Counted from the stretch's first letter, positions 1 through 64,000 are shown. The stretch is DNA of 64,000 bases from a virus (IMGVR_UViG_3300030104_006170), one strand, 5' to 3'. The notes: a model not told the origin generated them from the letters alone. Translations and numbers: made by a program.

Positions 1-31
1 TAACGAAGAAAATTCTATAAGTGATGAAAAA

Positions 32-559
32 ATGTTATCTCATTTAGGTGTAGATTCTAAAATGTTAAAGGATTTGGAAGACGAAACTGTTAAGTCTGCT
101 ATGGAGGGTGTGAAACCCGTAATCAAATATCAGAACAATTCTACAAACTTAGATTTATCTTACAAATATATAGACGATAGTGGTATGGATTTAAGAGCTA
201 ATCTAAAAGAACCTATGACACTTAAATCTTTAGAAAGAGGATTAGTACCTACAGGAATTCATTTTGAGTTACCCGAAAGTTTAGAAATCCAAGTTAGACC
301 TAGAAGTGGTCTAGCTATTAAAAGTGGGATAACCGTACTAAACACACCAGGTACTGTAGATAGAGGTTATAACGGAGAAATAAAAATTATTTTAATGAAC
401 TTAAGTAAAGATGATTTTGTTATTAATCATGGTGATAGAATAGCACAGGCGGTAGTTTCTCCAGTAATTTCAGGTAGGTGGGCTAGACTAGTAAAAGTAA
501 ATAACTTAACAAAAACCCAAAGGGGTGATGGTGGATTTGGGTCAACAGGTATAGAATAA
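32..559 (+). CDS. dut: dUTPase (trimeric family) with N-terminal extension; frame is open to the window edge so the true start may lie upstream
   Basis: Motifs SGMDL, RPRSGLAIK, GTVDRGYNGEI, RIAQ and C-terminal RGDGGFGSTG; no in-frame stop in positions 2-31. Confidence 0.95.
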   Translation: MLSHLGVDSKMLKDLEDETVKSAMEGVKPVIKYQNNSTNLDLSYKYIDDSGMDLRANLKEPMTLKSLERGLVPTGIHFELPESLEIQVRPRSGLAIKSGITVLNTPGTVDRGYNGEIKIILMNLSKDDFVINHGDRIAQAVVSPVISGRWARLVKVNNLTKTQRGDGGFGSTGIE

Positions 560-560
560 A

Positions 561-1658
561 ATGAGTTTATCGATAGTATTTAGTACAAAAAAAATAAATG
601 AAGATTTTGTTAAATTAATAAAGTCTACTTGTGGGGTACATAATGTTGAGGTTTTGCCTTACGAAAATCCTGGAAAATACTCACTTAATGAGGTCTATAA
701 CATGGGTTTAAAAAAAGCTACTAACGATAAAGTCGTATTTTGTCATGATGATATAAAATTTGATACGAAAAATTGGGGTAGAAAAATGTTAAAGAACTTT
801 TCTAAACATCCTGATTTTGGAATTATAGGCGTAGCAGGCACTAGATACCTTTCAACTACCGGTAGATGGTGGGACGACTTTTCAAAAATGCATGGTGCTG
901 TATACCACGAAAAAGATGGCAATAGGTGGTTAACAAGATATTCTAAAGATATAGGACTTAATTTAATGCCTGTAGTCTTAGTGGATGGGTTGTTTTTTGG
1001 GGTTTCTAAAAGTAAGTTAGTTAAACATTTTGACGAAAGTATAAAAGGATTTCACTTCTACGATGTAGAATTTTGTTTTTCTAATTTTTTAGAGAACGTT
1101 AAAATAGGTGTTTGTACTAATGTTAGAATAACTCATTTATCTATTGGTCAAACTAATGATGAATGGGAAAAAAACAGAGAGGTTTTTGCTGAAAAATATA
1201 AAGATAAGTTACCTGTTAAAATGAATAGACCTTTTTACGATAATGAAAAATTTGATATTTTAATTAGTACCGTATCTTTAAATGAAGAAATAATGGACCT
1301 ATCAATAAACATTAAGAAACTAGGGCATAATTTATCTTTATTATGTGAACACTCTAGTTCACATAAGAAATTTTTAAATAGAAAAGGTATCGATATTCAT
1401 CCTATTAATACACCCCCTGGTTTTAAAATGGGTGATGGGGAGTGGGCTTTGAGTGGGCCTAAAGGTCCTATCCAATCCGAAAAAGGTAAATTATATAAAA
1501 TGAAAGAGATTAAATTTGATGTTATACATACCACGGACAATCAAATTATGGAGTACATGAAAAATTTCTTTCCTAACACACCACAATTCAATAGTGATGA
1601 TGATGAGGGGTTAAAGGGTGATTTAATAAAAAAATATAAAAAAGTTTTAGAATGGTAA
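561..1658 (+). CDS. GT2-like glycosyltransferase with additional C-terminal domain
   Basis: SLNEVYNMGL, VFCHDDI, FGIIGVAG, VDGLFF, FHFYDVEFC match the Glyco_tranf_2_5-type pattern. Confidence 0.7.
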   Translation: MSLSIVFSTKKINEDFVKLIKSTCGVHNVEVLPYENPGKYSLNEVYNMGLKKATNDKVVFCHDDIKFDTKNWGRKMLKNFSKHPDFGIIGVAGTRYLSTTGRWWDDFSKMHGAVYHEKDGNRWLTRYSKDIGLNLMPVVLVDGLFFGVSKSKLVKHFDESIKGFHFYDVEFCFSNFLENVKIGVCTNVRITHLSIGQTNDEWEKNREVFAEKYKDKLPVKMNRPFYDNEKFDILISTVSLNEEIMDLSINIKKLGHNLSLLCEHSSSHKKFLNRKGIDIHPINTPPGFKMGDGEWALSGPKGPIQSEKGKLYKMKEIKFDVIHTTDNQIMEYMKNFFPNTPQFNSDDDEGLKGDLIKKYKKVLEW

Positions 1659-2437
1659 AAATAGTTTCTGGTTGGAGTAATCGTGGTGGTTCTACTTTCG
1701 CATTTATAAATCTTACAAATGCATTAAATAAAGCTGGTTATGATACTACATTTTATGGTCCTCATGAATGGCATTTAGATAAATGTAAATCTGGTAGGAT
1801 GAATGAAATAAACATGAGTAAAAATGATAATATGATTTTTCATTTTATACCTTTAAATGGTAGACCTGATGTTAGAAAAGTTTTGTTATCTTGTCACGAA
1901 AAGAATATTTTTGAAGTTGGTGATATCCCTCAGTATTGGGATGAGGTTGTTTTTTTAAATAAAAAACAAAGAGAATACCATAATAGATACAAAGGTAGAT
2001 ATAACATAATACCTAATCTTAAAGAAGTTTTAGAAAATAAACCTAAGTCAGCAACAGCAAAAGGTGTAGCAGGAATTATTGGTTCTATAGACGAAAATAA
2101 ACAAACTCATATTTCAATACAAAAAGCTGTAAAAGACGGATTTAAGAAAATTATGTTATTTGGTAATGTGACCGACCCTAACTATTATAATAATTTTGTA
2201 AAACCACTTATCGATGAAAAGGTGATAGAAAGAGGTTTTATTAGTGATAAACAAAAAATATATGATGAAGTAGAAGCTGTGTACCTATCATCAAATAGTG
2301 AAGTAGCTTCATTAGTAAAAGATGAGTGTGAAACTACTGGCACAAAATTTTATGGTAGTAAAGCTACTGAACATGATGTAATAAACCTATCTAATGATGA
2401 AATCATAAAAGAATGGGTTAAAGTTTTAGATTTATGA
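1652..2437 (+). CDS. GT-B/GT4-like glycosyltransferase
   Basis: N-terminal GWSNRGGST...LTNALNKAGYDTTFYG, IIPN, AGIIGSIDENK, YLSSNSE. Confidence 0.6.
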   Translation: MVKIVSGWSNRGGSTFAFINLTNALNKAGYDTTFYGPHEWHLDKCKSGRMNEINMSKNDNMIFHFIPLNGRPDVRKVLLSCHEKNIFEVGDIPQYWDEVVFLNKKQREYHNRYKGRYNIIPNLKEVLENKPKSATAKGVAGIIGSIDENKQTHISIQKAVKDGFKKIMLFGNVTDPNYYNNFVKPLIDEKVIERGFISDKQKIYDEVEAVYLSSNSEVASLVKDECETTGTKFYGSKATEHDVINLSNDEIIKEWVKVLDL

Positions 2438-3120
2438 TTATAGGTAATGGACTTATCGCTAAATCATTTTTAAAAAAACACGATAAAGATGATATTGTTA
2501 TTTTTGCGTCAGGAGTATCAAACTCAAAAGAAGATAATCCAAAAAATTTTAAAAGAGAAAAAGACTTATTACTAAAAACCCTAGAAACCCACCAAGAAAT
2601 AAAATTTATATATTTTAGTACTGTCCTTATTGGTTATAAACATAATCCATACTATTCACATAAAAAAGAAATGGAGAATTTAATAAGATTACACGCTAAA
2701 GATTATATCATATTTAGAGTTCCACAATTAATAGGTAGTTGTGGAAATAATAATAATCTTATAAACTATCTAGTGGGTAAGATAAAGTCAGGTGAGTCTT
2801 TTAAAGTTTATGGTAACCTTAAAAGAGCTGTGGTAGATATAGAAGATTTAGTTAATTTTGTTATGTATTGTGAAAACAAAATTAGTTGTAAAACTGTTTA
2901 TGTGGGGGGTATAGAACCTATTTCTGTTGTTGACTTATCAAAAATAATTCAATATTTTTTTAATGTTAATGATGGTAATTTAAAGATGGAAATTAAAGAT
3001 ACTAATGAAGATAATAGATGGACTTCATTGACAAGTCCCATTTTTAAAGATTATTTATCTGATTTTAGTATTGAGTCTAGGGGTTACACACAAAAAATAA
3101 TAGAAAAATATATAAAATAA
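2434..3120 (+). CDS. NAD-dependent epimerase/dehydratase/reductase (short SDR)
   Basis: IIGNGLIA Rossmann start, FASGVSNS, YFST, YxxxK (YYSHK), IFRVPQLIG. Confidence 0.7.
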   Translation: MIIGNGLIAKSFLKKHDKDDIVIFASGVSNSKEDNPKNFKREKDLLLKTLETHQEIKFIYFSTVLIGYKHNPYYSHKKEMENLIRLHAKDYIIFRVPQLIGSCGNNNNLINYLVGKIKSGESFKVYGNLKRAVVDIEDLVNFVMYCENKISCKTVYVGGIEPISVVDLSKIIQYFFNVNDGNLKMEIKDTNEDNRWTSLTSPIFKDYLSDFSIESRGYTQKIIEKYIK

Positions 3121-3126
3121 TAAATT

Positions 3127-3849
3127 ATGATAGTACTAACTGGTTTTTATAACGCTGAACAATATATAGAGCGTTGTCTTGCTACTATTCAGTCTCAAGA
3201 CTATAAAGATTTTACATGTTATATAACACATGACCATTCTACAGATAATTCAGTAAATTTAGTAAAAGAATTTATTAAAGATGACAAAAGATTTGTTCTA
3301 GTTGAGGAGAGTGATAAAAAATTATATCAAGCTGGAAACTTTGATACTGTTATTCGTAATAACCCTAATATAAAAGACAGTGATGTCCTAGTAGAGGTAG
3401 ATGGTGATGACTATCTTCCTGATAGAGGGGTTTTGAGTAGAATTAATAAACTTTACGAGGATGAAAATGTCTGGATTGCTAACGGTAGTTTTAGATATTC
3501 TAGTGGACAACCAGGATTTTCCCAAAAACAAACAGGTTTTGATAACTTGAGACAGGTTAGGTTTACAGCTTCTCATATTAGAACTTGGCGTGCATTTTTA
3601 TGGAGAAATATAAAAGAAGAAGACTTACGTGATGAAAATGGTGATTACTGGCAGTGGAGTGGTGATTTGTGTTTTATGTACCCAATGTTAGAAATGTCAG
3701 GAGAAGAACATTATAGATTTATGAATGAGGTAAATTACGTATATAACGAAACCAACCCAATAAATGAACACAAAATAGATATGACGATGGTTAATAACCA
3801 CGCATCAAGAATAAGAAGTAAAAAACCATATAAAAAATTAAAAATATGA
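3127..3849 (+). CDS. GT2 glycosyltransferase
   Basis: FYNAEQYIERCL, DHSTDNS, VDGDD (DxD). Confidence 0.85.
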   Translation: MIVLTGFYNAEQYIERCLATIQSQDYKDFTCYITHDHSTDNSVNLVKEFIKDDKRFVLVEESDKKLYQAGNFDTVIRNNPNIKDSDVLVEVDGDDYLPDRGVLSRINKLYEDENVWIANGSFRYSSGQPGFSQKQTGFDNLRQVRFTASHIRTWRAFLWRNIKEEDLRDENGDYWQWSGDLCFMYPMLEMSGEEHYRFMNEVNYVYNETNPINEHKIDMTMVNNHASRIRSKKPYKKLKI

Positions 3850-5147
3850 AAAAAATAGATAGTATATTACCAACACTGTTAAATTATTTACAGGAAAATA
3901 AACCAAAATACTTATACAACCAATCCTTTGTGCCTGGTGAAAGTCAAGTACTATATTCAGGACCTTACTGGGATGAGGAAGAAATTATGGCAGCCATTAA
4001 AACTTTTATAGAAGGTAAGTGGGTAGTTGCTGGAGAAAATGTAAATAAATTTGAACGTGCTTTTGGTAGAGTTTTTGGTGCAAAATTTGTACAAATGGTA
4101 AATTCTGGTAGTTCAGCTAATTTAGTTCTAATATCGGCTCTAAAAAAATATTTTGGTTGGGAGGATGGTGACGAAGTCATAGTTTCTCCCGTTGGATTCC
4201 CAACAACTATATCTGTTTTGGTGCAGAATGGTTTAAAACCAGTTTTTATAGATATAGAGTATGAAACACTTAACTTTGACATTACAAAAATAGAAGAAAA
4301 GATAACCCCTAAAACTAAAGCTATTTTTGTTTCTCCTGTCCTGGGTAATGTTCCTGACATGGACTTTTTAACTGAATTATGTAAAAAACACGACATAAGA
4401 TTAATTGGTGATAGTTGTGATAGTATTGGGTCTAAATGGGATGGTAAACACTTAAGTGAATATTACGAAGCGTGGACATCTTCTTTTTATCCTGCACACC
4501 ACATATCAACAGGAGAAGGTGGAGCTGTATGTACTAACATAGCACCATTAAAAAGATTATTTACTAGTTTTGCTTGGTGGGGTAGAGATTGTTATTGTGT
4601 TGGTTCTGCTAATTTATTATCGTGTGGTACTTGTGGTAAAAGATTCGATAAATGGTTAGATTCTTATGACGGAATAATTGACCACAAATATGTTTTTACT
4701 AATATGGGTTATAACCTAAAACCTATGGATTTACAAGGTTCTATTGGACTTATTCAGTTAAAGAAATTTGAGGAGATTGACAACAATAGAAAAAGAAGTA
4801 AAAATACCATAGAATCTATATTTTTAAAATATGTTGATGGGATTAAGGGTGTATCTATGTTACCTAAAGCTGACACTTGTTGGTTTGGTACTCCTTTTAT
4901 TTGTGATAATAAACAATTAAAAGATAAACTAGTTGCTTTTCTAGAAGAGAATAAAATACAAACTAGAAATTACTTTGCTGGAAACATACTAATGCACCCA
5001 GGTTATAAACATTTAGATGATTTAAATAAGTACCCAAACGCTAATACAGTTTTAGACAAAGTATTTTTTGTGGGGGCAGCACCACATTACACAGAAGAAG
5101 TTTTTGATTATATAGAAAGTATATTTGTTAATAAATGGGAAAATTAA
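3846..5147 (+). CDS. rfbH: E1-type (RfbH/DdhC-like) NDP-4-keto-6-deoxyhexose 3-dehydratase, DegT/DnrJ fold
   Basis: VNSGSSANL, SFYPAHHISTGEGG (His in place of the Schiff-base Lys), GRDCYC...CGTCGKRF Cys cluster, QTRNYFAGNI. Confidence 0.85.
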   Translation: MKKIDSILPTLLNYLQENKPKYLYNQSFVPGESQVLYSGPYWDEEEIMAAIKTFIEGKWVVAGENVNKFERAFGRVFGAKFVQMVNSGSSANLVLISALKKYFGWEDGDEVIVSPVGFPTTISVLVQNGLKPVFIDIEYETLNFDITKIEEKITPKTKAIFVSPVLGNVPDMDFLTELCKKHDIRLIGDSCDSIGSKWDGKHLSEYYEAWTSSFYPAHHISTGEGGAVCTNIAPLKRLFTSFAWWGRDCYCVGSANLLSCGTCGKRFDKWLDSYDGIIDHKYVFTNMGYNLKPMDLQGSIGLIQLKKFEEIDNNRKRSKNTIESIFLKYVDGIKGVSMLPKADTCWFGTPFICDNKQLKDKLVAFLEENKIQTRNYFAGNILMHPGYKHLDDLNKYPNANTVLDKVFFVGAAPHYTEEVFDYIESIFVNKWEN

Positions 5148-6541
5148 AAGTTTTAGTATTAGGTGATGGTTTACTAGGTTCGGAAATTGTTAAACAAACC
5201 GAATGGGACTATATTTCTAGAAAGAAAGATGGTTTTGATATTACTGATATGGAAACTTATCATTTACTAACAAATGTAGAATTTGGTGCTATACAACATT
5301 GTAAATATGATATTATTCTTAATTGTATTGCAAATACAGACACTTACAGTACTGATAAAGATTTACACTGGAAAGTTAATTACGAAGGTTTATCTAATCT
5401 AATTAAATTTTGTAATGACTGGAAAGTAAAATTAGTTCACATATCCACAGACTATGTTTATTCTGGTTCTGATACAGAGGCTACAGAAAATACCGTACCT
5501 GTTCACTGTAACAACTGGTATGGTTACACTAAGTTGTTAGGTGATGGTTTGGTTCAACTAAACTCAAATAATTACCTTTTATGTAGGTGTACTCACAAAC
5601 CTAAACCATTTCCTTATGATGGTGCTTGGATTGACCAGGTTGGTAATTTTGACTATGTCTCTAACATCTCAAAACTTATCATAGATATGATAACCAATAA
5701 TTTAAGTGGTTTATATAATGTGGGTACTGAAACTAAAACAATATATGAACTGGCTTCCGAAACAAGAAAAGTTAAAAAAATATATGCACCACAACAAGTA
5801 CCTAAAAATCTTTCTATGAATTTAGATAAATTACATAAAGGTTTAAATAAACCATTTTTTTCCATAGCTATACCAACTTATGGATACAATGGAAGAGGGG
5901 TTGAGTTTTTAGATTTTAGTTTAGAAATTATAAGTAAACAAACTTTTAAAGACTTTGAAGTTGTGTTATCAGACCATAGTGAAGATGATACTATAAAAGA
6001 GGTTTACGATAAGTGGGCTGACAAGTTAAATATCAAATATTTTAGGAATTCTAAAGGTAGGGGTATCATATCTCCTAATATAAATAACGCTATGAAGTTA
6101 TGTAACGGTAAATGGATTAAAGTTTTATTCCAAGACGATTTCCTATATAACGAAAACTCTTTAGAACTACAACACGAATTACTAAACGCTCAACCAAACA
6201 TAAGTTGGGTTATGACTAAATTCTATCATAGTAATGACGGTAAGTCGTTTTATAGACTATACAACCCAAGATGGAATAATATGATATGGACTGGAAATAA
6301 TACCATGGGATGTCCTACTGGTATGACCATTAAAAATAAAAATCTAATATTTTTTGACGAAGGTTTAAATTGGTTGATGGACGTAGATTATTACAAACGT
6401 ATGTTTGATTTACATGGTGAACCAACTATATTAGATGAAATAACAGTAGTTAATAGGACTTGGGGTAATAGACTTACTGATACCATACCTCAGTCTTTAA
6501 AAGATAAAGAATTTGAAATGTTAAAACTTAAATATGCTTAA
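5135..6541 (+). CDS. Fusion: RmlD-like NDP-sugar reductase + GT2 glycosyltransferase
   Basis: N-half VLGDGLLG, HISTDYVY, YGYTK; C-half SIAIPTY, LSDHSEDD, LFQDD, WLMDVDYY. Confidence 0.8.
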   Translation: MGKLKVLVLGDGLLGSEIVKQTEWDYISRKKDGFDITDMETYHLLTNVEFGAIQHCKYDIILNCIANTDTYSTDKDLHWKVNYEGLSNLIKFCNDWKVKLVHISTDYVYSGSDTEATENTVPVHCNNWYGYTKLLGDGLVQLNSNNYLLCRCTHKPKPFPYDGAWIDQVGNFDYVSNISKLIIDMITNNLSGLYNVGTETKTIYELASETRKVKKIYAPQQVPKNLSMNLDKLHKGLNKPFFSIAIPTYGYNGRGVEFLDFSLEIISKQTFKDFEVVLSDHSEDDTIKEVYDKWADKLNIKYFRNSKGRGIISPNINNAMKLCNGKWIKVLFQDDFLYNENSLELQHELLNAQPNISWVMTKFYHSNDGKSFYRLYNPRWNNMIWTGNNTMGCPTGMTIKNKNLIFFDEGLNWLMDVDYYKRMFDLHGEPTILDEITVVNRTWGNRLTDTIPQSLKDKEFEMLKLKYA

Positions 6542-7199
6542 TTTAAAAAATGTAACACTTATAGCCCTAAGTTCAATAAAACTAGAAAAAACCATTAAAG
6601 CTTTAGAGTATAGTTGTCGTGGAATTAGTTTTGGTGAGGTTAAATTAGTTTCTGACACAAGACCTGATAATTTACCTGATTTTATCACTCATGAATTTTG
6701 TCCTAAAATGTCCAATATAGATGAATGGAATTACGCTGCGATATATGAGTTACCTAAACATGTGTCTACGGAATTTGCTATGTTAATACATGATGATGGA
6801 TTTGTTGTTAACCCAGAATCTTGGCGTGATGAGTTTTTTGAGTATGATTATATAGGTGCTCCTTACCCACTACCACAAGATAATTTTTCGTATAGAGACA
6901 TAAATGGTAATCTGATAAGAGTTGGTAATAGTGTTTCTTTAAGAAGTAAAAAATTACTAGACTTACCTATAGAATTAGATTTGGAATGGAAAGCTTTTCA
7001 TGGATATTATAATGAAGACGGTTATATTTGTGTAAACTATCGACATAAGTATCTTGAACATGGTATGAAATTTGCTGATATAGACGTTGCCAAATATTTT
7101 TCACACGAAAATATGATGCCTGAGATTCAAGGAATAAAACCTTTTGCTTTCCATAGACACTATGGAACAAACTCTATTTACCCAAACTATGGAAAATAA
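6534..7199 (+). CDS. DUF5672-like putative glycosyltransferase-associated protein
   Basis: LIHDDGFVVNPESW, YDYIGAP, VGNSVSLRSKKLL, NEDGYIC, FSHE, FAFH. Confidence 0.65.
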   Translation: MLNLKNVTLIALSSIKLEKTIKALEYSCRGISFGEVKLVSDTRPDNLPDFITHEFCPKMSNIDEWNYAAIYELPKHVSTEFAMLIHDDGFVVNPESWRDEFFEYDYIGAPYPLPQDNFSYRDINGNLIRVGNSVSLRSKKLLDLPIELDLEWKAFHGYYNEDGYICVNYRHKYLEHGMKFADIDVAKYFSHENMMPEIQGIKPFAFHRHYGTNSIYPNYGK

Positions 7200-7923
7200 A
7201 AAAATACATACTAATTTTGTAGTCGCTAGTGATTACAATTGGTTACCTGAAAATCTAGAGGATTCCTGGGTACACCAATACACAGATAACTATTTAATCT
7301 ATGATAAATTTCATAGATTTGAAGAATCCGATAAAGTTAAACATCAACTAAATGTGGGTCAAAATATTTATGATATGTTTGATTTCATTGTTAGAAATTA
7401 TGATAACTTACCTGAATGTACTTTATTTTGTAGAGCATGTTTATTATGGCCAAAAGATACTGGTACACCTAGATTAGACGATAATGGGAATAGGTTGTCT
7501 AATGGTAATTGTGGGTTAGATAAATTCCATGAGTTGATGAATAACAATACATTTACAGAATTGCATGATTTTGGTCCTGAAGCACACAAAGGTCCTGGAA
7601 GTAAGATGGCTGAAGATGGTGGGTTTTTAGAAATTAATAACAGTTGGTATTTCCACCATGTACCATCTAGACACTTTAACAATACCAATGCTTTTCTACA
7701 GGACGTATTTGTAAATCCAGAATTACCAGAATATATAAGATTTTCACCTGGTGGAAACTATATAATACCTAAACACACTATATTAAAGTATAGTAAAAAC
7801 TTTTATGAACAAATAAGAAAAATACTTAACTGGGATGTTGTTGTTGGTGAAGCACATCTTATTGAGCGTTGTATATATACTTTTTTTACTTGTGACTATG
7901 AGGTAAACGAAAAATATAAATAA
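7189..7923 (+). CDS. DUF3431-like glycan-related protein (start moved to MENKK at 7189)
   Basis: W...Y.IYDK, NVGQN...FIVRNYDNLP..TLF, FSPGGNYIIPK..IL...FY, LIER. Confidence 0.5.
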   Translation: MENKKIHTNFVVASDYNWLPENLEDSWVHQYTDNYLIYDKFHRFEESDKVKHQLNVGQNIYDMFDFIVRNYDNLPECTLFCRACLLWPKDTGTPRLDDNGNRLSNGNCGLDKFHELMNNNTFTELHDFGPEAHKGPGSKMAEDGGFLEINNSWYFHHVPSRHFNNTNAFLQDVFVNPELPEYIRFSPGGNYIIPKHTILKYSKNFYEQIRKILNWDVVVGEAHLIERCIYTFFTCDYEVNEKYK

Positions 7924-8834
7924 TGTCAACAATCAGAGCTTTCATGTTTCACGATGTTAGGGATTTATCACAAACTGAGTACCCTAGCAGATATAATCTA
8001 AGGTCTTTTATAGATAAAAAGGAATTTAACCACCAACTAAACTTTATAAATAAAAATTATAAAATAATAAGTAGTTTGGAGGTGCCTAATTTAAATTTAG
8101 ATGATGGTAATATAAATTATGCTGTTTTAACTTTTGATGATGGGTTGGTCGACCATTTTTATGTTCACCAACAATTAAAAAAACTGAATATTAGTGGTAC
8201 TTTTCTAATACCTACGGCTCCTGTTGTTGAACAAAAAATGATTCACAGTCACACAATACAATTTATTTTAGCTGCGAGAGATGAAAAATTATTAACCAAA
8301 GAAATTTTATTAAACTTTGAGAACTCTTCTGACTTATGGATTAAGTATTCCCACACCAACTGGGTAGACAATTGGTGGACTAAAGAGATGATATTTGTTA
8401 CTAACTTTTTAAGACGGTACAAATCTCCGACTTTTAATAATTACCAGTATACGGAACATCTTTTCCAAAAATACGTTTCTAAAGATATCCATTCTTTCGC
8501 TTCTAACTTTTATCTTAACCCAAACCAAATAGAAGAAATGAGTTACAATAATATGGTTATAGGTGGACATGGTAATTCCTCAGACAATCTTTTACTGGTA
8601 GAAGATATCGAGGCTGATATAAATAGGTCACATTGGTTTGTTGAGCATTTTTCCGATGATTTTGTTTTTTCTTACCCTAATGGTGGTTTTAATCAAGAAA
8701 TAAAAAATACTTTAAAAAAGTATAAATGTAAGTTATCTTATACCGTAGTACCCCAAACCCTAACTTCATTAGATAATATAGACGTTTTAGAGTTTCCTCG
8801 TTACGATTCTCCACAAAGAATACCATTAAAATGA
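7923..8834 (+). CDS. Polysaccharide deacetylase (NodB/CE4 family)
   Basis: MFHDV, LTFDDG, IGGHGNSS, FSYPNG. Confidence 0.85.
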   Translation: MSTIRAFMFHDVRDLSQTEYPSRYNLRSFIDKKEFNHQLNFINKNYKIISSLEVPNLNLDDGNINYAVLTFDDGLVDHFYVHQQLKKLNISGTFLIPTAPVVEQKMIHSHTIQFILAARDEKLLTKEILLNFENSSDLWIKYSHTNWVDNWWTKEMIFVTNFLRRYKSPTFNNYQYTEHLFQKYVSKDIHSFASNFYLNPNQIEEMSYNNMVIGGHGNSSDNLLLVEDIEADINRSHWFVEHFSDDFVFSYPNGGFNQEIKNTLKKYKCKLSYTVVPQTLTSLDNIDVLEFPRYDSPQRIPLK

Positions 8835-9469
8835 AAATAGTTTATTATGGATATCGTGAATGGTCTTTTAAAATATTTAATAAACTTAAAGTAACAGACA
8901 AATATTTAGTCACACATAAAGATTATAGTATTATAGACACAATTAAACCAGACTTGGTTTTTTTTGTTGGGTGGAGCGATATTATACCCCAAGAAATAAT
9001 AGAAAATAATTTATGTGTTTGTTTACACCCATCACCCCTACCCAAATATAGAGGGGGTAGTCCTATACAAAACCAATTATTAAAAAATGAAAAAAATAGT
9101 ATGGTTAGTTTATTTGTTATGGATAAGGGTATTGACACTGGGGACATCCTATTTCAATCACCCATTAGTCTACTTGGTGAGTTAGATGATATTTTTAATG
9201 AAATAGTAAGAGAAGGAATCAAAGGTATTGACTTTATAGTGGACAATTTCCAAGAAATTCCTACTTTTAGAAAAAAGCAAGATTTAGATTCTGGTACTTT
9301 TTTTAATAGATTGAAACCGACTGATAGTGAGTTAAAGGTTGAGGATTTTATTGAGTACGGTCCAGAGTATTTTCATAACAAAATTAGAGGGTTATCTTCA
9401 CCTTACCCTAACGCTTATATAAAGTGTAAAAATGGTGAAAAACTATACATATTAAAAACAAGATATTAA
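8831..9469 (+). CDS. Formyltransferase, probably sugar N-formyltransferase
   Basis: LHPSPLPKYRGGSPIQ, MDKGIDTGDI; 212 aa; inside a sugar cluster. Confidence 0.8.
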   Translation: MKIVYYGYREWSFKIFNKLKVTDKYLVTHKDYSIIDTIKPDLVFFVGWSDIIPQEIIENNLCVCLHPSPLPKYRGGSPIQNQLLKNEKNSMVSLFVMDKGIDTGDILFQSPISLLGELDDIFNEIVREGIKGIDFIVDNFQEIPTFRKKQDLDSGTFFNRLKPTDSELKVEDFIEYGPEYFHNKIRGLSSPYPNAYIKCKNGEKLYILKTRY

Positions 9470-10395
9470 TGAGAAATGAAAAAATATTCATAACAGGTGG
9501 AGCGGGGTTTTTAGGTAGGAATCTCGTTAAAAGATTATATAAAGATAATGAAATAACAGTATATTCTAGAGACGAAGCTAAACATTATTACATGAAAAAA
9601 GATTATCCTTCTGTTAAGTTTGTTGTTGGGGATATAAGAAATAGAGATTTATTAATTAGAAAATCTAAAGGTCATACTGTTGGTATTTTTGCTGCGTCTT
9701 TAAAACAAATTGAGGCGTGTAATGACAATTACGAAGAGGCCGCTAAAACAATTGTAGACGGAGCCTTTAACTCAAGACTAGCAGCTGAACAAAATAATTT
9801 TAAGTCTGCTTGTTTTATTTCCACAGATAAGAGTAGAGCTGCCACAACATTATATGGTGCAATGAAATATGTCGCTGGTGAAGGTTTTGTGGTGGGTGAG
9901 TCTAATTGTAAGTTAACTACAGCTATATATGGAAATGTTACAAACTCTACTGGTTCTATAATACCATTAATTTGGAATTTCATTAATAAAAATGCAATAT
10001 TGTCATTATACGGCACTGAAATGACCAGATTTTTACTAGATGTAGATGATGCTGTAGATTTAATTATGAAGTCACCATCTTACGCTGGGTGTAATTTAAT
10101 TCCTATAGCAAAATCATTTAAGGTTAAAGACTTATTTGATATTTATTCGGAAGAATTTGGTTTACAATATAAAGTTACAGAACCTCGTACTGGTGAAAAA
10201 ATACATGAAATAATGGCATCCAATGAAGAGGTTAGGAGAATGGAATTAATAAAAAATGATGGAATCTATTTATTACACCCACAAAAAGACATACACCAAA
10301 TATCGTTTAAACATGGAGAATATTCCTCCAGAGACCACTGTCTTACTAAAAATGAATTATATAATTATTTAAAATCTAAAAATTTTTACAAATAA
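9469..10395 (+). CDS. PseB/FnlA(CapD)-family UDP-GlcNAc 4,6-dehydratase
   Basis: ITGGAGFLG, YSRDEAK, GDIRN, ISTDK, LYGAMK, YGNV..STGSIIP, MTRF, RTGEKIHE. Confidence 0.85.
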   Translation: MRNEKIFITGGAGFLGRNLVKRLYKDNEITVYSRDEAKHYYMKKDYPSVKFVVGDIRNRDLLIRKSKGHTVGIFAASLKQIEACNDNYEEAAKTIVDGAFNSRLAAEQNNFKSACFISTDKSRAATTLYGAMKYVAGEGFVVGESNCKLTTAIYGNVTNSTGSIIPLIWNFINKNAILSLYGTEMTRFLLDVDDAVDLIMKSPSYAGCNLIPIAKSFKVKDLFDIYSEEFGLQYKVTEPRTGEKIHEIMASNEEVRRMELIKNDGIYLLHPQKDIHQISFKHGEYSSRDHCLTKNELYNYLKSKNFYK

Positions 10396-11105
10396 TGAAA
10401 GTTTTAGTTTTAGGTCATAAAGGTATGTTGGGTCATATGGTATCAAAATACCTACGTGATAATAAGGTAGAGGTTGTCACTAGTGATGTGAGATGGCCAG
10501 AATCCCCTTTTAAACGAGATATTAAATTAGATTATGTTATTAACTGCATTGGTGCTATACCCCAAAGAACCAAAACTTTTGATATAAATTGGCACCTTCC
10601 GATATGGTTAGACTTTAATTCTCCTTGTAGAGTTATTCATCCTGGTACTGATTGTGAAATGGATGACGATGATTATGGTAAATCTAAAAAAACCGCTGCC
10701 GACTTTCTAAACTCAATTGGGACCCAAACTAAAATACTAAAGACTTCTATTATTGGTCCAGAACTAAACAGTAACTCTAGTTTATTGGAGTGGTTTTTAT
10801 CACAAAATGAAGATGTTTTTGGTTATACTAAAGCTATGTGGAATGGGAATACCACACTAGAGTGGGCAAAACAATGTCTTGCCCTTATGACTGTTTGGGA
10901 CGATTATCCAACGGAAACAATATTAGAAGGTCAATGTGTGAGTAAGTATGTATTGTTGGAGACTATTAATGGTGTTTTTGGGAAAGGGTTAACTATAAAT
11001 CCTAAGGAGGATGGTAAGGATAAATGTCTTACAGGTAGAATTAAAACTGACAATATCAAAGAACAATTAGAAGAACTAAAAAAATATTATTATGATAACA
11101 ACTAA
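10395..11105 (+). CDS. RmlD-like NDP-4-keto-6-deoxysugar reductase
   Basis: VLGHKGMLG, IHPGTDC, YGKSK, TSIIGPEL, LLEWFL, WNGNTTLE. Confidence 0.75.
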   Translation: MKVLVLGHKGMLGHMVSKYLRDNKVEVVTSDVRWPESPFKRDIKLDYVINCIGAIPQRTKTFDINWHLPIWLDFNSPCRVIHPGTDCEMDDDDYGKSKKTAADFLNSIGTQTKILKTSIIGPELNSNSSLLEWFLSQNEDVFGYTKAMWNGNTTLEWAKQCLALMTVWDDYPTETILEGQCVSKYVLLETINGVFGKGLTINPKEDGKDKCLTGRIKTDNIKEQLEELKKYYYDNN

Positions 11106-12003
11106 TTTAACGGGTAATTTAGGAAATCACATGTGGCAATATGCTGTTTGTAGAACTATAGCAGAAGAACTAGGGTATGAATGGGGTATTAACCCAACGC
11201 CTAGTCACGATTATTTTAACGGTGCAAATCAAATGGATTTTATGGATGTAGATTTTGGTATGGTGGTAAGTGGTATTGTTAACGAATATCATGAGCCTTG
11301 GAAAACCTACCACCATGTAGACGCTGTAAACATAACAATGTTAAACTCTAGTTTATATGAAATAGATGATAATACCATTTTAATAGGAGATAATGGAGCG
11401 AAAGGTGGTATATATCAATCTGAAGAATATATTAAAGATAGGAAGGATGATATTTTAAAGTGGTTTAAGATAAAAGACAATAAAAAGAAAGAATACAATA
11501 CTAAATTAAATGAACTAGGAGTTACCTTAGATGAAAATACTTGTATTATTAATTTTAGAGGTGGTGAATATAGAGGTATACCTAATGTTTTATTACGTAG
11601 AGAGTATTGGCGAGATTGTGTGAATTACATGTTAACTTTAAATCCAAATATGAATTTTGTGGTAGTTACTGATGACCCACCAACAGCCTCACAATTTATG
11701 CCTTTTCAAATGAAATGTATTCACATAGACGTAGGTTTTGATTATTATTGTGTTAACCAAGCTAAATGGTTAATCATATCCAACTCAACGTTTGGGTGGT
11801 GGGCTGCATGGTTAAATGAAACTTGTAACAAAATTATAGCTCCCAAATATTGGGCAAGACATAATGTTAGTGATGGTTATTGGGCAACAGGTGACGCTTA
11901 CACCTCATGTTTTAATTATATGGATAGAGAAGGTTCTGTATCTGATTTTGAAACTTGTAAATCTGAAGCATTAAATTATTATAAATTAAAAAATATTATT
12001 TAA
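11092..12003 (+). CDS. GT11 alpha-1,2-fucosyltransferase-like protein
   Basis: GNLGNHMWQYA, YQSEEY, INFRGGEY, IISNSTFGWWAAWL, IIAPKYW. Confidence 0.85.
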   Translation: MITTNLTGNLGNHMWQYAVCRTIAEELGYEWGINPTPSHDYFNGANQMDFMDVDFGMVVSGIVNEYHEPWKTYHHVDAVNITMLNSSLYEIDDNTILIGDNGAKGGIYQSEEYIKDRKDDILKWFKIKDNKKKEYNTKLNELGVTLDENTCIINFRGGEYRGIPNVLLRREYWRDCVNYMLTLNPNMNFVVVTDDPPTASQFMPFQMKCIHIDVGFDYYCVNQAKWLIISNSTFGWWAAWLNETCNKIIAPKYWARHNVSDGYWATGDAYTSCFNYMDREGSVSDFETCKSEALNYYKLKNII

Positions 12004-12867
12004 ATGGGAAAAATATATGATTGTTTTAATTTCTTTAATGAGTTAGACATTTTAGAACTAAGATTAAATATTCTCTACGAACATGTAGATTATTTTGTAA
12101 TTGTAGAATCTACAGTTACTCACTCTGGCCAACCTAAACCTTTTTACCTAGAAGAAAATAAGGAACGTTTTTCTAAGTTTTGGGACAAGATTATTAGTTT
12201 TAAAGTATCTGACACACCTGAAGATTTTGTTAACCTTACTAACACAGGATTTTTCGACGCTGAATTAGATAAGGTACACTACTATATCCGTACACAAACT
12301 AATAGGTTTGATAGGCGTACACAAGTAGATTATGGTAGAGATTTTTTTCAAAAAGAATCGGTTAGAAGAGCTCTAGTAAATTGTAATGAAGATGATATAA
12401 TTATTATATCAGATGCTGACGAAATACCAAACCCAGAAATACTTAAAGATTTAAAGTCTCTTTCTTTAGATAATACAATATATTCCCTCTCCCAACCAAT
12501 GTATTCTTATTACTTAAATATGTTAAGTGATTCGGACTGGCACGGTTCAAAAATGGGTCTATATAAAAACGTAAAAGAATTATCTTTTAACGAAATTAGG
12601 GGTGATTCAAACCTAACAACTAAATTGACTAATGGTGGATGGCATTTTAGTTTTATGGGTGGTGAAGAAATGGTGAAAACAAAAATAACATCTTATTCGG
12701 CTAGGGATTTAGTCAATGACCAAGTCCTATCAAGTATTAAGAGTAATATAGAAAATGACCAAGATGTTTTTTTTAGAGGTAAATTAACAAAAGTAAAATT
12801 AGACGAAAGTTTTCCAGAATACGTATTAAATAATATACCATATTATAGTAAAATGATTAAAGAGTAA
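12004..12867 (+). CDS. GT17 (MGAT3-like) beta-1,4-N-acetylglucosaminyltransferase family
   Basis: YDCFNFFNELDILELRL, VDYFVIVES..THSG..KP, ISDADEIP, GGWHFSFMGG. Confidence 0.85.
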   Translation: MGKIYDCFNFFNELDILELRLNILYEHVDYFVIVESTVTHSGQPKPFYLEENKERFSKFWDKIISFKVSDTPEDFVNLTNTGFFDAELDKVHYYIRTQTNRFDRRTQVDYGRDFFQKESVRRALVNCNEDDIIIISDADEIPNPEILKDLKSLSLDNTIYSLSQPMYSYYLNMLSDSDWHGSKMGLYKNVKELSFNEIRGDSNLTTKLTNGGWHFSFMGGEEMVKTKITSYSARDLVNDQVLSSIKSNIENDQDVFFRGKLTKVKLDESFPEYVLNNIPYYSKMIKE

Positions 12868-12871
12868 CTCT

Positions 12872-13648
12872 ATGATTATTAGTAAAATAATGGGTGGGCT
12901 AGGTAATCAAATGTTTCAGTATGCTTACGCAAGAAATTTATCTAATTTAAATAACACTAACTTTTATCTAGATACCTCGTTTTATAATAATCAAATTGGT
13001 GTGACCCCTAGAGTGTTTAGTTTAAATTCTTTCCCTAAAGCTTCTATAAATATAGAAATTCCACAAGTAGAAAGTATCCAAGTCATTAATGACAACTTTA
13101 AATATGATTCCACCAAATTAATTAAGGGTACCTGTCTATTACAAGGTTATTGGCAAAGCGAAAAATACTTTAATGACTCTAAAAATTTAGTACTAGAGGA
13201 CTTTTCTCCTGATGAAACCAATAGAAAAAAGTTACTTAAAAAATACCCTAAAGTAGGGGGTAATACAATATCTTTACATATTAGAAGAACAGATTATTTA
13301 ACATCTAATGGTTATCATCCAGTACAAACTATTGATTATTACAATAAAGCTATAGATATTTTAGGTACATATGAAAATATTTTTATATTTTCAGATGATA
13401 TAGACTGGTGTAAAAATAATTTAAATTTCAAAAATATGGTTTTTGTTGAGGGTAATAAAGATATAGAAGATTTATGGTTAATGTCTTTATGTAGAAATAA
13501 CATTATAGTTAATTCTTCTTTTAGTTGGTGGGGTGCTTATTTAAATAAGAATGTCGATAAAATAGTTATTGCTCCATCTAAGTGGTTTGGTGATGGTGTT
13601 ACCTTAAATACTGAGGACATACTACCAAAAAAATGGATTAAACTTTAA
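12872..13648 (+). CDS. GT11 alpha-1,2-fucosyltransferase
   Basis: GGLGNQMFQYA, GYWQSEKYF, LHIRRTDY, IFSDDIDWC, NSSFSWWGAYL. Confidence 0.92.
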   Translation: MIISKIMGGLGNQMFQYAYARNLSNLNNTNFYLDTSFYNNQIGVTPRVFSLNSFPKASINIEIPQVESIQVINDNFKYDSTKLIKGTCLLQGYWQSEKYFNDSKNLVLEDFSPDETNRKKLLKKYPKVGGNTISLHIRRTDYLTSNGYHPVQTIDYYNKAIDILGTYENIFIFSDDIDWCKNNLNFKNMVFVEGNKDIEDLWLMSLCRNNIIVNSSFSWWGAYLNKNVDKIVIAPSKWFGDGVTLNTEDILPKKWIKL

Positions 13649-13652
13649 TAAT

Positions 13653-14636
13653 ATGGGTACGAATAAAACAGCTTTAATAACAGGGATAAATGGTCAAGAT
13701 GGTTCATATCTTGCTGAACTACTTTTAAAAAAAGGTTACAATGTTTGGGGTATATTAAAAAGAAATTCTGTTTCTGAGAACCAGACAGCTAGAATACCGG
13801 AAAACATATACCAAAAACTTAATTTAGTTTATGGTGATTTATTAGACATCCCATCTTTAATTAATGTATTACAGAAATCTAAACCAGATGAGGTATATAA
13901 TTTGGCGGCACAATCACATGTGAGAATAAGTTTTGACCAACCAATTTACACAACCCAGGTCACAGGATTAGGTACTCTAAATTTATTAGAAGCTATAAGA
14001 TTAACCAACCCCAACATTAAAATATATCAGGCTAGTTCTTCTGAAATGTTTGGCAATAATATAGATAGTGATGGATACCAAAGAGAAACCACACCAATGG
14101 AACCGGTATCACCATATGGGTGTGCAAAAGTTTTTTCTTACAATATTTGTAAAAACTATAGAAACTCATATAATATGTTTATTTCAAATGGGATTCTATT
14201 TAACCATGAATCACCAAGGAGAGGTACAAACTTTGTAACTAATAAAGTCGTTAAAGAAGCTGTAAAAATAAAATTAGGGTTATCTAATGAACTTAAATTA
14301 GGTAATATGAACGCCAGTAGAGATTGGGGACACGCTAAAGATTATGTAAAAGCGATGTGGTTAATGTTACAAGAAGACTCCCCGGCTGACTACGTATGTT
14401 CTACAGGGATTTCACATACGGTTAAAGATTTGGTAGAATATGTATTTGGTTCATTAGAATTGGATTGGGAAAAATATGTGAGACAGGATAAAAAGTATTT
14501 ACGACCTGAAGAATTAGAACATTTAAAAGGCGACTGTTCAAAAATAAAATCAGAGTTGGGTTGGTCACCTAACTATAATTTCGAATCTATGTTAGATGAG
14601 ATGATTGAATATTGGTTAGAGTATTATGAAAAATGA
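13653..14636 (+). CDS. gmd: GDP-mannose 4,6-dehydratase
   Basis: ALITGINGQDGSYLAELLL, YNLAAQSHV..SF, YQASSSEMFG, NGILFNHESPRRG..FVT.K, RDWGHAKDYV. Confidence 0.97.
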   Translation: MGTNKTALITGINGQDGSYLAELLLKKGYNVWGILKRNSVSENQTARIPENIYQKLNLVYGDLLDIPSLINVLQKSKPDEVYNLAAQSHVRISFDQPIYTTQVTGLGTLNLLEAIRLTNPNIKIYQASSSEMFGNNIDSDGYQRETTPMEPVSPYGCAKVFSYNICKNYRNSYNMFISNGILFNHESPRRGTNFVTNKVVKEAVKIKLGLSNELKLGNMNASRDWGHAKDYVKAMWLMLQEDSPADYVCSTGISHTVKDLVEYVFGSLELDWEKYVRQDKKYLRPEELEHLKGDCSKIKSELGWSPNYNFESMLDEMIEYWLEYYEK

Positions 14637-15576
14637 TATGGAAATAATGGATGTTGGTGAGGTACATGTGAAAAGACCTAATTTATTAGTTACTGGTGGT
14701 CATGGTTTGGTCGGTAGCCAAATTAGTTCTGGTATAAAAATAGGTAGTATTGTAGATTTAAGAAATTCACAGATTTGTGATGCTTTTTTTAATGACACAA
14801 AACCCATAAACGTTGTTCATTGTGCAGCTAAAGTAGGTGGTTTAGGTGGTAATATGAATCTAAAGGGTGAGTTTTTTTACGACAATATCATGATAAATAC
14901 AAATGTGATAGAATCCTGTAGAAAATATGGGGTAAAAAAATTAGTTTGTTTTTTATCAACTTGTGTTTTTCCAGATAATGTAGAATACCCATTAACAGAA
15001 AAAAAGATACATCTAGGTGAACCCCATAACTCTAATTATCCGTATGCATATGCTAAAAGAATGGCAGATATACAAATTAGAGCATATAGAGAGCAATACG
15101 ATTTAAATTATGTATCTGTAATACCAACTAATATATATGGACCAAACGATAACTTTAACTTAGAAAATGGACATGTAATACCTTCATTAATCCACAAATG
15201 TTATTTAGCCAAAAAAAATAATACCCCTTTTAAAATATGGGGAAGTGGTAAACCACTTAGAGAATTTATATACTCAGAAGATGTTGCTAAGCTAACTGAA
15301 TGGGTTTTAGAGAATTATAATGAAGAAGAACCAATTATATTATCTACGTCTGAAGAAATATCTATTAGAGATGTTGTTAAATTAATAATTAAACATATGG
15401 ACTTTAAAGGTGATGTCATATGGGAAGATGAGAAACCTGATGGACAATTTAGGAAACCTAGTGATAATAGTAAATTAATGTCTTATTTACCAGATTTTAA
15501 ATTCACTAGTTTAGATGAAGGATTAAAAAAAACAGTTGATTGGTTTGTATCAAACTATAAATTATGTAGAAAATAA
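14626..15576 (+). CDS. fcl: GDP-L-fucose synthase (GDP-4-keto-6-deoxymannose epimerase/reductase)
   Basis: AAKVGGL..N, FLSTCVFP, YAYAKR, PTNIYGPNDNF, HVIPSLI, WGSGKPLREF, KPDGQ.RK. Confidence 0.95.
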   Translation: MKNDMEIMDVGEVHVKRPNLLVTGGHGLVGSQISSGIKIGSIVDLRNSQICDAFFNDTKPINVVHCAAKVGGLGGNMNLKGEFFYDNIMINTNVIESCRKYGVKKLVCFLSTCVFPDNVEYPLTEKKIHLGEPHNSNYPYAYAKRMADIQIRAYREQYDLNYVSVIPTNIYGPNDNFNLENGHVIPSLIHKCYLAKKNNTPFKIWGSGKPLREFIYSEDVAKLTEWVLENYNEEEPIILSTSEEISIRDVVKLIIKHMDFKGDVIWEDEKPDGQFRKPSDNSKLMSYLPDFKFTSLDEGLKKTVDWFVSNYKLCRK

Positions 15577-15586
15577 ATAATTAAAA

Positions 15587-16330
15587 ATGGGAAGAAGAAG
15601 TAAAAAATTAAGTAGAGAGGAACAAATGGAGGTAGAAGAATGGATTTACCAAAATAATACCGAAGAAAAAAGACTTTCGGACACTATGACGATTAGTGTT
15701 AAGTGTAAAACAGAAAACCAAAAATCTCTGGTTAACGCTATAAAAGAAAAAGAGGTCATAATTTGTTCTGGACCAGCTGGTACAGGTAAAACTTATTTAG
15801 CGTGTGCTGAAGCACTAAAACTAATCAAACGTTACGCTAAATATAAAAAAATTGTAATTGTAAAATCTGTAACCACATTAAAGAATGAGGAAATTGGGTT
15901 TCTTAAAGGTGGTTTAAGAGAAAAAATGGAACCTTTTATGTTTTCATTTGTACATAATTTTGAGAAGTTGGTGGGACAAGCTATAACTTCTAGACTTAGA
16001 GAATTAAAAACTATAGAAGAATTACCTATTGCTTATATGAGAGGTATTAATTTGGATAGGTCTATTATTATTATAGATGAGGCTCAAAATATATCACAAG
16101 AAAATATAAGAACTATTATGACTAGGTTAGGTAAAGATTCTAAAATGATATTCTTGGGTGATGAAAGACAACAAGATTCTAAAGGACATAATGGACTGAC
16201 CTTTTTAATGGACCACTTCCAAGACATAGAGGAGATTGGGTGTGTTCAGTTTAATAAATCAGACGTGGTAAGAAACCCATTAATAGCTAAAATAGAAAGG
16301 GTTTTTGATTCTTTACATATTGGTAGATAA
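15587..16330 (+). CDS. phoH: PhoH-family ATPase
   Basis: GPAGTGKTYLA, GFLKG, PIAYMRG, IIDEAQN, TRLG..SK..FLGD..Q.D, DVVRNPLI. Confidence 0.95.
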   Translation: MGRRSKKLSREEQMEVEEWIYQNNTEEKRLSDTMTISVKCKTENQKSLVNAIKEKEVIICSGPAGTGKTYLACAEALKLIKRYAKYKKIVIVKSVTTLKNEEIGFLKGGLREKMEPFMFSFVHNFEKLVGQAITSRLRELKTIEELPIAYMRGINLDRSIIIIDEAQNISQENIRTIMTRLGKDSKMIFLGDERQQDSKGHNGLTFLMDHFQDIEEIGCVQFNKSDVVRNPLIAKIERVFDSLHIGR

Positions 16331-16345
16331 TAATTAGGTTTAAAT

Positions 16346-16918
16346 ATGATAATTAGTGTAAGTATAAACGGTGTATTAAGAGATATTTTGGGTAAGTTCG
16401 AACAAATTTATGAAAAATATAGTGGTAAAGAGGTAAAATCTCCGGTAATAACACCTGACTTGATGGAGTATGTGGATTTTAAAGATGATGACGAATTATT
16501 AGATTTTTTATATAATGATGCAACTATGGAAATATTTGGTCAGGCAAAAGAAACAGAAAATAATGTTATTTCTCACTTAGTAGAACTTTACAAAGAAATG
16601 CCTGTAGATTATAAATTAAGAATAGTTAGTGATGATTTAGGTAAATCTAAATCTGCCACATTATGGTTTTTATCTAAATATGGTTTAGTTTGTGATGAAA
16701 TAGTTTTTTATACAACCGATACCATATCCGAATTATGGGATAAGAGTGATATTTTTATAACTGCAGATACAGACATAATAAATAATAAACCAAAAGATAA
16801 AAAATTAATAATAATAGATAAGTGTTATAATGAAGGAATGAAAAGTGACTTGAGGATTAACACACTAAGAAAAATAAAATCGTTAGAAAATGCCTTTGAA
16901 AAAAACACTATCATATAG
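16346..16918 (+). CDS. HAD-fold 5'(3')-nucleotidase-like protein with degenerate catalytic motif
   Basis: N-terminus ISVSINGVLRD aligns by eye with the I.IDIDGVL.D motif, but both Asp are replaced. Confidence 0.45.
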   Translation: MIISVSINGVLRDILGKFEQIYEKYSGKEVKSPVITPDLMEYVDFKDDDELLDFLYNDATMEIFGQAKETENNVISHLVELYKEMPVDYKLRIVSDDLGKSKSATLWFLSKYGLVCDEIVFYTTDTISELWDKSDIFITADTDIINNKPKDKKLIIIDKCYNEGMKSDLRINTLRKIKSLENAFEKNTII

Positions 16919-17192
16919 TAAACTAAGACTTAAGGTTGGTTCCGAACAACTTTATTTTGATGTTGATGAATTAATGACTAACATTGAAATGGCGGGAAGT
17001 AAGGATGGTAAACCTACTGTAGAAATAAATTTACCTAAATTTGAGTTTTTTAAACTTATGCTAGATACCACCTGTGGTATTGTGGAAGAGGCTGATGAGA
17101 ATTTAGGTGTGGTGTCAATGAATAAATTATCTTTACCTTATAAGTTGGCTCTTAATACATTAATAAAATATAATATAATTAAAAAACTATAA
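16890..17192 (+). CDS. hypothetical protein
   Basis: ORF tiles the operon; no recognised motif. Confidence 0.6.
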   Translation: MPLKKTLSYSKLRLKVGSEQLYFDVDELMTNIEMAGSKDGKPTVEINLPKFEFFKLMLDTTCGIVEEADENLGVVSMNKLSLPYKLALNTLIKYNIIKKL

Positions 17193-17196
17193 TTAA

Positions 17197-18264
17197 ATGG
17201 AAATGGAAAAACAATTATCCCAGTTAAAGTCTGGGTTGTCAAAAATGGAAAACAAAGAAGCTAAAATTTACTTTCTAACTCAGGATACGGAGGGTAGAGC
17301 GATAGCTTCTGTTAACTTAAACTATCAGTATGTAAAGTATTTAAAAGAAGCGGGATTTAACGCATACATTCTTTACGAGAAAAAAGAATACAAGGGTGTT
17401 GGTGATTGGTTACCTAAAGAGTATTCAGAATTACCACACGCTAACATAGAAAGTGGTGAACTTAAAGTAGGACCACAAGATTTTGTAATTATACCTGAAT
17501 TATATGGTCACGTATTAGAACAAATAAAAGATATGCCTTGTACTAAAATGATATTCTGTCAAGCTTATGACTATATTTTAGAAACTTTACAACCTGGATT
17601 TAGTTGGGTTAATTACGGTGTAACAAAATGTATTACAACTACTGAATCACAAAAAGAGTATATTTCTGGTCTTTTTCCTTCAGTAGAAGTTAGTGTTATA
17701 AAACCTTCTATACCTGAATACTTTAAACCTTCTAAAAAACCTAAAACTCCTTTAGTAGCTGTTCATACTCGTGACCCTAGAGAAACTATGAAAATTATAA
17801 AAGAATTTTATTTAAGAAATCCACAATTTAAATGGTTAACTTTTAGAGATATGAGAAATATGAGTAGAGAAGAATTTGCTAAAGTATTAGGTGAAGCTTG
17901 TGTTGGTGTTTGGGTGGATAGAATTAGTGGTTTTGGTACATTCCCTTTAGAGGCTATGAATTGTAATACACCTGTTATTGGTAACTTACCTATTTTAAAA
18001 CCTGATTGGATGTCCCAAGAAAATGGTTTATGGGTTTACGACGAATCTAAAATTGTTGAGGTTTTGGGTAACTACGTTAAGAACTGGTTGGAGGATAATT
18101 TACCATCTAAACTATATGAAGAAATGGCAAAAACAGTCGTCCCTTATAAAGAAGAAGATGAACGTAAATCAGTAATTTCTTATTTTACTAACTTATTTAA
18201 TGAAAAAACGGAAGAATTTAAAAATTCCATAAACAAATTATCCCCTGTGGGTGTAAACGCTTAA
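17197..18264 (+). CDS. GT4-like glycosyltransferase
   Basis: DFVIIPE.YG, FCQAYDY, SGFGTFPLEAMNCNTPVIG (E-x7-E-type region). Confidence 0.75.
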   Translation: MEMEKQLSQLKSGLSKMENKEAKIYFLTQDTEGRAIASVNLNYQYVKYLKEAGFNAYILYEKKEYKGVGDWLPKEYSELPHANIESGELKVGPQDFVIIPELYGHVLEQIKDMPCTKMIFCQAYDYILETLQPGFSWVNYGVTKCITTTESQKEYISGLFPSVEVSVIKPSIPEYFKPSKKPKTPLVAVHTRDPRETMKIIKEFYLRNPQFKWLTFRDMRNMSREEFAKVLGEACVGVWVDRISGFGTFPLEAMNCNTPVIGNLPILKPDWMSQENGLWVYDESKIVEVLGNYVKNWLEDNLPSKLYEEMAKTVVPYKEEDERKSVISYFTNLFNEKTEEFKNSINKLSPVGVNA

Positions 18265-18269
18265 AAGAT

Positions 18270-19067
18270 ATGAATAATAAAGATGTAACAGTTATATTAC
18301 CTATACATAGTGTAGATGGTAAATTTGATGAATGGTTTTCTAAAGCCATAAAAAGTTTAGAACAGACACAAGTAAAACCGGGTTATTTATATTTGGTTTG
18401 TGCTGATGATAAAGAAATTAAAAATTATATGGAATCCTGGACACAACCAGAAGGGTTAACAACTAAAATACTATATAATGGAGGAGAAACTGATTATTGT
18501 AGTCAAATAAATTTTGGTGTTGAGTCTTGTGAAACAGAATTTTTCTCTATTTTAGAATATGATGACGAATATTCAAATATTTGGTTTAAACAATTTAATG
18601 AATACGTAGAGGCTTATGAGGATGTTGATTTATTTTTCCCGTTAGTTGTAGATACTGATGAAAATGGACAGTTTATAGGTTTTACTAATGAGGCTTTATG
18701 GGCAATGGGATTCTCTGAAGATTTAGGATATTTGGATAATAACACACTATTAAAGTACCAAAATTTCCAAGTGAGTGGTATGATAATGAAAAAAGATAAG
18801 TTTGAAGAGGTTGGTGGTTTAAAACCTTCTATGAAACTAACCTTTAATTATGAATTTTTATTACGTGCTACATATAATGACACTGTTATCATGACCATAC
18901 CTAAGGTAGGTTACAAACACACTAATCAAAGAGCAGATTCTTTGTTCTGGGATTACAAATTTAATAAGGATAAACAACTAACACCAGATGAGGCTAAATT
19001 TTGGATTGAGTTGGCTAAAAAAGAGTATTTTTTTACTAAAGATAGGAAAGTAGAATATTCAGTATAG
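18270..19067 (+). CDS. GT2 glycosyltransferase
   Basis: VTVILPIH, YCSQINFGV, ILEYDDEY, DYEF/NYEFLLR-type motif. Confidence 0.75.
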   Translation: MNNKDVTVILPIHSVDGKFDEWFSKAIKSLEQTQVKPGYLYLVCADDKEIKNYMESWTQPEGLTTKILYNGGETDYCSQINFGVESCETEFFSILEYDDEYSNIWFKQFNEYVEAYEDVDLFFPLVVDTDENGQFIGFTNEALWAMGFSEDLGYLDNNTLLKYQNFQVSGMIMKKDKFEEVGGLKPSMKLTFNYEFLLRATYNDTVIMTIPKVGYKHTNQRADSLFWDYKFNKDKQLTPDEAKFWIELAKKEYFFTKDRKVEYSV

Positions 19068-19069
19068 TT

Positions 19070-19774
19070 ATGGGACGTAAACCACTAACTAAACAATATT
19101 TTGGGCCTGAACAGGAATTAGCTGTCCGTATATTTTTGACAGCTACTACCTGGGAAGAAAAAAATACTGTTTACAATACATTCCTTCGTGACCCCTTAAC
19201 TAAAATGATTGATAGTATTATTAGACGTTATAGGTTATATAGACCCAACATGGAATTTAGAGATATACATGTAGATACGTTGTCTTTTTTGGTTACTAAG
19301 ATGGAAAAATTTAAACCCGCAAAGGGAAAAAAGGCCTATTCTTATTTTGGCACTATTTGTAAAAACTACTTAATGGGTCAAATAATGAAAGATAATAGAG
19401 ATAGGAATAGAAAAATTTCATATGAAGACATATCTTATAGTTTAGAACAAGATGTGAAATATTCTTATGAAATATTAGAGGACGATGAATTACCTTTAGA
19501 AAAAATAATTCATTCATTAGTTGTAGAAATAAAACAGTTTATAAATGAAAATAGATTAAATATAAACGAAGAAAAAATAGGTTATTGCCTTATAGACGTG
19601 TTTGAAAATTATAAAACTATATTCATAGCTGGAAAAGGTAATAAATTTAATAAGAACGTAATACTTTATCAGTTACGTGAGATGAGTGGTCTAACGACAA
19701 AAGAAATTAGGGCTTCTTTAAAACCTTACAAAAATATATATAAAGATATCCTAGGGTCATTAGTAAACCAGTAA
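19070..19774 (+). CDS. Phage sigma factor, T4 gp55-like (candidate late sigma)
   Basis: Sigma region-2-like KFKPAKGKKAYSYFGTICKNYL; directly precedes the first late-motif gene. Confidence 0.7.
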   Translation: MGRKPLTKQYFGPEQELAVRIFLTATTWEEKNTVYNTFLRDPLTKMIDSIIRRYRLYRPNMEFRDIHVDTLSFLVTKMEKFKPAKGKKAYSYFGTICKNYLMGQIMKDNRDRNRKISYEDISYSLEQDVKYSYEILEDDELPLEKIIHSLVVEIKQFINENRLNINEEKIGYCLIDVFENYKTIFIAGKGNKFNKNVILYQLREMSGLTTKEIRASLKPYKNIYKDILGSLVNQ

Positions 19775-19779
19775 TAAGA

Positions 19780-19787
19780 TATTTATA
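19780..19787 (+). promoter_or_regulatory. candidate phage late promoter TATTTATA
   Basis: 3 nt before ATG 19791. Confidence 0.6.
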
Positions 19788-19790
19788 GGT

Positions 19791-20165
19791 ATGCCTAGAC
19801 CTAAAAGAAAAGAAATAAAATTAACTCATGAAAGTGCTGTATCTCTAATGCAAGAGATTTACAATGAATGTGTCGAGCAGCGTAGTACAGCCATTAGAAT
19901 CCAAAATAAAATGATTGGATTTATGAAAGAGGCTGCCGATATGGCTTTAATTGGTCCTGTACTTAAAGAACAACAAAAAATTATCGACTCTTCAATCGAT
20001 AAAAAACTACAATTATCAAAATTATTGGCTACTATTGTTTCTAAAAGTATGGAAGATGCTCAAAGTCCACATTCTTTAGGTGAAGATATTAAAGAATCCA
20101 TCAACCAGTTACTAACCCAATCAAAAGATGGTGATGGTGATAATACTATTAAATATAATATGTAA
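19791..20165 (+). CDS. hypothetical coiled-coil protein (small terminase subunit possible, unverified)
   Basis: Helical/coiled-coil composition; late motif 3 nt upstream. Confidence 0.55.
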   Translation: MPRPKRKEIKLTHESAVSLMQEIYNECVEQRSTAIRIQNKMIGFMKEAADMALIGPVLKEQQKIIDSSIDKKLQLSKLLATIVSKSMEDAQSPHSLGEDIKESINQLLTQSKDGDGDNTIKYNM

Positions 20166-22273
20166 TGGCCAATGATTCTATACAAACCCAAAAAGATATA
20201 TTCGCTGGAATTCAAGGTTTATTAGCTTTTTTAGATACAACTGATGAAAAAAAGAATAGGGAAAATTTAGAAGCTTGGAAAAATACTCTAGAGTCCTTAA
20301 GAAATATTACTAGTAATCCACTCCCATTTCTTCTAGAGTTACTCAAAGTCTTAAAACAAAAAAAGTCTAATGAAAAAGCTGGACAAAAGGCTAAAAAAAT
20401 GCGTGCCGCAAAACGTAAAAAAAGGAGAGGACAAAAAAATAAAACTGAAGATGGTAAATTTAAAGAGACTAAAAAATCTTTTGCTGAAAAATTCGGGTTA
20501 GATGTTTCTTCGGATGCTTGGTTAAGGATATTAAATCAAATAATTAGAGAGTCTATTATAGAGACACTACCCAAAGTTGATGATATACTCTATGAGGAGA
20601 TAATTAAAGCTTTTAATTGTGACCTTTCTATGTTGGTACCTGTAGATGGTGATGGTTTAAATGGTCCCATAGTTATTAACATTAGTGCGGTCGACCAGTT
20701 AAAACAATTATTTAATGACCCCAATAGTGAGGTCGGTAAGTTTATGTATGAACAAGACCAACTTAACTCTGGTGTGTATTCACCAGGTCAATCACCATAC
20801 CCGGTTAATAGATTTTTAAGAGATATAATTTTTAATAACGGCGCTTTAGTTTCAGGGGCAGCTGGTACAAAACAAACTATATATGGTAGAAGTGGGAGAG
20901 CTCTTTTTGATATTGAAGCGTTAAACGGTCAATTTCTTATTTATCCTTATTATAAATTTGAGCCTGGTAACGCTCAGTATGTTTCTGCTCCTTCAGTCGC
21001 TGGTCCCGTACCTGGAGCACAAAAATTTACTTTTGTAGAATTTCTAAAAGATTACTTCGGTAATATAAAACTTATTGAGTTACAAAACTTTTTAGGAGCT
21101 CTTATGGAAATACTAACAGGATTTATGAGTGTGAGAAATAAAAACTTTAGTATAGAGGATTTATTAGGTTTACAGAAATTTATGGCTTCGATTAATAAGA
21201 TGTTAGAATCTTGTGACGGGATGGAAATGCATACATCTACTGATTCATTAAATGCTTTATCTGAGTTACATCAGGACGATAGTTTTTTTGAGTTTACTGC
21301 TGAAGAAATTAAAAATATAGAAATAGAAACTGAAAAAAAATCTCAGAATGTAATTAGTTTATTAAGTTGTGGGGTTGTAGACGTACCTGTGGATAATGAT
21401 GTTATAGATGAGGGGGTCGACGCAATATTAGCAACTTTTAATAAAGACGAACAAATTAAAGAGTTTGATTTGGTTTTACAAAAATTTGCTAGTACTTCCG
21501 CTAAGAAATATGGTTTTCAGATTGATTTAGGTTCTTTATCTTTACCCGCAGAGATAGACTTTAAGGAAAATTTAATTAAAAAATTACCACAAATATTAAT
21601 GTATTGTGTTCTTAACCCTAAGGGTGTTCTACCTATTGTTTTAACAGCTAAAATGTTAAATCAAAATGGAGCGATACCTACAGGTATCGATGTTTGGGCA
21701 AAAATATTTAAAAGAGTTATAATAAGAGTAATTAAAGAATTTTTAGCCGCAGTAGCTAGAAGAATATTAGCTTTAGTTAAAGAAATACTTTTACGTTATA
21801 TAAGAGATTTAATAAAAAGAAAATTATCAGAAATGAATAAGAAGAAAATTAGAATGATTAGAAAATTATTAGACATTTTACTACCTCTTATTATAGCTTT
21901 ACAAGAAGCCAAAACATGTAAAGAAATATATGATATTTTATTAGCAACTTTGGCTGCTAATATGCCTGATATTCCTTTTGGGGTCCCACCTTTCTTAGTT
22001 TCTGCGGCAAGTCTACGTCCAGGAACTAGTGCTCTAGGTACTTTTGAAAAACTGATTGGTAAGCTACAGGACCAAGGAATACCTATCGGTGATATGCCTG
22101 ATGGTTCACCCAATTTATTTATGTTATCACAATTTTCATTAATTCAGGCACAAGATGAAGAAAAAACAGATAATGGTTCCGCACAAGGAGTTATAATGAA
22201 CGGACAAGTTATCCACCCATTAGGTCCCGGTATAATAAAACCTTTTACAAGAACTGATAGTATATTAAAATAA
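20165..22273 (+). CDS. large hypothetical protein, probably virion structural
   Basis: 702-aa ORF in late operon next to baseplate gene; basic patch KKMRAAKRKKRR. Confidence 0.6.
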   Translation: MANDSIQTQKDIFAGIQGLLAFLDTTDEKKNRENLEAWKNTLESLRNITSNPLPFLLELLKVLKQKKSNEKAGQKAKKMRAAKRKKRRGQKNKTEDGKFKETKKSFAEKFGLDVSSDAWLRILNQIIRESIIETLPKVDDILYEEIIKAFNCDLSMLVPVDGDGLNGPIVINISAVDQLKQLFNDPNSEVGKFMYEQDQLNSGVYSPGQSPYPVNRFLRDIIFNNGALVSGAAGTKQTIYGRSGRALFDIEALNGQFLIYPYYKFEPGNAQYVSAPSVAGPVPGAQKFTFVEFLKDYFGNIKLIELQNFLGALMEILTGFMSVRNKNFSIEDLLGLQKFMASINKMLESCDGMEMHTSTDSLNALSELHQDDSFFEFTAEEIKNIEIETEKKSQNVISLLSCGVVDVPVDNDVIDEGVDAILATFNKDEQIKEFDLVLQKFASTSAKKYGFQIDLGSLSLPAEIDFKENLIKKLPQILMYCVLNPKGVLPIVLTAKMLNQNGAIPTGIDVWAKIFKRVIIRVIKEFLAAVARRILALVKEILLRYIRDLIKRKLSEMNKKKIRMIRKLLDILLPLIIALQEAKTCKEIYDILLATLAANMPDIPFGVPPFLVSAASLRPGTSALGTFEKLIGKLQDQGIPIGDMPDGSPNLFMLSQFSLIQAQDEEKTDNGSAQGVIMNGQVIHPLGPGIIKPFTRTDSILK

Positions 22274-22275
22274 TT

Positions 22276-22458
22276 ATGGCTGAATTTTTTAAAGAATATA
22301 AAGAAAAATCTAATAATGAAATATTAGAAATAATGCAAAAACTAAAAGATGAGTTTGAGAGAAGTAAGGATATAATGATACAACTTACATATCATATAGA
22401 CGATGTTGAGAAGAAATTTAATTTATTAAATGATGAAATTAAAAAAAGAAAGGGGTAA
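22276..22458 (+). CDS. small coiled-coil hypothetical protein
   Basis: Fills operon gap; heptad-like pattern. Confidence 0.55.
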   Translation: MAEFFKEYKEKSNNEILEIMQKLKDEFERSKDIMIQLTYHIDDVEKKFNLLNDEIKKRKG

Positions 22459-22461
22459 AAA

Positions 22462-24261
22462 ATGGCTTTAGGATATCAAAATAGGGATAATGCACAGAAT
22501 TCTGTGGTAAGAAATAAGTTTATTACTTTTGCCACTTGTGTAAATAATTCTGACCCAAAAAGAGCTGGTAGAATTCGTGCTATACCATCAGAAGGTGAAA
22601 ATGTCACAATATCCAAGTGTGATGACCCAATTCAGTGTATAAAAATATATGATGAATTAGCTGCAAAAGGTGAACTTATTATTGGTGGTTCAAAACTACA
22701 GTACATACCCTGGGGTGTAAATGACCCATATGTGTTCCCATCTTTTTTACCACTTCCTATTAATGTTATACCTAAAGTAGGTGAAGGTGTAAAGTTAATA
22801 TCTTGGGAATCGGAAAAAAATCTAAACCAGGAGTATATTGGTCCCATGATTTCACAACCAGGTAGTATAGAATTAGAAAATTATAAAAGTGGTAAAGAAA
22901 ACACTGCTGCGGGGGTTAATAACTCACCTCTTATGCCTTATGCTGTACCGGTGGGCGATTCAAAAATAAACCCAATAAATTTACCACTCCCCCAAAGTAA
23001 AGGAAGTTTTGTGAATCCTGACGACATAGGAATTTATGGTAGAAATAATACAGATATTATTTTAGGTATGTCGGAAAATGCTGTAGAAGACGAAACTCCG
23101 GAAGATGTTGAGGCGTCTTATCCCCAGATACTTTTACGTTCTGGTAAATTAATTAAAAATACTTCTATTAGTTCGAGACCAACAACTAATTTTAAACCTA
23201 CTTTTATACAAATAAGCACCTTTCCACAAACTCTAACTAGAGTAGAAGTGGAAAAAGAAATAGTTACAACAGAAGATTTACCTTTAAATACTTTAATAGA
23301 ATATAAGATGGACCGTGCAGCCCTATGTCAATCACCAATGGTTTTTAATGGTGAAGTAGTGGTATATAAAATGCCCCCTAAAGATAGTGCAGGACAAGCA
23401 CCTATGTGTTGGCAGTCTACAAATTCAACCCCATACAATACTAGTGCACCCCCAGCACCTACTACACCACAGGTTGGTCTTACAATGAATTTTGTAAATG
23501 CTCCTTCTATAGAAGATATAGGTAGACAAATAAATTCTTTAATATCCCATATAGATAAAGAACAATGGAATAAGGTTTTAAAACAACCAAATGTTAGTTG
23601 GGCAACTAAAACATTTAGTAGTTCTGTAGATTTAAATAATCAAAATAATCTAGGTGCATTTTTAGGTAATACACACCCATTATATTTTAGACCTGAAGCC
23701 ACACTATTAGAAACAATGGAAGAAGGTGAACCTGCAGCTTGGCCTGTTCCTGGTACATTTGATGCTGTAAAAGAAGAAGTTACAAAATTAAAAGCTACTA
23801 TAGGTTTAGATGGGGTAAAAAATAAAGGTGGTGGTTTAGCTTTTGAGAATGCTGAAGGTAGTAGAGAGGTTAAACAAGAAACCAAAAAGGTAAAGGAGAC
23901 TGTACCTGGACCCCCAAAACCACAACAAGAAGGTATAATTACCGCGGCAGGTGAAAAAATATATTTATTTTCATATAACACGACTGATTTAAATGGTCCT
24001 ATTACATTAACCTCTAATTACGGAATACCCCAAGCAAAATTTATAGATGATATAGATAAAAAAACTAATTCCCTTGTTAGAGGAGAAAAACTTCTGGAAC
24101 TTTTAGTGAAAATGGCAGCGTTTCAAGCTAATCACACACACTCCTGTCCTGGAGTTGCTTCTTGTCCTACAGCACATGATGGTACAACCACCTCAGATAT
24201 AGATAAATTAATTAAAGAAGCTGGTGAAACTATCCTTAATAAAAATATAAGGATTAACTAG
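22462..24261 (+). CDS. gp5/VgrG-like baseplate hub-spike protein
   Basis: N-terminal OB-fold motif ATCVNNSDPKRAGRIRA; C-terminal LVRGEKL and spike-tip H-T-H (NHTHSC). Confidence 0.7.
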   Translation: MALGYQNRDNAQNSVVRNKFITFATCVNNSDPKRAGRIRAIPSEGENVTISKCDDPIQCIKIYDELAAKGELIIGGSKLQYIPWGVNDPYVFPSFLPLPINVIPKVGEGVKLISWESEKNLNQEYIGPMISQPGSIELENYKSGKENTAAGVNNSPLMPYAVPVGDSKINPINLPLPQSKGSFVNPDDIGIYGRNNTDIILGMSENAVEDETPEDVEASYPQILLRSGKLIKNTSISSRPTTNFKPTFIQISTFPQTLTRVEVEKEIVTTEDLPLNTLIEYKMDRAALCQSPMVFNGEVVVYKMPPKDSAGQAPMCWQSTNSTPYNTSAPPAPTTPQVGLTMNFVNAPSIEDIGRQINSLISHIDKEQWNKVLKQPNVSWATKTFSSSVDLNNQNNLGAFLGNTHPLYFRPEATLLETMEEGEPAAWPVPGTFDAVKEEVTKLKATIGLDGVKNKGGGLAFENAEGSREVKQETKKVKETVPGPPKPQQEGIITAAGEKIYLFSYNTTDLNGPITLTSNYGIPQAKFIDDIDKKTNSLVRGEKLLELLVKMAAFQANHTHSCPGVASCPTAHDGTTTSDIDKLIKEAGETILNKNIRIN

Positions 24262-24262
24262 A

Positions 24263-24270
24263 TATTTATA
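24263..24270 (+). promoter_or_regulatory. candidate phage late promoter TATTTATA
   Basis: 15 nt before ATG 24286. Confidence 0.55.
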
Positions 24271-24285
24271 GTAAAAGTAAAAAGA

Positions 24286-25779
24286 ATGATACACAGGTCA
24301 TATTTTAGCAAAAACAATACTCTACTTGCAAATAACGAAGTTAATACTGGGAGAAATCCAGTAACACAACTTTTTTACGGTAAGGGTGTAACTAATAGTT
24401 GTAGATTTACTGGTTCTGCTGACCACATATGTAATGGACAAACAGGATTTACTAAAAATTTAGATACTGGATTTAGTAGATTTATTTTTAATTTAGATTT
24501 AGAAGATTTAAGAGAAAAAATAAACAGTTGTTGTATACCCGCATTAACATCTTTAACTCACACCATAAAAATGACTAATACTTCTCATTTTGATGATACT
24601 TTGATGAATGATAAAATATTAGTTGATGGTACCAGACGTGCTACATCTTTTACTTTGATGTTATTTAAAGCTACTACTGGTAGCTCTTGGTCAGAAGGTG
24701 TTGGTTATGATTATCAAGTTGCTGATGGTATGTTTGCACCGGAATTTGATTTAACTCATTCTACAAGACCCAGTAATTGGTTTTCCTCGACAACTCTAAG
24801 TATGTGGGCTATTCCAGGTACCTATGATAATAATGATAATACAACTTATACTGTTTTAGACACGCAAGTTTTTGACCAAGGTAATGAAAATATAGAATTT
24901 AATAGTTTAGCACTTAATACGGAGATAAATAATTTACTAATTTTACCAACAGCAACTACTTCAGCTAACACATATGGGATTGCTTTTATTCCAGCTTTTG
25001 AAAATATAACCGGTTTAACAGAGGCTTATTCTGTTGGTTTTTTTAGTAGACACACTCAAACATTTTATGAACCTTTTTTAGAAACTACTTTTGATGATGT
25101 TATAAATGATGATAGGGGAGATTTTCATTTAGGGGTTAATAATAGATTATTTTTGTACGCTTATGACCATAATGGTCATCCAATATGTTTTGATTTATTA
25201 CCTACTGTAGATATTAAGGACTGTAATGAAAGTACGGTTGCTACTTACACCGCAACCCAATTAACTTGTGGTGTTTATTATATACCACTATCTTTAACTA
25301 GTGTAGCACAAAGTCCACCAGTTATATATACCGATACTTGGTCTAATTTATTTGTGGGTGGTATATCACAACCTAACGTAACAAATGAATTTATAATTTA
25401 TAATAATAATTTAAGTATTGGTTCAACCGCGGGTGAACCTAAAATATATGGTTATTCTGTATCTGGAATTAAAGAAGATGAAAAAGTAACTAATGGAGAA
25501 ACAAGAAAAGTATTTGTTTCAACCAGAGTTCCTTACACTGTAGATGAACAAGTTTTAGTCGATAATTTGCAATATCGTCTCTATGTAACCCAAGGTACCA
25601 CTCAAGTGGAGGTAATTCCTTGGACACCCATTAACAAGTCATTTACACACAATTATTTTATGTTAGATACAGGATGGATGATTCCTAATGAATATCACCT
25701 AGATATCAAAGCAACTTCTAACCAACAAGTAGATATTTATAGGAAAGTAATAAAATTTCAAGTAATTAATCAATTATGA
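24286..25779 (+). CDS. hypothetical virion structural protein (beta/Ser-Thr rich)
   Basis: Late motif upstream; S/T/aromatic-rich; follows baseplate gene. Confidence 0.55.
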   Translation: MIHRSYFSKNNTLLANNEVNTGRNPVTQLFYGKGVTNSCRFTGSADHICNGQTGFTKNLDTGFSRFIFNLDLEDLREKINSCCIPALTSLTHTIKMTNTSHFDDTLMNDKILVDGTRRATSFTLMLFKATTGSSWSEGVGYDYQVADGMFAPEFDLTHSTRPSNWFSSTTLSMWAIPGTYDNNDNTTYTVLDTQVFDQGNENIEFNSLALNTEINNLLILPTATTSANTYGIAFIPAFENITGLTEAYSVGFFSRHTQTFYEPFLETTFDDVINDDRGDFHLGVNNRLFLYAYDHNGHPICFDLLPTVDIKDCNESTVATYTATQLTCGVYYIPLSLTSVAQSPPVIYTDTWSNLFVGGISQPNVTNEFIIYNNNLSIGSTAGEPKIYGYSVSGIKEDEKVTNGETRKVFVSTRVPYTVDEQVLVDNLQYRLYVTQGTTQVEVIPWTPINKSFTHNYFMLDTGWMIPNEYHLDIKATSNQQVDIYRKVIKFQVINQL

Positions 25780-26261
25780 AAAAAATAAGAATATCTGAAA
25801 GTGAACTAGTAGATTTAATAGAAAAACTAGTTAAAGAAAATCTAAGTAATGGTACTGGATTTGACTTTGGTATGTTGGGTACACCTACATCAAAGTATAA
25901 GGATTTATACGAAGATGAAGATATGGAAGAGGAAAAAGAGTTAGATGAAGATGAAGTTAATGTGGATACAGCACAGACTGGTGATAAAACATTAAATGTT
26001 AATGTAATGAAACAAACTAACCAATCTGACTGGATGGGTGAAAATAAAATTACTGAATCTCAGTTAGTTAGAAGGTTATCAAAAAAATTACATGAAGCAG
26101 AAGGAAAAGGATGTGCTGAATCAGAAGGTGGTTCTGGTTGTATTAAAAAAAGAGGAGACGGCTGGGTTATATTAAATAACAAAAAAGGTGGTGTCTGGAG
26201 AAAATGTACTAGTGAAAAAGATTGTCAAGAACAATTAGACGCTTTTCACGCTAATAAATAA
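25776..26261 (+). CDS. putative head-internal protein with class-A leader
   Basis: N-terminus MKKIRISESELVDLIEKLVKE; acidic linker; small Cys-containing C-terminal domain. Confidence 0.55.
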   Translation: MKKIRISESELVDLIEKLVKENLSNGTGFDFGMLGTPTSKYKDLYEDEDMEEEKELDEDEVNVDTAQTGDKTLNVNVMKQTNQSDWMGENKITESQLVRRLSKKLHEAEGKGCAESEGGSGCIKKRGDGWVILNNKKGGVWRKCTSEKDCQEQLDAFHANK

Positions 26262-26281
26262 AACTTAAAAAATTAAAAATT

Positions 26282-26347
26282 ATGAAATGTGATTGTCAAA
26301 TATGTAAGTGTGGTACTAAATGTGACTGTACTTGTTGTGACTGTTAG
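26282..26347 (+). CDS. metallothionein-like 21-aa peptide MKCDCQICKCGTKCDCTCCDC (absent from ORF track)
   Basis: 9 Cys in 21 aa in CxC/CC patterns; A-rich leader with A at -3; followed by terminator. Confidence 0.7.
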   Translation: MKCDCQICKCGTKCDCTCCDC

Positions 26348-26377
26348 ATAACAGTTAATTAAAAAATAAAGATATAA

Positions 26378-26403
26378 AAAAACCACTCAAAAGAGTGGTT
26401 TTT
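26378..26403. terminator. bidirectional intrinsic terminator
   Basis: AAAAACCACTC-AAAA-GAGTGGTTTTT between convergent operons. Confidence 0.85.
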
Positions 26404-26408
26404 GTTTT

Positions 26409-26699
26409 TTAGATATCTTCCTCATCATAATCATATTCATGAGTTACAGTTGTTCTAGTTGGTTCTGGTTCTTCTTCCACAACAACCTCATCTTTCGGTG
26501 AGAAATTTTCTGCAGCTGTAAAACCAAGACCTGCCATTACAATCCATTGTAAAGACTCGAATAAATTATTGTCAATTGTGAAATCCCAAAAAAGATTTGC
26601 TGTGTAACCAATTAACATAAATAGAAGACATACGAAAGTAACAAATCTTTTACTAGAGACTTTACCTTCACTACTTAACATGTTTTTAAAGAAGTTCAT
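26409..26699 (-). CDS. two-TM membrane protein, holin-like (start moved to MNFFK at 26699)
   Basis: SSKRF followed by two hydrophobic helices and an acidic tail; late motif at 26712-26719 supports the later start. Confidence 0.5.
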   Translation of the reverse strand: MNFFKNMLSSEGKVSSKRFVTFVCLLFMLIGYTANLFWDFTIDNNLFESLQWIVMAGLGFTAAENFSPKDEVVVEEEPEPTRTTVTHEYDYDEEDI

Positions 26700-26711
26700 A
26701 AGCGTTTTTAT

Positions 26712-26719
26712 TATAAATA
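26712..26719 (-). promoter_or_regulatory. candidate phage late promoter TATTTATA
   Basis: Between capsid terminator and holin-like start. Confidence 0.6.
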
Positions 26720-26728
26720 TCAGTGCAT

Positions 26729-26755
26729 AAAAAAAAGCCCTCATAAAGAGGGCTT
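26729..26755 (-). terminator. intrinsic terminator after major capsid gene
   Basis: AAGCCCTC-ATAAA-GAGGGCTT with U-tract on the minus strand. Confidence 0.85.
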
Positions 26756-26780
26756 CTTTTATATATAACTTATTCAGTTA

Positions 26781-28613
26781 TTAGAATCTTTTCAATTCTC
26801 TTACATCAAATGTTCTAACTCCATCAACAGTGATTCTTCCATAGAATCTGTTGTTAACCATTTTCTTAGCGTATCTAGTCATGATACCTTTGATTGGTGT
26901 AAAGTTGAATGGGTTATACATTGTAGGTGTCAACTGTAATGGTACATATGGTGCGTAAACGTACCCAGTATCCAATAAAGATGTTCCTTTATGTCCAATT
27001 AACACTTGGTTAGCTGGGAAGTAAGGGTCTCTATATACAGTAAATCTACCTGATAAAGTACCTATTTTCTCAATACCCATGTTATATTGGTCTTGTTCTG
27101 GTGCTGCGTTTGAAACGTGGAAGTACTCCAAGTCATCAAATATTGCAGAAACTTCAGAAGAACATACAATCCAGTTAGCCCCACCTCTCAATGTTGACTT
27201 GTGAATTTGAGCTGATAACTGATTAATAGCAGTAATCAACGTTTGATTCCAGTCTTTTTGAGTGTAAGGTGCTTGACCTGCAGAGAATCTCTTCCATCCG
27301 TTGTAATCCCATCTTAAGTCCCAAGCTGCTCCTTTTCTAAGGTCTCTCAAGATTTCTCTATCGATTTCAGCTGCAACTTCTTCAGATAATAAAGCTGTTA
27401 ATTCAGCTTCAGCATCGATGTTATGGAATGCAGAAACATCTTGTGCAAGTTCTGGTGACCATTGTGCTCTTAATTTTCTTTCAGTAACAGAAACTGTAAC
27501 AGCTTGTAAGTCGAAAGAAACTTCACCCATTTGGTCTTCAAATTCAAGAGTTGAGTACTGTCTCCAAGTAGCTGTGATATTTTGTGACGCTGCTGTAGAA
27601 CCTACATAACCATCAATCGAACGATAAGATGTTTCACCACAATCAACACATGCTGGACATGAAGTATCAACTTCTAAATAAATATTTCCTTGTGAATCAC
27701 AAACGTCAGTTCTATCAACAATTCCAAAACCATACTTTTGTGTAACAACACGGAATAACATTGGTTTATCAACACCGTAAACCATTGTTCCACCTGAGTT
27801 TGCGTTAGTAGAAGAATTACAACACCATACTCCAGATGCGTTTGATAACGTTAATGAAGCTAAGAACTCTTCAGTATCTTGCTCATTTCCATCAGGTCCA
27901 GTTAATTTACCAACACCAGCAGTATTAAATCCTGCTAATTTAACGATAGCACTTCTTGTACCACCTTTTGGTATACCCACACCATAACCTAAAGTTGTAG
28001 TAGCGTTACATCCAGATAATGAGTTCATCGCTGCATAATCTTGTAATGTATTACCGTTCCAAATTACGTTTGTTGTAGAAGCTGCACTTGACGTGTAGTT
28101 ACCTTTTGAGTAGTCATAAAGACCGTCATCAGCTGCTGTAGGTGCGTTACCAGCATAGTACTCATCATATAATGAAGTAGATGCTGCAGAAAATGCTGCT
28201 CCTGGTGTAGTAGGTACATTAGGTGCAGTACCAGTTTCTGGTGCTCCATAAGGTGCATAGTGTGTTCCACCTGGTTGTGCTCCAATTTTAGGTACAAAGT
28301 AGAACAATTTACCGATTGGTAAGTTCATAGCTTGTACAGAAACGATATCGTTTGCCAATAATTTAGAGAAAACTCTTCTAATTATTGGGAAAACAACTGT
28401 TTCGAATGAACCTGAATCAGAAGCTGTAGTAGCTTCGTTGATTAGGTTTGTTGCTTGGTTTTCATATAGCTGAGCTATATTTTCTCTAACGTGACCTTTA
28501 AGTCCGTCTAGGAATCCAAGACCATCCCATTTTGCTAAGGTATCTTCTTTGATAACTTTTAGGTGTTTTAACCCAATGTTACCAACCATACCTGATTCTA
28601 ATAGTGCTCCCAT
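26781..28613 (-). CDS. major capsid protein, T4 gp23-like
   Basis: FPIIRRVF..LLAN.IVSVQ.M..P.G, VSFDL..VTV...RKLRAQWSPELAQD..AFH.IDAEAELT.LLS, YAPYVPL, GIMTRY. Confidence 0.95.
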   Translation of the reverse strand: MGALLESGMVGNIGLKHLKVIKEDTLAKWDGLGFLDGLKGHVRENIAQLYENQATNLINEATTASDSGSFETVVFPIIRRVFSKLLANDIVSVQAMNLPIGKLFYFVPKIGAQPGGTHYAPYGAPETGTAPNVPTTPGAAFSAASTSLYDEYYAGNAPTAADDGLYDYSKGNYTSSAASTTNVIWNGNTLQDYAAMNSLSGCNATTTLGYGVGIPKGGTRSAIVKLAGFNTAGVGKLTGPDGNEQDTEEFLASLTLSNASGVWCCNSSTNANSGGTMVYGVDKPMLFRVVTQKYGFGIVDRTDVCDSQGNIYLEVDTSCPACVDCGETSYRSIDGYVGSTAASQNITATWRQYSTLEFEDQMGEVSFDLQAVTVSVTERKLRAQWSPELAQDVSAFHNIDAEAELTALLSEEVAAEIDREILRDLRKGAAWDLRWDYNGWKRFSAGQAPYTQKDWNQTLITAINQLSAQIHKSTLRGGANWIVCSSEVSAIFDDLEYFHVSNAAPEQDQYNMGIEKIGTLSGRFTVYRDPYFPANQVLIGHKGTSLLDTGYVYAPYVPLQLTPTMYNPFNFTPIKGIMTRYAKKMVNNRFYGRITVDGVRTFDVRELKRF

Positions 28614-28643
28614 AGTTTTTTTATTTTTTTTAAAAAGCGTTTA

Positions 28644-30170
28644 TTATAATTTAGACATTAAGTCTTTCATCCTACTAAATTGAGGGTTTTCGTAAATTTT
28701 TGATTCCAATAATTTACCTCCACCACTAGTAGGTGATTTAGTAATTTTCTGCTCCACTGACTCAGAAATTGTTTTTGTAGGTTTAGCTACTTCCTGAGAA
28801 AGTTCTTCTTTGATTACCTTATACAACTCTTTAGAACCTTTTAATGAGTTTATCCCATCAAAACGTTTTAATATGTTGATTTTTTCCTGCTTGGTAGTTG
28901 AATGTTCAGTAAATAGACGTGTTACGTAAGCTAAGTTTGAATTAAACACACCCACTTCATTCAGTTTATCTCTAAAAGTTGTCAAAGCTTTCTTATAGTC
29001 AGAATTTTTAACTTTTAAAGTTTCTACCTCTTCTTTAAGAAGATTGTAGGACTTTCTTATACGACTTTCACCAAGGTTACGATTGTTAGTGATTCCTTTT
29101 CTAAAAGAAGGCTTGTGTTTTCCACCAGACTCTCTTCCAAACCCTAAAGTTCTTGAAGCTTCTTTCATTTCGTAATCTCTATGAGTTGCTGACTGGTCAC
29201 CTTTTTTAGCTCCACCTTCTTTTACTTCTTCGTAATCTAAATGTGTTGCTGATTGGTCCCCTTTTTTAGCTCCTCCTTCTTTCATTTCGTAATCTCTGTG
29301 AGTTGCAGATTGGTCTCCTTTTTTAGCACCCCCTTCCTTCATATAATCTCTATGTGTTGCTGATTGGTCTCCCTTCTTAGCACCACCTTCCTTCATATAA
29401 TCTCTGTGAGTTGCGGATTGGTCACCTTTTTTAGCTCCGCCTTCTTCCATATCTTCCATTTCCATCATGTCTCCACCTTCCTTTTCATAATCTTTAAGTT
29501 TCCTTTTCGATTCAGGTTGGTCTACGCCCATAACTTTACCATGTCCTTCGTCCATGTCATCCATTTCGTCTAGCTCAATTTCATAAACTATTTCTTCGTC
29601 CATTTCTTCCATCTCATCCATGTCATCCATTTCGTCCATGTTATCCATGTCCATTTCTGACACTTCTGTTTTGTTTTCGTTGACTGCTTTTTTCATAGTT
29701 TTTGTTTTTTTGCTTTCGTCTAATTTAATGATGTATTCAGTATCAGTAGTATTGTCGGTTAACTCAATTTCGTCATCGTCCTGTTGGATAATGATTCCAT
29801 CTTCGTCTCCCATTGCTTTAAATACTTTTAATACTTCTTCATCGGATGCTAATGTTAAATCTAGAGGTGGCAGTTCAGGTAACTCTACGTCGTCTGTCTC
29901 GTCCTCAATATCAAGTTCCATATCATCTCCCATTTCAGTTTCCATGTCCATTTCCATTTCGTCATCGTCCATGTCATCGTCTAGGTCAATCATATCAACT
30001 TCTTCTTCTTCTTGCTCCTTAAGGTAATCGTCTGTATTTAACGATTCTTTTACTAATTCGTGAATTTCTTCCTTCATTGTTGAAGCAAGTATTTCTTTTG
30101 CATTAGACTTCATAGTTTCTTCCAACTGTTCCGCCTCGAGCAACGCTTTTTCTAAAATTGATTCGCTCAC
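28644..30170 (-). CDS. prohead core/scaffold protein (gp22-like position), GTG start
   Basis: Between protease and capsid genes; highly acidic; C-terminal coiled coil; many [ILV]-x-E sites. Confidence 0.75.
   Translation of the reverse strand: MSESILEKALLEAEQLEETMKSNAKEILASTMKEEIHELVKESLNTDDYLKEQEEEEVDMIDLDDDMDDDEMEMDMETEMGDDMELDIEDETDDVELPELPPLDLTLASDEEVLKVFKAMGDEDGIIIQQDDDEIELTDNTTDTEYIIKLDESKKTKTMKKAVNENKTEVSEMDMDNMDEMDDMDEMEEMDEEIVYEIELDEMDDMDEGHGKVMGVDQPESKRKLKDYEKEGGDMMEMEDMEEGGAKKGDQSATHRDYMKEGGAKKGDQSATHRDYMKEGGAKKGDQSATHRDYEMKEGGAKKGDQSATHLDYEEVKEGGAKKGDQSATHRDYEMKEASRTLGFGRESGGKHKPSFRKGITNNRNLGESRIRKSYNLLKEEVETLKVKNSDYKKALTTFRDKLNEVGVFNSNLAYVTRLFTEHSTTKQEKINILKRFDGINSLKGSKELYKVIKEELSQEVAKPTKTISESVEQKITKSPTSGGGKLLESKIYENPQFSRMKDLMSKL
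29161..29444 (-). repeat. five in-frame tandem repeats (54-60 nt) encoding EGGAKKGDQSATHRDY(E)MK
   Basis: Repeats seen directly in DNA and protein, with synonymous differences between units. Confidence 0.95.
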
Positions 30171-30232
30171 GTTTTTTTATTTTTTTAAAAGTTTATTATT
30201 ATACCGCACCGCATACCGCAGCATGGTTTATT

Positions 30233-30240
30233 AATAAATA
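30233..30240 (-). promoter_or_regulatory. candidate phage late promoter TATTTATT (scaffold-capsid operon)
   Basis: About 62 nt before GTG 30170. Confidence 0.5.
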
Positions 30241-30287
30241 TAAACTTTTTGTAAAAAATCTTTATTTTGAGGTTTTTAGTGGGGAAT

Positions 30288-30980
30288 TTATCTATTTAAG
30301 AAATTGTCTAGTTTAGACATCATAGATAATGACTTGTTTACTGTATTAGATTTTGACGATTCTATCATTTCTGTTGGTTCATCTACACTGTCAGCTTTTT
30401 CGTCTTCTTTAAATAAATATGACCCTGGAGTTGATGGTGAAGAAACCAAATCGAAACAAATTAATTCAAAATCTTCTTGTACTTCATTATACTCTCCATT
30501 TTTAGTTAATGAACCCACACCTCTAGAAGAAATACCTAATGTTACACCTTGTCTTAATAAATTAGCGGCCATATCACCAACACACGATATTACACCTTCT
30601 TTTAAATAACCTGGAGATGTTAATAATTTAAGTTTACCTATTAATCTATTTCCATCCCACCAGGTTTCTGTAATTATGTGAGAAGCTCTATCTAAATCGA
30701 TAAGTGAAGATTCTGGGTGGTTAAGTTCTGATATTGCACCACCTCTTTTTATAACTTCCTGGTATCTTTCGTTTTCTCTTTTTAATATATTTTCTGGGTA
30801 TATTCTACCGTTTCTATTTGGGGTGTTATATTTTTGGAGTATTGCGTTCATATATATTTCACCATCGAAGTTGTCTTTTGCCATTTCTCTTAAGATTCCT
30901 TTGTTGTCATCTGGTGAAAGGTGTCCGTCATGCTCAACTAATATTCCATGACCGATTTCTCTTGCTTCTAATACTCTCAT
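30288..30980 (-). CDS. prohead protease, T4 gp21-like
   Basis: NRNGRIYP, ELNHP, SHII, GISSRGVGSL, FDLVSSPSTPG. Confidence 0.93.
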   Translation of the reverse strand: MRVLEAREIGHGILVEHDGHLSPDDNKGILREMAKDNFDGEIYMNAILQKYNTPNRNGRIYPENILKRENERYQEVIKRGGAISELNHPESSLIDLDRASHIITETWWDGNRLIGKLKLLTSPGYLKEGVISCVGDMAANLLRQGVTLGISSRGVGSLTKNGEYNEVQEDFELICFDLVSSPSTPGSYLFKEDEKADSVDEPTEMIESSKSNTVNKSLSMMSKLDNFLNR

Positions 30981-31027
30981 AATATTCTTTTTAAATAAAT
31001 AGTGGTGTTAGACAAAAAAATCTTATA

Positions 31028-31465
31028 TCACTTTTTAGATTTATAGAACTGAAATGTCTCGGAAGTTAGTAAAGTTTTATTTATTATCTCATTTGTGAGA
31101 TTATTAACTGATTCGGAAATAGAAGGTACTTTAATATCTTTATGTTTAAGGTCTTTAAGGAATAAGGTTATTTCACACCTAAGAAAACTTCTTTTACCTT
31201 TTTTTATCCCACTAGCTCTTAAATCTAAATCTACTATAGTTTTTGTTTTGAATGGGGTTTCTGACAATTTATTATATACTCTATGTTTTATATCGTTTTT
31301 TACTTTTTTAATAGGTCTTTCCCAGTTTAGTAAGTCTTCTTTTGGTTCTGCCCAACTAGATAAATTTAAGTATATAGATTTTAGTGAAGACACATCTACA
31401 GTGCCATAGGATGTTTTAAATACATCGGAAATTTTAGTGTTTATTTCTCGTCCTTGTTTTATCAT
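31028..31465 (-). CDS. hypothetical protein in head module
   Basis: ORF tiles region between portal and protease. Confidence 0.6.
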   Translation of the reverse strand: MIKQGREINTKISDVFKTSYGTVDVSSLKSIYLNLSSWAEPKEDLLNWERPIKKVKNDIKHRVYNKLSETPFKTKTIVDLDLRASGIKKGKRSFLRCEITLFLKDLKHKDIKVPSISESVNNLTNEIINKTLLTSETFQFYKSKK

Positions 31466-31507
31466 ACCATATATTTTTTATACTTTAAATATAAAAAATA
31501 CGTGTAG

Positions 31508-32248
31508 TTAGTTCAAGTCCTCTAGGAGACTCCTAACCCTAATATATGATTTTTTTGTAATATTTAACCCTCTTATTTCGTTTTTAACTTCCACTAACTT
31601 AGCTGATAAATTATCATCTTTAGACTCTTTTAATAAATCGTTAATTTTATTTAGGGTTATTTCTTTAACATTATTAAACTCAGAACTTAAATTATCTTCT
31701 GTCATTAACAATGTATTTTTTAAAATGGTTTGTTGGTTTTCACTTAGTGAATTTCCATATTCTTCTCCATAATTTTTAGATAAAACATGGGAAAGTATTT
31801 TAGGGTTTTTTATTTTACCTTGGGTTTTTTTGGTTTTTAGGGTATTTTCACTTAGTATATTTTTTGAATTACTAACACTCTCTAAGTTAATTATAGAATT
31901 ACTATAAACTATATTATCTATATTCTCATAAATAGTATTTGTTTTTTTGGTACATAGTTCTTTTCTATCAGAGATAATTTTATCTAGAATAGGACTAACT
32001 TTATTTAGTTTATGTTTGTTTCTTTTTAAAAAATCTACAGCTTCATTTATGTAGTTAACCGAATCTTTTTCATTTTTAAACTTTTTAGTCTCTATTTCAT
32101 TGTATAAAGTAAAGAATTCCCTCAATACCTTGGAGTACTTCATTGCTCCCATTACTACAGATAAATTTCTTTTAAATTTATTAGTATCAGTAAAGGAGTT
32201 TTCTAAAATACTGTCTATATTATTTTTGTAGTAACCGAAATTTTTCAT
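31508..32248 (-). CDS. hypothetical protein in head module
   Basis: ORF with late motif upstream. Confidence 0.6.
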   Translation of the reverse strand: MKNFGYYKNNIDSILENSFTDTNKFKRNLSVVMGAMKYSKVLREFFTLYNEIETKKFKNEKDSVNYINEAVDFLKRNKHKLNKVSPILDKIISDRKELCTKKTNTIYENIDNIVYSNSIINLESVSNSKNILSENTLKTKKTQGKIKNPKILSHVLSKNYGEEYGNSLSENQQTILKNTLLMTEDNLSSEFNNVKEITLNKINDLLKESKDDNLSAKLVEVKNEIRGLNITKKSYIRVRSLLEDLN

Positions 32249-32272
32249 AAGTGTCTTTTATAATAAATATAC

Positions 32273-34117
32273 TTAATCCTCTAATAATGAATCTACCTTA
32301 TCATTTATACTATCAATATTATTTTTTGTTCTATTTACTACCTCCTGTAACCCATCCAAAGATAGACCTTTTTCTTCCATTAATAATGGTAACCCTTTTT
32401 CTTTTTTAAACGATTCTGCTGCTGGAACTGGTTCTGTCACTTCATCTCCACCACCAGGAGCCTCAGTTTCAGGACCACCCATATCAAAATCTGCAACATC
32501 CTGACTTCCCGTATCTAGTCCTGGTTCATCACCTGCTGTATCTGCTCCACCTTCACCACCTTCCTCAGTTGGTGGTTCTCCGTATAATTTGTCAACAGTA
32601 TTAAATAATCCTGTTTTCTTAATAGTTTCTGCAGTTTTTTCTAATTCACCTGATAATGCTTTTTCAAATCTTTGTTGTTGTAAATCTAATTTAATTTCTT
32701 CATCACTCATCCCTAAAATAAATTTCTTTGCCCATGTTGCTGATACCGGAGCTATACCACTACCAGGGTCTCCTACAGCATCTTTATATAAAGTTATTTT
32801 AGTTTGCCATTGTTCTAACTTTAATAATTCAGCTTGTGTCGATGGGTTCGTCAATCCTAAAGAAAAATTCTCTAGTTCATCCTCAAAACCTAAAACATAT
32901 AAATGAATAATAGCTATTTTATTTAATTCTTGTATAATAGCTTTTTGAATCTTATTTATGGTTCTTGCAAATCTAATATCTAATAAAGCCAAATTTTTAC
33001 CTTCTCCAACAACCTCCTCAAAACCTAAAAATGCTTTTGGTATTCTAAGAGATGCTAGGAGTTTTTTCTGGATATATTCAATATCTGCAATTTCACTTAG
33101 GTTGGTTGCTCCAGGTAGTGTATCTATTGGACTTGCCGCTGCTTGGTCTCTTACAGGTATAAAATAATCTTGGTCAACAGCCATTTGATTCATTCTCAAA
33201 TCTACATTACCGTTTTGTGGGTCAACAATAGGGTCTCTTTTAAATTTATTTGCAACTTTTTGGATATAAGCTTCGACATCCTTATCATCCATATTACCAA
33301 CAAAAACTTTAAAAACTCTCCTTTCAGGTGCTCTAGAAGTTCTATAGACTAACATAGCGTCCTCAGCTAACAATAATTGTTTCCATATTCTTCTACATTT
33401 TTCCAACATTGACGTACCGTAAGGTAGTCTTCTATCATCACCTAGTAACCTAAAGTGAGCTACCTCCCAAGAATTGAATTTGATGTCTTTTTCTCTCCAA
33501 TTAAATTCTACTTTATGAGCGTTAGGGTCATCGTTACTTATCTGGTTTAACGCACTATGCCCCTCATTTCTTTCCAATTCAATATTAGGTAATTGATTAA
33601 CACCGATAATTCCTTTTTCCGGGTCAATTTTAAGATAAACAAAATTATCACCATATTTACACGTATTACGAATCCACATAGGTAAATTTGTATTAACATC
33701 TAATACGTTATTAAATAAATCACCTAAAATAGATTTAATTCTAGTGGACTCAGAGTATATGGACAACATGTAACCTTTTTCTGATGGTGTAGTTGCTTCT
33801 TCGGAGTATATATCTAACGCTGCTGATATTTCTGGTGTAAATTCCATTGATTCATAATCGTAATATGAAGCTAGTCTTGTTGGTTCATAGTATACTGATT
33901 TTGTATATAATTCATTATCTATTTTTTGCCATTGATTGGATAGATAAAGTGATTGTTGCATTTGAAGTTTTTCCTTTTCAAACTCATCTTTCGAGTCTGT
34001 TTTAAGGATATCTTTTGGTAACATCTTAAATTTTTGGTACGTTGGTTCCTCTTGTGTGGGGCCACCAGGTCCAAATAATTTACTCAGTCTTTGGTATATT
34101 GTTAAGTTATCTGCCAT
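32273..34117 (-). CDS. portal protein, T4 gp20-like
   Basis: EISAALDIY.EEAT, YGTSMLE..R..WKQL.L.EDA..VYR.SRAPERRVF.V.VGN, DYFIPVR, IDTLPG..NL.EI.DIEY. Confidence 0.95.
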   Translation of the reverse strand: MADNLTIYQRLSKLFGPGGPTQEEPTYQKFKMLPKDILKTDSKDEFEKEKLQMQQSLYLSNQWQKIDNELYTKSVYYEPTRLASYYDYESMEFTPEISAALDIYSEEATTPSEKGYMLSIYSESTRIKSILGDLFNNVLDVNTNLPMWIRNTCKYGDNFVYLKIDPEKGIIGVNQLPNIELERNEGHSALNQISNDDPNAHKVEFNWREKDIKFNSWEVAHFRLLGDDRRLPYGTSMLEKCRRIWKQLLLAEDAMLVYRTSRAPERRVFKVFVGNMDDKDVEAYIQKVANKFKRDPIVDPQNGNVDLRMNQMAVDQDYFIPVRDQAAASPIDTLPGATNLSEIADIEYIQKKLLASLRIPKAFLGFEEVVGEGKNLALLDIRFARTINKIQKAIIQELNKIAIIHLYVLGFEDELENFSLGLTNPSTQAELLKLEQWQTKITLYKDAVGDPGSGIAPVSATWAKKFILGMSDEEIKLDLQQQRFEKALSGELEKTAETIKKTGLFNTVDKLYGEPPTEEGGEGGADTAGDEPGLDTGSQDVADFDMGGPETEAPGGGDEVTEPVPAAESFKKEKGLPLLMEEKGLSLDGLQEVVNRTKNNIDSINDKVDSLLED

Positions 34118-34141
34118 GTTGTTTAATAATATTAATTATTT

Positions 34142-34149
34142 TATAAATA
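34142..34149 (-). promoter_or_regulatory. candidate phage late promoter TATTTATA (portal)
   Basis: 24 nt before ATG 34117. Confidence 0.55.
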
Positions 34150-34161
34150 GTAAATCATTTG

Positions 34162-35907
34162 TTATCGGACCTTCCCAAATAACCACCCGTAATCTTTATA
34201 CATCTGTTTTGCATCACTATTTTGATTTCCTGGTTGTCCAAAAATCCCTCTATTAGCTGGTGGTTTTCTATGTTCTGGTTCTTTACTTTCTCCATTTGCA
34301 CTCCCTGAAGTGGTCCAACTATCCAACATAGCTTTAGTTAAACTATCTGCTTTTTGTAGTTGTGAAAAAGAATTTTCCCCCACATATAAAGCCATTGCTA
34401 TTGCCATTATTAAATCATCGTGTTTTCCCTTCATATGATTAGGTTTACCATTTATATAGACAAAAGTATATAATTCGTTCAATAATCTTTTAGAACGTAT
34501 AGTAAATTTATGTCTTAATGACTCTTCAAATGCCGCTACAATTTGACTTCGTTTATTATTAAAAGCCAATCCTGGAGTTTTATTTCCATCATTAGGGTTG
34601 TATTTCCATTTATCAGCGGTATTCATACCTTCAACATATAGGTCTTTATACCCTAGTTCTTGTAGTTTTCTAGATGTTGCGACACCCATACCACCTGTAA
34701 TGTCAGTAACAACATAAGCATTGTACATACTCCCCCATTTATATACTATATCTGCTGCTAAATCTGGCGGTATCTTACCTAAATATTCTAAAACCTGACA
34801 CCTTTCATCAAAATCTATTATGATGATAGAAGTAAAATCTTCTGAGTCACCCCTACTAACATCACACCCCAAAATATATCTGTGACCTTCTTTAGGTTTT
34901 TCCCAAACCCATAACTGATTACCCACAAACATTTCTTCTGGGTCTCTGATATCTTCATTTTTTATTCTCTCTATTGTCTCTACTGGTATTACATTATCTC
35001 CTGAACCTAAAAAAGCACTTTCTAATTCTTGTGAAACTTTTCTTCTATCGTACTTAAGTTTTTTAACCATACTCTCAAACCAAGAAGAACAAGGTTTATA
35101 ACCATTCCTAATTAAATCCTCAAACTTATCTAAACTTTTTTCATGTATAAATTCATCCTCATTATAATCTTCCCTATTTAATAAAAAATGCACTATATCT
35201 TTACATTTAACCCAAAAAAGGTCTTTTGTAAATCTGGGGTCATTTTCCCAATGTAGTTCAGAAATATGAAAACTATTTAAACCTTTGATGGCTTGTTCAT
35301 ATATTTCATAATATATTTTATCATAACCATTAGGTGTAGATATCACTATTACTTTACCACCCGTGGATAAGGATGCCATACATGCCGCCCAAAAATCATC
35401 ACCAGCTTCAATATATGCAGCTTCGTCAAATATTAGTGTTGTTGGTGTGTATCCCCTTAATGCATCTACTGATGTTGCTACTGCTTTAACTTCACAACCA
35501 TTATTTAACTTGAAATGTTTTTGTGAGTCTTTTTCTTTAGAAAAACCTACGTTAATCCAATCAGGCCACTGATTTAAAAAACCTCTAACTTTATTTGCAA
35601 ATTCAGATGCAGTATCTAATTTATTTGCAATAATAAGTATTTTTTCTGGTTTAGTTTTAGAAGCAAATTGTAATTTTTTGGACACCCAAGCTGCTGTAGC
35701 TGTTGAAACTCCGGCTTGTCTATACTTTTTAGTTATGTTGTCACTATACTCATCAAAATTAGATAACATCATCTCCTGTTCAGGAAACAAATTAAAAGGT
35801 ACATATTTAGATTGTGTATTGTCGTATGTTTCTAGATATGTTTTAATAGCATAATTAGTATCTTGTAAGCATCTTGCATATTCTTTTATCAACTCTTGTT
35901 TGTCCAT
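34162..35907 (-). CDS. terminase large subunit, T4 gp17-like
   Basis: Walker A variant KYRQAGVST, Walker B LIFDEAAYI, ISTPNG, nuclease motifs GCDVSRG and HDDLIMA. Confidence 0.93.
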   Translation of the reverse strand: MDKQELIKEYARCLQDTNYAIKTYLETYDNTQSKYVPFNLFPEQEMMLSNFDEYSDNITKKYRQAGVSTATAAWVSKKLQFASKTKPEKILIIANKLDTASEFANKVRGFLNQWPDWINVGFSKEKDSQKHFKLNNGCEVKAVATSVDALRGYTPTTLIFDEAAYIEAGDDFWAACMASLSTGGKVIVISTPNGYDKIYYEIYEQAIKGLNSFHISELHWENDPRFTKDLFWVKCKDIVHFLLNREDYNEDEFIHEKSLDKFEDLIRNGYKPCSSWFESMVKKLKYDRRKVSQELESAFLGSGDNVIPVETIERIKNEDIRDPEEMFVGNQLWVWEKPKEGHRYILGCDVSRGDSEDFTSIIIIDFDERCQVLEYLGKIPPDLAADIVYKWGSMYNAYVVTDITGGMGVATSRKLQELGYKDLYVEGMNTADKWKYNPNDGNKTPGLAFNNKRSQIVAAFEESLRHKFTIRSKRLLNELYTFVYINGKPNHMKGKHDDLIMAIAMALYVGENSFSQLQKADSLTKAMLDSWTTSGSANGESKEPEHRKPPANRGIFGQPGNQNSDAKQMYKDYGWLFGKVR

Positions 35908-35911
35908 ATGC

Positions 35912-35919
35912 TATAAATA
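35912..35919 (-). promoter_or_regulatory. candidate phage late promoter TATTTATA (terminase)
   Basis: 4 nt before ATG 35907. Confidence 0.6.
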
Positions 35920-35938
35920 TCGTAAAAATATTAACTCT

Positions 35939-37258
35939 TTACAAGTTGTATAAAAAGTCTTTCTCGGCTTTTGTTAAAGAATCCATACCACTTTTATTTA
36001 TTTTGTCTAAAATAGTATCCATATCTAATTCTTCAACATCTGGAGTTGGCGGTGTGTCGTCTATTGGGGTGGGAGTTTCACCAGAAACATCTTCATAGTC
36101 TTCTTGTTTTAACTGTTTAACAATATCATCAACCATTTTCTTAACCTGGTCCTTACCTTTTTGACTACCGGACAATATTTCTTTAGCTAATTTAAGAAAT
36201 TCTTCAGCTTCTAGACTTACAAATTTAAAATAAAAGTAATTTTTAATTCTTTTTTGTTCCTCCATATCAAAAAAGTTATCTGGGTAAACTTCCAAAAATT
36301 TCTCCCAAATTACTGGTCCTAATCTTAAGTCCCATACTTCTGCTGGTAATGTATCTTCCATTCCAATTACCTCATCTGCCATTTCTGGGTCTGAAGGTAA
36401 ACCATGAGCTGATATATATTCCATAACACCCTTATATAATTCATGAACTAAAATAGGGAACATTAGTCCTGTTGCTTTAATTGTTGGTGGGTCTGTTTCT
36501 AGGTCTAGTTCTTCTTTTCCAGCCATTGCAGACTCTGCTCCTCCTCCACCCATCATACCTTCCATATCTGGCATCACCCAATAAAGTAAGTCATTTACTG
36601 ACATTACTATAGAATATAAACCAACTAAATCTGGATTAATATCATTCAATTTTTCATTAACTAAATGATACATATAGTGTGCTTTTTTTGCTGACCCTTG
36701 TATTAAAGAATTTATAAATCTTCTTTTTTGTTTTTCCAAATCTAATTTCTGAAGTCTTTTTGCGGCCTCATCTTCCATTTCAAAGTTAGGGAATTCTAGT
36801 TCTTTTTTCTTCTTTTTTTGAGGTTTCATTTGCATTCCAGAAGTGTCAGGTTTTTCTAATTTTGCGTCAAATTGTAAATCTCCTTCTGGTATACCCATTT
36901 CATCTACCACTAATTCTACAGCTAAATTTTCTAAAGTTTCTCTGTTTTGAGATTCTATTTGCATAATTCTTCTTGCTGCTTGCATTAACATTGGTTGTAA
37001 AGACATGAAAGTTTGTGGGTCAATATTTTCCACACCTGTCGCGTCTTTTACTTTTTGTACAACGTCTTGAAATCTTTGAGATGCGATTAATTCTTCAAAA
37101 TTATCTGGAATACCATCTTTATCTACATCTGGAAATGCTTGATGGCCACCTAGTGGGTGTTCCTGTGACCTTAACTTACGCTCAATGTCTGGTGACATTC
37201 TTTCTCTACCAGCACCATAATCAATAGGAGGTGCTTCATTAAGTTTTTTCTTAGCCAT
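35939..37258 (-). CDS. hypothetical late protein (N-terminal LNE|A site)
   Basis: Long ORF in late operon; MAKKKLNEA. Confidence 0.6.
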   Translation of the reverse strand: MAKKKLNEAPPIDYGAGRERMSPDIERKLRSQEHPLGGHQAFPDVDKDGIPDNFEELIASQRFQDVVQKVKDATGVENIDPQTFMSLQPMLMQAARRIMQIESQNRETLENLAVELVVDEMGIPEGDLQFDAKLEKPDTSGMQMKPQKKKKKELEFPNFEMEDEAAKRLQKLDLEKQKRRFINSLIQGSAKKAHYMYHLVNEKLNDINPDLVGLYSIVMSVNDLLYWVMPDMEGMMGGGGAESAMAGKEELDLETDPPTIKATGLMFPILVHELYKGVMEYISAHGLPSDPEMADEVIGMEDTLPAEVWDLRLGPVIWEKFLEVYPDNFFDMEEQKRIKNYFYFKFVSLEAEEFLKLAKEILSGSQKGKDQVKKMVDDIVKQLKQEDYEDVSGETPTPIDDTPPTPDVEELDMDTILDKINKSGMDSLTKAEKDFLYNL

Positions 37259-38330
37259 GTTGTGTTAGTGCTTTACCTAAATTAGTTGATTTTAACCAAT
37301 CCGGTAAAGAAGAGTCATTACCTCTAGCTTTAGGTTTTGGTTTGGTTTTTGGTTTTTCGAATGGTCCTCTTCTTTTCTTTTCTCCTGGTTTTGTTGGGGC
37401 TATGGTTGGTGTTTTTACTGGGGCAGTATCTACGGGAGCTCCTATATAGTCTCCTTCATCATCTCTATCAGTTTCACTTAATTCCATACCACCTACAGCA
37501 TTACCATTAAGTTTTATGTTACCTGATGGACAAATATTTAACTCTATAATTTGTTCGTTTTCTGGGTTTTGGAGGTACCCATTCATGTGTCCGTCATCAT
37601 CAAACCCATCAACTTCCACTGTCATAGGAGGTGTCATTTCTGAAGCGATATCCATAACCGTAGCAAATGAATCTTTTTGTGAATCAGTACCTATTGTATA
37701 TGGTGAATCCGTATCCACACCATTTAAATTTTCTTTTATAGTTTTTATAAAATTTCCTTTTGTAATTGTTGGTAGTTCCCTAGATTCCACTAACGACATT
37801 ATCCAACTCTCCAGAGCTTCTTGTTCATTTACATATTCAGGTAATTTTTCATAATCTGACTTACTCATCTTTGATGCTAATTTTTCTGCTGCTGCAGGGT
37901 TAACTGAGTATAAGTATTTTTGTTGAGCTTTGGAGGCAAATTTTTCTTCCACTTCTTGTGGTAGTTCAACTAACAATGGTTCTCCATCTATATCAACTTC
38001 TGGATTTCCCATTGGGTCGGTTTCTATATTTTTTTCTTCTTCGGTTTTATATTCTTCATTTGTAGTTACTGTTACCGAACCATCATCATTAGGTGTTACA
38101 GTACCGTCAACATTTAACCCACCATCATCCTGTTTCATTTTATCTACTTCTGATTTAGTATATGTTGTTTTTGTTACAGTTTTCTTTTCAGCTTCATTGA
38201 AGAGTTTTTTACTTAGTGCTTTTAACTGTGTGTCTGAAAATGAAGATAGGGTTCTATGAGTGAACCCTTCTTTTAAAAATCTTTTAACTAATTCTTTTCT
38301 ATTATTTAACATGCTCGAATTTTTTATCAA
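37251..38330 (-). CDS. hypothetical late protein with multiple [ILV]-x-E sites and Pro/Lys-rich tail (start may be 38312)
   Basis: Long ORF in late operon. Confidence 0.6.
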   Translation of the reverse strand: MIKNSSMLNNRKELVKRFLKEGFTHRTLSSFSDTQLKALSKKLFNEAEKKTVTKTTYTKSEVDKMKQDDGGLNVDGTVTPNDDGSVTVTTNEEYKTEEEKNIETDPMGNPEVDIDGEPLLVELPQEVEEKFASKAQQKYLYSVNPAAAEKLASKMSKSDYEKLPEYVNEQEALESWIMSLVESRELPTITKGNFIKTIKENLNGVDTDSPYTIGTDSQKDSFATVMDIASEMTPPMTVEVDGFDDDGHMNGYLQNPENEQIIELNICPSGNIKLNGNAVGGMELSETDRDDEGDYIGAPVDTAPVKTPTIAPTKPGEKKRRGPFEKPKTKPKPKARGNDSSLPDWLKSTNLGKALTQHG

Positions 38331-38709
38331 ATTTTAATATTATATCACGTGAATATAATTTATCTTTTACTTTTTGTAGTGTTTCCCCAAAATGAAAAAC
38401 TAACCTTTCTTCATCACCATTCTCATAGTCTTCTTCATATGTTTCCCACCCTAGAGCTATCACATTATCTAAAGCGTGTTCCATACTAAAATAATCTGAG
38501 TTTTGTACTAAATCTAAAGCTACTTTAGTATTATTTAATACTCCGACTGTTTCAATATATTGTAATTCTGGAGGTCCTGGTTTACCATGTGCTGGTATAG
38601 CGTCCCATTCATCACCCCATAATTCTTCTGTTTCACTACCAAAAATAAATTCATAAATGTTCTCATTTTTGTAATTGGGTCCTAGTTCATTTATGAATAA
38701 AAGTTTCAT
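38302..38709 (-). CDS. hypothetical protein
   Basis: ORF tiles operon. Confidence 0.6.
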   Translation of the reverse strand: MKLLFINELGPNYKNENIYEFIFGSETEELWGDEWDAIPAHGKPGPPELQYIETVGVLNNTKVALDLVQNSDYFSMEHALDNVIALGWETYEEDYENGDEERLVFHFGETLQKVKDKLYSRDIILKFDKKFEHVK

Positions 38710-38710
38710 C

Positions 38711-39904
38711 CTACTTTATACTACCATCTTTTTTTATAACTACTTTTTTGTTTGTGGATTCTAAAATTACATCCCCGTCCTTGTTTTCTTTATTTAATTT
38801 AATGTCCTGATTTTCTTTTAATACTTTTTTAATACTTAACTCTTGTTCTACTGTTTTAGCTACTTTAGTTAGTTTATTTTCTTTTAGTACATTTTTTAAT
38901 CTAGATTGTAAGTATTCTTTTGGGTCTACGGACTTAGTTTCTTTTTTTTTATCTTTTTTTGTAATATAAGATTCTAAAAGACTACCAACTCTTTGTTTTA
39001 GAGATTCCATAGCCATTTCTTCATCTTCCATATCCATATCCATATCTATCTCTTCATCACCCATATCCATGTCATCATCAGAACCTTCCATATCCATATC
39101 CATATCTACATCCATTTCTTCTTCATCACCATAACTTGTTTCATCCTCTTCAAATCTATCTAACACATCTTCTTTGTCCTCATCATCTAAATTATCTAAA
39201 TCAACAGCAGAAATGACAGAATTTAAAACATACTTAATATCTGAACTACCCATTTCTTCCTCAACGTCACGTAATTTTTGTCCTAACTTACCAGTTAACT
39301 TTTGGATTGATTTCATAAAACCTTCCATGTCTTCTTCGCCACCCATTTCATCTTCAACATCAACATCCATTTCTTCATCACCCATCTCATCTTCCATATC
39401 CATATCCATGTCAATATCGTCATCTCCCATATCGTCTTCCATATCCATGTCCATATCCATTTCTTCGTCACCACCTTCATTAGGTACATTTAAAACAAAT
39501 TTTTCTTGTTCATCCATTTCATTATAGGCTTCATCTACTTCATCATAAGCTTCATACATACTATCACCTTTTCCATCGTTATAAGCTTCGTTTAATGGTT
39601 TGAATATTAGATTCATTCTCTTAAGTGCAGCAGAATAACTTTTAAACCTATCTTTCTTTTTATTCATTCCACCACTTATATAGTCTAATTCAGATTCATT
39701 GATACCTGATTTTAAATAATAACCATCCTTTTCTTGGATTATAGCATATGTTTTACCGTCTGCTGCTTTTTTACTGAATGAATTAGTGTTAGTGTGATAC
39801 TCGTCATTTTTTTTGACTTCACCATAACGAGCAATTTCCATGATTCTTTTAATCTTGTCTTGTCCCGTTAATTTTTCACTTCCTATAGGTTTTAATTTTC
39901 CCAT
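38711..39904 (-). CDS. acidic Asp/Glu/Met low-complexity protein, putative head core component
   Basis: Two MDMDMDME-type tracts; several LxE sites. Confidence 0.55.
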   Translation of the reverse strand: MGKLKPIGSEKLTGQDKIKRIMEIARYGEVKKNDEYHTNTNSFSKKAADGKTYAIIQEKDGYYLKSGINESELDYISGGMNKKKDRFKSYSAALKRMNLIFKPLNEAYNDGKGDSMYEAYDEVDEAYNEMDEQEKFVLNVPNEGGDEEMDMDMDMEDDMGDDDIDMDMDMEDEMGDEEMDVDVEDEMGGEEDMEGFMKSIQKLTGKLGQKLRDVEEEMGSSDIKYVLNSVISAVDLDNLDDEDKEDVLDRFEEDETSYGDEEEMDVDMDMDMEGSDDDMDMGDEEIDMDMDMEDEEMAMESLKQRVGSLLESYITKKDKKKETKSVDPKEYLQSRLKNVLKENKLTKVAKTVEQELSIKKVLKENQDIKLNKENKDGDVILESTNKKVVIKKDGSIK

Positions 39905-39931
39905 TTTATTTATCTTTAATTTTAATTTATT

Positions 39932-40294
39932 TTAACTATTTTGTCCACCATTACCAATTATTGTTGGTTTCCATATATCGGAAGATGCACCTGAATAATT
40001 AACAGCTGATGGTGCTGTTATTCCGGACATTATTGATAGACAACTACAATCATAACATAGAAAATATACTCCAACAGGTGCAGCTGTTAGTTGTCCTGGA
40101 TTTAACAATAAATCTATATTTTCTGCTTCTCCTAGATTAAAAGTTACACCTCCTACTTGAAATGTGGCTGTGGTAGCACTAGCTACTACACCCGTACATG
40201 CATATGTTTTGTAGGTTGTATTTCTACTATCGTAAAGCGTAGTGCCTCCGATAGGTGTTGTTGGGATAGAACTTCCTCCGTAATTTCCTGCCAT
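39932..40294 (-). CDS. small G/S/T-rich late protein, possible capsid decoration
   Basis: Late motif upstream; LCYDCSC motif. Confidence 0.45.
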   Translation of the reverse strand: MAGNYGGSSIPTTPIGGTTLYDSRNTTYKTYACTGVVASATTATFQVGGVTFNLGEAENIDLLLNPGQLTAAPVGVYFLCYDCSCLSIMSGITAPSAVNYSGASSDIWKPTIIGNGGQNS

Positions 40295-40324
40295 AATTAA
40301 TTAATTATTTATTTATAAATATAC

Positions 40325-41068
40325 TTAAATACGAGAAACATTTTCATCTAATGTAAGATTTTTATCTATTAGATAATTTCTAACATCATTTAATTTCTTT
40401 AAGTATCCATTTCTACGTAAAAATTTAAATGTTAAATTTTCATATGAGTACTCTCCTTTATCTTCTAATCCAGCTCCCCTATACTTTTTTATTTTATTTT
40501 TAAACTTCTGTATGTCGTCTAATACCTCATCAGGTTCTTGTCTTCTAGAGTTAACTTCAAATTTGTCTATTTGGGACATCCAATTCTTTGACTTATTTAA
40601 TATTTTTTTGGAATCTATAGAAACTTCTTCTTCTTTTGGTTCTACTATCCAGTCATTATATAATACTGAATAAACACCACTAGCAAAATGTGGTTCCTTA
40701 CTATCTTGTACATATATCTCAACATCAAAACCTTTAACTGTCACATCTCGTAGTGAATTCCATATAATTCTTTTACTATCTAAATATTTTTTAAGTAATG
40801 GGTCAGTATTTTCAAAATCCATAAGTATGTGTAAATCAACATCAGAAAATTCAGACCAATTAAAATTAGATAAAGAACCGGTTAAAGTTATATCATCTAT
40901 ATCTAACTCTACATCTACAAAATCTTCATAATCTTTAACTATATCTAATAAAGAAATCCTAATTTCTGGTTTCATTTTATAGCTTTCGCCATCATAATAC
41001 CAAATATTAGGATTAAGTTCATCTTGTACTTTAAAGCTACTTATAATATTTTTGTTTGTAGTTTCCAT
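40325..41068 (-). CDS. Pol-beta superfamily nucleotidyltransferase
   Basis: ITLTGSLSNFNW..FSDVDLHI (GS...DxD) and VEIYVQ; late motif 4 nt upstream. Confidence 0.8.
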   Translation of the reverse strand: METTNKNIISSFKVQDELNPNIWYYDGESYKMKPEIRISLLDIVKDYEDFVDVELDIDDITLTGSLSNFNWSEFSDVDLHILMDFENTDPLLKKYLDSKRIIWNSLRDVTVKGFDVEIYVQDSKEPHFASGVYSVLYNDWIVEPKEEEVSIDSKKILNKSKNWMSQIDKFEVNSRRQEPDEVLDDIQKFKNKIKKYRGAGLEDKGEYSYENLTFKFLRRNGYLKKLNDVRNYLIDKNLTLDENVSRI

Positions 41069-41072
41069 ATAC

Positions 41073-41080
41073 TATAAATA
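41073..41080 (-). promoter_or_regulatory. candidate phage late promoter TATTTATA (nucleotidyltransferase)
   Basis: 4 nt before ATG 41068. Confidence 0.6.
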
Positions 41081-41094
41081 TAGTTAAGAAAAGT

Positions 41095-41340
41095 CTACGA
41101 CAATTTTTTGTATTTATAACTTTTAGAAATATTTTTAGAGAAGTAAGAACCTTGACTTTCCGCTAATCTCATTTGTGTGAATATCTTCATAGGTACTTTT
41201 TCATATGAATACTTACCCCCCTTTTTAAATTCAACAATTAGTTCACTGGTAATAGTATTATACTCGGAACTTTTTAAGTTGGAGGAATCGTATTCATTTA
41301 AAATTAATTTACCCACTATTTTTTCTTTTTTAATACTCAT
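41095..41340 (-). CDS. KTSC-domain protein (start moved to MSIKK at 41340)
   Basis: SSNLKS.EYN.....L.VEF..G..Y.Y..VP......M..A.S.G.YF...I. Confidence 0.85.
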   Translation of the reverse strand: MSIKKEKIVGKLILNEYDSSNLKSSEYNTITSELIVEFKKGGKYSYEKVPMKIFTQMRLAESQGSYFSKNISKSYKYKKLS

Positions 41341-41341
41341 T

Positions 41342-41776
41342 TTATTGTGGATTTTGTGCAGCTTGTACTTGTGGTTGTCCTGGACCATTATTAATTGGTG
41401 GTTGAGTTGGGATTTTACCGTTTATCTGTTGCATAGTTTGGTTCATTTGATTTAACAATAAAGTTAAGTTTTTAACCGTATTATGTAGTTGGTCGATTCT
41501 TTCCTCAAACCTTAGGGTCTTCATAGGTGTATTTTTAAAGTGATTAATTTTACCAATTAACTCTTCGGGTGTTCTAAAGTCTCTATTTGGTAACCAAATC
41601 TCTTCTTGCATTACAATAGTGGGTGTCATCCCAATACCGGTAATCCTAACTAATTCATTCCATTCTTTTTCGTTATCTTTAGCTACTACTTCTTCGTATT
41701 CTAATTCTGCATTATTAAGTTGTTCCTTAATTCTATTACAATAATGACATGTTGGGTTTGTGTATATTTTAAACAT
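41342..41776 (-). CDS. glutaredoxin-like protein with Q/P-rich tail
   Basis: IYTNPTCHYC (CxxC), TPTIV. Confidence 0.8.
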   Translation of the reverse strand: MFKIYTNPTCHYCNRIKEQLNNAELEYEEVVAKDNEKEWNELVRITGIGMTPTIVMQEEIWLPNRDFRTPEELIGKINHFKNTPMKTLRFEERIDQLHNTVKNLTLLLNQMNQTMQQINGKIPTQPPINNGPGQPQVQAAQNPQ

Positions 41777-41810
41777 AATTCTTTTTTTTTAAAATTTATA
41801 AATAAAAATA

Positions 41811-41840
41811 ATGAAAGGAAACTCTTTTGTTTCCTTTCAT
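41811..41840 (-). terminator. intrinsic terminator after dnaK
   Basis: ATGAAAGGAAAC-N6-GTTTCCTTTCAT perfect 12-bp stem, U-rich tail on minus strand. Confidence 0.75.
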
Positions 41841-41849
41841 TTAATTAAT

Positions 41850-43724
41850 TTACTTTACTTCTTCGTATTCTACATCTGTGGCGGATTCTTCAGAATTTCC
41901 TGTTGTGTCATCTGTCATATCTTGTTCGGTAGATTCATACATCTTAGTACTAATTTCTTGCCAAGTACTGTTTAATTTTTCTGTTAAATCTTCTACCCCT
42001 TCCATATCCTCTTCTTTACAAACTTCTCTAAGTTCTTTAATTGTGTTTTCTAGACGAGATTTATCGGTGTCTTCTAATTTATCCCCAAATTCCTTAATTT
42101 GTTTTTCAGTTTGGAACATCAGTGAGTCGGCCTCGTTTAACTTTTGAATCTTTTCTAGTTTTTTTGTATCTGCTTCTGAATTTGCCTCGGCTTCTTTTCT
42201 CATTCTCTCTATTTCATCGTCAGATAGACTACTTCCAGACTCAATCTTAATATTTTGTTGTTTACCAGTACCTTTATCTACAGCCTTAACATCTATAATA
42301 CCATTTGCGTCGATATCAAAAGTAACCTCTACTTGTGGAATACCTCTTGGTGATGGTGGTATGTCGGTTAGTTGGAATTTACCTAAAGTTCTATTGTCAG
42401 TGGCCATTGGTCTTTCACCTTGTAAGACATGAATGTCAACAGCTGGTTGGTTATCTACCGCTGTAGAGAAAACTTGTGATTTGGAGGTTGGGATTGTTGT
42501 GTTTGCATCTATTAATTTAGTCATTACCTGTCCCATAGTTTCAATACCTAAAGATAGTGGTGTTACATCTAATAATAAAACATCATTTACGTCACCCGCT
42601 AAAACACCTCCTTGAATGGCTGCTCCCATCGCTACCACTTCATCCGGATTAACCCCTTTAGATGGTTTTTTATTAAATAATTTTTCTACAGCTTCCTGTA
42701 CTGCTGGAATTCTAGTAGAACCCCCCACTAATAAAATTTCATCGATATCTGAAGCTTTTAATTTTGCGTCTTTTAAAGCTTTTCTACAGGGTGTTAAACT
42801 TTTTTTAACTAAATCACTAACCATAGACTCAAATTTTGCTCTAGATAAATTACGTACCAAATGTTTTGGTCCGGTATTGTCAGCTGTTATATATGGTAAA
42901 TTAATTTCGGTTGTATTTGAGTTTGATAGTTCTACTTTTGCTTTTTCTGCAGCCTCTCTAAGTCTTTGTAGTGCAGATGGGTCTTTAGATAGGTCCATAC
43001 CATTTTCATTATTAAACTCATCTAATAACCACTCGATTATTTTTTCATCAAAATTATCTCCACCTAAGTGAGTATCACCGTTAGTAGATTTTACTTCAAA
43101 CACACCGTCACCGAGTTCTAAGATTGACACGTCAAATGTACCACCACCTAGGTCATAAACAGCAACTGTCATATCTTTATTTTGTTTATCCATACCATAA
43201 GCTAATGCAGCAGCGGTAGGTTCATTTATAATTCTAAGTACTTCAAGACCGGCAATTTCTCCAGCTTCTTTTGTTGCTTTTCTTTGTTCGTCATTAAAAT
43301 AAGCTGGTACTGTTATTACAGCTTGGGTTACTTTTTCACCGAGATAGTCTTCGGCTGTCTTTTTTAGGTTTTGTAGTACTACTGCTGAAATTTCTTGTGG
43401 TACATACTTTTTATCATTCACGTCTATAGTTACAACACCTTTTGTTCCTTTAACTACTGAGTAAGGCATTTTTTTTGCTTCCTTACTAATTTCACTAAAT
43501 TTACTACCAATAAATCTTTTTACAGAATAAATAGTATTTTTAGGATTTGTAACTGCTTGTCTTTTTGCTGGGTCACCCACACTACGGTCACCATCTTTAA
43601 AAGATACAATAGAAGGTGTGGTTCTTTTTCCTTCTGCATTTACAATTATTTCTGGGTTTCCACCCTCTACCACAGAAACACACGAATTCGTTGTTCCTAA
43701 ATCAATTCCAATTACTTTTGTCAT
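41850..43724 (-). CDS. dnaK: Hsp70 chaperone DnaK
   Basis: [62 protein letters not shown]. Confidence 0.98.
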
Positions 43725-43782
43725 TTTTAATTAATTTTCTTTTTTTTATTTGTTTATGAAATTATTTTCATTAGTTTTGTAG

Positions 43783-43799
43783 TACAATTACTGTACCAA
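43783..43799 (-). promoter_or_regulatory. sigma54-like (-24/-12) element upstream of dnaK
   Basis: Minus strand TTGGTACAGTAATTGTA = GG-N10-GT, about 60 nt before the start. Confidence 0.45.
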
Positions 43800-43821
43800 A
43801 AGTAATAAATAATAAGTAAGA

Positions 43822-43855
43822 TGTCAAACCTGACATAACTAATGACATTTTGTCA
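43822..43855. promoter_or_regulatory. TGTCA/TGACA inverted-repeat cluster, candidate regulator binding site between dnaK and clpC
   Basis: TGTCA-N4-TGACA-N7-TGACA-N3-TGTCA. Confidence 0.55.
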
Positions 43856-43902
43856 GTGGTTGATTCTTATAAGAAATATAGTAAATTTAAATAAAAAAGA
43901 AT

Positions 43903-45939
43903 ATGATAGATTTTAGTGCGGACTCCGAAATGGAAGAAATTAGTGGGAAAGAGGAACCTACACAATCAAATAGTGAAAGTGGTACACCAATACTAGACAA
44001 TTTTTCACGTGATTTGACTGCTCTTGCAGCAAAAAATAGATTAGACCCAGTTATAGGTAGGGATGATGAAGTTAAAAGAATAGTGCAAATTCTTGCAAGA
44101 CGTAAAAAAAATAACCCAGTTCTTATAGGTGAACCGGGTGCGGGAAAAACTTCCGTAGTTGAGATGTTAGCGACAATGATTCATAAAGGTCAGTGTCCTA
44201 GAAAATTATTAAATAAAAGAATAGTTCTTTTAGAACTTTCTTCATTGGTTGCGGGTACCAAATATCGTGGTCAGTTTGAGGAGAGGATGAAAGCTATCAT
44301 AGATGAGTTAAGAGAAAATAAGGATGTTATTATTTTTATAGATGAAATTCATACTGTGGTTGGTACTGGAAATTCTTCTGGGAATTTGGATGCTGCTAAC
44401 ATTTTTAAACCGCCTTTAGCTAGAGGTGAAGTACAGTGTATTGGTGCAACAACAATGGATGAGTACCGTGAAAAAATTGAGAAAGATGGGGCCTTAGAAA
44501 GAAGGTTTCAAAAAGTAACTATAGAACCACCCACACTTAACGAAACTATTGAGATTTTAGAGAATATTAAGCATGTTTATGAAGACCATCATAATGTTAT
44601 ATATGATAAAAATTGTGTTGAGTTATGTGTTAAATTAGCGGATAGATATATAAGTGATAGAGCTTTTCCAGATAAAGCTATAGACATTATGGATGAGGTC
44701 GGTTCGATGGTACAAATAGATGTTAAAACCCCAAAATCTTTAGAGAAATTAAAAAATGATATTGGTGTATTAAAAAAGGAAAAGATTGATGTTGTTAAAT
44801 CACAAGACTACGAAAAAGCTGCTGACTTAAGGGATAAGGAACGTAAATTAACCACTAAATTAAAGACATTAACTCAGAATTGGGAGGAAAAACAATCTTT
44901 ACATAAAATTCCTGTCACAGTAGAGAATATAATGTCGGTGGTTTCTAAAATAACAAAAATTCCTTTAAGTAGAATGAATCAAAATGAAAAAAAGAATCTT
45001 CTTAATTTAGATAAGCATTTAAAAAAGAGTGTTGTCGGTCAAGATAAAGCGATTGATACTATTGTAAAATCTGTAAGAAGAAATTCTGTCGGGATTAAGG
45101 AGTTAGATAAACCTATTGGTTCTTTTATTTGTTTGGGACCTACTGGTGTTGGTAAAACTCATTTGGCAAAAAAATTAGCTGAACTAATGTTTGGTTCGGA
45201 AGAATCAATGATTAGAGTCGACATGTCCGAATACCAAGAAAAACATTCTGTATCAAGGTTAATAGGTTCTCCTCCAGGTTATGTTGGTTATAATGAAGGT
45301 GGTCAATTCACAGAAAAAGTTAGACAAAACCCATATTCTTTAATTCTTTTTGATGAGATAGAAAAGGGTCATCGTGAAATATTTAATATTTTATTACAAA
45401 TTTTAGATGATGGTTATGTGACTGATGCTTCTGGAAGAAAAATAAATTTTAAAAATACCTTAATAATGATGACCTCAAACATAGGTGTTAAAAACTCACA
45501 AGATTTTAGTAATAGTTTAGGATTCACAACCAAAGCCTCTCAACAAACTGATAAAGAAAGAGTTAGAACAATAATCTCAAAATCTCTTAAAAATACTTTT
45601 AACCCTGAATTCCTTAATAGGTTAGATGATATTATTATTTTTGAGACTTTAGATAAAGAGAGTATTAAGAAAATTGTTAAAATTGAGTTGTCACATTTAA
45701 CATCTAGATTAGTAGAAAAGGGGTATACAATTAAGTTTGGTCCTTCTATTGTTGACCATATATGTAAAATTGGTTATGATGAAAAATTTGGAGCTAGACC
45801 ATTAAAAAGGTCGATACAATCAGAAGTAGAAGATTTTATTGCAGCTCAAATACTTAAGAGTGATGTTACCGAAGGGAAAGTTTATAGTATGAGTTATAAT
45901 AAAACGACAGAAAAATTTAAATTGATTGAAAAACAATAG
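43903..45939 (+). CDS. clpC: ClpC-type Hsp100 AAA+ ATPase lacking the N-terminal Clp repeat domain
   Basis: GEPGAGKT, LVAGTKYRGQFEER, IFIDEIH, UVR-like QDYEKAADLRDKE, GPTGVGKT, LIGSPPGYVGY, GARPLKR. Confidence 0.9.
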   Translation: MIDFSADSEMEEISGKEEPTQSNSESGTPILDNFSRDLTALAAKNRLDPVIGRDDEVKRIVQILARRKKNNPVLIGEPGAGKTSVVEMLATMIHKGQCPRKLLNKRIVLLELSSLVAGTKYRGQFEERMKAIIDELRENKDVIIFIDEIHTVVGTGNSSGNLDAANIFKPPLARGEVQCIGATTMDEYREKIEKDGALERRFQKVTIEPPTLNETIEILENIKHVYEDHHNVIYDKNCVELCVKLADRYISDRAFPDKAIDIMDEVGSMVQIDVKTPKSLEKLKNDIGVLKKEKIDVVKSQDYEKAADLRDKERKLTTKLKTLTQNWEEKQSLHKIPVTVENIMSVVSKITKIPLSRMNQNEKKNLLNLDKHLKKSVVGQDKAIDTIVKSVRRNSVGIKELDKPIGSFICLGPTGVGKTHLAKKLAELMFGSEESMIRVDMSEYQEKHSVSRLIGSPPGYVGYNEGGQFTEKVRQNPYSLILFDEIEKGHREIFNILLQILDDGYVTDASGRKINFKNTLIMMTSNIGVKNSQDFSNSLGFTTKASQQTDKERVRTIISKSLKNTFNPEFLNRLDDIIIFETLDKESIKKIVKIELSHLTSRLVEKGYTIKFGPSIVDHICKIGYDEKFGARPLKRSIQSEVEDFIAAQILKSDVTEGKVYSMSYNKTTEKFKLIEKQ

Positions 45940-45947
45940 TGTATGGA

Positions 45948-45955
45948 TATTTATA
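45948..45955 (+). promoter_or_regulatory. candidate phage late promoter TATTTATA (zincin)
   Basis: 4 nt before ATG 45960. Confidence 0.6.
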
Positions 45956-45959
45956 GGCC

Positions 45960-47060
45960 ATGAAACTGATAATAACAAAAAAACAATCTAGACGATTAAT
46001 TAAAGAAGCTTTAGGTGTACCAAAATCTATAGAATTTTGGGTAGATACATTTTCTGATGTAGTAAATGATGGTTTGTTAATGTTATTATCTTCTGATGAT
46101 AAAGAAGTTTTTTTTACTGGAGATGATGTACAACAAAAAGCAGTTTCTAGAGGGTGGAATAGTTCCAATGATAAATTTTTAGACTTCCCATTAGCTGAAC
46201 CTCAGTTAAATCTAAAATTAGTAGTAGTACCTGATGAAAATATAAATACTGGTGACGATTACATAGACGCTGCCTCTTTTGATACTAGTGAAATTAATTT
46301 GGTTGACGCTACTTTTGATGATGGTAAGACCTTCCCTTTAGTTGTTGGTGGTATCATCAATATGGAAATTAATATCCCTGAGTCTTCATATGAAAATGGT
46401 TCGTTTATTGAACTTTATAATTCTGAAATCAAACCTTATGCAGAATCTATTTTGTTTCACGAACTAACTCATGTTTATGAATTTTACAAAAGAATATTAA
46501 GTAATTCGGCAAAACCAAATTTCGAACAGGTCGCTAATTTAACTCAGATGTTAAACAAGATGGGTGCTGTGGATGATTGGGACGAATTAATGTTCATGAT
46601 TTATCTACATTTAAGTTTTGAACTTAACGCTAGGATATCTGAAGTTTATGGTTTACTAAGAAATAAAAATATTAATTCCAAGGAAGAGTTTATAGAGTTT
46701 TTAAAGACTTCTAGGGCTTTTTCTTACGCTAAAAGACTTAATAACTTTAGTGCTGAAAAGTTTTTTGAGGACTTTGAACTTTCTCAGGAAACTATAGATA
46801 GAGTTAGAGAATACGATGGTAAAAAAACACCAATAGATGAGATAAAGAATGTGGTATTAGACCAACTAATTCAAAATTGGTCTGTGACATACGAAGATTT
46901 CCTAAAAGATTTTTCTGCTGATGAAACTATAAAGATACCTAACTTACCCACTAAAGTATTATCCTCACCTCAAAACTTCCTAAAATTTTGGGAGAAGCGG
47001 TTCAATAAAGCAGGTCACGATTCTTTAAGAAAAATTTCACGTTTATATTCGGCCATCTAA
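45960..47060 (+). CDS. class-A leader protein with zincin metalloprotease motif
   Basis: MKLIITKKQSRRLIKEA; LFHELTH (HExxH) plus downstream ELNA; late motif 4 nt upstream. Confidence 0.6.
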   Translation: MKLIITKKQSRRLIKEALGVPKSIEFWVDTFSDVVNDGLLMLLSSDDKEVFFTGDDVQQKAVSRGWNSSNDKFLDFPLAEPQLNLKLVVVPDENINTGDDYIDAASFDTSEINLVDATFDDGKTFPLVVGGIINMEINIPESSYENGSFIELYNSEIKPYAESILFHELTHVYEFYKRILSNSAKPNFEQVANLTQMLNKMGAVDDWDELMFMIYLHLSFELNARISEVYGLLRNKNINSKEEFIEFLKTSRAFSYAKRLNNFSAEKFFEDFELSQETIDRVREYDGKKTPIDEIKNVVLDQLIQNWSVTYEDFLKDFSADETIKIPNLPTKVLSSPQNFLKFWEKRFNKAGHDSLRKISRLYSAI

Positions 47061-47071
47061 TATTTTTTTCT

Positions 47072-47079
47072 TATCTTTG
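47072..47079 (+). promoter_or_regulatory. Bacteroidota-type -7 promoter (TAnnTTTG), 4 nt before ATG
   Basis: TATCTTTG-TAGT-ATG; TTCG 20 nt upstream. Confidence 0.7.
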
Positions 47080-47083
47080 TAGT

Positions 47084-47584
47084 ATGAAATTAGAAAAAGC
47101 AAGAAATATAGCCCTTAAATTGATGAGACAACACGGTCTCAATGACTACACTTTTAAGTGGGACAGAGCGGTTCGTAGATTTGGTTGCCACAATGGTAGA
47201 TTAAAAACACTTTCGCTTTCTAGACCTATGACTCAACACGAAACTAACGAAAAAAGAGTAATTAATACCATCCTTCATGAAATTGCACATGGACTAGATT
47301 ATAAAAACAGAGGATATTCAAATCATGATTCCGAGTGGAAAAGAGTGGCTAGGTCTATTGGTTGTAGTGGTGAAAGATGTAGTAGTGGGTCTGGTGTTGA
47401 CAAGTCTCAATTTATGAAATGGGTAGCTACTTGCCCTAATTGTGAAAGAGAAGTTTATTATGCAAGAAAAACAAAAGTAGAGAAAGCGTGTGGTAGTTGT
47501 TGTAAAAAACATAATAACAACAAATACACATCAAAGTATAAGTTTAACTGGGAATTAAATCCCAAAGTTGTAAAATATAGATAA
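47084..47584 (+). CDS. SprT-like zinc metalloprotease
   Basis: TILHEIAH, HDSEWK, CxxC...CxxC zinc ribbon. Confidence 0.9.
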   Translation: MKLEKARNIALKLMRQHGLNDYTFKWDRAVRRFGCHNGRLKTLSLSRPMTQHETNEKRVINTILHEIAHGLDYKNRGYSNHDSEWKRVARSIGCSGERCSSGSGVDKSQFMKWVATCPNCEREVYYARKTKVEKACGSCCKKHNNNKYTSKYKFNWELNPKVVKYR

Positions 47585-48114
47585 TGGAAAGACTACAATA
47601 TAAAATAAAAAATGGACCACGAGTAGAGTCGGTAAATGAATTTACTCTTAATGATAATACAATAGTTGCGATGTTTCAGGGATTTAGAGGTTCTTATCCT
47701 GAATTAGATTTTATTGTGAAGTATAAAGAACCAATAAAAAAATTAAGAACCCCATCTCATACTCACTGGATTGTTGACCTTCTGGTGAAAGCAGAATTTA
47801 ATAAAGAAATGGTTAGGGATTTTGTTCAAAAATATCTAGACCTATACGATGTTATGGTTCCTTTTGAGTCTCAAGAAGAACGTAATACATACGAACTACA
47901 ACATGTAGGAGGGTCTCTAACAGACTTTCAGGACCTAGATGGTCGTGGATACCTTAGTGTAGAATTTTTGTCCACAATCATCGAATTATTTATTCTATGT
48001 GAAAAACGTTCAGATGGTGCATTTATGTTTAAAGGTTTATTACAATTAGTAATTGACTTCTGTGATGGTAAGAGAGATTACTATCAAGTAGTGGGTTACT
48101 CTAAAAGAGTTTAA
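47584..48114 (+). CDS. hypothetical protein
   Basis: Translationally coupled to SprT gene; no family recognised. Confidence 0.6.
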   Translation: MERLQYKIKNGPRVESVNEFTLNDNTIVAMFQGFRGSYPELDFIVKYKEPIKKLRTPSHTHWIVDLLVKAEFNKEMVRDFVQKYLDLYDVMVPFESQEERNTYELQHVGGSLTDFQDLDGRGYLSVEFLSTIIELFILCEKRSDGAFMFKGLLQLVIDFCDGKRDYYQVVGYSKRV

Positions 48115-48115
48115 T

Positions 48116-48922
48116 ATGAAAGAAAAATTAAAAGAATTATTATCAATACCAACTAAGACTTGGGAGGAGGAAAGATTAATCAAATATCTTATAGGTCATT
48201 TCGAAGAAAAGGGTTATAAATATGAAAAAGATGATTTAGGTAATCTGTATGTAACAAAAGGGGTTTCTGATTATTATCCTTTAGTTCTTGCACATACTGA
48301 TAGTGTGCATGACATTGAGGAGATGGTTGTTGAAGAGGAGTATTTACCTAATTCCCAGGGAGAAAGTAAATTGGCTCTTAAGGCCTATAAAAAAGAAGAT
48401 GGTTCACCTACAGGTATAGGTGGTGATGATAAAGCTGGAGTTTTTATATGTTTACAATTACTGGAAAAATTTGACGTGATTAAGGGATTTTTTCCAGTTG
48501 CTGAAGAGACTGGATGTCATGGAAGTAGGGGTGCCAATGAAGAGTTTTTCAAGGATGTTGGTTACGCTATACAATTTGACTCTACTGAAAATGATACCAT
48601 GTCTCTTTCATTAATGGGTGTTCAATTATTTGAACAAAAATCTGAGTTCTTTAACAAAACTCGTAATATAATTTTAGAACATGGTTTTACTGAGTGGAGG
48701 CATCACCCATATACCGATACTATGGTTCTTAAAGATAAATTTAATTTTGCGTGTTTAAACTTCGCTGCGGGATATTACAATTACCATACTTCTAACGAAT
48801 ATGTTATCGTAGAAGATGTGAGAAATTCTATAAAGTTAGGTGAAAATGTTATAGGTAAATTAGGTAATTCTTTTTACGAATTTAAATCTACTAAGAAAGA
48901 GTCCGATTTTTGGTTTGACTAA
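48116..48922 (+). CDS. M20/M28-clan zinc peptidase
   Basis: LAHTDSVH, GGDDKAG, EETGCHGS, YHT..E. Confidence 0.85.
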   Translation: MKEKLKELLSIPTKTWEEERLIKYLIGHFEEKGYKYEKDDLGNLYVTKGVSDYYPLVLAHTDSVHDIEEMVVEEEYLPNSQGESKLALKAYKKEDGSPTGIGGDDKAGVFICLQLLEKFDVIKGFFPVAEETGCHGSRGANEEFFKDVGYAIQFDSTENDTMSLSLMGVQLFEQKSEFFNKTRNIILEHGFTEWRHHPYTDTMVLKDKFNFACLNFAAGYYNYHTSNEYVIVEDVRNSIKLGENVIGKLGNSFYEFKSTKKESDFWFD

Positions 48923-49430
48923 CAACCTCTTCTATCCAGTCTGCAACAGGTTTATAAACATAAGTATTCTCATCACCAAATATATTTGTAAAGTCTTCGT
49001 ACTCAACAAAACCCTTTTCTGCATTAGCTCTAAAGTCTATTTCTGGGTATAAACCTAATTTCTGTACATCAACTATCATCTCTGCAATTACACCAATTAA
49101 CCAAGCATTCATAAACTCATAATCACTCATCTTAATAACTCTTTTTTCTAGTGTTTCCCTCCAATTTTTGTCCAAATAATTTAAAAGGTAAAAATCCATT
49201 TTTTCCTGACTCATACCTTCAGTTAATTTTTCTTCCTTTAAAAGGTCATCTAAAAGTGTAATTGTGTACGGGTTCCAATCACTATCTTTATTGACAAAGT
49301 GTAAAACAGTAGCTACCTTACCATTAACTTCTAATATGTTAGAAATATTTTTAATTTGGTTTAAAGTATCACCTTCTGAGTTTTCAATAATACTATTAAC
49401 TCTATTTAGTAAGTGTTTAGTAGTGGTCAT
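48891..49430 (-). CDS. hypothetical late protein
   Basis: Late motif at 49442-49449; N-terminal IIE site. Confidence 0.55.
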   Translation of the reverse strand: MTTTKHLLNRVNSIIENSEGDTLNQIKNISNILEVNGKVATVLHFVNKDSDWNPYTITLLDDLLKEEKLTEGMSQEKMDFYLLNYLDKNWRETLEKRVIKMSDYEFMNAWLIGVIAEMIVDVQKLGLYPEIDFRANAEKGFVEYEDFTNIFGDENTYVYKPVADWIEEVVSQTKNRTLS

Positions 49431-49450
49431 TTATTTTTTATTATAAATAT

Positions 49451-49481
49451 TTTGATTATTAGAATAAGATACTTATATTTG
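49451..49481 (+). promoter_or_regulatory. Bacteroidota-type -33/-7 promoter for small ORF + tmRNA
   Basis: TTTG-N19-TATATTTG. Confidence 0.75.
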
Positions 49482-49506
49482 TAGAGAATTTAAATAATAA
49501 ATAGAT

Positions 49507-49704
49507 ATGCCAAAATCAAGAAATAGAAAAAACCATAAGAAAAAGGTTGCAGCACGTAATATGAAGTTAAAAGGTGAAGCTAAAAAAATGCAGGAGACTT
49601 TAGAAGCTGTACAAGAAGCTTATATTAAAAAAATGGCTGAAGACGCTAAAAATAAACCACAAGAAGATAGTGGTGAGGTACCTTTTACTTTCGGTAATAA
49701 ATAA
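49507..49704 (+). CDS. small basic hypothetical protein upstream of tmRNA
   Basis: MPKSRNRKNHKKK; stop 3 nt before tmRNA 5' end. Confidence 0.6.
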   Translation: MPKSRNRKNHKKKVAARNMKLKGEAKKMQETLEAVQEAYIKKMAEDAKNKPQEDSGEVPFTFGNK

Positions 49705-49707
49705 TAT

Positions 49708-50113
49708 GGGGATGACTGGAATTGATTGGCGTAAGTCGATTGGTGTCAGCACGTCAAGCCTGAATTAAGCTTGTAAAACTGATTCATTTTTTTAACTGGC
49801 AAAACAATTGCTAAGTTGGCGACTTTAGGACTTGTCCATGAGGAGTCAACAGTGGCTGTAGCGTAACTAGGTTACGACATAGCTCCATCTCTTCTAAAGA
49901 ATTTAAGATTTGTGTCTTTAGTTTTTGAGGTGTCAAATAGACAAATCGAACCCGGTAAGTTTCCCTCCGGTATACCTAGGGGACTTGGGACTGATTTGAA
50001 GGTTGTTTATTCTATAGAATTAAGTCCGACAACAAAAGAATAAACTAAACGTGTAGGATAGACGTTAGTTGAATGCGAACAAGACGTGGGTTCGAATCCC
50101 ACCATCTCCACCA
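49708..50113 (+). ncRNA. ssrA: tmRNA (406 nt); predicted tag (A)GKTIAKLATLGLVHEESTVAVA* at 49798-49866
   Basis: 5' GGGGATG pairs with 3' CATCTCC-ACCA including G3:U70; T-arm GTGGG-TTCGAAT-CCCAC; TAACT-GGC resume context. Confidence 0.93.
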
Positions 50114-50118
50114 AAAAG

Positions 50119-50141
50119 AAAAGGACCATTTAGGTCCTTTT
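50119..50141. terminator. bidirectional intrinsic terminator
   Basis: AAAAGGACC-ATTTA-GGTCCTTTT between tmRNA and a convergent operon. Confidence 0.85.
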
Positions 50142-50142
50142 T

Positions 50143-51267
50143 TTATTTTAATATTTTAGCTAAACCTATCGGTTCTTTTTGTAGTACTAAACCTAATCCC
50201 TCATTTACCGTTTCACTAATTATTTTACCATCTTTAACGGTAAATCTCACATCTTCAAAACCACCACCTGGACCAAATAATTTTATTATTCCAGATTCAT
50301 GGTTAGGGTCTAGTATTTCTGTACCTACCTCATCTCTTAATCTTGCATTAAGTGTTCTAGATGAGTCGTGCATTTTAATATCACTTACACTATCCACTTC
50401 ACCATTTTTATCTGTGTTTGGTGTGATTGAAAATTGACCTAGTGGTTGTGAGTCCCCACCATAAACTGTAAGTCTAGTAAAAGGAAATGTTCTGTTAGAG
50501 TCGTTTTTCTTAAATTTTGTTTTAAATATCGCTACGGTTAATGCGTTTGCAAATTCATTTATTAATTTTTGTGAAAATTGTCTAGTATAAAAACCTTTTT
50601 GGTTTTTTAAAAATATCCCTTTGGGTTTAATTTTTTCAATTAGGTCTTTCATACCCTCTTTTACTTGAAAGATGTGGTCATTGTCTATAGCTCCATTATC
50701 TATCCATTTTGCAATATCTGTGGTAGGTGATATCCATCCTTCATCCGTGGTATCTTCTTCACCAAAACAACCGTATCTCCCATTACAAAATAAGTATTTA
50801 TTTTCTACAGCTAATTCTTGTTCATACTCACAATTAATATCTACAACTCCTTCAGGTGCTTTGTTATCTACACAATCATTTGTTAAACAATAGTAATTTG
50901 TTGCCCCTGAGTCTAAACAACCGTATATAACTTCTGGTTCTTTTGCTGTTTCTCCACCACCACTTCCATTTTGTACTACGGTTTCTTCTTCTTCACCTAT
51001 AATTTCACAAAGTGGTTTTCTTAACTCTTTAATTACCCTTTGTTCAGCAGCACTTTGTTGTACGAATGGTGAACTCTCCATATCCTTTAATAAACCTTTT
51101 AAAGAACACGCTTGTGATTTGTCCTTAGAGTCAACTATTGATTTGTGGACATCCTTTACCTTTTTATCATTTAGGTTATCTACAGTTGCATCCTTAACCT
51201 TAAGATTAGCAGGGGTGGTAAAATCCCAAGAACTATGTGTGATATTTAAACAACTACAACTTGCCAT
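50143..51267 (-). CDS. hypothetical late protein with one YGCxDxxAxNY motif
   Basis: IYGCLDSGATNYYC; Cys-rich; last gene of a four-gene late operon. Confidence 0.55.
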   Translation of the reverse strand: MASCSCLNITHSSWDFTTPANLKVKDATVDNLNDKKVKDVHKSIVDSKDKSQACSLKGLLKDMESSPFVQQSAAEQRVIKELRKPLCEIIGEEEETVVQNGSGGGETAKEPEVIYGCLDSGATNYYCLTNDCVDNKAPEGVVDINCEYEQELAVENKYLFCNGRYGCFGEEDTTDEGWISPTTDIAKWIDNGAIDNDHIFQVKEGMKDLIEKIKPKGIFLKNQKGFYTRQFSQKLINEFANALTVAIFKTKFKKNDSNRTFPFTRLTVYGGDSQPLGQFSITPNTDKNGEVDSVSDIKMHDSSRTLNARLRDEVGTEILDPNHESGIIKLFGPGGGFEDVRFTVKDGKIISETVNEGLGLVLQKEPIGLAKILK

Positions 51268-51270
51268 ATT

Positions 51271-52974
51271 TTACATCATTTCTTTTACAATGTCCATTAC
51301 TACTTTCATTTTATCTTCACCTTCAGGCCAATCATCTAACATCCCACTTATGAAACCTTCATCTGTGTCTTCCACTTTATCTGGTTCTCCTTGTGTATAA
51401 ATATCAGGTGTGTTTTTTGCTACCGTTCTAGCAGCTGCATTAAAATCTAGTGGATTATACTTTCTTAAACAGTCATCGTAAGTTTTGCCCTCACAATTTT
51501 GCAGTAGTACTGCGAGTAAAGCACCGTCTATTGGTCCACGTTTTCTACTGTAGTACTTTATGTCACCATCCCTTAGAACACTTCTGTACCTTGGCCAATT
51601 TTTTCCTACTGTTTCCAGGTATTTTGTTCTATCTTCAACTGAAGATGATGTTGTCCATCTTTTACTCTCTAATTCATTTGCGACATCTTTTATTTGGGTA
51701 TCTCCCAAAAATCTTGATACTGGGTATGGTGATATTTTGACTGACATATCTTTAAGTGCATTTTCCAATGTACCTGTGGTCCCTGATACCTTATTTTCCC
51801 ACATATAACAAATCTGTGATGCTGCTAAAACACTAGGGGCATCATTATAGACCGCCATAACTGCTGTATCATCTACTGTGTTTGGTATAAGATTTCCTAC
51901 TAGTGCGTCTTGTATCTTTTCTGCTTGTTCTAAAGCCTCCGCATCTGTGTAACCACCGTATTCTTCCACAAACCTTTTATTTGCCATTACATCTATATAC
52001 ATATCTGGAGTTAAACCTGCTTTTGCTTTACCCATAGTATTGTATGCCCAATCCATAAAATAATTAATCCCAAGGGTTATCGTTACCCAACCAAGAAGTA
52101 CTCTTCCTTGTATTGTCGTAAATAACCAGTTAAGTAAATTTTTCCCTTTCAATGCAACATATTCCCAACCGGTTCGTTTTATCGCCTTTTGGTAAATACT
52201 TTTAACCAATGGGTCGTCAGATTTCCTACCCATCATTGTAGCTAAATCCCCAATTCCAAAATCTTCTCTAACTAGTCTTTGGAATTCCTTTGAGTTTTTT
52301 AATATTTTTATCATCTCATCTTGGTAGTTTGGGTGATTTATTAAAGCCCCGAATATATCTTCTAACCTGCCCTTTCCACCAATTGTACCTGAGGTACTTA
52401 TATTGTTCATAATTTTAGTTATCTGTTCTTCTGGTATTTCTATTTGTTTTAACACCATTCTAAACTCATCTAAATTTTTAACTTTAACTACACCTGAAAT
52501 TGCGTCAATTAATGGTTTTTGAAATTCCGATGGTTTTCCTTTGATTAAGATGGTTGATACGTCTTCCATTGTCTCTCTAGCTATACGGTTTATCGCTATC
52601 AAAAATTCATCTTCCCCTTTACTCCAAGACTTACCCAGAGAATTTGCCTGAGATTCACTTATTTCTATACCCGCACCTTTAAATCTTTTCTTAAGAGCTT
52701 GTCCATTATTTCTTATTACAGCATTTGTTTTTTCCATAACTTCAGATAACACCTCCACCATATTAGAATTTTTAACTAATTTAGTGATAGGTATAATTCC
52801 TACCGCATCTCCAAACTCTCTTTTTATAGTTTTACCTAGTGCTATCATAGGTGAGTCACCGGCCTTTAGTAAACCTCTAAAAAATCTTAGTAAACTAGAC
52901 TGTTCTAAAATTAAGGGTTTTAATCCCATTATTTTACGAGTTCGATTTATTTCAGTTAAAATTGTTTTTTTCAT
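51271..52974 (-). CDS. class-B leader protein with hydrophobic helix and weak annexin-like repeat
   Basis: MKKTILTEINRTRKIMGLKPLILEQ; VLLGWVTITLGINYF; AEKIQDALVG...DDTAV. Confidence 0.5.
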   Translation of the reverse strand: MKKTILTEINRTRKIMGLKPLILEQSSLLRFFRGLLKAGDSPMIALGKTIKREFGDAVGIIPITKLVKNSNMVEVLSEVMEKTNAVIRNNGQALKKRFKGAGIEISESQANSLGKSWSKGEDEFLIAINRIARETMEDVSTILIKGKPSEFQKPLIDAISGVVKVKNLDEFRMVLKQIEIPEEQITKIMNNISTSGTIGGKGRLEDIFGALINHPNYQDEMIKILKNSKEFQRLVREDFGIGDLATMMGRKSDDPLVKSIYQKAIKRTGWEYVALKGKNLLNWLFTTIQGRVLLGWVTITLGINYFMDWAYNTMGKAKAGLTPDMYIDVMANKRFVEEYGGYTDAEALEQAEKIQDALVGNLIPNTVDDTAVMAVYNDAPSVLAASQICYMWENKVSGTTGTLENALKDMSVKISPYPVSRFLGDTQIKDVANELESKRWTTSSSVEDRTKYLETVGKNWPRYRSVLRDGDIKYYSRKRGPIDGALLAVLLQNCEGKTYDDCLRKYNPLDFNAAARTVAKNTPDIYTQGEPDKVEDTDEGFISGMLDDWPEGEDKMKVVMDIVKEMM

Positions 52975-52984
52975 TTTTCTTTTT

Positions 52985-54235
52985 TTAATATGCTAACCCT
53001 GCTTCATCATAAATTTTATATAATGTTTCTATATCGGATTGTTTCTTACTTGTAAATAGTCTTGTAAAAACTTTACAATTTTTTAAATAGTTAGGGTATT
53101 TTGATATAAGTTCTGGTGCAACCTCCTGTATTAATTCATACACTATAACATATTCGTTTTGGTACCCATCAGGTCTCCATCCTTTTTGCCACTCTTTCCA
53201 AACATTATCTTCTGTAAAGTCTTTTGTTGGGTAATCTTGTTTCCAAGCAAATTCTATCGACATTTCTCCATCACCATCCCAAGTGTATACTTTTCCAGTA
53301 CAGTCAAATGGTGTAGTTGTAATAGCTCCTTTAACATTACCATTATTCTCTAAAATTTTATTCCATAAAATAAGTCCCAATTTAGGTTTATCTTTTAACC
53401 AATCAGAAAATGAATTCTTTCCAGCTATTACTTCAATAAGTTCTGCTGGTAGTTGTGGGTCATACCAACACATTTCTATAAAAATAACCAATGCTCTAAT
53501 TAAGTATTCTGCTCCACTCATCATAGTTTCAAGACCTGGTATACTACCGTAATAAGCTCTAGCTGTAGCTTTTGCTGCTGTAAAACCAGCCAATAGTTCT
53601 CTTGCTAAAGACTTAGGAAATATTTTTCTAGCTAATTTTACTTGTTTTGGTGTTAACTTGGCCACTTCTTGAGCTACTGTACGACTAATATTTTTTGACC
53701 CATTCCAAGCTGTTTTAAATATTATATTTAAAGGTGTTTTTAATGGTTTTGCGACATATTTAAGAGCTTCACCACCTGGTACAACAGCGAAAGCTAGTTG
53801 CATTCCTGCGGAATAATAATCATTCTTAGTATAAACATATAAAAGTGCATTACATATATCTGCAACAACTGATATTATACAACCAGCACCAGCAGTAAAA
53901 CCACAAAGTAAATAAGCTACAAAAGAAATAGCGTCAATAACATAGTGATACCATGAATCGGATGCACTTACACTAGAACTACTAGACTTACTAGTATTGT
54001 AATCTTTACCACCATACTGTAAATCAAAATAGGTGTCATAAACTGTTCTTTGTTCCCTAACTTCTTCTTTCCTTTTAGAATTGTCTTTTTCAGGTCCGTA
54101 CAATTTTTCTAGATTTCTTATCACCTCACGAAATTGTTCAGGGGAAGTTATTTTGTCTTCTTCTCTAATATCCATAATAGACTCAACTATTAAGTTAACC
54201 AGTTCCTTATGTGTTAATTTTATGGTATTTTTCAT
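52985..54235 (-). CDS. class-A leader protein with pre-toxin TG-like hydrophobic hairpin
   Basis: MKNTIKLTHKELVNLIVES; ADICNALLYV..KNDYYSAGMQLAFAVVPGG. Confidence 0.55.
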   Translation of the reverse strand: MKNTIKLTHKELVNLIVESIMDIREEDKITSPEQFREVIRNLEKLYGPEKDNSKRKEEVREQRTVYDTYFDLQYGGKDYNTSKSSSSSVSASDSWYHYVIDAISFVAYLLCGFTAGAGCIISVVADICNALLYVYTKNDYYSAGMQLAFAVVPGGEALKYVAKPLKTPLNIIFKTAWNGSKNISRTVAQEVAKLTPKQVKLARKIFPKSLARELLAGFTAAKATARAYYGSIPGLETMMSGAEYLIRALVIFIEMCWYDPQLPAELIEVIAGKNSFSDWLKDKPKLGLILWNKILENNGNVKGAITTTPFDCTGKVYTWDGDGEMSIEFAWKQDYPTKDFTEDNVWKEWQKGWRPDGYQNEYVIVYELIQEVAPELISKYPNYLKNCKVFTRLFTSKKQSDIETLYKIYDEAGLAY

Positions 54236-54236
54236 A

Positions 54237-54983
54237 TTAGTATAATGGATTTGCTTTACCTCTTCCTGGTTGATAAGAGTCTGACCATTTGGTATTTCCT
54301 AGTTGATTGGCCACACCTCTTGCTATTCCAGAATCCCAAACACCCATACTGGCTGTCCCAGCTCCTGCGGCATCATCAGATTCCCCACTTTCAGTCCCAG
54401 CCTCTTGTTCACCTAATTCATAATTCATAAGTATTTCAGAATCCTCAACTCCAGACATGTAACTATCTTCTGGACCATCACTATCAAAATTATAACCTTT
54501 TTTAATTTTAGAGTAGTTAGTTTCTGGCTCAGTAAAACCTTCATCACCTAATTCTGGTTGGGAACCTAGAGCTCCCTTACTTTGGAAATCATATGCGTTA
54601 TCACCTTCTGAGTCATCTGCGTATCCACCTTGTAGACCAGACATTATTTCTTCTCCTAAATCTAGTGTTATTACTTCTTCTTCATGATGGTCTTCGTGTT
54701 CGTCATAATCAAATGAGTTGGCTACACTGTCTATATTATCCGCCATTTGTGCAATTTTAGACTCCATCCAATCTTCTAACTGTTCATTATCCCCCAATCT
54801 ATCATGAACACTTTGTGCTTTTTTAGCGATATTATAAAGTTGTTGTTTTGCCATATAAGAACCGTGGTGTTTTTTTTCGTGTTTTGGTTTAACGTCACCA
54901 CACCCCTCATTTATCTGGTTTTCCGATGAGGTACCAAATATAAGTTCCTTAACTCTAGCAATTTCTTCTTGTATAGTAGGCAT
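54237..54983 (-). CDS. class-B leader protein, acidic, with helical domain and W..(S)..RG.AN.L double motif
   Basis: MPTIQEEIARVKELIFG; YMAKQQL...WMESKI; VWDSGIARGVANQL and KWSDSYQPGRGKANPL. Confidence 0.55.
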   Translation of the reverse strand: MPTIQEEIARVKELIFGTSSENQINEGCGDVKPKHEKKHHGSYMAKQQLYNIAKKAQSVHDRLGDNEQLEDWMESKIAQMADNIDSVANSFDYDEHEDHHEEEVITLDLGEEIMSGLQGGYADDSEGDNAYDFQSKGALGSQPELGDEGFTEPETNYSKIKKGYNFDSDGPEDSYMSGVEDSEILMNYELGEQEAGTESGESDDAAGAGTASMGVWDSGIARGVANQLGNTKWSDSYQPGRGKANPLY

Positions 54984-55003
54984 ATTATAATATATTATAT
55001 ATA

Positions 55004-55011
55004 TATAAATA
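55004..55011 (-). promoter_or_regulatory. candidate phage late promoter TATTTATA (four-gene leader operon)
   Basis: 20 nt before ATG 54983. Confidence 0.55.
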
Positions 55012-55041
55012 TAACAAAGGTGGACTAATTGCCTACCTTAT

Positions 55042-55320
55042 CTAAAATATTAAGTTTCGGTTTTGATTTACGTAAATACTTAAACCCTCTTTTAATTCAT
55101 ACGGGTTTATTTTTCTTTGTAATTGTAGGTATCCGGTGTCATCATCTTCAGAGTCATACCAGTCAACTTCATCAAATAAATCACAGACATCAACTAATTC
55201 TTCAAATAAAATTTCTAAGGTTGCGGTAGTTTCCACTTCATCTTCTACCACAGTAAATTCAACTTCTACTGTTTCTCTTTGTTCATTCACAAAAAATGAA
55301 TGTATTTCTTCTATTACCAT
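55042..55320 (-). CDS. acidic hypothetical protein
   Basis: ORF tiles region. Confidence 0.55.
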   Translation of the reverse strand: MVIEEIHSFFVNEQRETVEVEFTVVEDEVETTATLEILFEELVDVCDLFDEVDWYDSEDDDTGYLQLQRKINPYELKEGLSIYVNQNRNLIF

Positions 55321-55367
55321 AATATTAAATCTTTTGTAATTTAAATATTATGTAATATTAAAAAATC

Positions 55368-55778
55368 TTAAAGTCTTCTAGATTTTAACCAGAAAATTTC
55401 TCTACCAGCACGAGTTTCTAAAGCTCTTAATTTTTGTTTAGACCTTTTTAAATTTAAATCTTCAGACTTTTCTAAATCTTCCATTAAAAAAGATGTGAAC
55501 TCCAGTACGTCAGCATTTAATTCTTCTACATATTGTACCCTATCTTGGAGTTGCATAATTTGTTCTTCCATTAAACCCATTATTTCTTCAGGGGAAAGAA
55601 TTTGTTCTATTTCATCTTCTAACGCTTCTAAATCAGCATCCACCATTTCATCGTCTTCTAGGGTTGGGTCGTCACCACGAAGAGTAGCTAACACTTCATC
55701 GTCACCTAATTCTTGTTCTACAATTTTTTTAATAAGTCCAGTTAACTGTGCTTCTGTTAAGGTTAATTTTTTTGCCAT
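55368..55778 (-). CDS. class-A leader protein, acidic coiled coil
   Basis: MAKKLTLTEAQLTGLIKKIVEQE; late motif upstream. Confidence 0.6.
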   Translation of the reverse strand: MAKKLTLTEAQLTGLIKKIVEQELGDDEVLATLRGDDPTLEDDEMVDADLEALEDEIEQILSPEEIMGLMEEQIMQLQDRVQYVEELNADVLEFTSFLMEDLEKSEDLNLKRSKQKLRALETRAGREIFWLKSRRL

Positions 55779-55820
55779 TGTTAATTATTTTATATACATA
55801 TAAATATACCCATCTTTTTG

Positions 55821-55851
55821 TTTGGTGTTGTATTTATTTTTTGTATCTTTG
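55821..55851 (+). promoter_or_regulatory. Bacteroidota-type -33/-7 promoter
   Basis: TTTG-N19-TATCTTTG, then TAAGT-ATG (55857). Confidence 0.7.
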
Positions 55852-55856
55852 TAAGT

Positions 55857-56018
55857 ATGAAAGAAAAATTAAAAACACATAAATTAGTAGGAGTATCTTT
55901 AAGTGACCATCAAAAAAATGTGGCTATCGGAAAGTTAAAACAAAAAGGTTTAGCTCACGATGCTTACTGGAGTATGGGAAAGTCCTACTATTGGATTAAA
56001 CGAGGAAATAAAATTTAA
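55857..56018 (+). CDS. small basic hypothetical protein (start moved to 55857)
   Basis: ATG 5 nt after the -7 element. Confidence 0.5.
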   Translation: MKEKLKTHKLVGVSLSDHQKNVAIGKLKQKGLAHDAYWSMGKSYYWIKRGNKI

Positions 56019-56031
56019 AAATAACTTAAAA

Positions 56032-56232
56032 ATGGGACATTGGGAAGACTTTTGGTATGAAATCACCGAAGACATTAATAAAAAAGGTTTAAAAAAAGAA
56101 TTTGATGCTCAATTAGCAAAAATGAATAATCAAGACAAACATAAATACAAAGATTCTAGGGGCAGATGGGATTATGCATATCATAAGGTCATAAAACTTT
56201 ATGAAAATAAAAAATCAAAAACTGTTGTATAA
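56032..56232 (+). CDS. small hypothetical protein (start moved to MGHWEDFW at 56032)
   Basis: A-rich initiation context; followed by terminator. Confidence 0.55.
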   Translation: MGHWEDFWYEITEDINKKGLKKEFDAQLAKMNNQDKHKYKDSRGRWDYAYHKVIKLYENKKSKTVV

Positions 56233-56235
56233 TAA

Positions 56236-56261
56236 AAAACCCTGACCGAAGTCAGGGTTTT
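56236..56261. terminator. bidirectional intrinsic terminator
   Basis: AAAACCCTGAC-CGAA-GTCAGGGTTTT. Confidence 0.88.
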
Positions 56262-56282
56262 CTAATCTATATGCCCTACTAA

Positions 56283-56708
56283 TTAGAACTTGTACGAGAA
56301 ACCTAGATTGAAAGTTCCCTCTCTCTCACCAGCTTCATCTTCTTTTAATCCCATACTGTATCTTGGCTCAACATTAAGACCTTTCCATACATTGTAAGAA
56401 TAACCGACACCAACAGTCATGTTGTCCATCATTTCTTCCGTAGGAGCTTGAAGAGATACGAATGTGTTAGCATTCCAGTTGTATCTTCCCCATAAGTCAT
56501 AAGTCATTTCACCTTCAGCATCTTCGCCAGCTTGAATCATACCCACAGTCCAAGTGTCATTCAATGCATAACCAAAACCTAAGTTTTGAGTTACTTTGTC
56601 CATTGTTTCTTCTTGGTCACCGTCATAGGTTCCTATGACCATGAAATTCTGAGCTGATGCAAATAACGTTGATAAGGCTACAGCGGATGTTAAAATCAAT
56701 TTTTTCAT
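56283..56708 (-). CDS. small outer-membrane beta-barrel protein
   Basis: Signal peptide MKKLILTSAVALSTLFASA-Q; alternating amphipathic strands; C-terminal FNLGFSYKF beta-signal. Confidence 0.8.
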   Translation of the reverse strand: MKKLILTSAVALSTLFASAQNFMVIGTYDGDQEETMDKVTQNLGFGYALNDTWTVGMIQAGEDAEGEMTYDLWGRYNWNANTFVSLQAPTEEMMDNMTVGVGYSYNVWKGLNVEPRYSMGLKEDEAGEREGTFNLGFSYKF

Positions 56709-56790
56709 TTGTTTTTTTTCTTTTAACTTTTATACTCTTGATTTTACTTATTTAACGAGACACTCAAAAGTAGGAGCCTCTTTTTTTTAC

Positions 56791-57015
56791 TTACTTTTTA
56801 GTAAAAAATGATGCTAATAACACTAATACTACAAGTCCTACAAACCCACCTTCTCCAAGTGAAGTAATAAGTGCAGTAAGGTTAGCTACCACATCCATGT
56901 TGAAAATAGCACCACCGGTTAATACATACCATAGGATTGATACTGGGATAACTGCCATCATAATACCACCTAAACCAGCGAAAAATCCTGTTACATATTT
57001 CATTACTGAATCCAT
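56791..57015 (-). CDS. small two-TM inner-membrane protein
   Basis: Two long hydrophobic stretches; KK C-terminus; upstream of barrel gene on the same strand. Confidence 0.7.
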   Translation of the reverse strand: MDSVMKYVTGFFAGLGGIMMAVIPVSILWYVLTGGAIFNMDVVANLTALITSLGEGGFVGLVVLVLLASFFTKK

Positions 57016-57061
57016 AATTTAAAATTTTTAAATTCGTTTATATCTTTTAAGTTCCGGTAAC

Positions 57062-57069
57062 CAAAAGAT
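57062..57069 (-). promoter_or_regulatory. Bacteroidota-type -7 element for the membrane-protein pair
   Basis: Minus strand TATCTTTG about 47 nt before ATG 57015. Confidence 0.5.
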
Positions 57070-57265
57070 AACTATCATAATTTGGATATCCTCTTTGTGA
57101 TAGTCTTGTTAATATGTACCGCTTAATTTTAAAAAGTCAATATATTTTAAAAAAATAGGGTTTTGGGGTCAAAATATGGTAAAAATTAAGCTGTATGGGG
57201 TGGATTATACGATAAATCTCTATTGATTTTTGAGTAAATTTGTGTTATTTTTTAATAAAAATGCT

Positions 57266-58228
57266 ATGGGATTAAAGAATATTAAGAAACAAAATAAAGG
57301 TTATGATATCTCCATTTTAGATTTATTGAGGTTATTAGACCCATCTAAAACTGGAAAATTTATGTCGATTTTACTAAGTGAGTTGAAGTCTATTCCTGCT
57401 CATGAGTATGGAGATTATACAGATAATTTAGAAGTTAATACTGAACATTTACCTCCAGTAGCAAGAGTAATGCTTAACTATCTAGTAGAATTAGTTGGTG
57501 GTTTAGAGTCGGTAAATTCACTACACAAGTTTAATGCTTTACTAGATAGAAAATTAATAAAACAGAATGATATACAAAAGTACCCAAATCTTAATGAGAT
57601 TGTAGATGTGGTATATAAGAAAGAATTGGAGTTGGCGGATAAGAGTTTAGATGGTCATCATGATGTACTTTTAGATGATGATTTTTTAATTATAAAGCCC
57701 TTAAATATTATATCTAGTAGAAAATATGGTGCGTCTACTAAGTGGTGCACATCGTCTAATAATCCAGAAACATTTTATGATTATTCTCGTAGAGGAATTA
57801 TTTTATATGTTATAAATAGAGATACTAACGAGAAGATTGGTGTTTATTATGAACTTAAAACCAACGAATTGTCTTGGTGGGATAGTAAAGATGATAGGAT
57901 AGATGGTTTAATGGTTAATTTACCTAAAAACGTAAAAAACTTCATTTTAGAGTATATTTTAAACGAAAAACACCCAAATAGTCATTATTTTAACACAGAA
58001 ACTAAAGAATTGTCAAATAAACCTACAAATGAAATGGTTTTACCTAACACAACAGGACGTTTCGCTAACCCAATACCATTTAGTGGTGTGTGGCGTAACT
58101 CTACTGACAGTCCTACCTGGACCCCTACTACTACTAATGATGAAAAAATAGATGAATTAGTTTGTAAAACTATGGAATACCATTATACTATTAAAGCTTT
58201 AAAAGAAGGTGGTGAAGAAATGAGTTAA
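57266..58228 (+). CDS. hypothetical phage protein with YG..T.WC motif (start moved to 57266)
   Basis: IIKPLN..SSRKYGASTKWCTS; TAAATTTG at 57235-57242. Confidence 0.6.
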   Translation: MGLKNIKKQNKGYDISILDLLRLLDPSKTGKFMSILLSELKSIPAHEYGDYTDNLEVNTEHLPPVARVMLNYLVELVGGLESVNSLHKFNALLDRKLIKQNDIQKYPNLNEIVDVVYKKELELADKSLDGHHDVLLDDDFLIIKPLNIISSRKYGASTKWCTSSNNPETFYDYSRRGIILYVINRDTNEKIGVYYELKTNELSWWDSKDDRIDGLMVNLPKNVKNFILEYILNEKHPNSHYFNTETKELSNKPTNEMVLPNTTGRFANPIPFSGVWRNSTDSPTWTPTTTNDEKIDELVCKTMEYHYTIKALKEGGEEMS

Positions 58229-58543
58229 TTAACTCATGTAGTATTTTAACTTTTCAGAATATACATTTTCTGGTTGTACACCCTGTAATGTCTCCATTAC
58301 ATCTCCTTTTTTAAAGATTTTTACACTAGGAATTCCTCTTATACCATATCTAGCCGCTACCTCTCTTTGTACATCTACATTAACTTTATATACGTTATCT
58401 GGAAAGGTTTGGGAGAGTTTACTTATCGTTGGGGTCAACATTCTGCATGGTCCACACCATGGGGCCCAAAAATCAATTAGTACAGCTTTTTTTTCAGTAT
58501 CATTTATAATTGAGTCAAATTGTTTTGTTGTTGTAATATCCAT
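58229..58543 (-). CDS. trxA: thioredoxin
   Basis: DFWAPWCGPCR, VNVD, YGIRGIP. Confidence 0.95.
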   Translation of the reverse strand: MDITTTKQFDSIINDTEKKAVLIDFWAPWCGPCRMLTPTISKLSQTFPDNVYKVNVDVQREVAARYGIRGIPSVKIFKKGDVMETLQGVQPENVYSEKLKYYMS

Positions 58544-58598
58544 AATTATTTTTTTTTAAAACTACTAATACTTTAACTAATAATAAATAGACTTTTAA

Positions 58599-58629
58599 TT
58601 GTTTAAATCATTTAATTTTATTATCTTTG
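58599..58629 (+). promoter_or_regulatory. Bacteroidota-type -33/-7 promoter, 4 nt before ATG
   Basis: TTG-N20-TATCTTTG-TAGT-ATG. Confidence 0.72.
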
Positions 58630-58633
58630 TAGT

Positions 58634-59236
58634 ATGAAAACAATAATAACTACATTACTAATTTTACTAGGGTTGAATACTTACTCACAAACGTGTGAGG
58701 TTGGTTTAATGGTTAATGGTAAGTTAACTTACTTTGAGTACGATTGTAACAATAAGGAACATGGTATAGATAGTATTAAGATAGCTAATTATAATTTTTT
58801 GACTTTATCTGAATTAAAAGAGTTGGACTTGTTAGTTTTTAGGTATGTTAACGAACATAGAATTAAAAATGGTCTAGGTAAACTACCTTGGGATTCGGAA
58901 CTTTATAAAATTACTGAGTCTCATACTAAATACCAGTTTGATAATGGTGTGGTAGAACACGAACAAAATGGAAAATCTTATGAAGAAAGAGTAAGAGAAA
59001 ATGGAATCTATATGGGTGAGTGTGTTTTGTTAACTGGTCCATGTGTTAATATAGATGATAAGGCTAGAAAAATTGTTCGTCAGTGGGTTGAGAGTCCAAC
59101 CCATAACCGTATATTGTTAGATATTAAAGCTAAGTCTATTTCGGTTTCCACAAAACTAGGTACTTTTTACTGTTCCTGGGATAATAATAAATTATATTTG
59201 GGTTCTGGCGTTTCTACTTTAAATGTTAGATATTAA
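58634..59236 (+). CDS. secreted CAP (SCP/PR-1) domain protein 1
   Basis: Signal peptide ending TYS-Q; VNEHR.KNGL..L.WD.EL...TE.H; WVESPTHNRILL. Confidence 0.85.
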   Translation: MKTIITTLLILLGLNTYSQTCEVGLMVNGKLTYFEYDCNNKEHGIDSIKIANYNFLTLSELKELDLLVFRYVNEHRIKNGLGKLPWDSELYKITESHTKYQFDNGVVEHEQNGKSYEERVRENGIYMGECVLLTGPCVNIDDKARKIVRQWVESPTHNRILLDIKAKSISVSTKLGTFYCSWDNNKLYLGSGVSTLNVRY

Positions 59237-60864
59237 CTGGTTTTATCCTCACTTTCACATTTTAAACCTATTGTGTATTGAGTAGTACTTAATGGTGCTA
59301 TAGCTTCTATTTTTACATTAGGTTTACCATAAACTTTGTTTATTGTTACACTCTGAGGTTTTCCAACTACCCCCTGTAAAAGTAATTTTTTAATTTCAGG
59401 GTCACTAGCATACTCAGATGCTCTATTGAGTAGTTGGTTATATGAACCACCACCTAATTCTTTAATTTTTTCCTCGTCTAACTCATAAACTTTTTTTTCT
59501 TTATTATAACTAATTAATTTACTTTTTCGGGCTTTTTTAAAGAATTTATTACTGGATATTTTTCCCATAACTTTATCCCTAACGTCTTTCCATTGATTAT
59601 ACTCACCACATTCTATATCAAAACCTAATTCATTAGCTTTTTTATATGCATAGTTAGTTATTGCCTCACTCCATCCCCAATACTCTTTAAACCATTCTCT
59701 ATTAGTCATACCTCTACGTGCTTCCCCATTAATATCCTTTAACTTACAAAAATGAAAAACACTCAAAGGTGTATTTTTCTTTTTACCATACTGACTTCTA
59801 ATCTTTTGTAATACATCTTTAGTCTCTTGAGGTATAGTACTTATTAATCTTTTTTCGATTTCGTCAATTTTTTGTTGAGCGGCTAAATGGTTTTCTACTT
59901 CTTTTCTAAGTGGGCCTAACTCAATCGTGACATCAATTTTATCACCTGTTTTTTTGTTTGTTCCCGCATTTGGTATTGTTACAAATGGGTCATCCATTTG
60001 TTCTGGATTGTTACTTGTAAAAGGAACATAAGTTACCTCACCATTATAAGTGATTTTAAAAGCGTCAGGAACAAGCCAAGGGTTAAACTGCAAAGTTATT
60101 TTACCTTCAGTATATTTTCCTAGATTTAAATTACCTTCTTTATCTAATTTTACTCCTGATTTCTCTTGTGGTTCTAAAGTTGCAATCCAATTATTATTTT
60201 TATCACCTTGTTTACCCTTAACACTTAATTTTTTCCCACAACCATAAATTGCGCGACCTTTTACTTTTTTGGTTCCCTCTACATTTATCGCCACAAATTT
60301 TGTAGAATTTGTTTGTGGGTTGGCTTTTACTAGTGCCGATAATTCTTTCCAGTTTTCATTAACTTTATCTTGGTCAAGATTATTATACTTTCCACCCCAT
60401 TTTTTAGATATAAATTTATTTAGTAATTCTAAAATTACTTCCCCTCGTTTTCTAGCTAATATTTTATTGTCTGGTTCTTCATTCCCATATGAAAAATCTA
60501 CTTGTTCTTGGGAATATCCTTTAGGGACCGCTCTGTTAGCTGGGGTTGGTGAGGCTCCTGAATCAATAGATATACTTTTTGGTGTGTAATCTGCAGCTAA
60601 ATTCTTTTTTAATTTTATAATAAAGTCTTTTAAAGAAGGTAACATATTTTTCATTGTAATTCGTGAAACATCAGTGACACCTTCATTACCTTTTGCTATA
60701 GGTAGTACTATATTATCTGGGAATGTAATAGGTGTCATACTATTACCAACTAATACATCCACGTCCGGTAAAGTTCTTACTACATTTCTAGATTGTTCCA
60801 ATAAAACTTCTAGACCCATAATTTCTTTAACTCTATTAATTTCTGATATAATATTCTTTTCCAT
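59233..60864 (-). CDS. class-B leader protein with OmpA_C-like segment
   Basis: MEKNIISEINRVKEIMGLEVLLEQ; ISIDSGAS...DNKILARKRGE.I...L. Confidence 0.5.
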   Translation of the reverse strand: MEKNIISEINRVKEIMGLEVLLEQSRNVVRTLPDVDVLVGNSMTPITFPDNIVLPIAKGNEGVTDVSRITMKNMLPSLKDFIIKLKKNLAADYTPKSISIDSGASPTPANRAVPKGYSQEQVDFSYGNEEPDNKILARKRGEVILELLNKFISKKWGGKYNNLDQDKVNENWKELSALVKANPQTNSTKFVAINVEGTKKVKGRAIYGCGKKLSVKGKQGDKNNNWIATLEPQEKSGVKLDKEGNLNLGKYTEGKITLQFNPWLVPDAFKITYNGEVTYVPFTSNNPEQMDDPFVTIPNAGTNKKTGDKIDVTIELGPLRKEVENHLAAQQKIDEIEKRLISTIPQETKDVLQKIRSQYGKKKNTPLSVFHFCKLKDINGEARRGMTNREWFKEYWGWSEAITNYAYKKANELGFDIECGEYNQWKDVRDKVMGKISSNKFFKKARKSKLISYNKEKKVYELDEEKIKELGGGSYNQLLNRASEYASDPEIKKLLLQGVVGKPQSVTINKVYGKPNVKIEAIAPLSTTQYTIGLKCESEDKTS

Positions 60865-60868
60865 ATAA

Positions 60869-60876
60869 TATAAATA
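60869..60876 (-). promoter_or_regulatory. candidate phage late promoter TATTTATA
   Basis: 4 nt before ATG 60864. Confidence 0.6.
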
Positions 60877-60921
60877 CTGGTAACCTGTATTAAAATACCT
60901 CGTATAATTAAGTACAATTCA

Positions 60922-60953
60922 TTTGGTCATTTAATTTAAATTTATTATCTTTG
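60922..60953 (+). promoter_or_regulatory. Bacteroidota-type -33/-7 promoter, 4 nt before ATG
   Basis: TTTG-N20-TATCTTTG-TAGT-ATG. Confidence 0.75.
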
Positions 60954-60957
60954 TAGT

Positions 60958-61497
60958 ATGAAAAATATAACAACAACCATATTATTAGTTTTACTATCTT
61001 TATTAAGTTATTCTCAAGAGTACTACAGAGACACTACTATAGAACGAGCTGTTTTTAACGAAGTAAACCGACACAGAGATAGTCTGGGATTACACATGGT
61101 AAAATTTAACTCGGATAATATCCTAGCTTCTCCATGGGCAGAGACATTAACTAAACACGACTTAGAGACAGGTGGAAAGATTTATCATTGTGGTTGTAAT
61201 CCTGGTGTTGAGATTATTGCTATTAAGGTTATTGGTGATGAGGATAGAGTAACGATGGGTATAGATGAAATAGCTAAAAAAATAGTTCTAGCGTGGGATA
61301 ATTCTCCTTCTCATAAAGAAGGTATGGAAGATATTAATATGAAAAGAGGTTTCAATGCTGTGTACGTATTCAAAAGTAAAAGATACGGAGGTAAGTACGT
61401 GGCGTTATCAGTGTACCAATTTATTAGAGATAAAGAATATTATGTAAACTTAGACTGGGACGAAAATAAAAAAGTACCTAACCAATTCTTAGATTAA
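60958..61497 (+). CDS. secreted CAP (SCP/PR-1) domain protein 2
   Basis: Signal peptide ending SYS-Q; VNRHRDSLGL; AWDNSPSHKEGM. Confidence 0.8.
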   Translation: MKNITTTILLVLLSLLSYSQEYYRDTTIERAVFNEVNRHRDSLGLHMVKFNSDNILASPWAETLTKHDLETGGKIYHCGCNPGVEIIAIKVIGDEDRVTMGIDEIAKKIVLAWDNSPSHKEGMEDINMKRGFNAVYVFKSKRYGGKYVALSVYQFIRDKEYYVNLDWDENKKVPNQFLD

Positions 61498-61500
61498 TAA

Positions 61501-61525
61501 AAAAAGGACCGTATGGTCCTTTTTT
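61501..61525. terminator. bidirectional intrinsic terminator
   Basis: AAAAAGGACC-GTAT-GGTCCTTTTT; same stem as at 50119. Confidence 0.85.
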
Positions 61526-61554
61526 ATATTAGTATATTATAATTTATTGTGATG

Positions 61555-62754
61555 TTACTTCATAGCTATAATCACCTCTTCTGCTTCTTTTTTAACAACA
61601 GATTTCTTTCTTGGTGACTTTTGACTCTTCCAAGTAATTTTGCCTGGAATATAAACTACCATACTGACGATAATTCCTTGTCCTGCCATATCTGTTTCTG
61701 TTCCAGTTTCTGTACCTACAGTTCTACCTGGTGTCCCTTCTCTAGCTGGTTGTTCTGTACTTACTATAACATCAGCTCTCATTTCGTCACCACCAACAGA
61801 ATACTTATAAGAATCTACCTTAATACCTACTTTTTCTAACTCTTTACCTAAATTCTGTGCTCTTAAATAAGCTAGTACCTGATTACCTGTTTTTGGTTGT
61901 GTAAACTTACCTGTAGTATTTGTAGTAATTTGTTCATCCGTAAAATTAGAATACTTATCACCAACATTCTTTCTCCACACCGCTACATTAGCGATTGGTT
62001 CATCTGAAGCTACACCATTAATTATTACGTTTGTTACCACATTACCTTTTGAAGCTGAGTTTTGGATTTGTTTGATTAGTTGTTTCATTTTTCCTGGGTC
62101 AGGAATAACTTCTAAAACATTAAATGCTGAACCTCCTGGGATTGGCTCACCTTCCGATGCTACACTTCCTTCTGTACCCCCTTTAGTAACTGACTGGTAT
62201 GTCTTTTTTAATCTCGACGTTGAGAATTGTATTAGTTCGTCTGTTATGGCTTCGATATTTGTTTCGGTTTCTGATTCTCCTTCATTATAAGACCACCCCA
62301 CTATTTGTCTTGTTCCGAAATTTTTAAAATTAAACTCGTTAAGTTTTATACACCACTTATTAGGTGTATATTCTCTACCATCATCAATAACTACTAAATC
62401 ACTAGAATCTTCTGACTGTACTAACCTCACTTTTTCATTTATACCATCATCTGAATCTAACATATCTGGTCTTAACATCCAAGCCATATATTGCCATTCT
62501 CTACCCATTTTTGACAAATTGTCACCTTTAAATACTTTCATAAGGGACCTTCTTAAATCAGTAGCCCAAGATTCAAAATCATATCCTCCTGCTATGTTTG
62601 GTCTTACTTTTTCTACATTATCGTATAACTCACCTTTATAAGTTTCTAAAAAATCTGTCCATTTAGATATACTTCTGTAAAAATTTTCCTTTATTAAGTC
62701 AAGGCCCATTATTTCACGAGCTCTGTTTACTTCATTTAATATTTCTTTTTTCAT
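61555..62754 (-). CDS. class-B leader protein with OmpA_C-like domain
   Basis: MKKEILNEVNRAREIMGLDLIKEN; VIINGVASD...GNQVLAYLRAQNL...L...RADVIV. Confidence 0.55.
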   Translation of the reverse strand: MKKEILNEVNRAREIMGLDLIKENFYRSISKWTDFLETYKGELYDNVEKVRPNIAGGYDFESWATDLRRSLMKVFKGDNLSKMGREWQYMAWMLRPDMLDSDDGINEKVRLVQSEDSSDLVVIDDGREYTPNKWCIKLNEFNFKNFGTRQIVGWSYNEGESETETNIEAITDELIQFSTSRLKKTYQSVTKGGTEGSVASEGEPIPGGSAFNVLEVIPDPGKMKQLIKQIQNSASKGNVVTNVIINGVASDEPIANVAVWRKNVGDKYSNFTDEQITTNTTGKFTQPKTGNQVLAYLRAQNLGKELEKVGIKVDSYKYSVGGDEMRADVIVSTEQPAREGTPGRTVGTETGTETDMAGQGIIVSMVVYIPGKITWKSQKSPRKKSVVKKEAEEVIIAMK

Positions 62755-62787
62755 ATTCTTTTTTTTTAATAAATATTTAATTTATCG

Positions 62788-63270
62788 TTAATTCCACAAT
62801 ACGTGGACTGTTTTATCATTAAAGTCTATTTCTAACCCTGTCGGAAACACACTGTGTGAGAATAGTTCATCCGACATTTGGTCTTCGTAATGCCACTTAC
62901 CTTCTTCATCACTACTAAATCCACCCATGTCGTCTACCATTAATTCGATTTCTTTTTCTACCTCTACTTTGGTGTAATCTTCATCATATATTTCTACCAT
63001 CGCATTTATAATTACACTAGTGGTGTAAACACTCACGTCTTTGATTCCCCAACTTCTTACATCCATATCATATCTCCATTTAACATAACAGTTTGTATAT
63101 GTTACATCCATATCCTGACCACTATACTCGGTGAAATATTTTTCTAACCCGTAAAAACTAACATCTTGGACTTCAGTATTAAATGCGTTTGGGTCATCTG
63201 AATATTGTTCTTTTATTACCTTCTCAGTAATATTAACTAATTGACTTTCCTTTACGATTATTTTTTTCAT
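62788..63270 (-). CDS. class-A leader protein, acidic cargo
   Basis: MKKIIVKESQLVNITEKVIKEQ; three late motifs upstream. Confidence 0.6.
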   Translation of the reverse strand: MKKIIVKESQLVNITEKVIKEQYSDDPNAFNTEVQDVSFYGLEKYFTEYSGQDMDVTYTNCYVKWRYDMDVRSWGIKDVSVYTTSVIINAMVEIYDEDYTKVEVEKEIELMVDDMGGFSSDEEGKWHYEDQMSDELFSHSVFPTGLEIDFNDKTVHVLWN

Positions 63271-63272
63271 AT

Positions 63273-63335
63273 TATAAATAGCTTTTAAAGCTGCTAGCTT
63301 GCATATAAATAAATATAAGCAATATACTATAAATA
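63273..63335 (-). promoter_or_regulatory. three copies of candidate late promoter TATTTATA (63273, 63304, 63328)
   Basis: Nearest copy 2 nt before ATG 63270. Confidence 0.55.
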
Positions 63336-63362
63336 TTAATATAATTTTATTATTATTATAGC

Positions 63363-63704
63363 ATGAAAAATTTAATTTTATGTTTATTACTTTTTGTTAT
63401 TGCCCAGACCATGGTTTGGTTACAATTAAATGGTCAGTTTGTGTGGGACTCTTTTAGAAAATATGAATGGGTTCTTATTCTTTTCGGACTCCCTATTAGT
63501 TGGGTATTTTTAGAAGCTACTAGACAGGGTGTTGCTGCATTTGATGGTCTCTTATGGCCACAAAGATTTTTAGCTTTTGCTTGTGGGATTATTATTTTTA
63601 GTTTATTTACTTGGATTCTAAAAGGTGAAGGTATTAACACTAAAACCCTTATTTCACTGTGTTTGGCAAGTTGTCTGGTTTTGATTCAGATTTTCTGGAA
63701 ATAA
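63363..63704 (+). CDS. small multi-TM membrane protein (SMR/DMT-like size)
   Basis: 113 aa with about four hydrophobic helices. Confidence 0.6.
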   Translation: MKNLILCLLLFVIAQTMVWLQLNGQFVWDSFRKYEWVLILFGLPISWVFLEATRQGVAAFDGLLWPQRFLAFACGIIIFSLFTWILKGEGINTKTLISLCLASCLVLIQIFWK

Positions 63705-63732
63705 ACACTTACCATGATAGTATTTATATAAT

Positions 63733-64000
63733 ATGAATACCACATTTAAAGATATATTAACCGAGGATTATAAAGGAAACGTTATAACAAAAGCGTTACC
63801 CAAAGAACTCGATAATACCCTTTTTACACTCATTCATATACTCGGTGGATTCGATACCTCAGATGTTATTAACTTTGCAAGGAATGCAAACCATAGAGAG
63901 AAGAAGCTGCTAAATAAGATGGTTAATGACTTACATTTATATGATAAAGTGGGGGTCCGTGGTTTCGACAAAGAAAGTATAAAAAATTCTTCTAGATACC
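63733..64000 (+). CDS. partial ORF running off the window (MNTTFKDILTEDY...)
   Basis: ATG 4 nt after TATTTATA; no stop to window end; ILTE site. Confidence 0.6.
   Translation, partial: MNTTFKDILTEDYKGNVITKALPKELDNTLFTLIHILGGFDTSDVINFARNANHREKKLLNKMVNDLHLYDKVGVRGFDKESIKNSSRY

What the first reader, a model, noticed from the sequence alone, without database searches (positions are those of the whole stretch)
58599..62775. Duplicated convergent cassette: early secreted CAP protein paired with late leader-bearing OmpA-like protein
Seen: the same architecture occurs twice in tandem (58634+/59233- and 60958+/61555-). Each copy is a host-type promoter TATCTTTG-TAGT-ATG driving a signal-peptide CAP protein, facing a late-motif gene for a class-B leader protein with an OmpA_C-like segment (N..LA..R[AG]). 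The upstream DNA is shared (CATTTAATTT..TATTATCTTTGTAGTATGAAAA), but the proteins are highly diverged. Inference: cognate pairs. A virion-packed protein that acts at the periplasm or peptidoglycan during ejection is matched by an early periplasmic CAP protein that could neutralise the same protein from superinfecting phage, like an effector/immunity or exclusion pair. CAP proteins have no settled prokaryotic function.
Basis: partly seen in the sequence, partly recalled or inferred. Interest (0 to 1): 0.8.

Follow-up and report, generated by a model that had tools for sequence, protein, structure and literature searches.

The report
Swappable phage cargo plus CAP cassettes
A marine jumbo phage carries two copies of a swappable two-gene unit, a probably virion-packed protein with a cell-wall-binding-like domain facing a secreted CAP-family protein; relatives carry none to two such units, which suggests but does not prove that the two proteins work against each other in the cell envelope.

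Summary
The window comes from a contig of at least 240 kb: an uncultured, distantly T4-like phage whose promoters and signal peptides are of Bacteroidota type. Between a conserved 160-aa gene and a thioredoxin gene lie two convergent pairs.

Each pair has two genes:
- A Sec-signal CAP-domain gene behind a canonical Bacteroidota -33/-7 promoter that predicts a leaderless mRNA.
- A gene with the phage's late-type motif, whose product starts with a 23-aa leader ending in [LI]xE and contains a divergent OmpA-like module.

In 53 non-redundant related loci this slot holds 0, 1 or 2 such pairs:
- All 59 terminal cargo genes but one are followed by a secreted-protein gene.
- Each cargo family keeps one characteristic partner family.
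- Cargo and partner share a low dS, far below that of the flanks, so they move together.
- Extra CAP genes occur without a cargo; a cargo never lacks a partner.
- Cargo families without the OmpA motif have non-CAP partners.

Three points weaken the "cognate pair" reading. A crossover inside the repeated CAP 5' sequence removes exactly one pair in a near-identical relative. The same CAP family serves two unrelated cargo families. Binding is not shown.

Verdict: a real exchangeable cassette. The effector/neutraliser reading is plausible but unproven.

The parts
58229..58543 (-). Thioredoxin gene; conserved right-hand flank of the variable slot
   Evidence: Precomputed Pfam Thioredoxin on homologues in relatives; used as the slot boundary in 53 loci.
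58594..58660 (+). Repeat copy 1. CAP1 promoter (TTG ending at -33, position 58601; TATCTTTG at 58622-58629; predicted leaderless start at the ATG at 58634) plus the start of the signal peptide
   Evidence: Repeat family D1, 78% identity with 60918-60984; motif positions; crossover site in L012.
58634..59236 (+). CAP1: 200-aa Sec-signal CAP/SCP-domain protein (family s2)
   Evidence: Pfam PF00188 E 3.7e-12; PHROG 16914 E 3.9e-8. The signal peptide is read from the sequence; no predictor was run.
59233..60864 (-). P543: leader-bearing cargo protein (family c3). Leader is residues 1-23 (60796-60864), ending LLE-Q; OmpA-like module is about residues 33-211 (60232-60768); then a beta-sandwich and a helical C-terminal half
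60869..60876 (-). Late-type motif TATTTATA, 12 nt upstream of P543
   Evidence: The same motif lies just upstream of the terminase, portal and other structural or leader-bearing genes.
60918..60984 (+). Repeat copy 2. CAP2 promoter (TTTG at 60922-60925, ending at -33; TATCTTTG at 60946-60953; ATG at 60958) plus the start of the signal peptide
60958..61497 (+). CAP2: 179-aa Sec-signal, divergent CAP-domain protein (family s1)
   Evidence: hhalign against the Pfam-positive s2 family, 97.5%, E 6e-12, without signal peptides. The s2 HMM hits CAP2 at 1.1e-11. Atlas neighbours are CAP clusters. No Pfam hit.
61499..61526 (.). Bidirectional intrinsic terminator hairpin between CAP2 and P399
   Evidence: Free energy -18 kcal/mol, z -6.4, 0 of 200 shuffles as stable.
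61555..62754 (-). P399: leader-bearing cargo protein (family c4). Leader is residues 1-23 (62686-62754), ending IKE-N; then a helical domain and a beta domain; OmpA-like module at about residues 195-335 (61750-62172)
62768..62776 (-). Late-type motif variant ATATTTATT upstream of P399
   Evidence: Relatives L003 and L004 have the exact ATATTTATA at the same place.
62788..63270 (-). 160-aa class-A-leader gene; conserved left-hand flank (anchor) of the variable slot
   Evidence: Anchor for 80 metagenome loci.

Best explanation
The stretch is a hyperplastic slot in a T4-like jumbo phage of Bacteroidota. It holds exchangeable two-gene cassettes; this genome has two.

Shown:
- Each cassette has (a) a gene with the phage's late-type motif, whose product carries a conserved 23-aa N-terminal leader ending in [LIVM]-x-E followed by a variable body that nearly always contains a divergent OmpA-like module, and (b) a convergent gene for a signal-peptide protein of the CAP superfamily. 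In this genome the CAP gene sits behind a canonical Bacteroidota -33/-7 promoter placed so that the mRNA would start at the AUG.
- Cargo and partner are gained, lost and transferred horizontally as a unit. Crossovers in the repeated CAP 5' sequence are one route.

Inferred:
- The leader is a capsid-targeting propeptide removed by the gp21-like prohead protease. The cargo is therefore packed in the head and ejected at infection, where its OmpA-like module engages peptidoglycan in the periplasm.
- The CAP protein is made early by host RNA polymerase and exported to the periplasm. There it counteracts that class of ejected protein, either from later-arriving phages (as T4 Spackle acts against gp5) or from the infecting particle itself, limiting envelope damage.
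- The neutralising step is the weakest link.
For: Phage context: terminase of T4 type; gp23-like capsid protein, gp21-like protease (phrog_207, E 7.6e-46) and portal in the window.

Leader:
- It is shared by more than 10 cargo families that are otherwise unrelated.
- 54 of 56 distinct leaders have [LIVM]xE within 12 residues after the IMG core, mostly ending at residue 23.
- T4 gp21 cuts after L/I-x-E, and a 10-residue CTS suffices for packing (PMC9026906).

Cassette behaviour in 53 non-redundant complete loci:
- 4 are empty. 59 cargo genes are directly followed by a convergent secreted-protein gene. One is not, and there the partner is split by a frameshift. 9 extra CAP genes are not directly behind a cargo.
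- Family pairing is constant: c1-s3, c3-s2, c4-s1, c5-s4, c6-s5, c7-s2, c8-s2. The pairs occur in many different combinations.
- dS of a cargo and its CAP agree with each other and are far below the flanks. Window against L005: 0.08 and 0.15 against 0.80-1.80. L031 against L059: 0.11 and 0.12 against 0.52-1.27.

OmpA theme:
- The helix motif is present in all members of 8 families.
- A profile of that region gives 17 PDB hits, 14 of them OmpA-like domains, best E 0.0024. Pfam OmpA is the only family hit by several members (7 of 14, best E 1.6e-5).
- The two cargo lineages without the motif have non-CAP partners. One of them includes an SLT-like protein, and its partner is a NAGPA glycosidase.

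Precedent: T4 Spackle is an early periplasmic inhibitor of a virion peptidoglycan enzyme (PMC7677548).
Against: - No direct evidence exists that the cargo is in virions, that the leader is cleaved, that the timing differs, or that CAP meets the cargo.
- The CAP2 family (66-72% identical throughout) partners both c4 and c2, which share nothing detectable beyond the leader. c1, c2 and c7 share a 200-aa region yet have three different CAP families.
- CAP genes are under purifying selection (omega 0.08-0.22) while cargo runs at 0.4-0.8.
- In T4 itself, CTS-tagged proteins are delivered to the cytoplasm, not the periplasm.
- Neither window cargo reaches the Pfam OmpA cut-off, and P543 lacks the Asp of the canonical peptidoglycan-binding pair.
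- Half of the relatives' CAP genes lack a forward TAnnTTTG.
Confidence: 0.4

Rival explanations
1. Linkage without interaction. The two genes are independent accessory genes that travel together only because the sole conserved, recombination-prone sequences lie at the outer 5' ends of each convergent pair: the CAP promoter with the start of the signal peptide, and the late motif with the leader. The CAP protein would be an early envelope-modifying or host-takeover factor. The cargo would be an ejected protein with its own target.
For: - L012 is 98% identical to the window in the flanks, yet lacks window positions of about 58670-60933. The junction lies inside the 63-nt stretch common to both D1 repeats.
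- The breakpoint between L005 and the window lies in the CAP signal-peptide codons.
- T4-type phages are known to shuffle accessory genes by recombination between repeated promoter cassettes (PMC2839356).
- CTS-tagged internal proteins are a known polymorphic set (PMC3012670).
- CAP-to-cargo family relations are many-to-many.
- Selection regimes are unequal.
Against: - Across at least nine anciently diverged cargo families the partner is always a CAP protein rather than a random accessory gene. The only non-CAP partners go with cargo that lacks the OmpA motif.
- A cargo is never left without a partner, whereas CAP genes do occur alone.
- Recombination at 5' repeats explains co-transfer. It does not explain why this gene content persists.
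Confidence: 0.33
2. Helper, not inhibitor. The early periplasmic CAP protein cooperates with the cargo ejected by the same infecting particle, for example by processing, positioning or sealing a peptidoglycan-anchored entry structure. On this reading the pair is needed within a single infection.
For: - Strict presence of a partner behind every cargo.
- Conservative evolution of CAP compared with cargo.
- The same CAP family serves different cargo bodies that keep an OmpA-like module.
Against: - Four relatives have no cassette at all, so the function is dispensable.
- Extra CAP genes without a cargo are not expected for a pure helper.
- No precedent is known to me.
Confidence: 0.15
3. The leader is not a capsid-targeting signal and the cargo proteins are not virion components; they could be cytoplasmic late proteins with a shared regulatory or assembly peptide. 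In that case the periplasmic CAP proteins cannot meet them, and the OmpA-like resemblance is a reused fold.
For: - Virion location is inferred only by analogy.
- The OmpA evidence for the two window proteins is sub-threshold.
Against: - A gp21-like protease is encoded nearby.
- The leader ends in the protease's motif in 54 of 56 variants.
- The same late-type motif precedes the structural genes.
- Unchecked notes from other windows of this genome report many leader-tagged enzymes.
Confidence: 0.1

Closest known systems
T4 internal proteins (IPI-III, Alt) with a capsid-targeting sequence cut by prohead protease gp21
   Same: A short conserved N-terminal leader on otherwise unrelated proteins, ending at L/I-x-E. 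A gp21-like protease lies in the same head module. The genes carry a late-type motif. The locus is polymorphic between related phages (PMC9026906, PMC3012670).
   Different: The leader is 23 aa with a different sequence (core EINRxREIMGL). The cargo carries OmpA-like modules, which suggest a periplasmic rather than cytoplasmic target. Every cargo gene has a convergent secreted-protein gene, which T4 IP genes do not. Cleavage and packaging are untested.
T4 Spackle (gp61.3) and gp5 tail lysozyme: superinfection exclusion
   Same: An early, signal-peptide, periplasmic phage protein matched to a virion-borne protein that acts on peptidoglycan (PMC7677548).
   Different: There is no homology: CAP fold here, not the Spackle fold. 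Spackle and gene 5 are not adjacent or exchanged as a cassette. The target here is a leader-tagged, OmpA-like protein, not a lysozyme. Inhibition is not shown.
Polymorphic toxin / effector-immunity loci (CDI, Rhs, T6SS)
   Same: A conserved N-terminal delivery part with a variable body, an adjacent family-specific partner gene, extra partner genes without an effector, cassette-wise horizontal exchange, and a fast-evolving effector.
   Different: The locus is in a phage and delivery would be by the virion. Partners are convergent and in a different temporal class rather than co-transcribed. Partner genes are conserved rather than co-diversifying. No toxicity is shown.
PeSL regulatory cassettes of T4-type hyperplastic regions
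   Same: Repeated promoter-bearing sequences flank non-essential genes and serve as crossover points for deletion and replacement (PMC2839356).
   Different: The repeat here is a Bacteroidota-type promoter plus signal-peptide codons, without the stem-loop part. The shuffled units have a constant two-gene content.
Bacterial and phage CAP/SCP proteins (PF00188; PHROG 16914, 'sporulation protein', YkwD-like)
   Same: CAP1 passes the Pfam threshold, and CAP2 is linked to it by profile comparison. Both are secreted, as are most bacterial members.
   Different: To my knowledge no function is established for prokaryotic members. The constant pairing with a leader-tagged OmpA-like gene is not part of the family description.

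Membership tests
CAP superfamily (PF00188) | Score above the Pfam gathering cut-off | tested here: met
   CAP1 scores 47.6 bits against a cut-off of 21.1. Relatives of families s2 and s3 score 24-34 bits. CAP2 itself has no Pfam hit.
CAP superfamily (PF00188) | For CAP2: profile-level homology to confirmed members over the core, including the W..SP.H motif | tested here: met
   hhalign of s1 against s2 gives 97.5%, E 6e-12, 107 columns, signal peptides removed. hmmsearch with the s2 HMM gives 1.1e-11. In the Atlas, 83 of 100 neighbours are CAP clusters. No structure model was made.
OmpA-like peptidoglycan-binding domain (PF00691) | Score above the Pfam gathering cut-off (27.2 bits) | tested here: not met
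   No hit for P399, P543 or their 19 homologues. Relatives' cargo families give only sub-threshold hits: 18.1 bits, 22.2 bits, best E 1.6e-5.
OmpA-like peptidoglycan-binding domain (PF00691) | Beta-alpha-beta-alpha-beta-beta fold | tested here: inconclusive
OmpA-like peptidoglycan-binding domain (PF00691) | Signature helix N..LS..RA..V..YL and the Asp/Arg pair that binds the peptide stem | tested here: inconclusive
   The helix motif with Arg is present in both window proteins and in all members of 8 cargo families. The Asp equivalent is present in P399 (ASDE) but not evident in P543 (GASPTP). The comparison with the canonical motif rests on PDB matches and my own knowledge.
T4-type capsid-targeted, gp21-processed head proteins | gp21-family prohead protease encoded by the phage | tested here: met
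   Window 30291-30980 matches phrog_207 (head maturation protease) at E 7.6e-46, between the portal and the major capsid protein.
T4-type capsid-targeted, gp21-processed head proteins | Shared N-terminal propeptide ending at L/I-x-E on unrelated proteins | tested here: met
   54 of 56 distinct leaders have it.
T4-type capsid-targeted, gp21-processed head proteins | Presence in the virion and removal of the propeptide | not testable with these tools
   Needs virion mass spectrometry. The phage is uncultured: no INPHARED match for P543 or CAP1, and the terminase is below 30% identical to any record.
Spackle-like superinfection exclusion pair | The early periplasmic protein binds and inhibits the virion protein | not tested
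   Only a structure-prediction attempt was made; see Tried and rejected. Needs biochemistry or genetics.
Effector-immunity-type polymorphic locus | Family-specific adjacency, partner-only (orphan) genes, effector never alone | tested here: met
   59 adjacencies; 9 extra CAP genes; 1 cargo without an intact partner, where the partner is frameshifted.
Effector-immunity-type polymorphic locus | One-to-one specificity of partner and effector | tested here: not met
   s1 partners both c4 and c2. s2 partners c3, c7, c8 and c10. c2-type cargo is directly followed by s5 in 4 loci.

The most novel reading that the evidence does not exclude
Marine jumbo phages of Bacteroidota carry a polymorphic, virion-delivered effector system. 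Capsid-targeted proteins with peptidoglycan-binding or peptidoglycan-cleaving modules are ejected into the periplasm. Family-matched periplasmic CAP-domain proteins, made early, neutralise them. This would give kin and competitor exclusion or self-protection, with extra CAP genes acting as collected immunities. It would be the first defined function for a prokaryotic or viral CAP domain, and an effector-immunity logic operating between phages.
Probability: 0.22. Interest if true: 0.85.

Novelty: new variant of a known kind. Interest (0 to 1): 0.63.

Why it matters
- CAP/SCP proteins are widespread in bacteria and phages, and to my knowledge none has an assigned function there. Here the family has a constant genomic partner across more than 50 related phage loci, which gives a concrete, testable hypothesis.
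- The locus extends the T4 idea of leader-tagged, polymorphic head cargo to an uncultured marine phage lineage. It suggests that such cargo can be aimed at the cell wall.
- The cassette is exchanged between diverged phages, and its cargo evolves fast. That marks it as a site of ongoing conflict, either phage against phage or phage against host.
- If the neutraliser reading fails, the locus is still a clear case of modular shuffling by repeated Bacteroidota-type promoter sequences.

Tried and rejected
Complex prediction
- Mature P399 (residues 25-399) with mature CAP2 (residues 21-179), using my own alignments, gave score 0.00 in two runs. The tool's verdict was 'no answer', and the controls were not run. 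This is neither for nor against binding.

Structure and sequence searches that found nothing clear
- Foldseek of both whole models against the PDB: no match at E 0.001 or better; OmpA/MotB chains appear only among weak rows.
- AlphaFold DB clusters for P399: only weak rows, four of them OmpA-like.
- phmmer and profile searches of P399, P543 and CAP2 against PDB sequences: nothing relevant.
- Pfam on all members of the P399 and P543 families: no OmpA hit.
- hhalign between cargo bodies with leaders removed: no significant link for c4 (P399) to any other family. Only c1/c2/c7 and c8/c10 are clearly related, with weak links at the OmpA helix.
- The N-terminal helical and beta domains of P399 and the C-terminal helical half of P543 remain without an assignment.

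Cultured relatives
- Megablast of 12 kb, and tblastn of P543 and CAP1, against INPHARED: no match.
- P543 pattern scan of IMG/VR: no relative.
- No whole genome is held for the window.

Readings considered and dropped
- Simple recent tandem duplication: the two CAPs share only about 30 alignable residues by BLASTP and the cargo bodies share none. The two cassettes belong to different families that occur separately in relatives.
- Co-variation of CAP identity with cargo family at matched anchor identity: the effect is real but expected for any adjacent genes in a mosaic region, so I do not count it as evidence of interaction.

Not attempted
- RNA-seq timing. Metatranscriptome contigs cannot resolve temporal class.

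Full report
CONTEXT

The window has 31.6% G+C. Its protein P543 is recorded on a contig of 240,042 bp. The terminase is of T4 type, 27-29% identical to Flavobacterium phage immuto and to an uncultured 484-kb phage. The window also holds a gp23-like major capsid protein, a gp21-like head maturation protease (30291-30980, phrog_207, E 7.6e-46) and a portal. No cultured phage in INPHARED matches the region or its proteins. No whole genome is held.

WHAT IS AT 58599-62775

Reading leftwards from the conserved 160-aa gene (62788-63270, -), the order is:
- P399 (61555-62754, -)
- CAP2 (60958-61497, +)
- P543 (59233-60864, -)
- CAP1 (58634-59236, +)
- thioredoxin (58229-58543, -)

CAP1 passes Pfam CAP at E 3.7e-12. 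CAP2 has no Pfam hit, and BLASTP aligns only 30 residues of it to CAP1. With signal peptides removed, the CAP2 family aligns to the CAP1 family at 97.5% probability, E 6e-12. Its Atlas neighbours are CAP clusters. Both proteins begin with a typical n-h-c signal sequence ending SYSQ; this is read from the sequence, and no predictor was run.

The two CAP genes share 67 nt of 5' DNA at 78% identity. That stretch contains TATCTTTG placed so that its G is 5 nt before the A of the ATG, and (T)TTG ending at -33. From my own knowledge this is the Bacteroidota -33/-7 promoter, and it predicts a leaderless mRNA. TATCTTTG occurs five times in the 64 kb, about as often as composition predicts, but four of the five copies sit 4-5 nt before a start codon.

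P543 and P399 share only residues 1-23. P543 is preceded by TATTTATA. The same motif sits just upstream of the terminase, portal and several other leader-bearing genes. P399 has a one-mismatch form that is exact in relatives. A strong bidirectional terminator separates CAP2 from P399. CAP1 and P543 overlap by 4 nt.

THE LEADER

Across all relatives the cargo genes start with M-x-K-x-I-L-x-E-[IV]-N-R-x-R-E-I-M-G-L. In 54 of 56 distinct leaders a [LIVM]-x-E follows within 12 residues, usually ending at residue 23. T4 gp21 cuts after L/I-x-E, and a 10-residue capsid-targeting sequence is enough to load proteins into T4 heads (PMC9026906). T-even internal proteins are a diverse set that share only that sequence (PMC3012670). 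With a gp21-like protease encoded in the same window, a capsid-targeting, protease-removed propeptide is the most likely reading. It remains an inference.

THE OmpA-LIKE MODULE

Neither window protein reaches a Pfam OmpA score. The evidence for an OmpA-like module is as follows:
- The helix motif x..L[AS]..R[AG] is found in only three window ORFs of 80 aa or more; two of them are the cargo proteins. It is present in every member of eight cargo families.
- A profile of this region from five relatives' cargo families gives 17 PDB sequences at E up to 1. Fourteen of them are OmpA-like peptidoglycan-binding domains, best E 0.0024.
- Pfam OmpA is the only family hit by several members of that alignment: 7 of 14, best E 1.6e-5.
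- P543 is 25% identical over 645 aa to 817-aa relatives that have a sub-threshold Pfam OmpA hit.

I conclude that a divergent OmpA-like module is likely. Peptidoglycan binding is untested.

RELATIVES: THE SLOT IS VARIABLE AND THE PAIR IS THE UNIT

Homologues of P399 and P543 exist only in marine metagenomes. Their contigs are syntenic with the window. Using the 160-aa gene as an anchor, I fetched 80 further loci and annotated everything between the anchor and thioredoxin.

In 53 non-redundant complete loci:
- The slot is empty in 4.
- 59 cargo genes are directly followed by a convergent signal-peptide gene.
- Four cargo genes are followed by another cargo gene that is itself followed by such a gene.
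- One cargo lacks an intact partner, and there the partner is split by a frameshift.
- Nine CAP genes are not directly behind a cargo.

With leaders trimmed, the cargo falls into families that keep one partner family each:
- c1 with s3
- c3 (P543) with s2 (CAP1)
- c4 (P399) with s1 (CAP2)
- c5 with s4
- c6 with s5
- c7, c8 and c10 with s2
- c2 with s1, with an s5 gene interposed in four loci

These pairs occur alone and in many combinations with each other. Families s1 to s5 are all linked to the Pfam-positive s2 family by profile comparison, at 89-97.5% probability.

The two cargo lineages without the OmpA motif have non-CAP partners:
- c11 is paired with an unassigned 148-aa protein.
- c12/c13 is paired with a NAGPA glycosidase (E 1.7e-12). 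c13 has a weak SLT lytic transglycosylase match (E 0.0068).

HOW PAIRS MOVE

Locus L012 is 98% identical to the window in its flanks and keeps CAP2, but it lacks window positions of about 58670-60933, that is P543 and most of CAP1. Its junction falls in the 63 nt common to the two promoter and signal-peptide repeats. It also has a c5-s4 pair in place of P399, which leaves CAP2 without its usual cargo. The breakpoint between the window and L005 lies in the CAP signal-peptide codons. This resembles the modular shuffling by repeated promoter cassettes described for T4-type phages (PMC2839356).

Synonymous divergence shows exchange of whole pairs:
- Window against L005: dS is 0.08 (P543) and 0.15 (CAP1), against 0.80, 0.99 and 1.80 for the three flanking genes.
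- L031 against L059: dS is 0.11 and 0.12, against 1.27 and 0.52.

Cargo evolves with omega 0.4-0.8. CAP evolves with omega 0.08-0.22, and the flanks with 0.05-0.16 in close comparisons.

INTERPRETATION

The cassette is real, modular and dispensable, and its content is constrained. The partner is a CAP protein whenever the cargo has the OmpA-like motif. A cargo is never left alone, while CAP genes can be. This is the pattern of effector-immunity loci. The closest functional precedent in phages is T4 Spackle, an early periplasmic inhibitor of the virion lysozyme gp5 (PMC7677548).

Against a strict cognate-inhibitor model:
- The CAP2 family serves two cargo families with no detectable similarity.
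- Related cargo families use different CAP families.
- CAP is conserved while cargo races.
- Recombination at the 5' repeats would keep pairs together whatever their function.
- About half of the relatives' CAP genes carry a different upstream cassette, with a conserved AATGTTTAACC and no forward TAnnTTTG, so the 'host-type early promoter' holds only for the window's subgroup.

I put the neutraliser reading at about 0.4, linkage without interaction at about 0.33, a helper role at 0.15, and a non-virion cargo at 0.1.

EARLIER NOTES

Unchecked first-stage notes on other windows of this genome report many leader-tagged enzymes, including SleB-like and M23 peptidases, behind the same ATATTTAT motif. 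That would fit a virion loaded with cell-wall-active cargo. I could not verify it, because only this window is held.

Noticed in passing
window 47072-47086 and 55844-55859: Two further copies of TATCTTTGTA(A)GT directly before an ATG: the gene at 47084-47584 and a small ORF starting near 55857. The same predicted leaderless Bacteroidota-type promoter therefore serves other genes of this phage.
   Followed up: partly
window 19780, 24263, 25734, 34149, 35919, 41080, 45948, 55011, 55806, 60876, 63280, 63721: The motif (T)ATATTTATA lies a few to about 40 nt upstream of the terminase, portal and many leader-bearing genes. It is a candidate late promoter and is the reverse complement of the T4 late promoter TATAAATA.
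   Followed up: partly
L089:7488-10325 and L093:3530-6349: Cargo proteins of 939-945 aa in family c3 contain an internal copy of the class-B leader near residue 300, 61% identical to P543 residues 2-24. They look like a fusion of an extra N-terminal module onto a leader-plus-P543-like protein, possibly with an internal protease site.
   Followed up: no
L093:7584-10368 and L069: A different cassette type: a class-B-leader protein (422-426 aa), then a class-A-leader protein with a weak SLT lytic transglycosylase match (E 0.0068). In L093 these face a secreted NAGPA phosphodiester glycosidase (E 1.7e-12); in L069 they face a short HExxH-like protein.
   Followed up: partly
L060, L061, L064, L067: In four relatives thioredoxin follows the 160-aa anchor gene within about 60-85 nt. 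The whole cassette slot is empty, so it is dispensable.
   Followed up: yes
L001:10013-10327, L062, L063:3936-4289, L086: A 117-118-aa gene without signal peptide or family match sits next to thioredoxin in some relatives, on the same strand as the CAP genes. It is not CAP-like.
   Followed up: no
upstream of CAP genes in L001, L002, L008 and about half of all loci: A second type of upstream cassette with a conserved AATGTTTAACC about 20 nt before the ATG, and an inverted TATCTTTGTAGT further upstream. In L008 that inverted copy points to the divergent thioredoxin gene. Both cassette types occur with all CAP families.
   Followed up: partly
L032 against L042: Sharp mosaic: thioredoxin and the following gene are nearly identical (dS 0.02-0.07), while the anchor gene has dS 1.05 and the cassette genes 0.23-0.42. 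This indicates recent recombination within or beside the slot.
   Followed up: no
window 26784-41068: T4-like head module on the minus strand: major capsid protein 26784-28613, probable scaffold 28647-30113, protease 30291-30980, portal 32276-34117, terminase 34165-35907. Beyond it lie a DnaK-like gene (41850-43724) and a large sugar-biosynthesis and glycosyltransferase block (about 560-19000).
   Followed up: partly
window 51271-52974: A third class-B-leader protein (567 aa) lies in a four-gene late operon without a CAP neighbour and without the OmpA helix motif. The leader is therefore not restricted to the cassette slot.
   Followed up: partly
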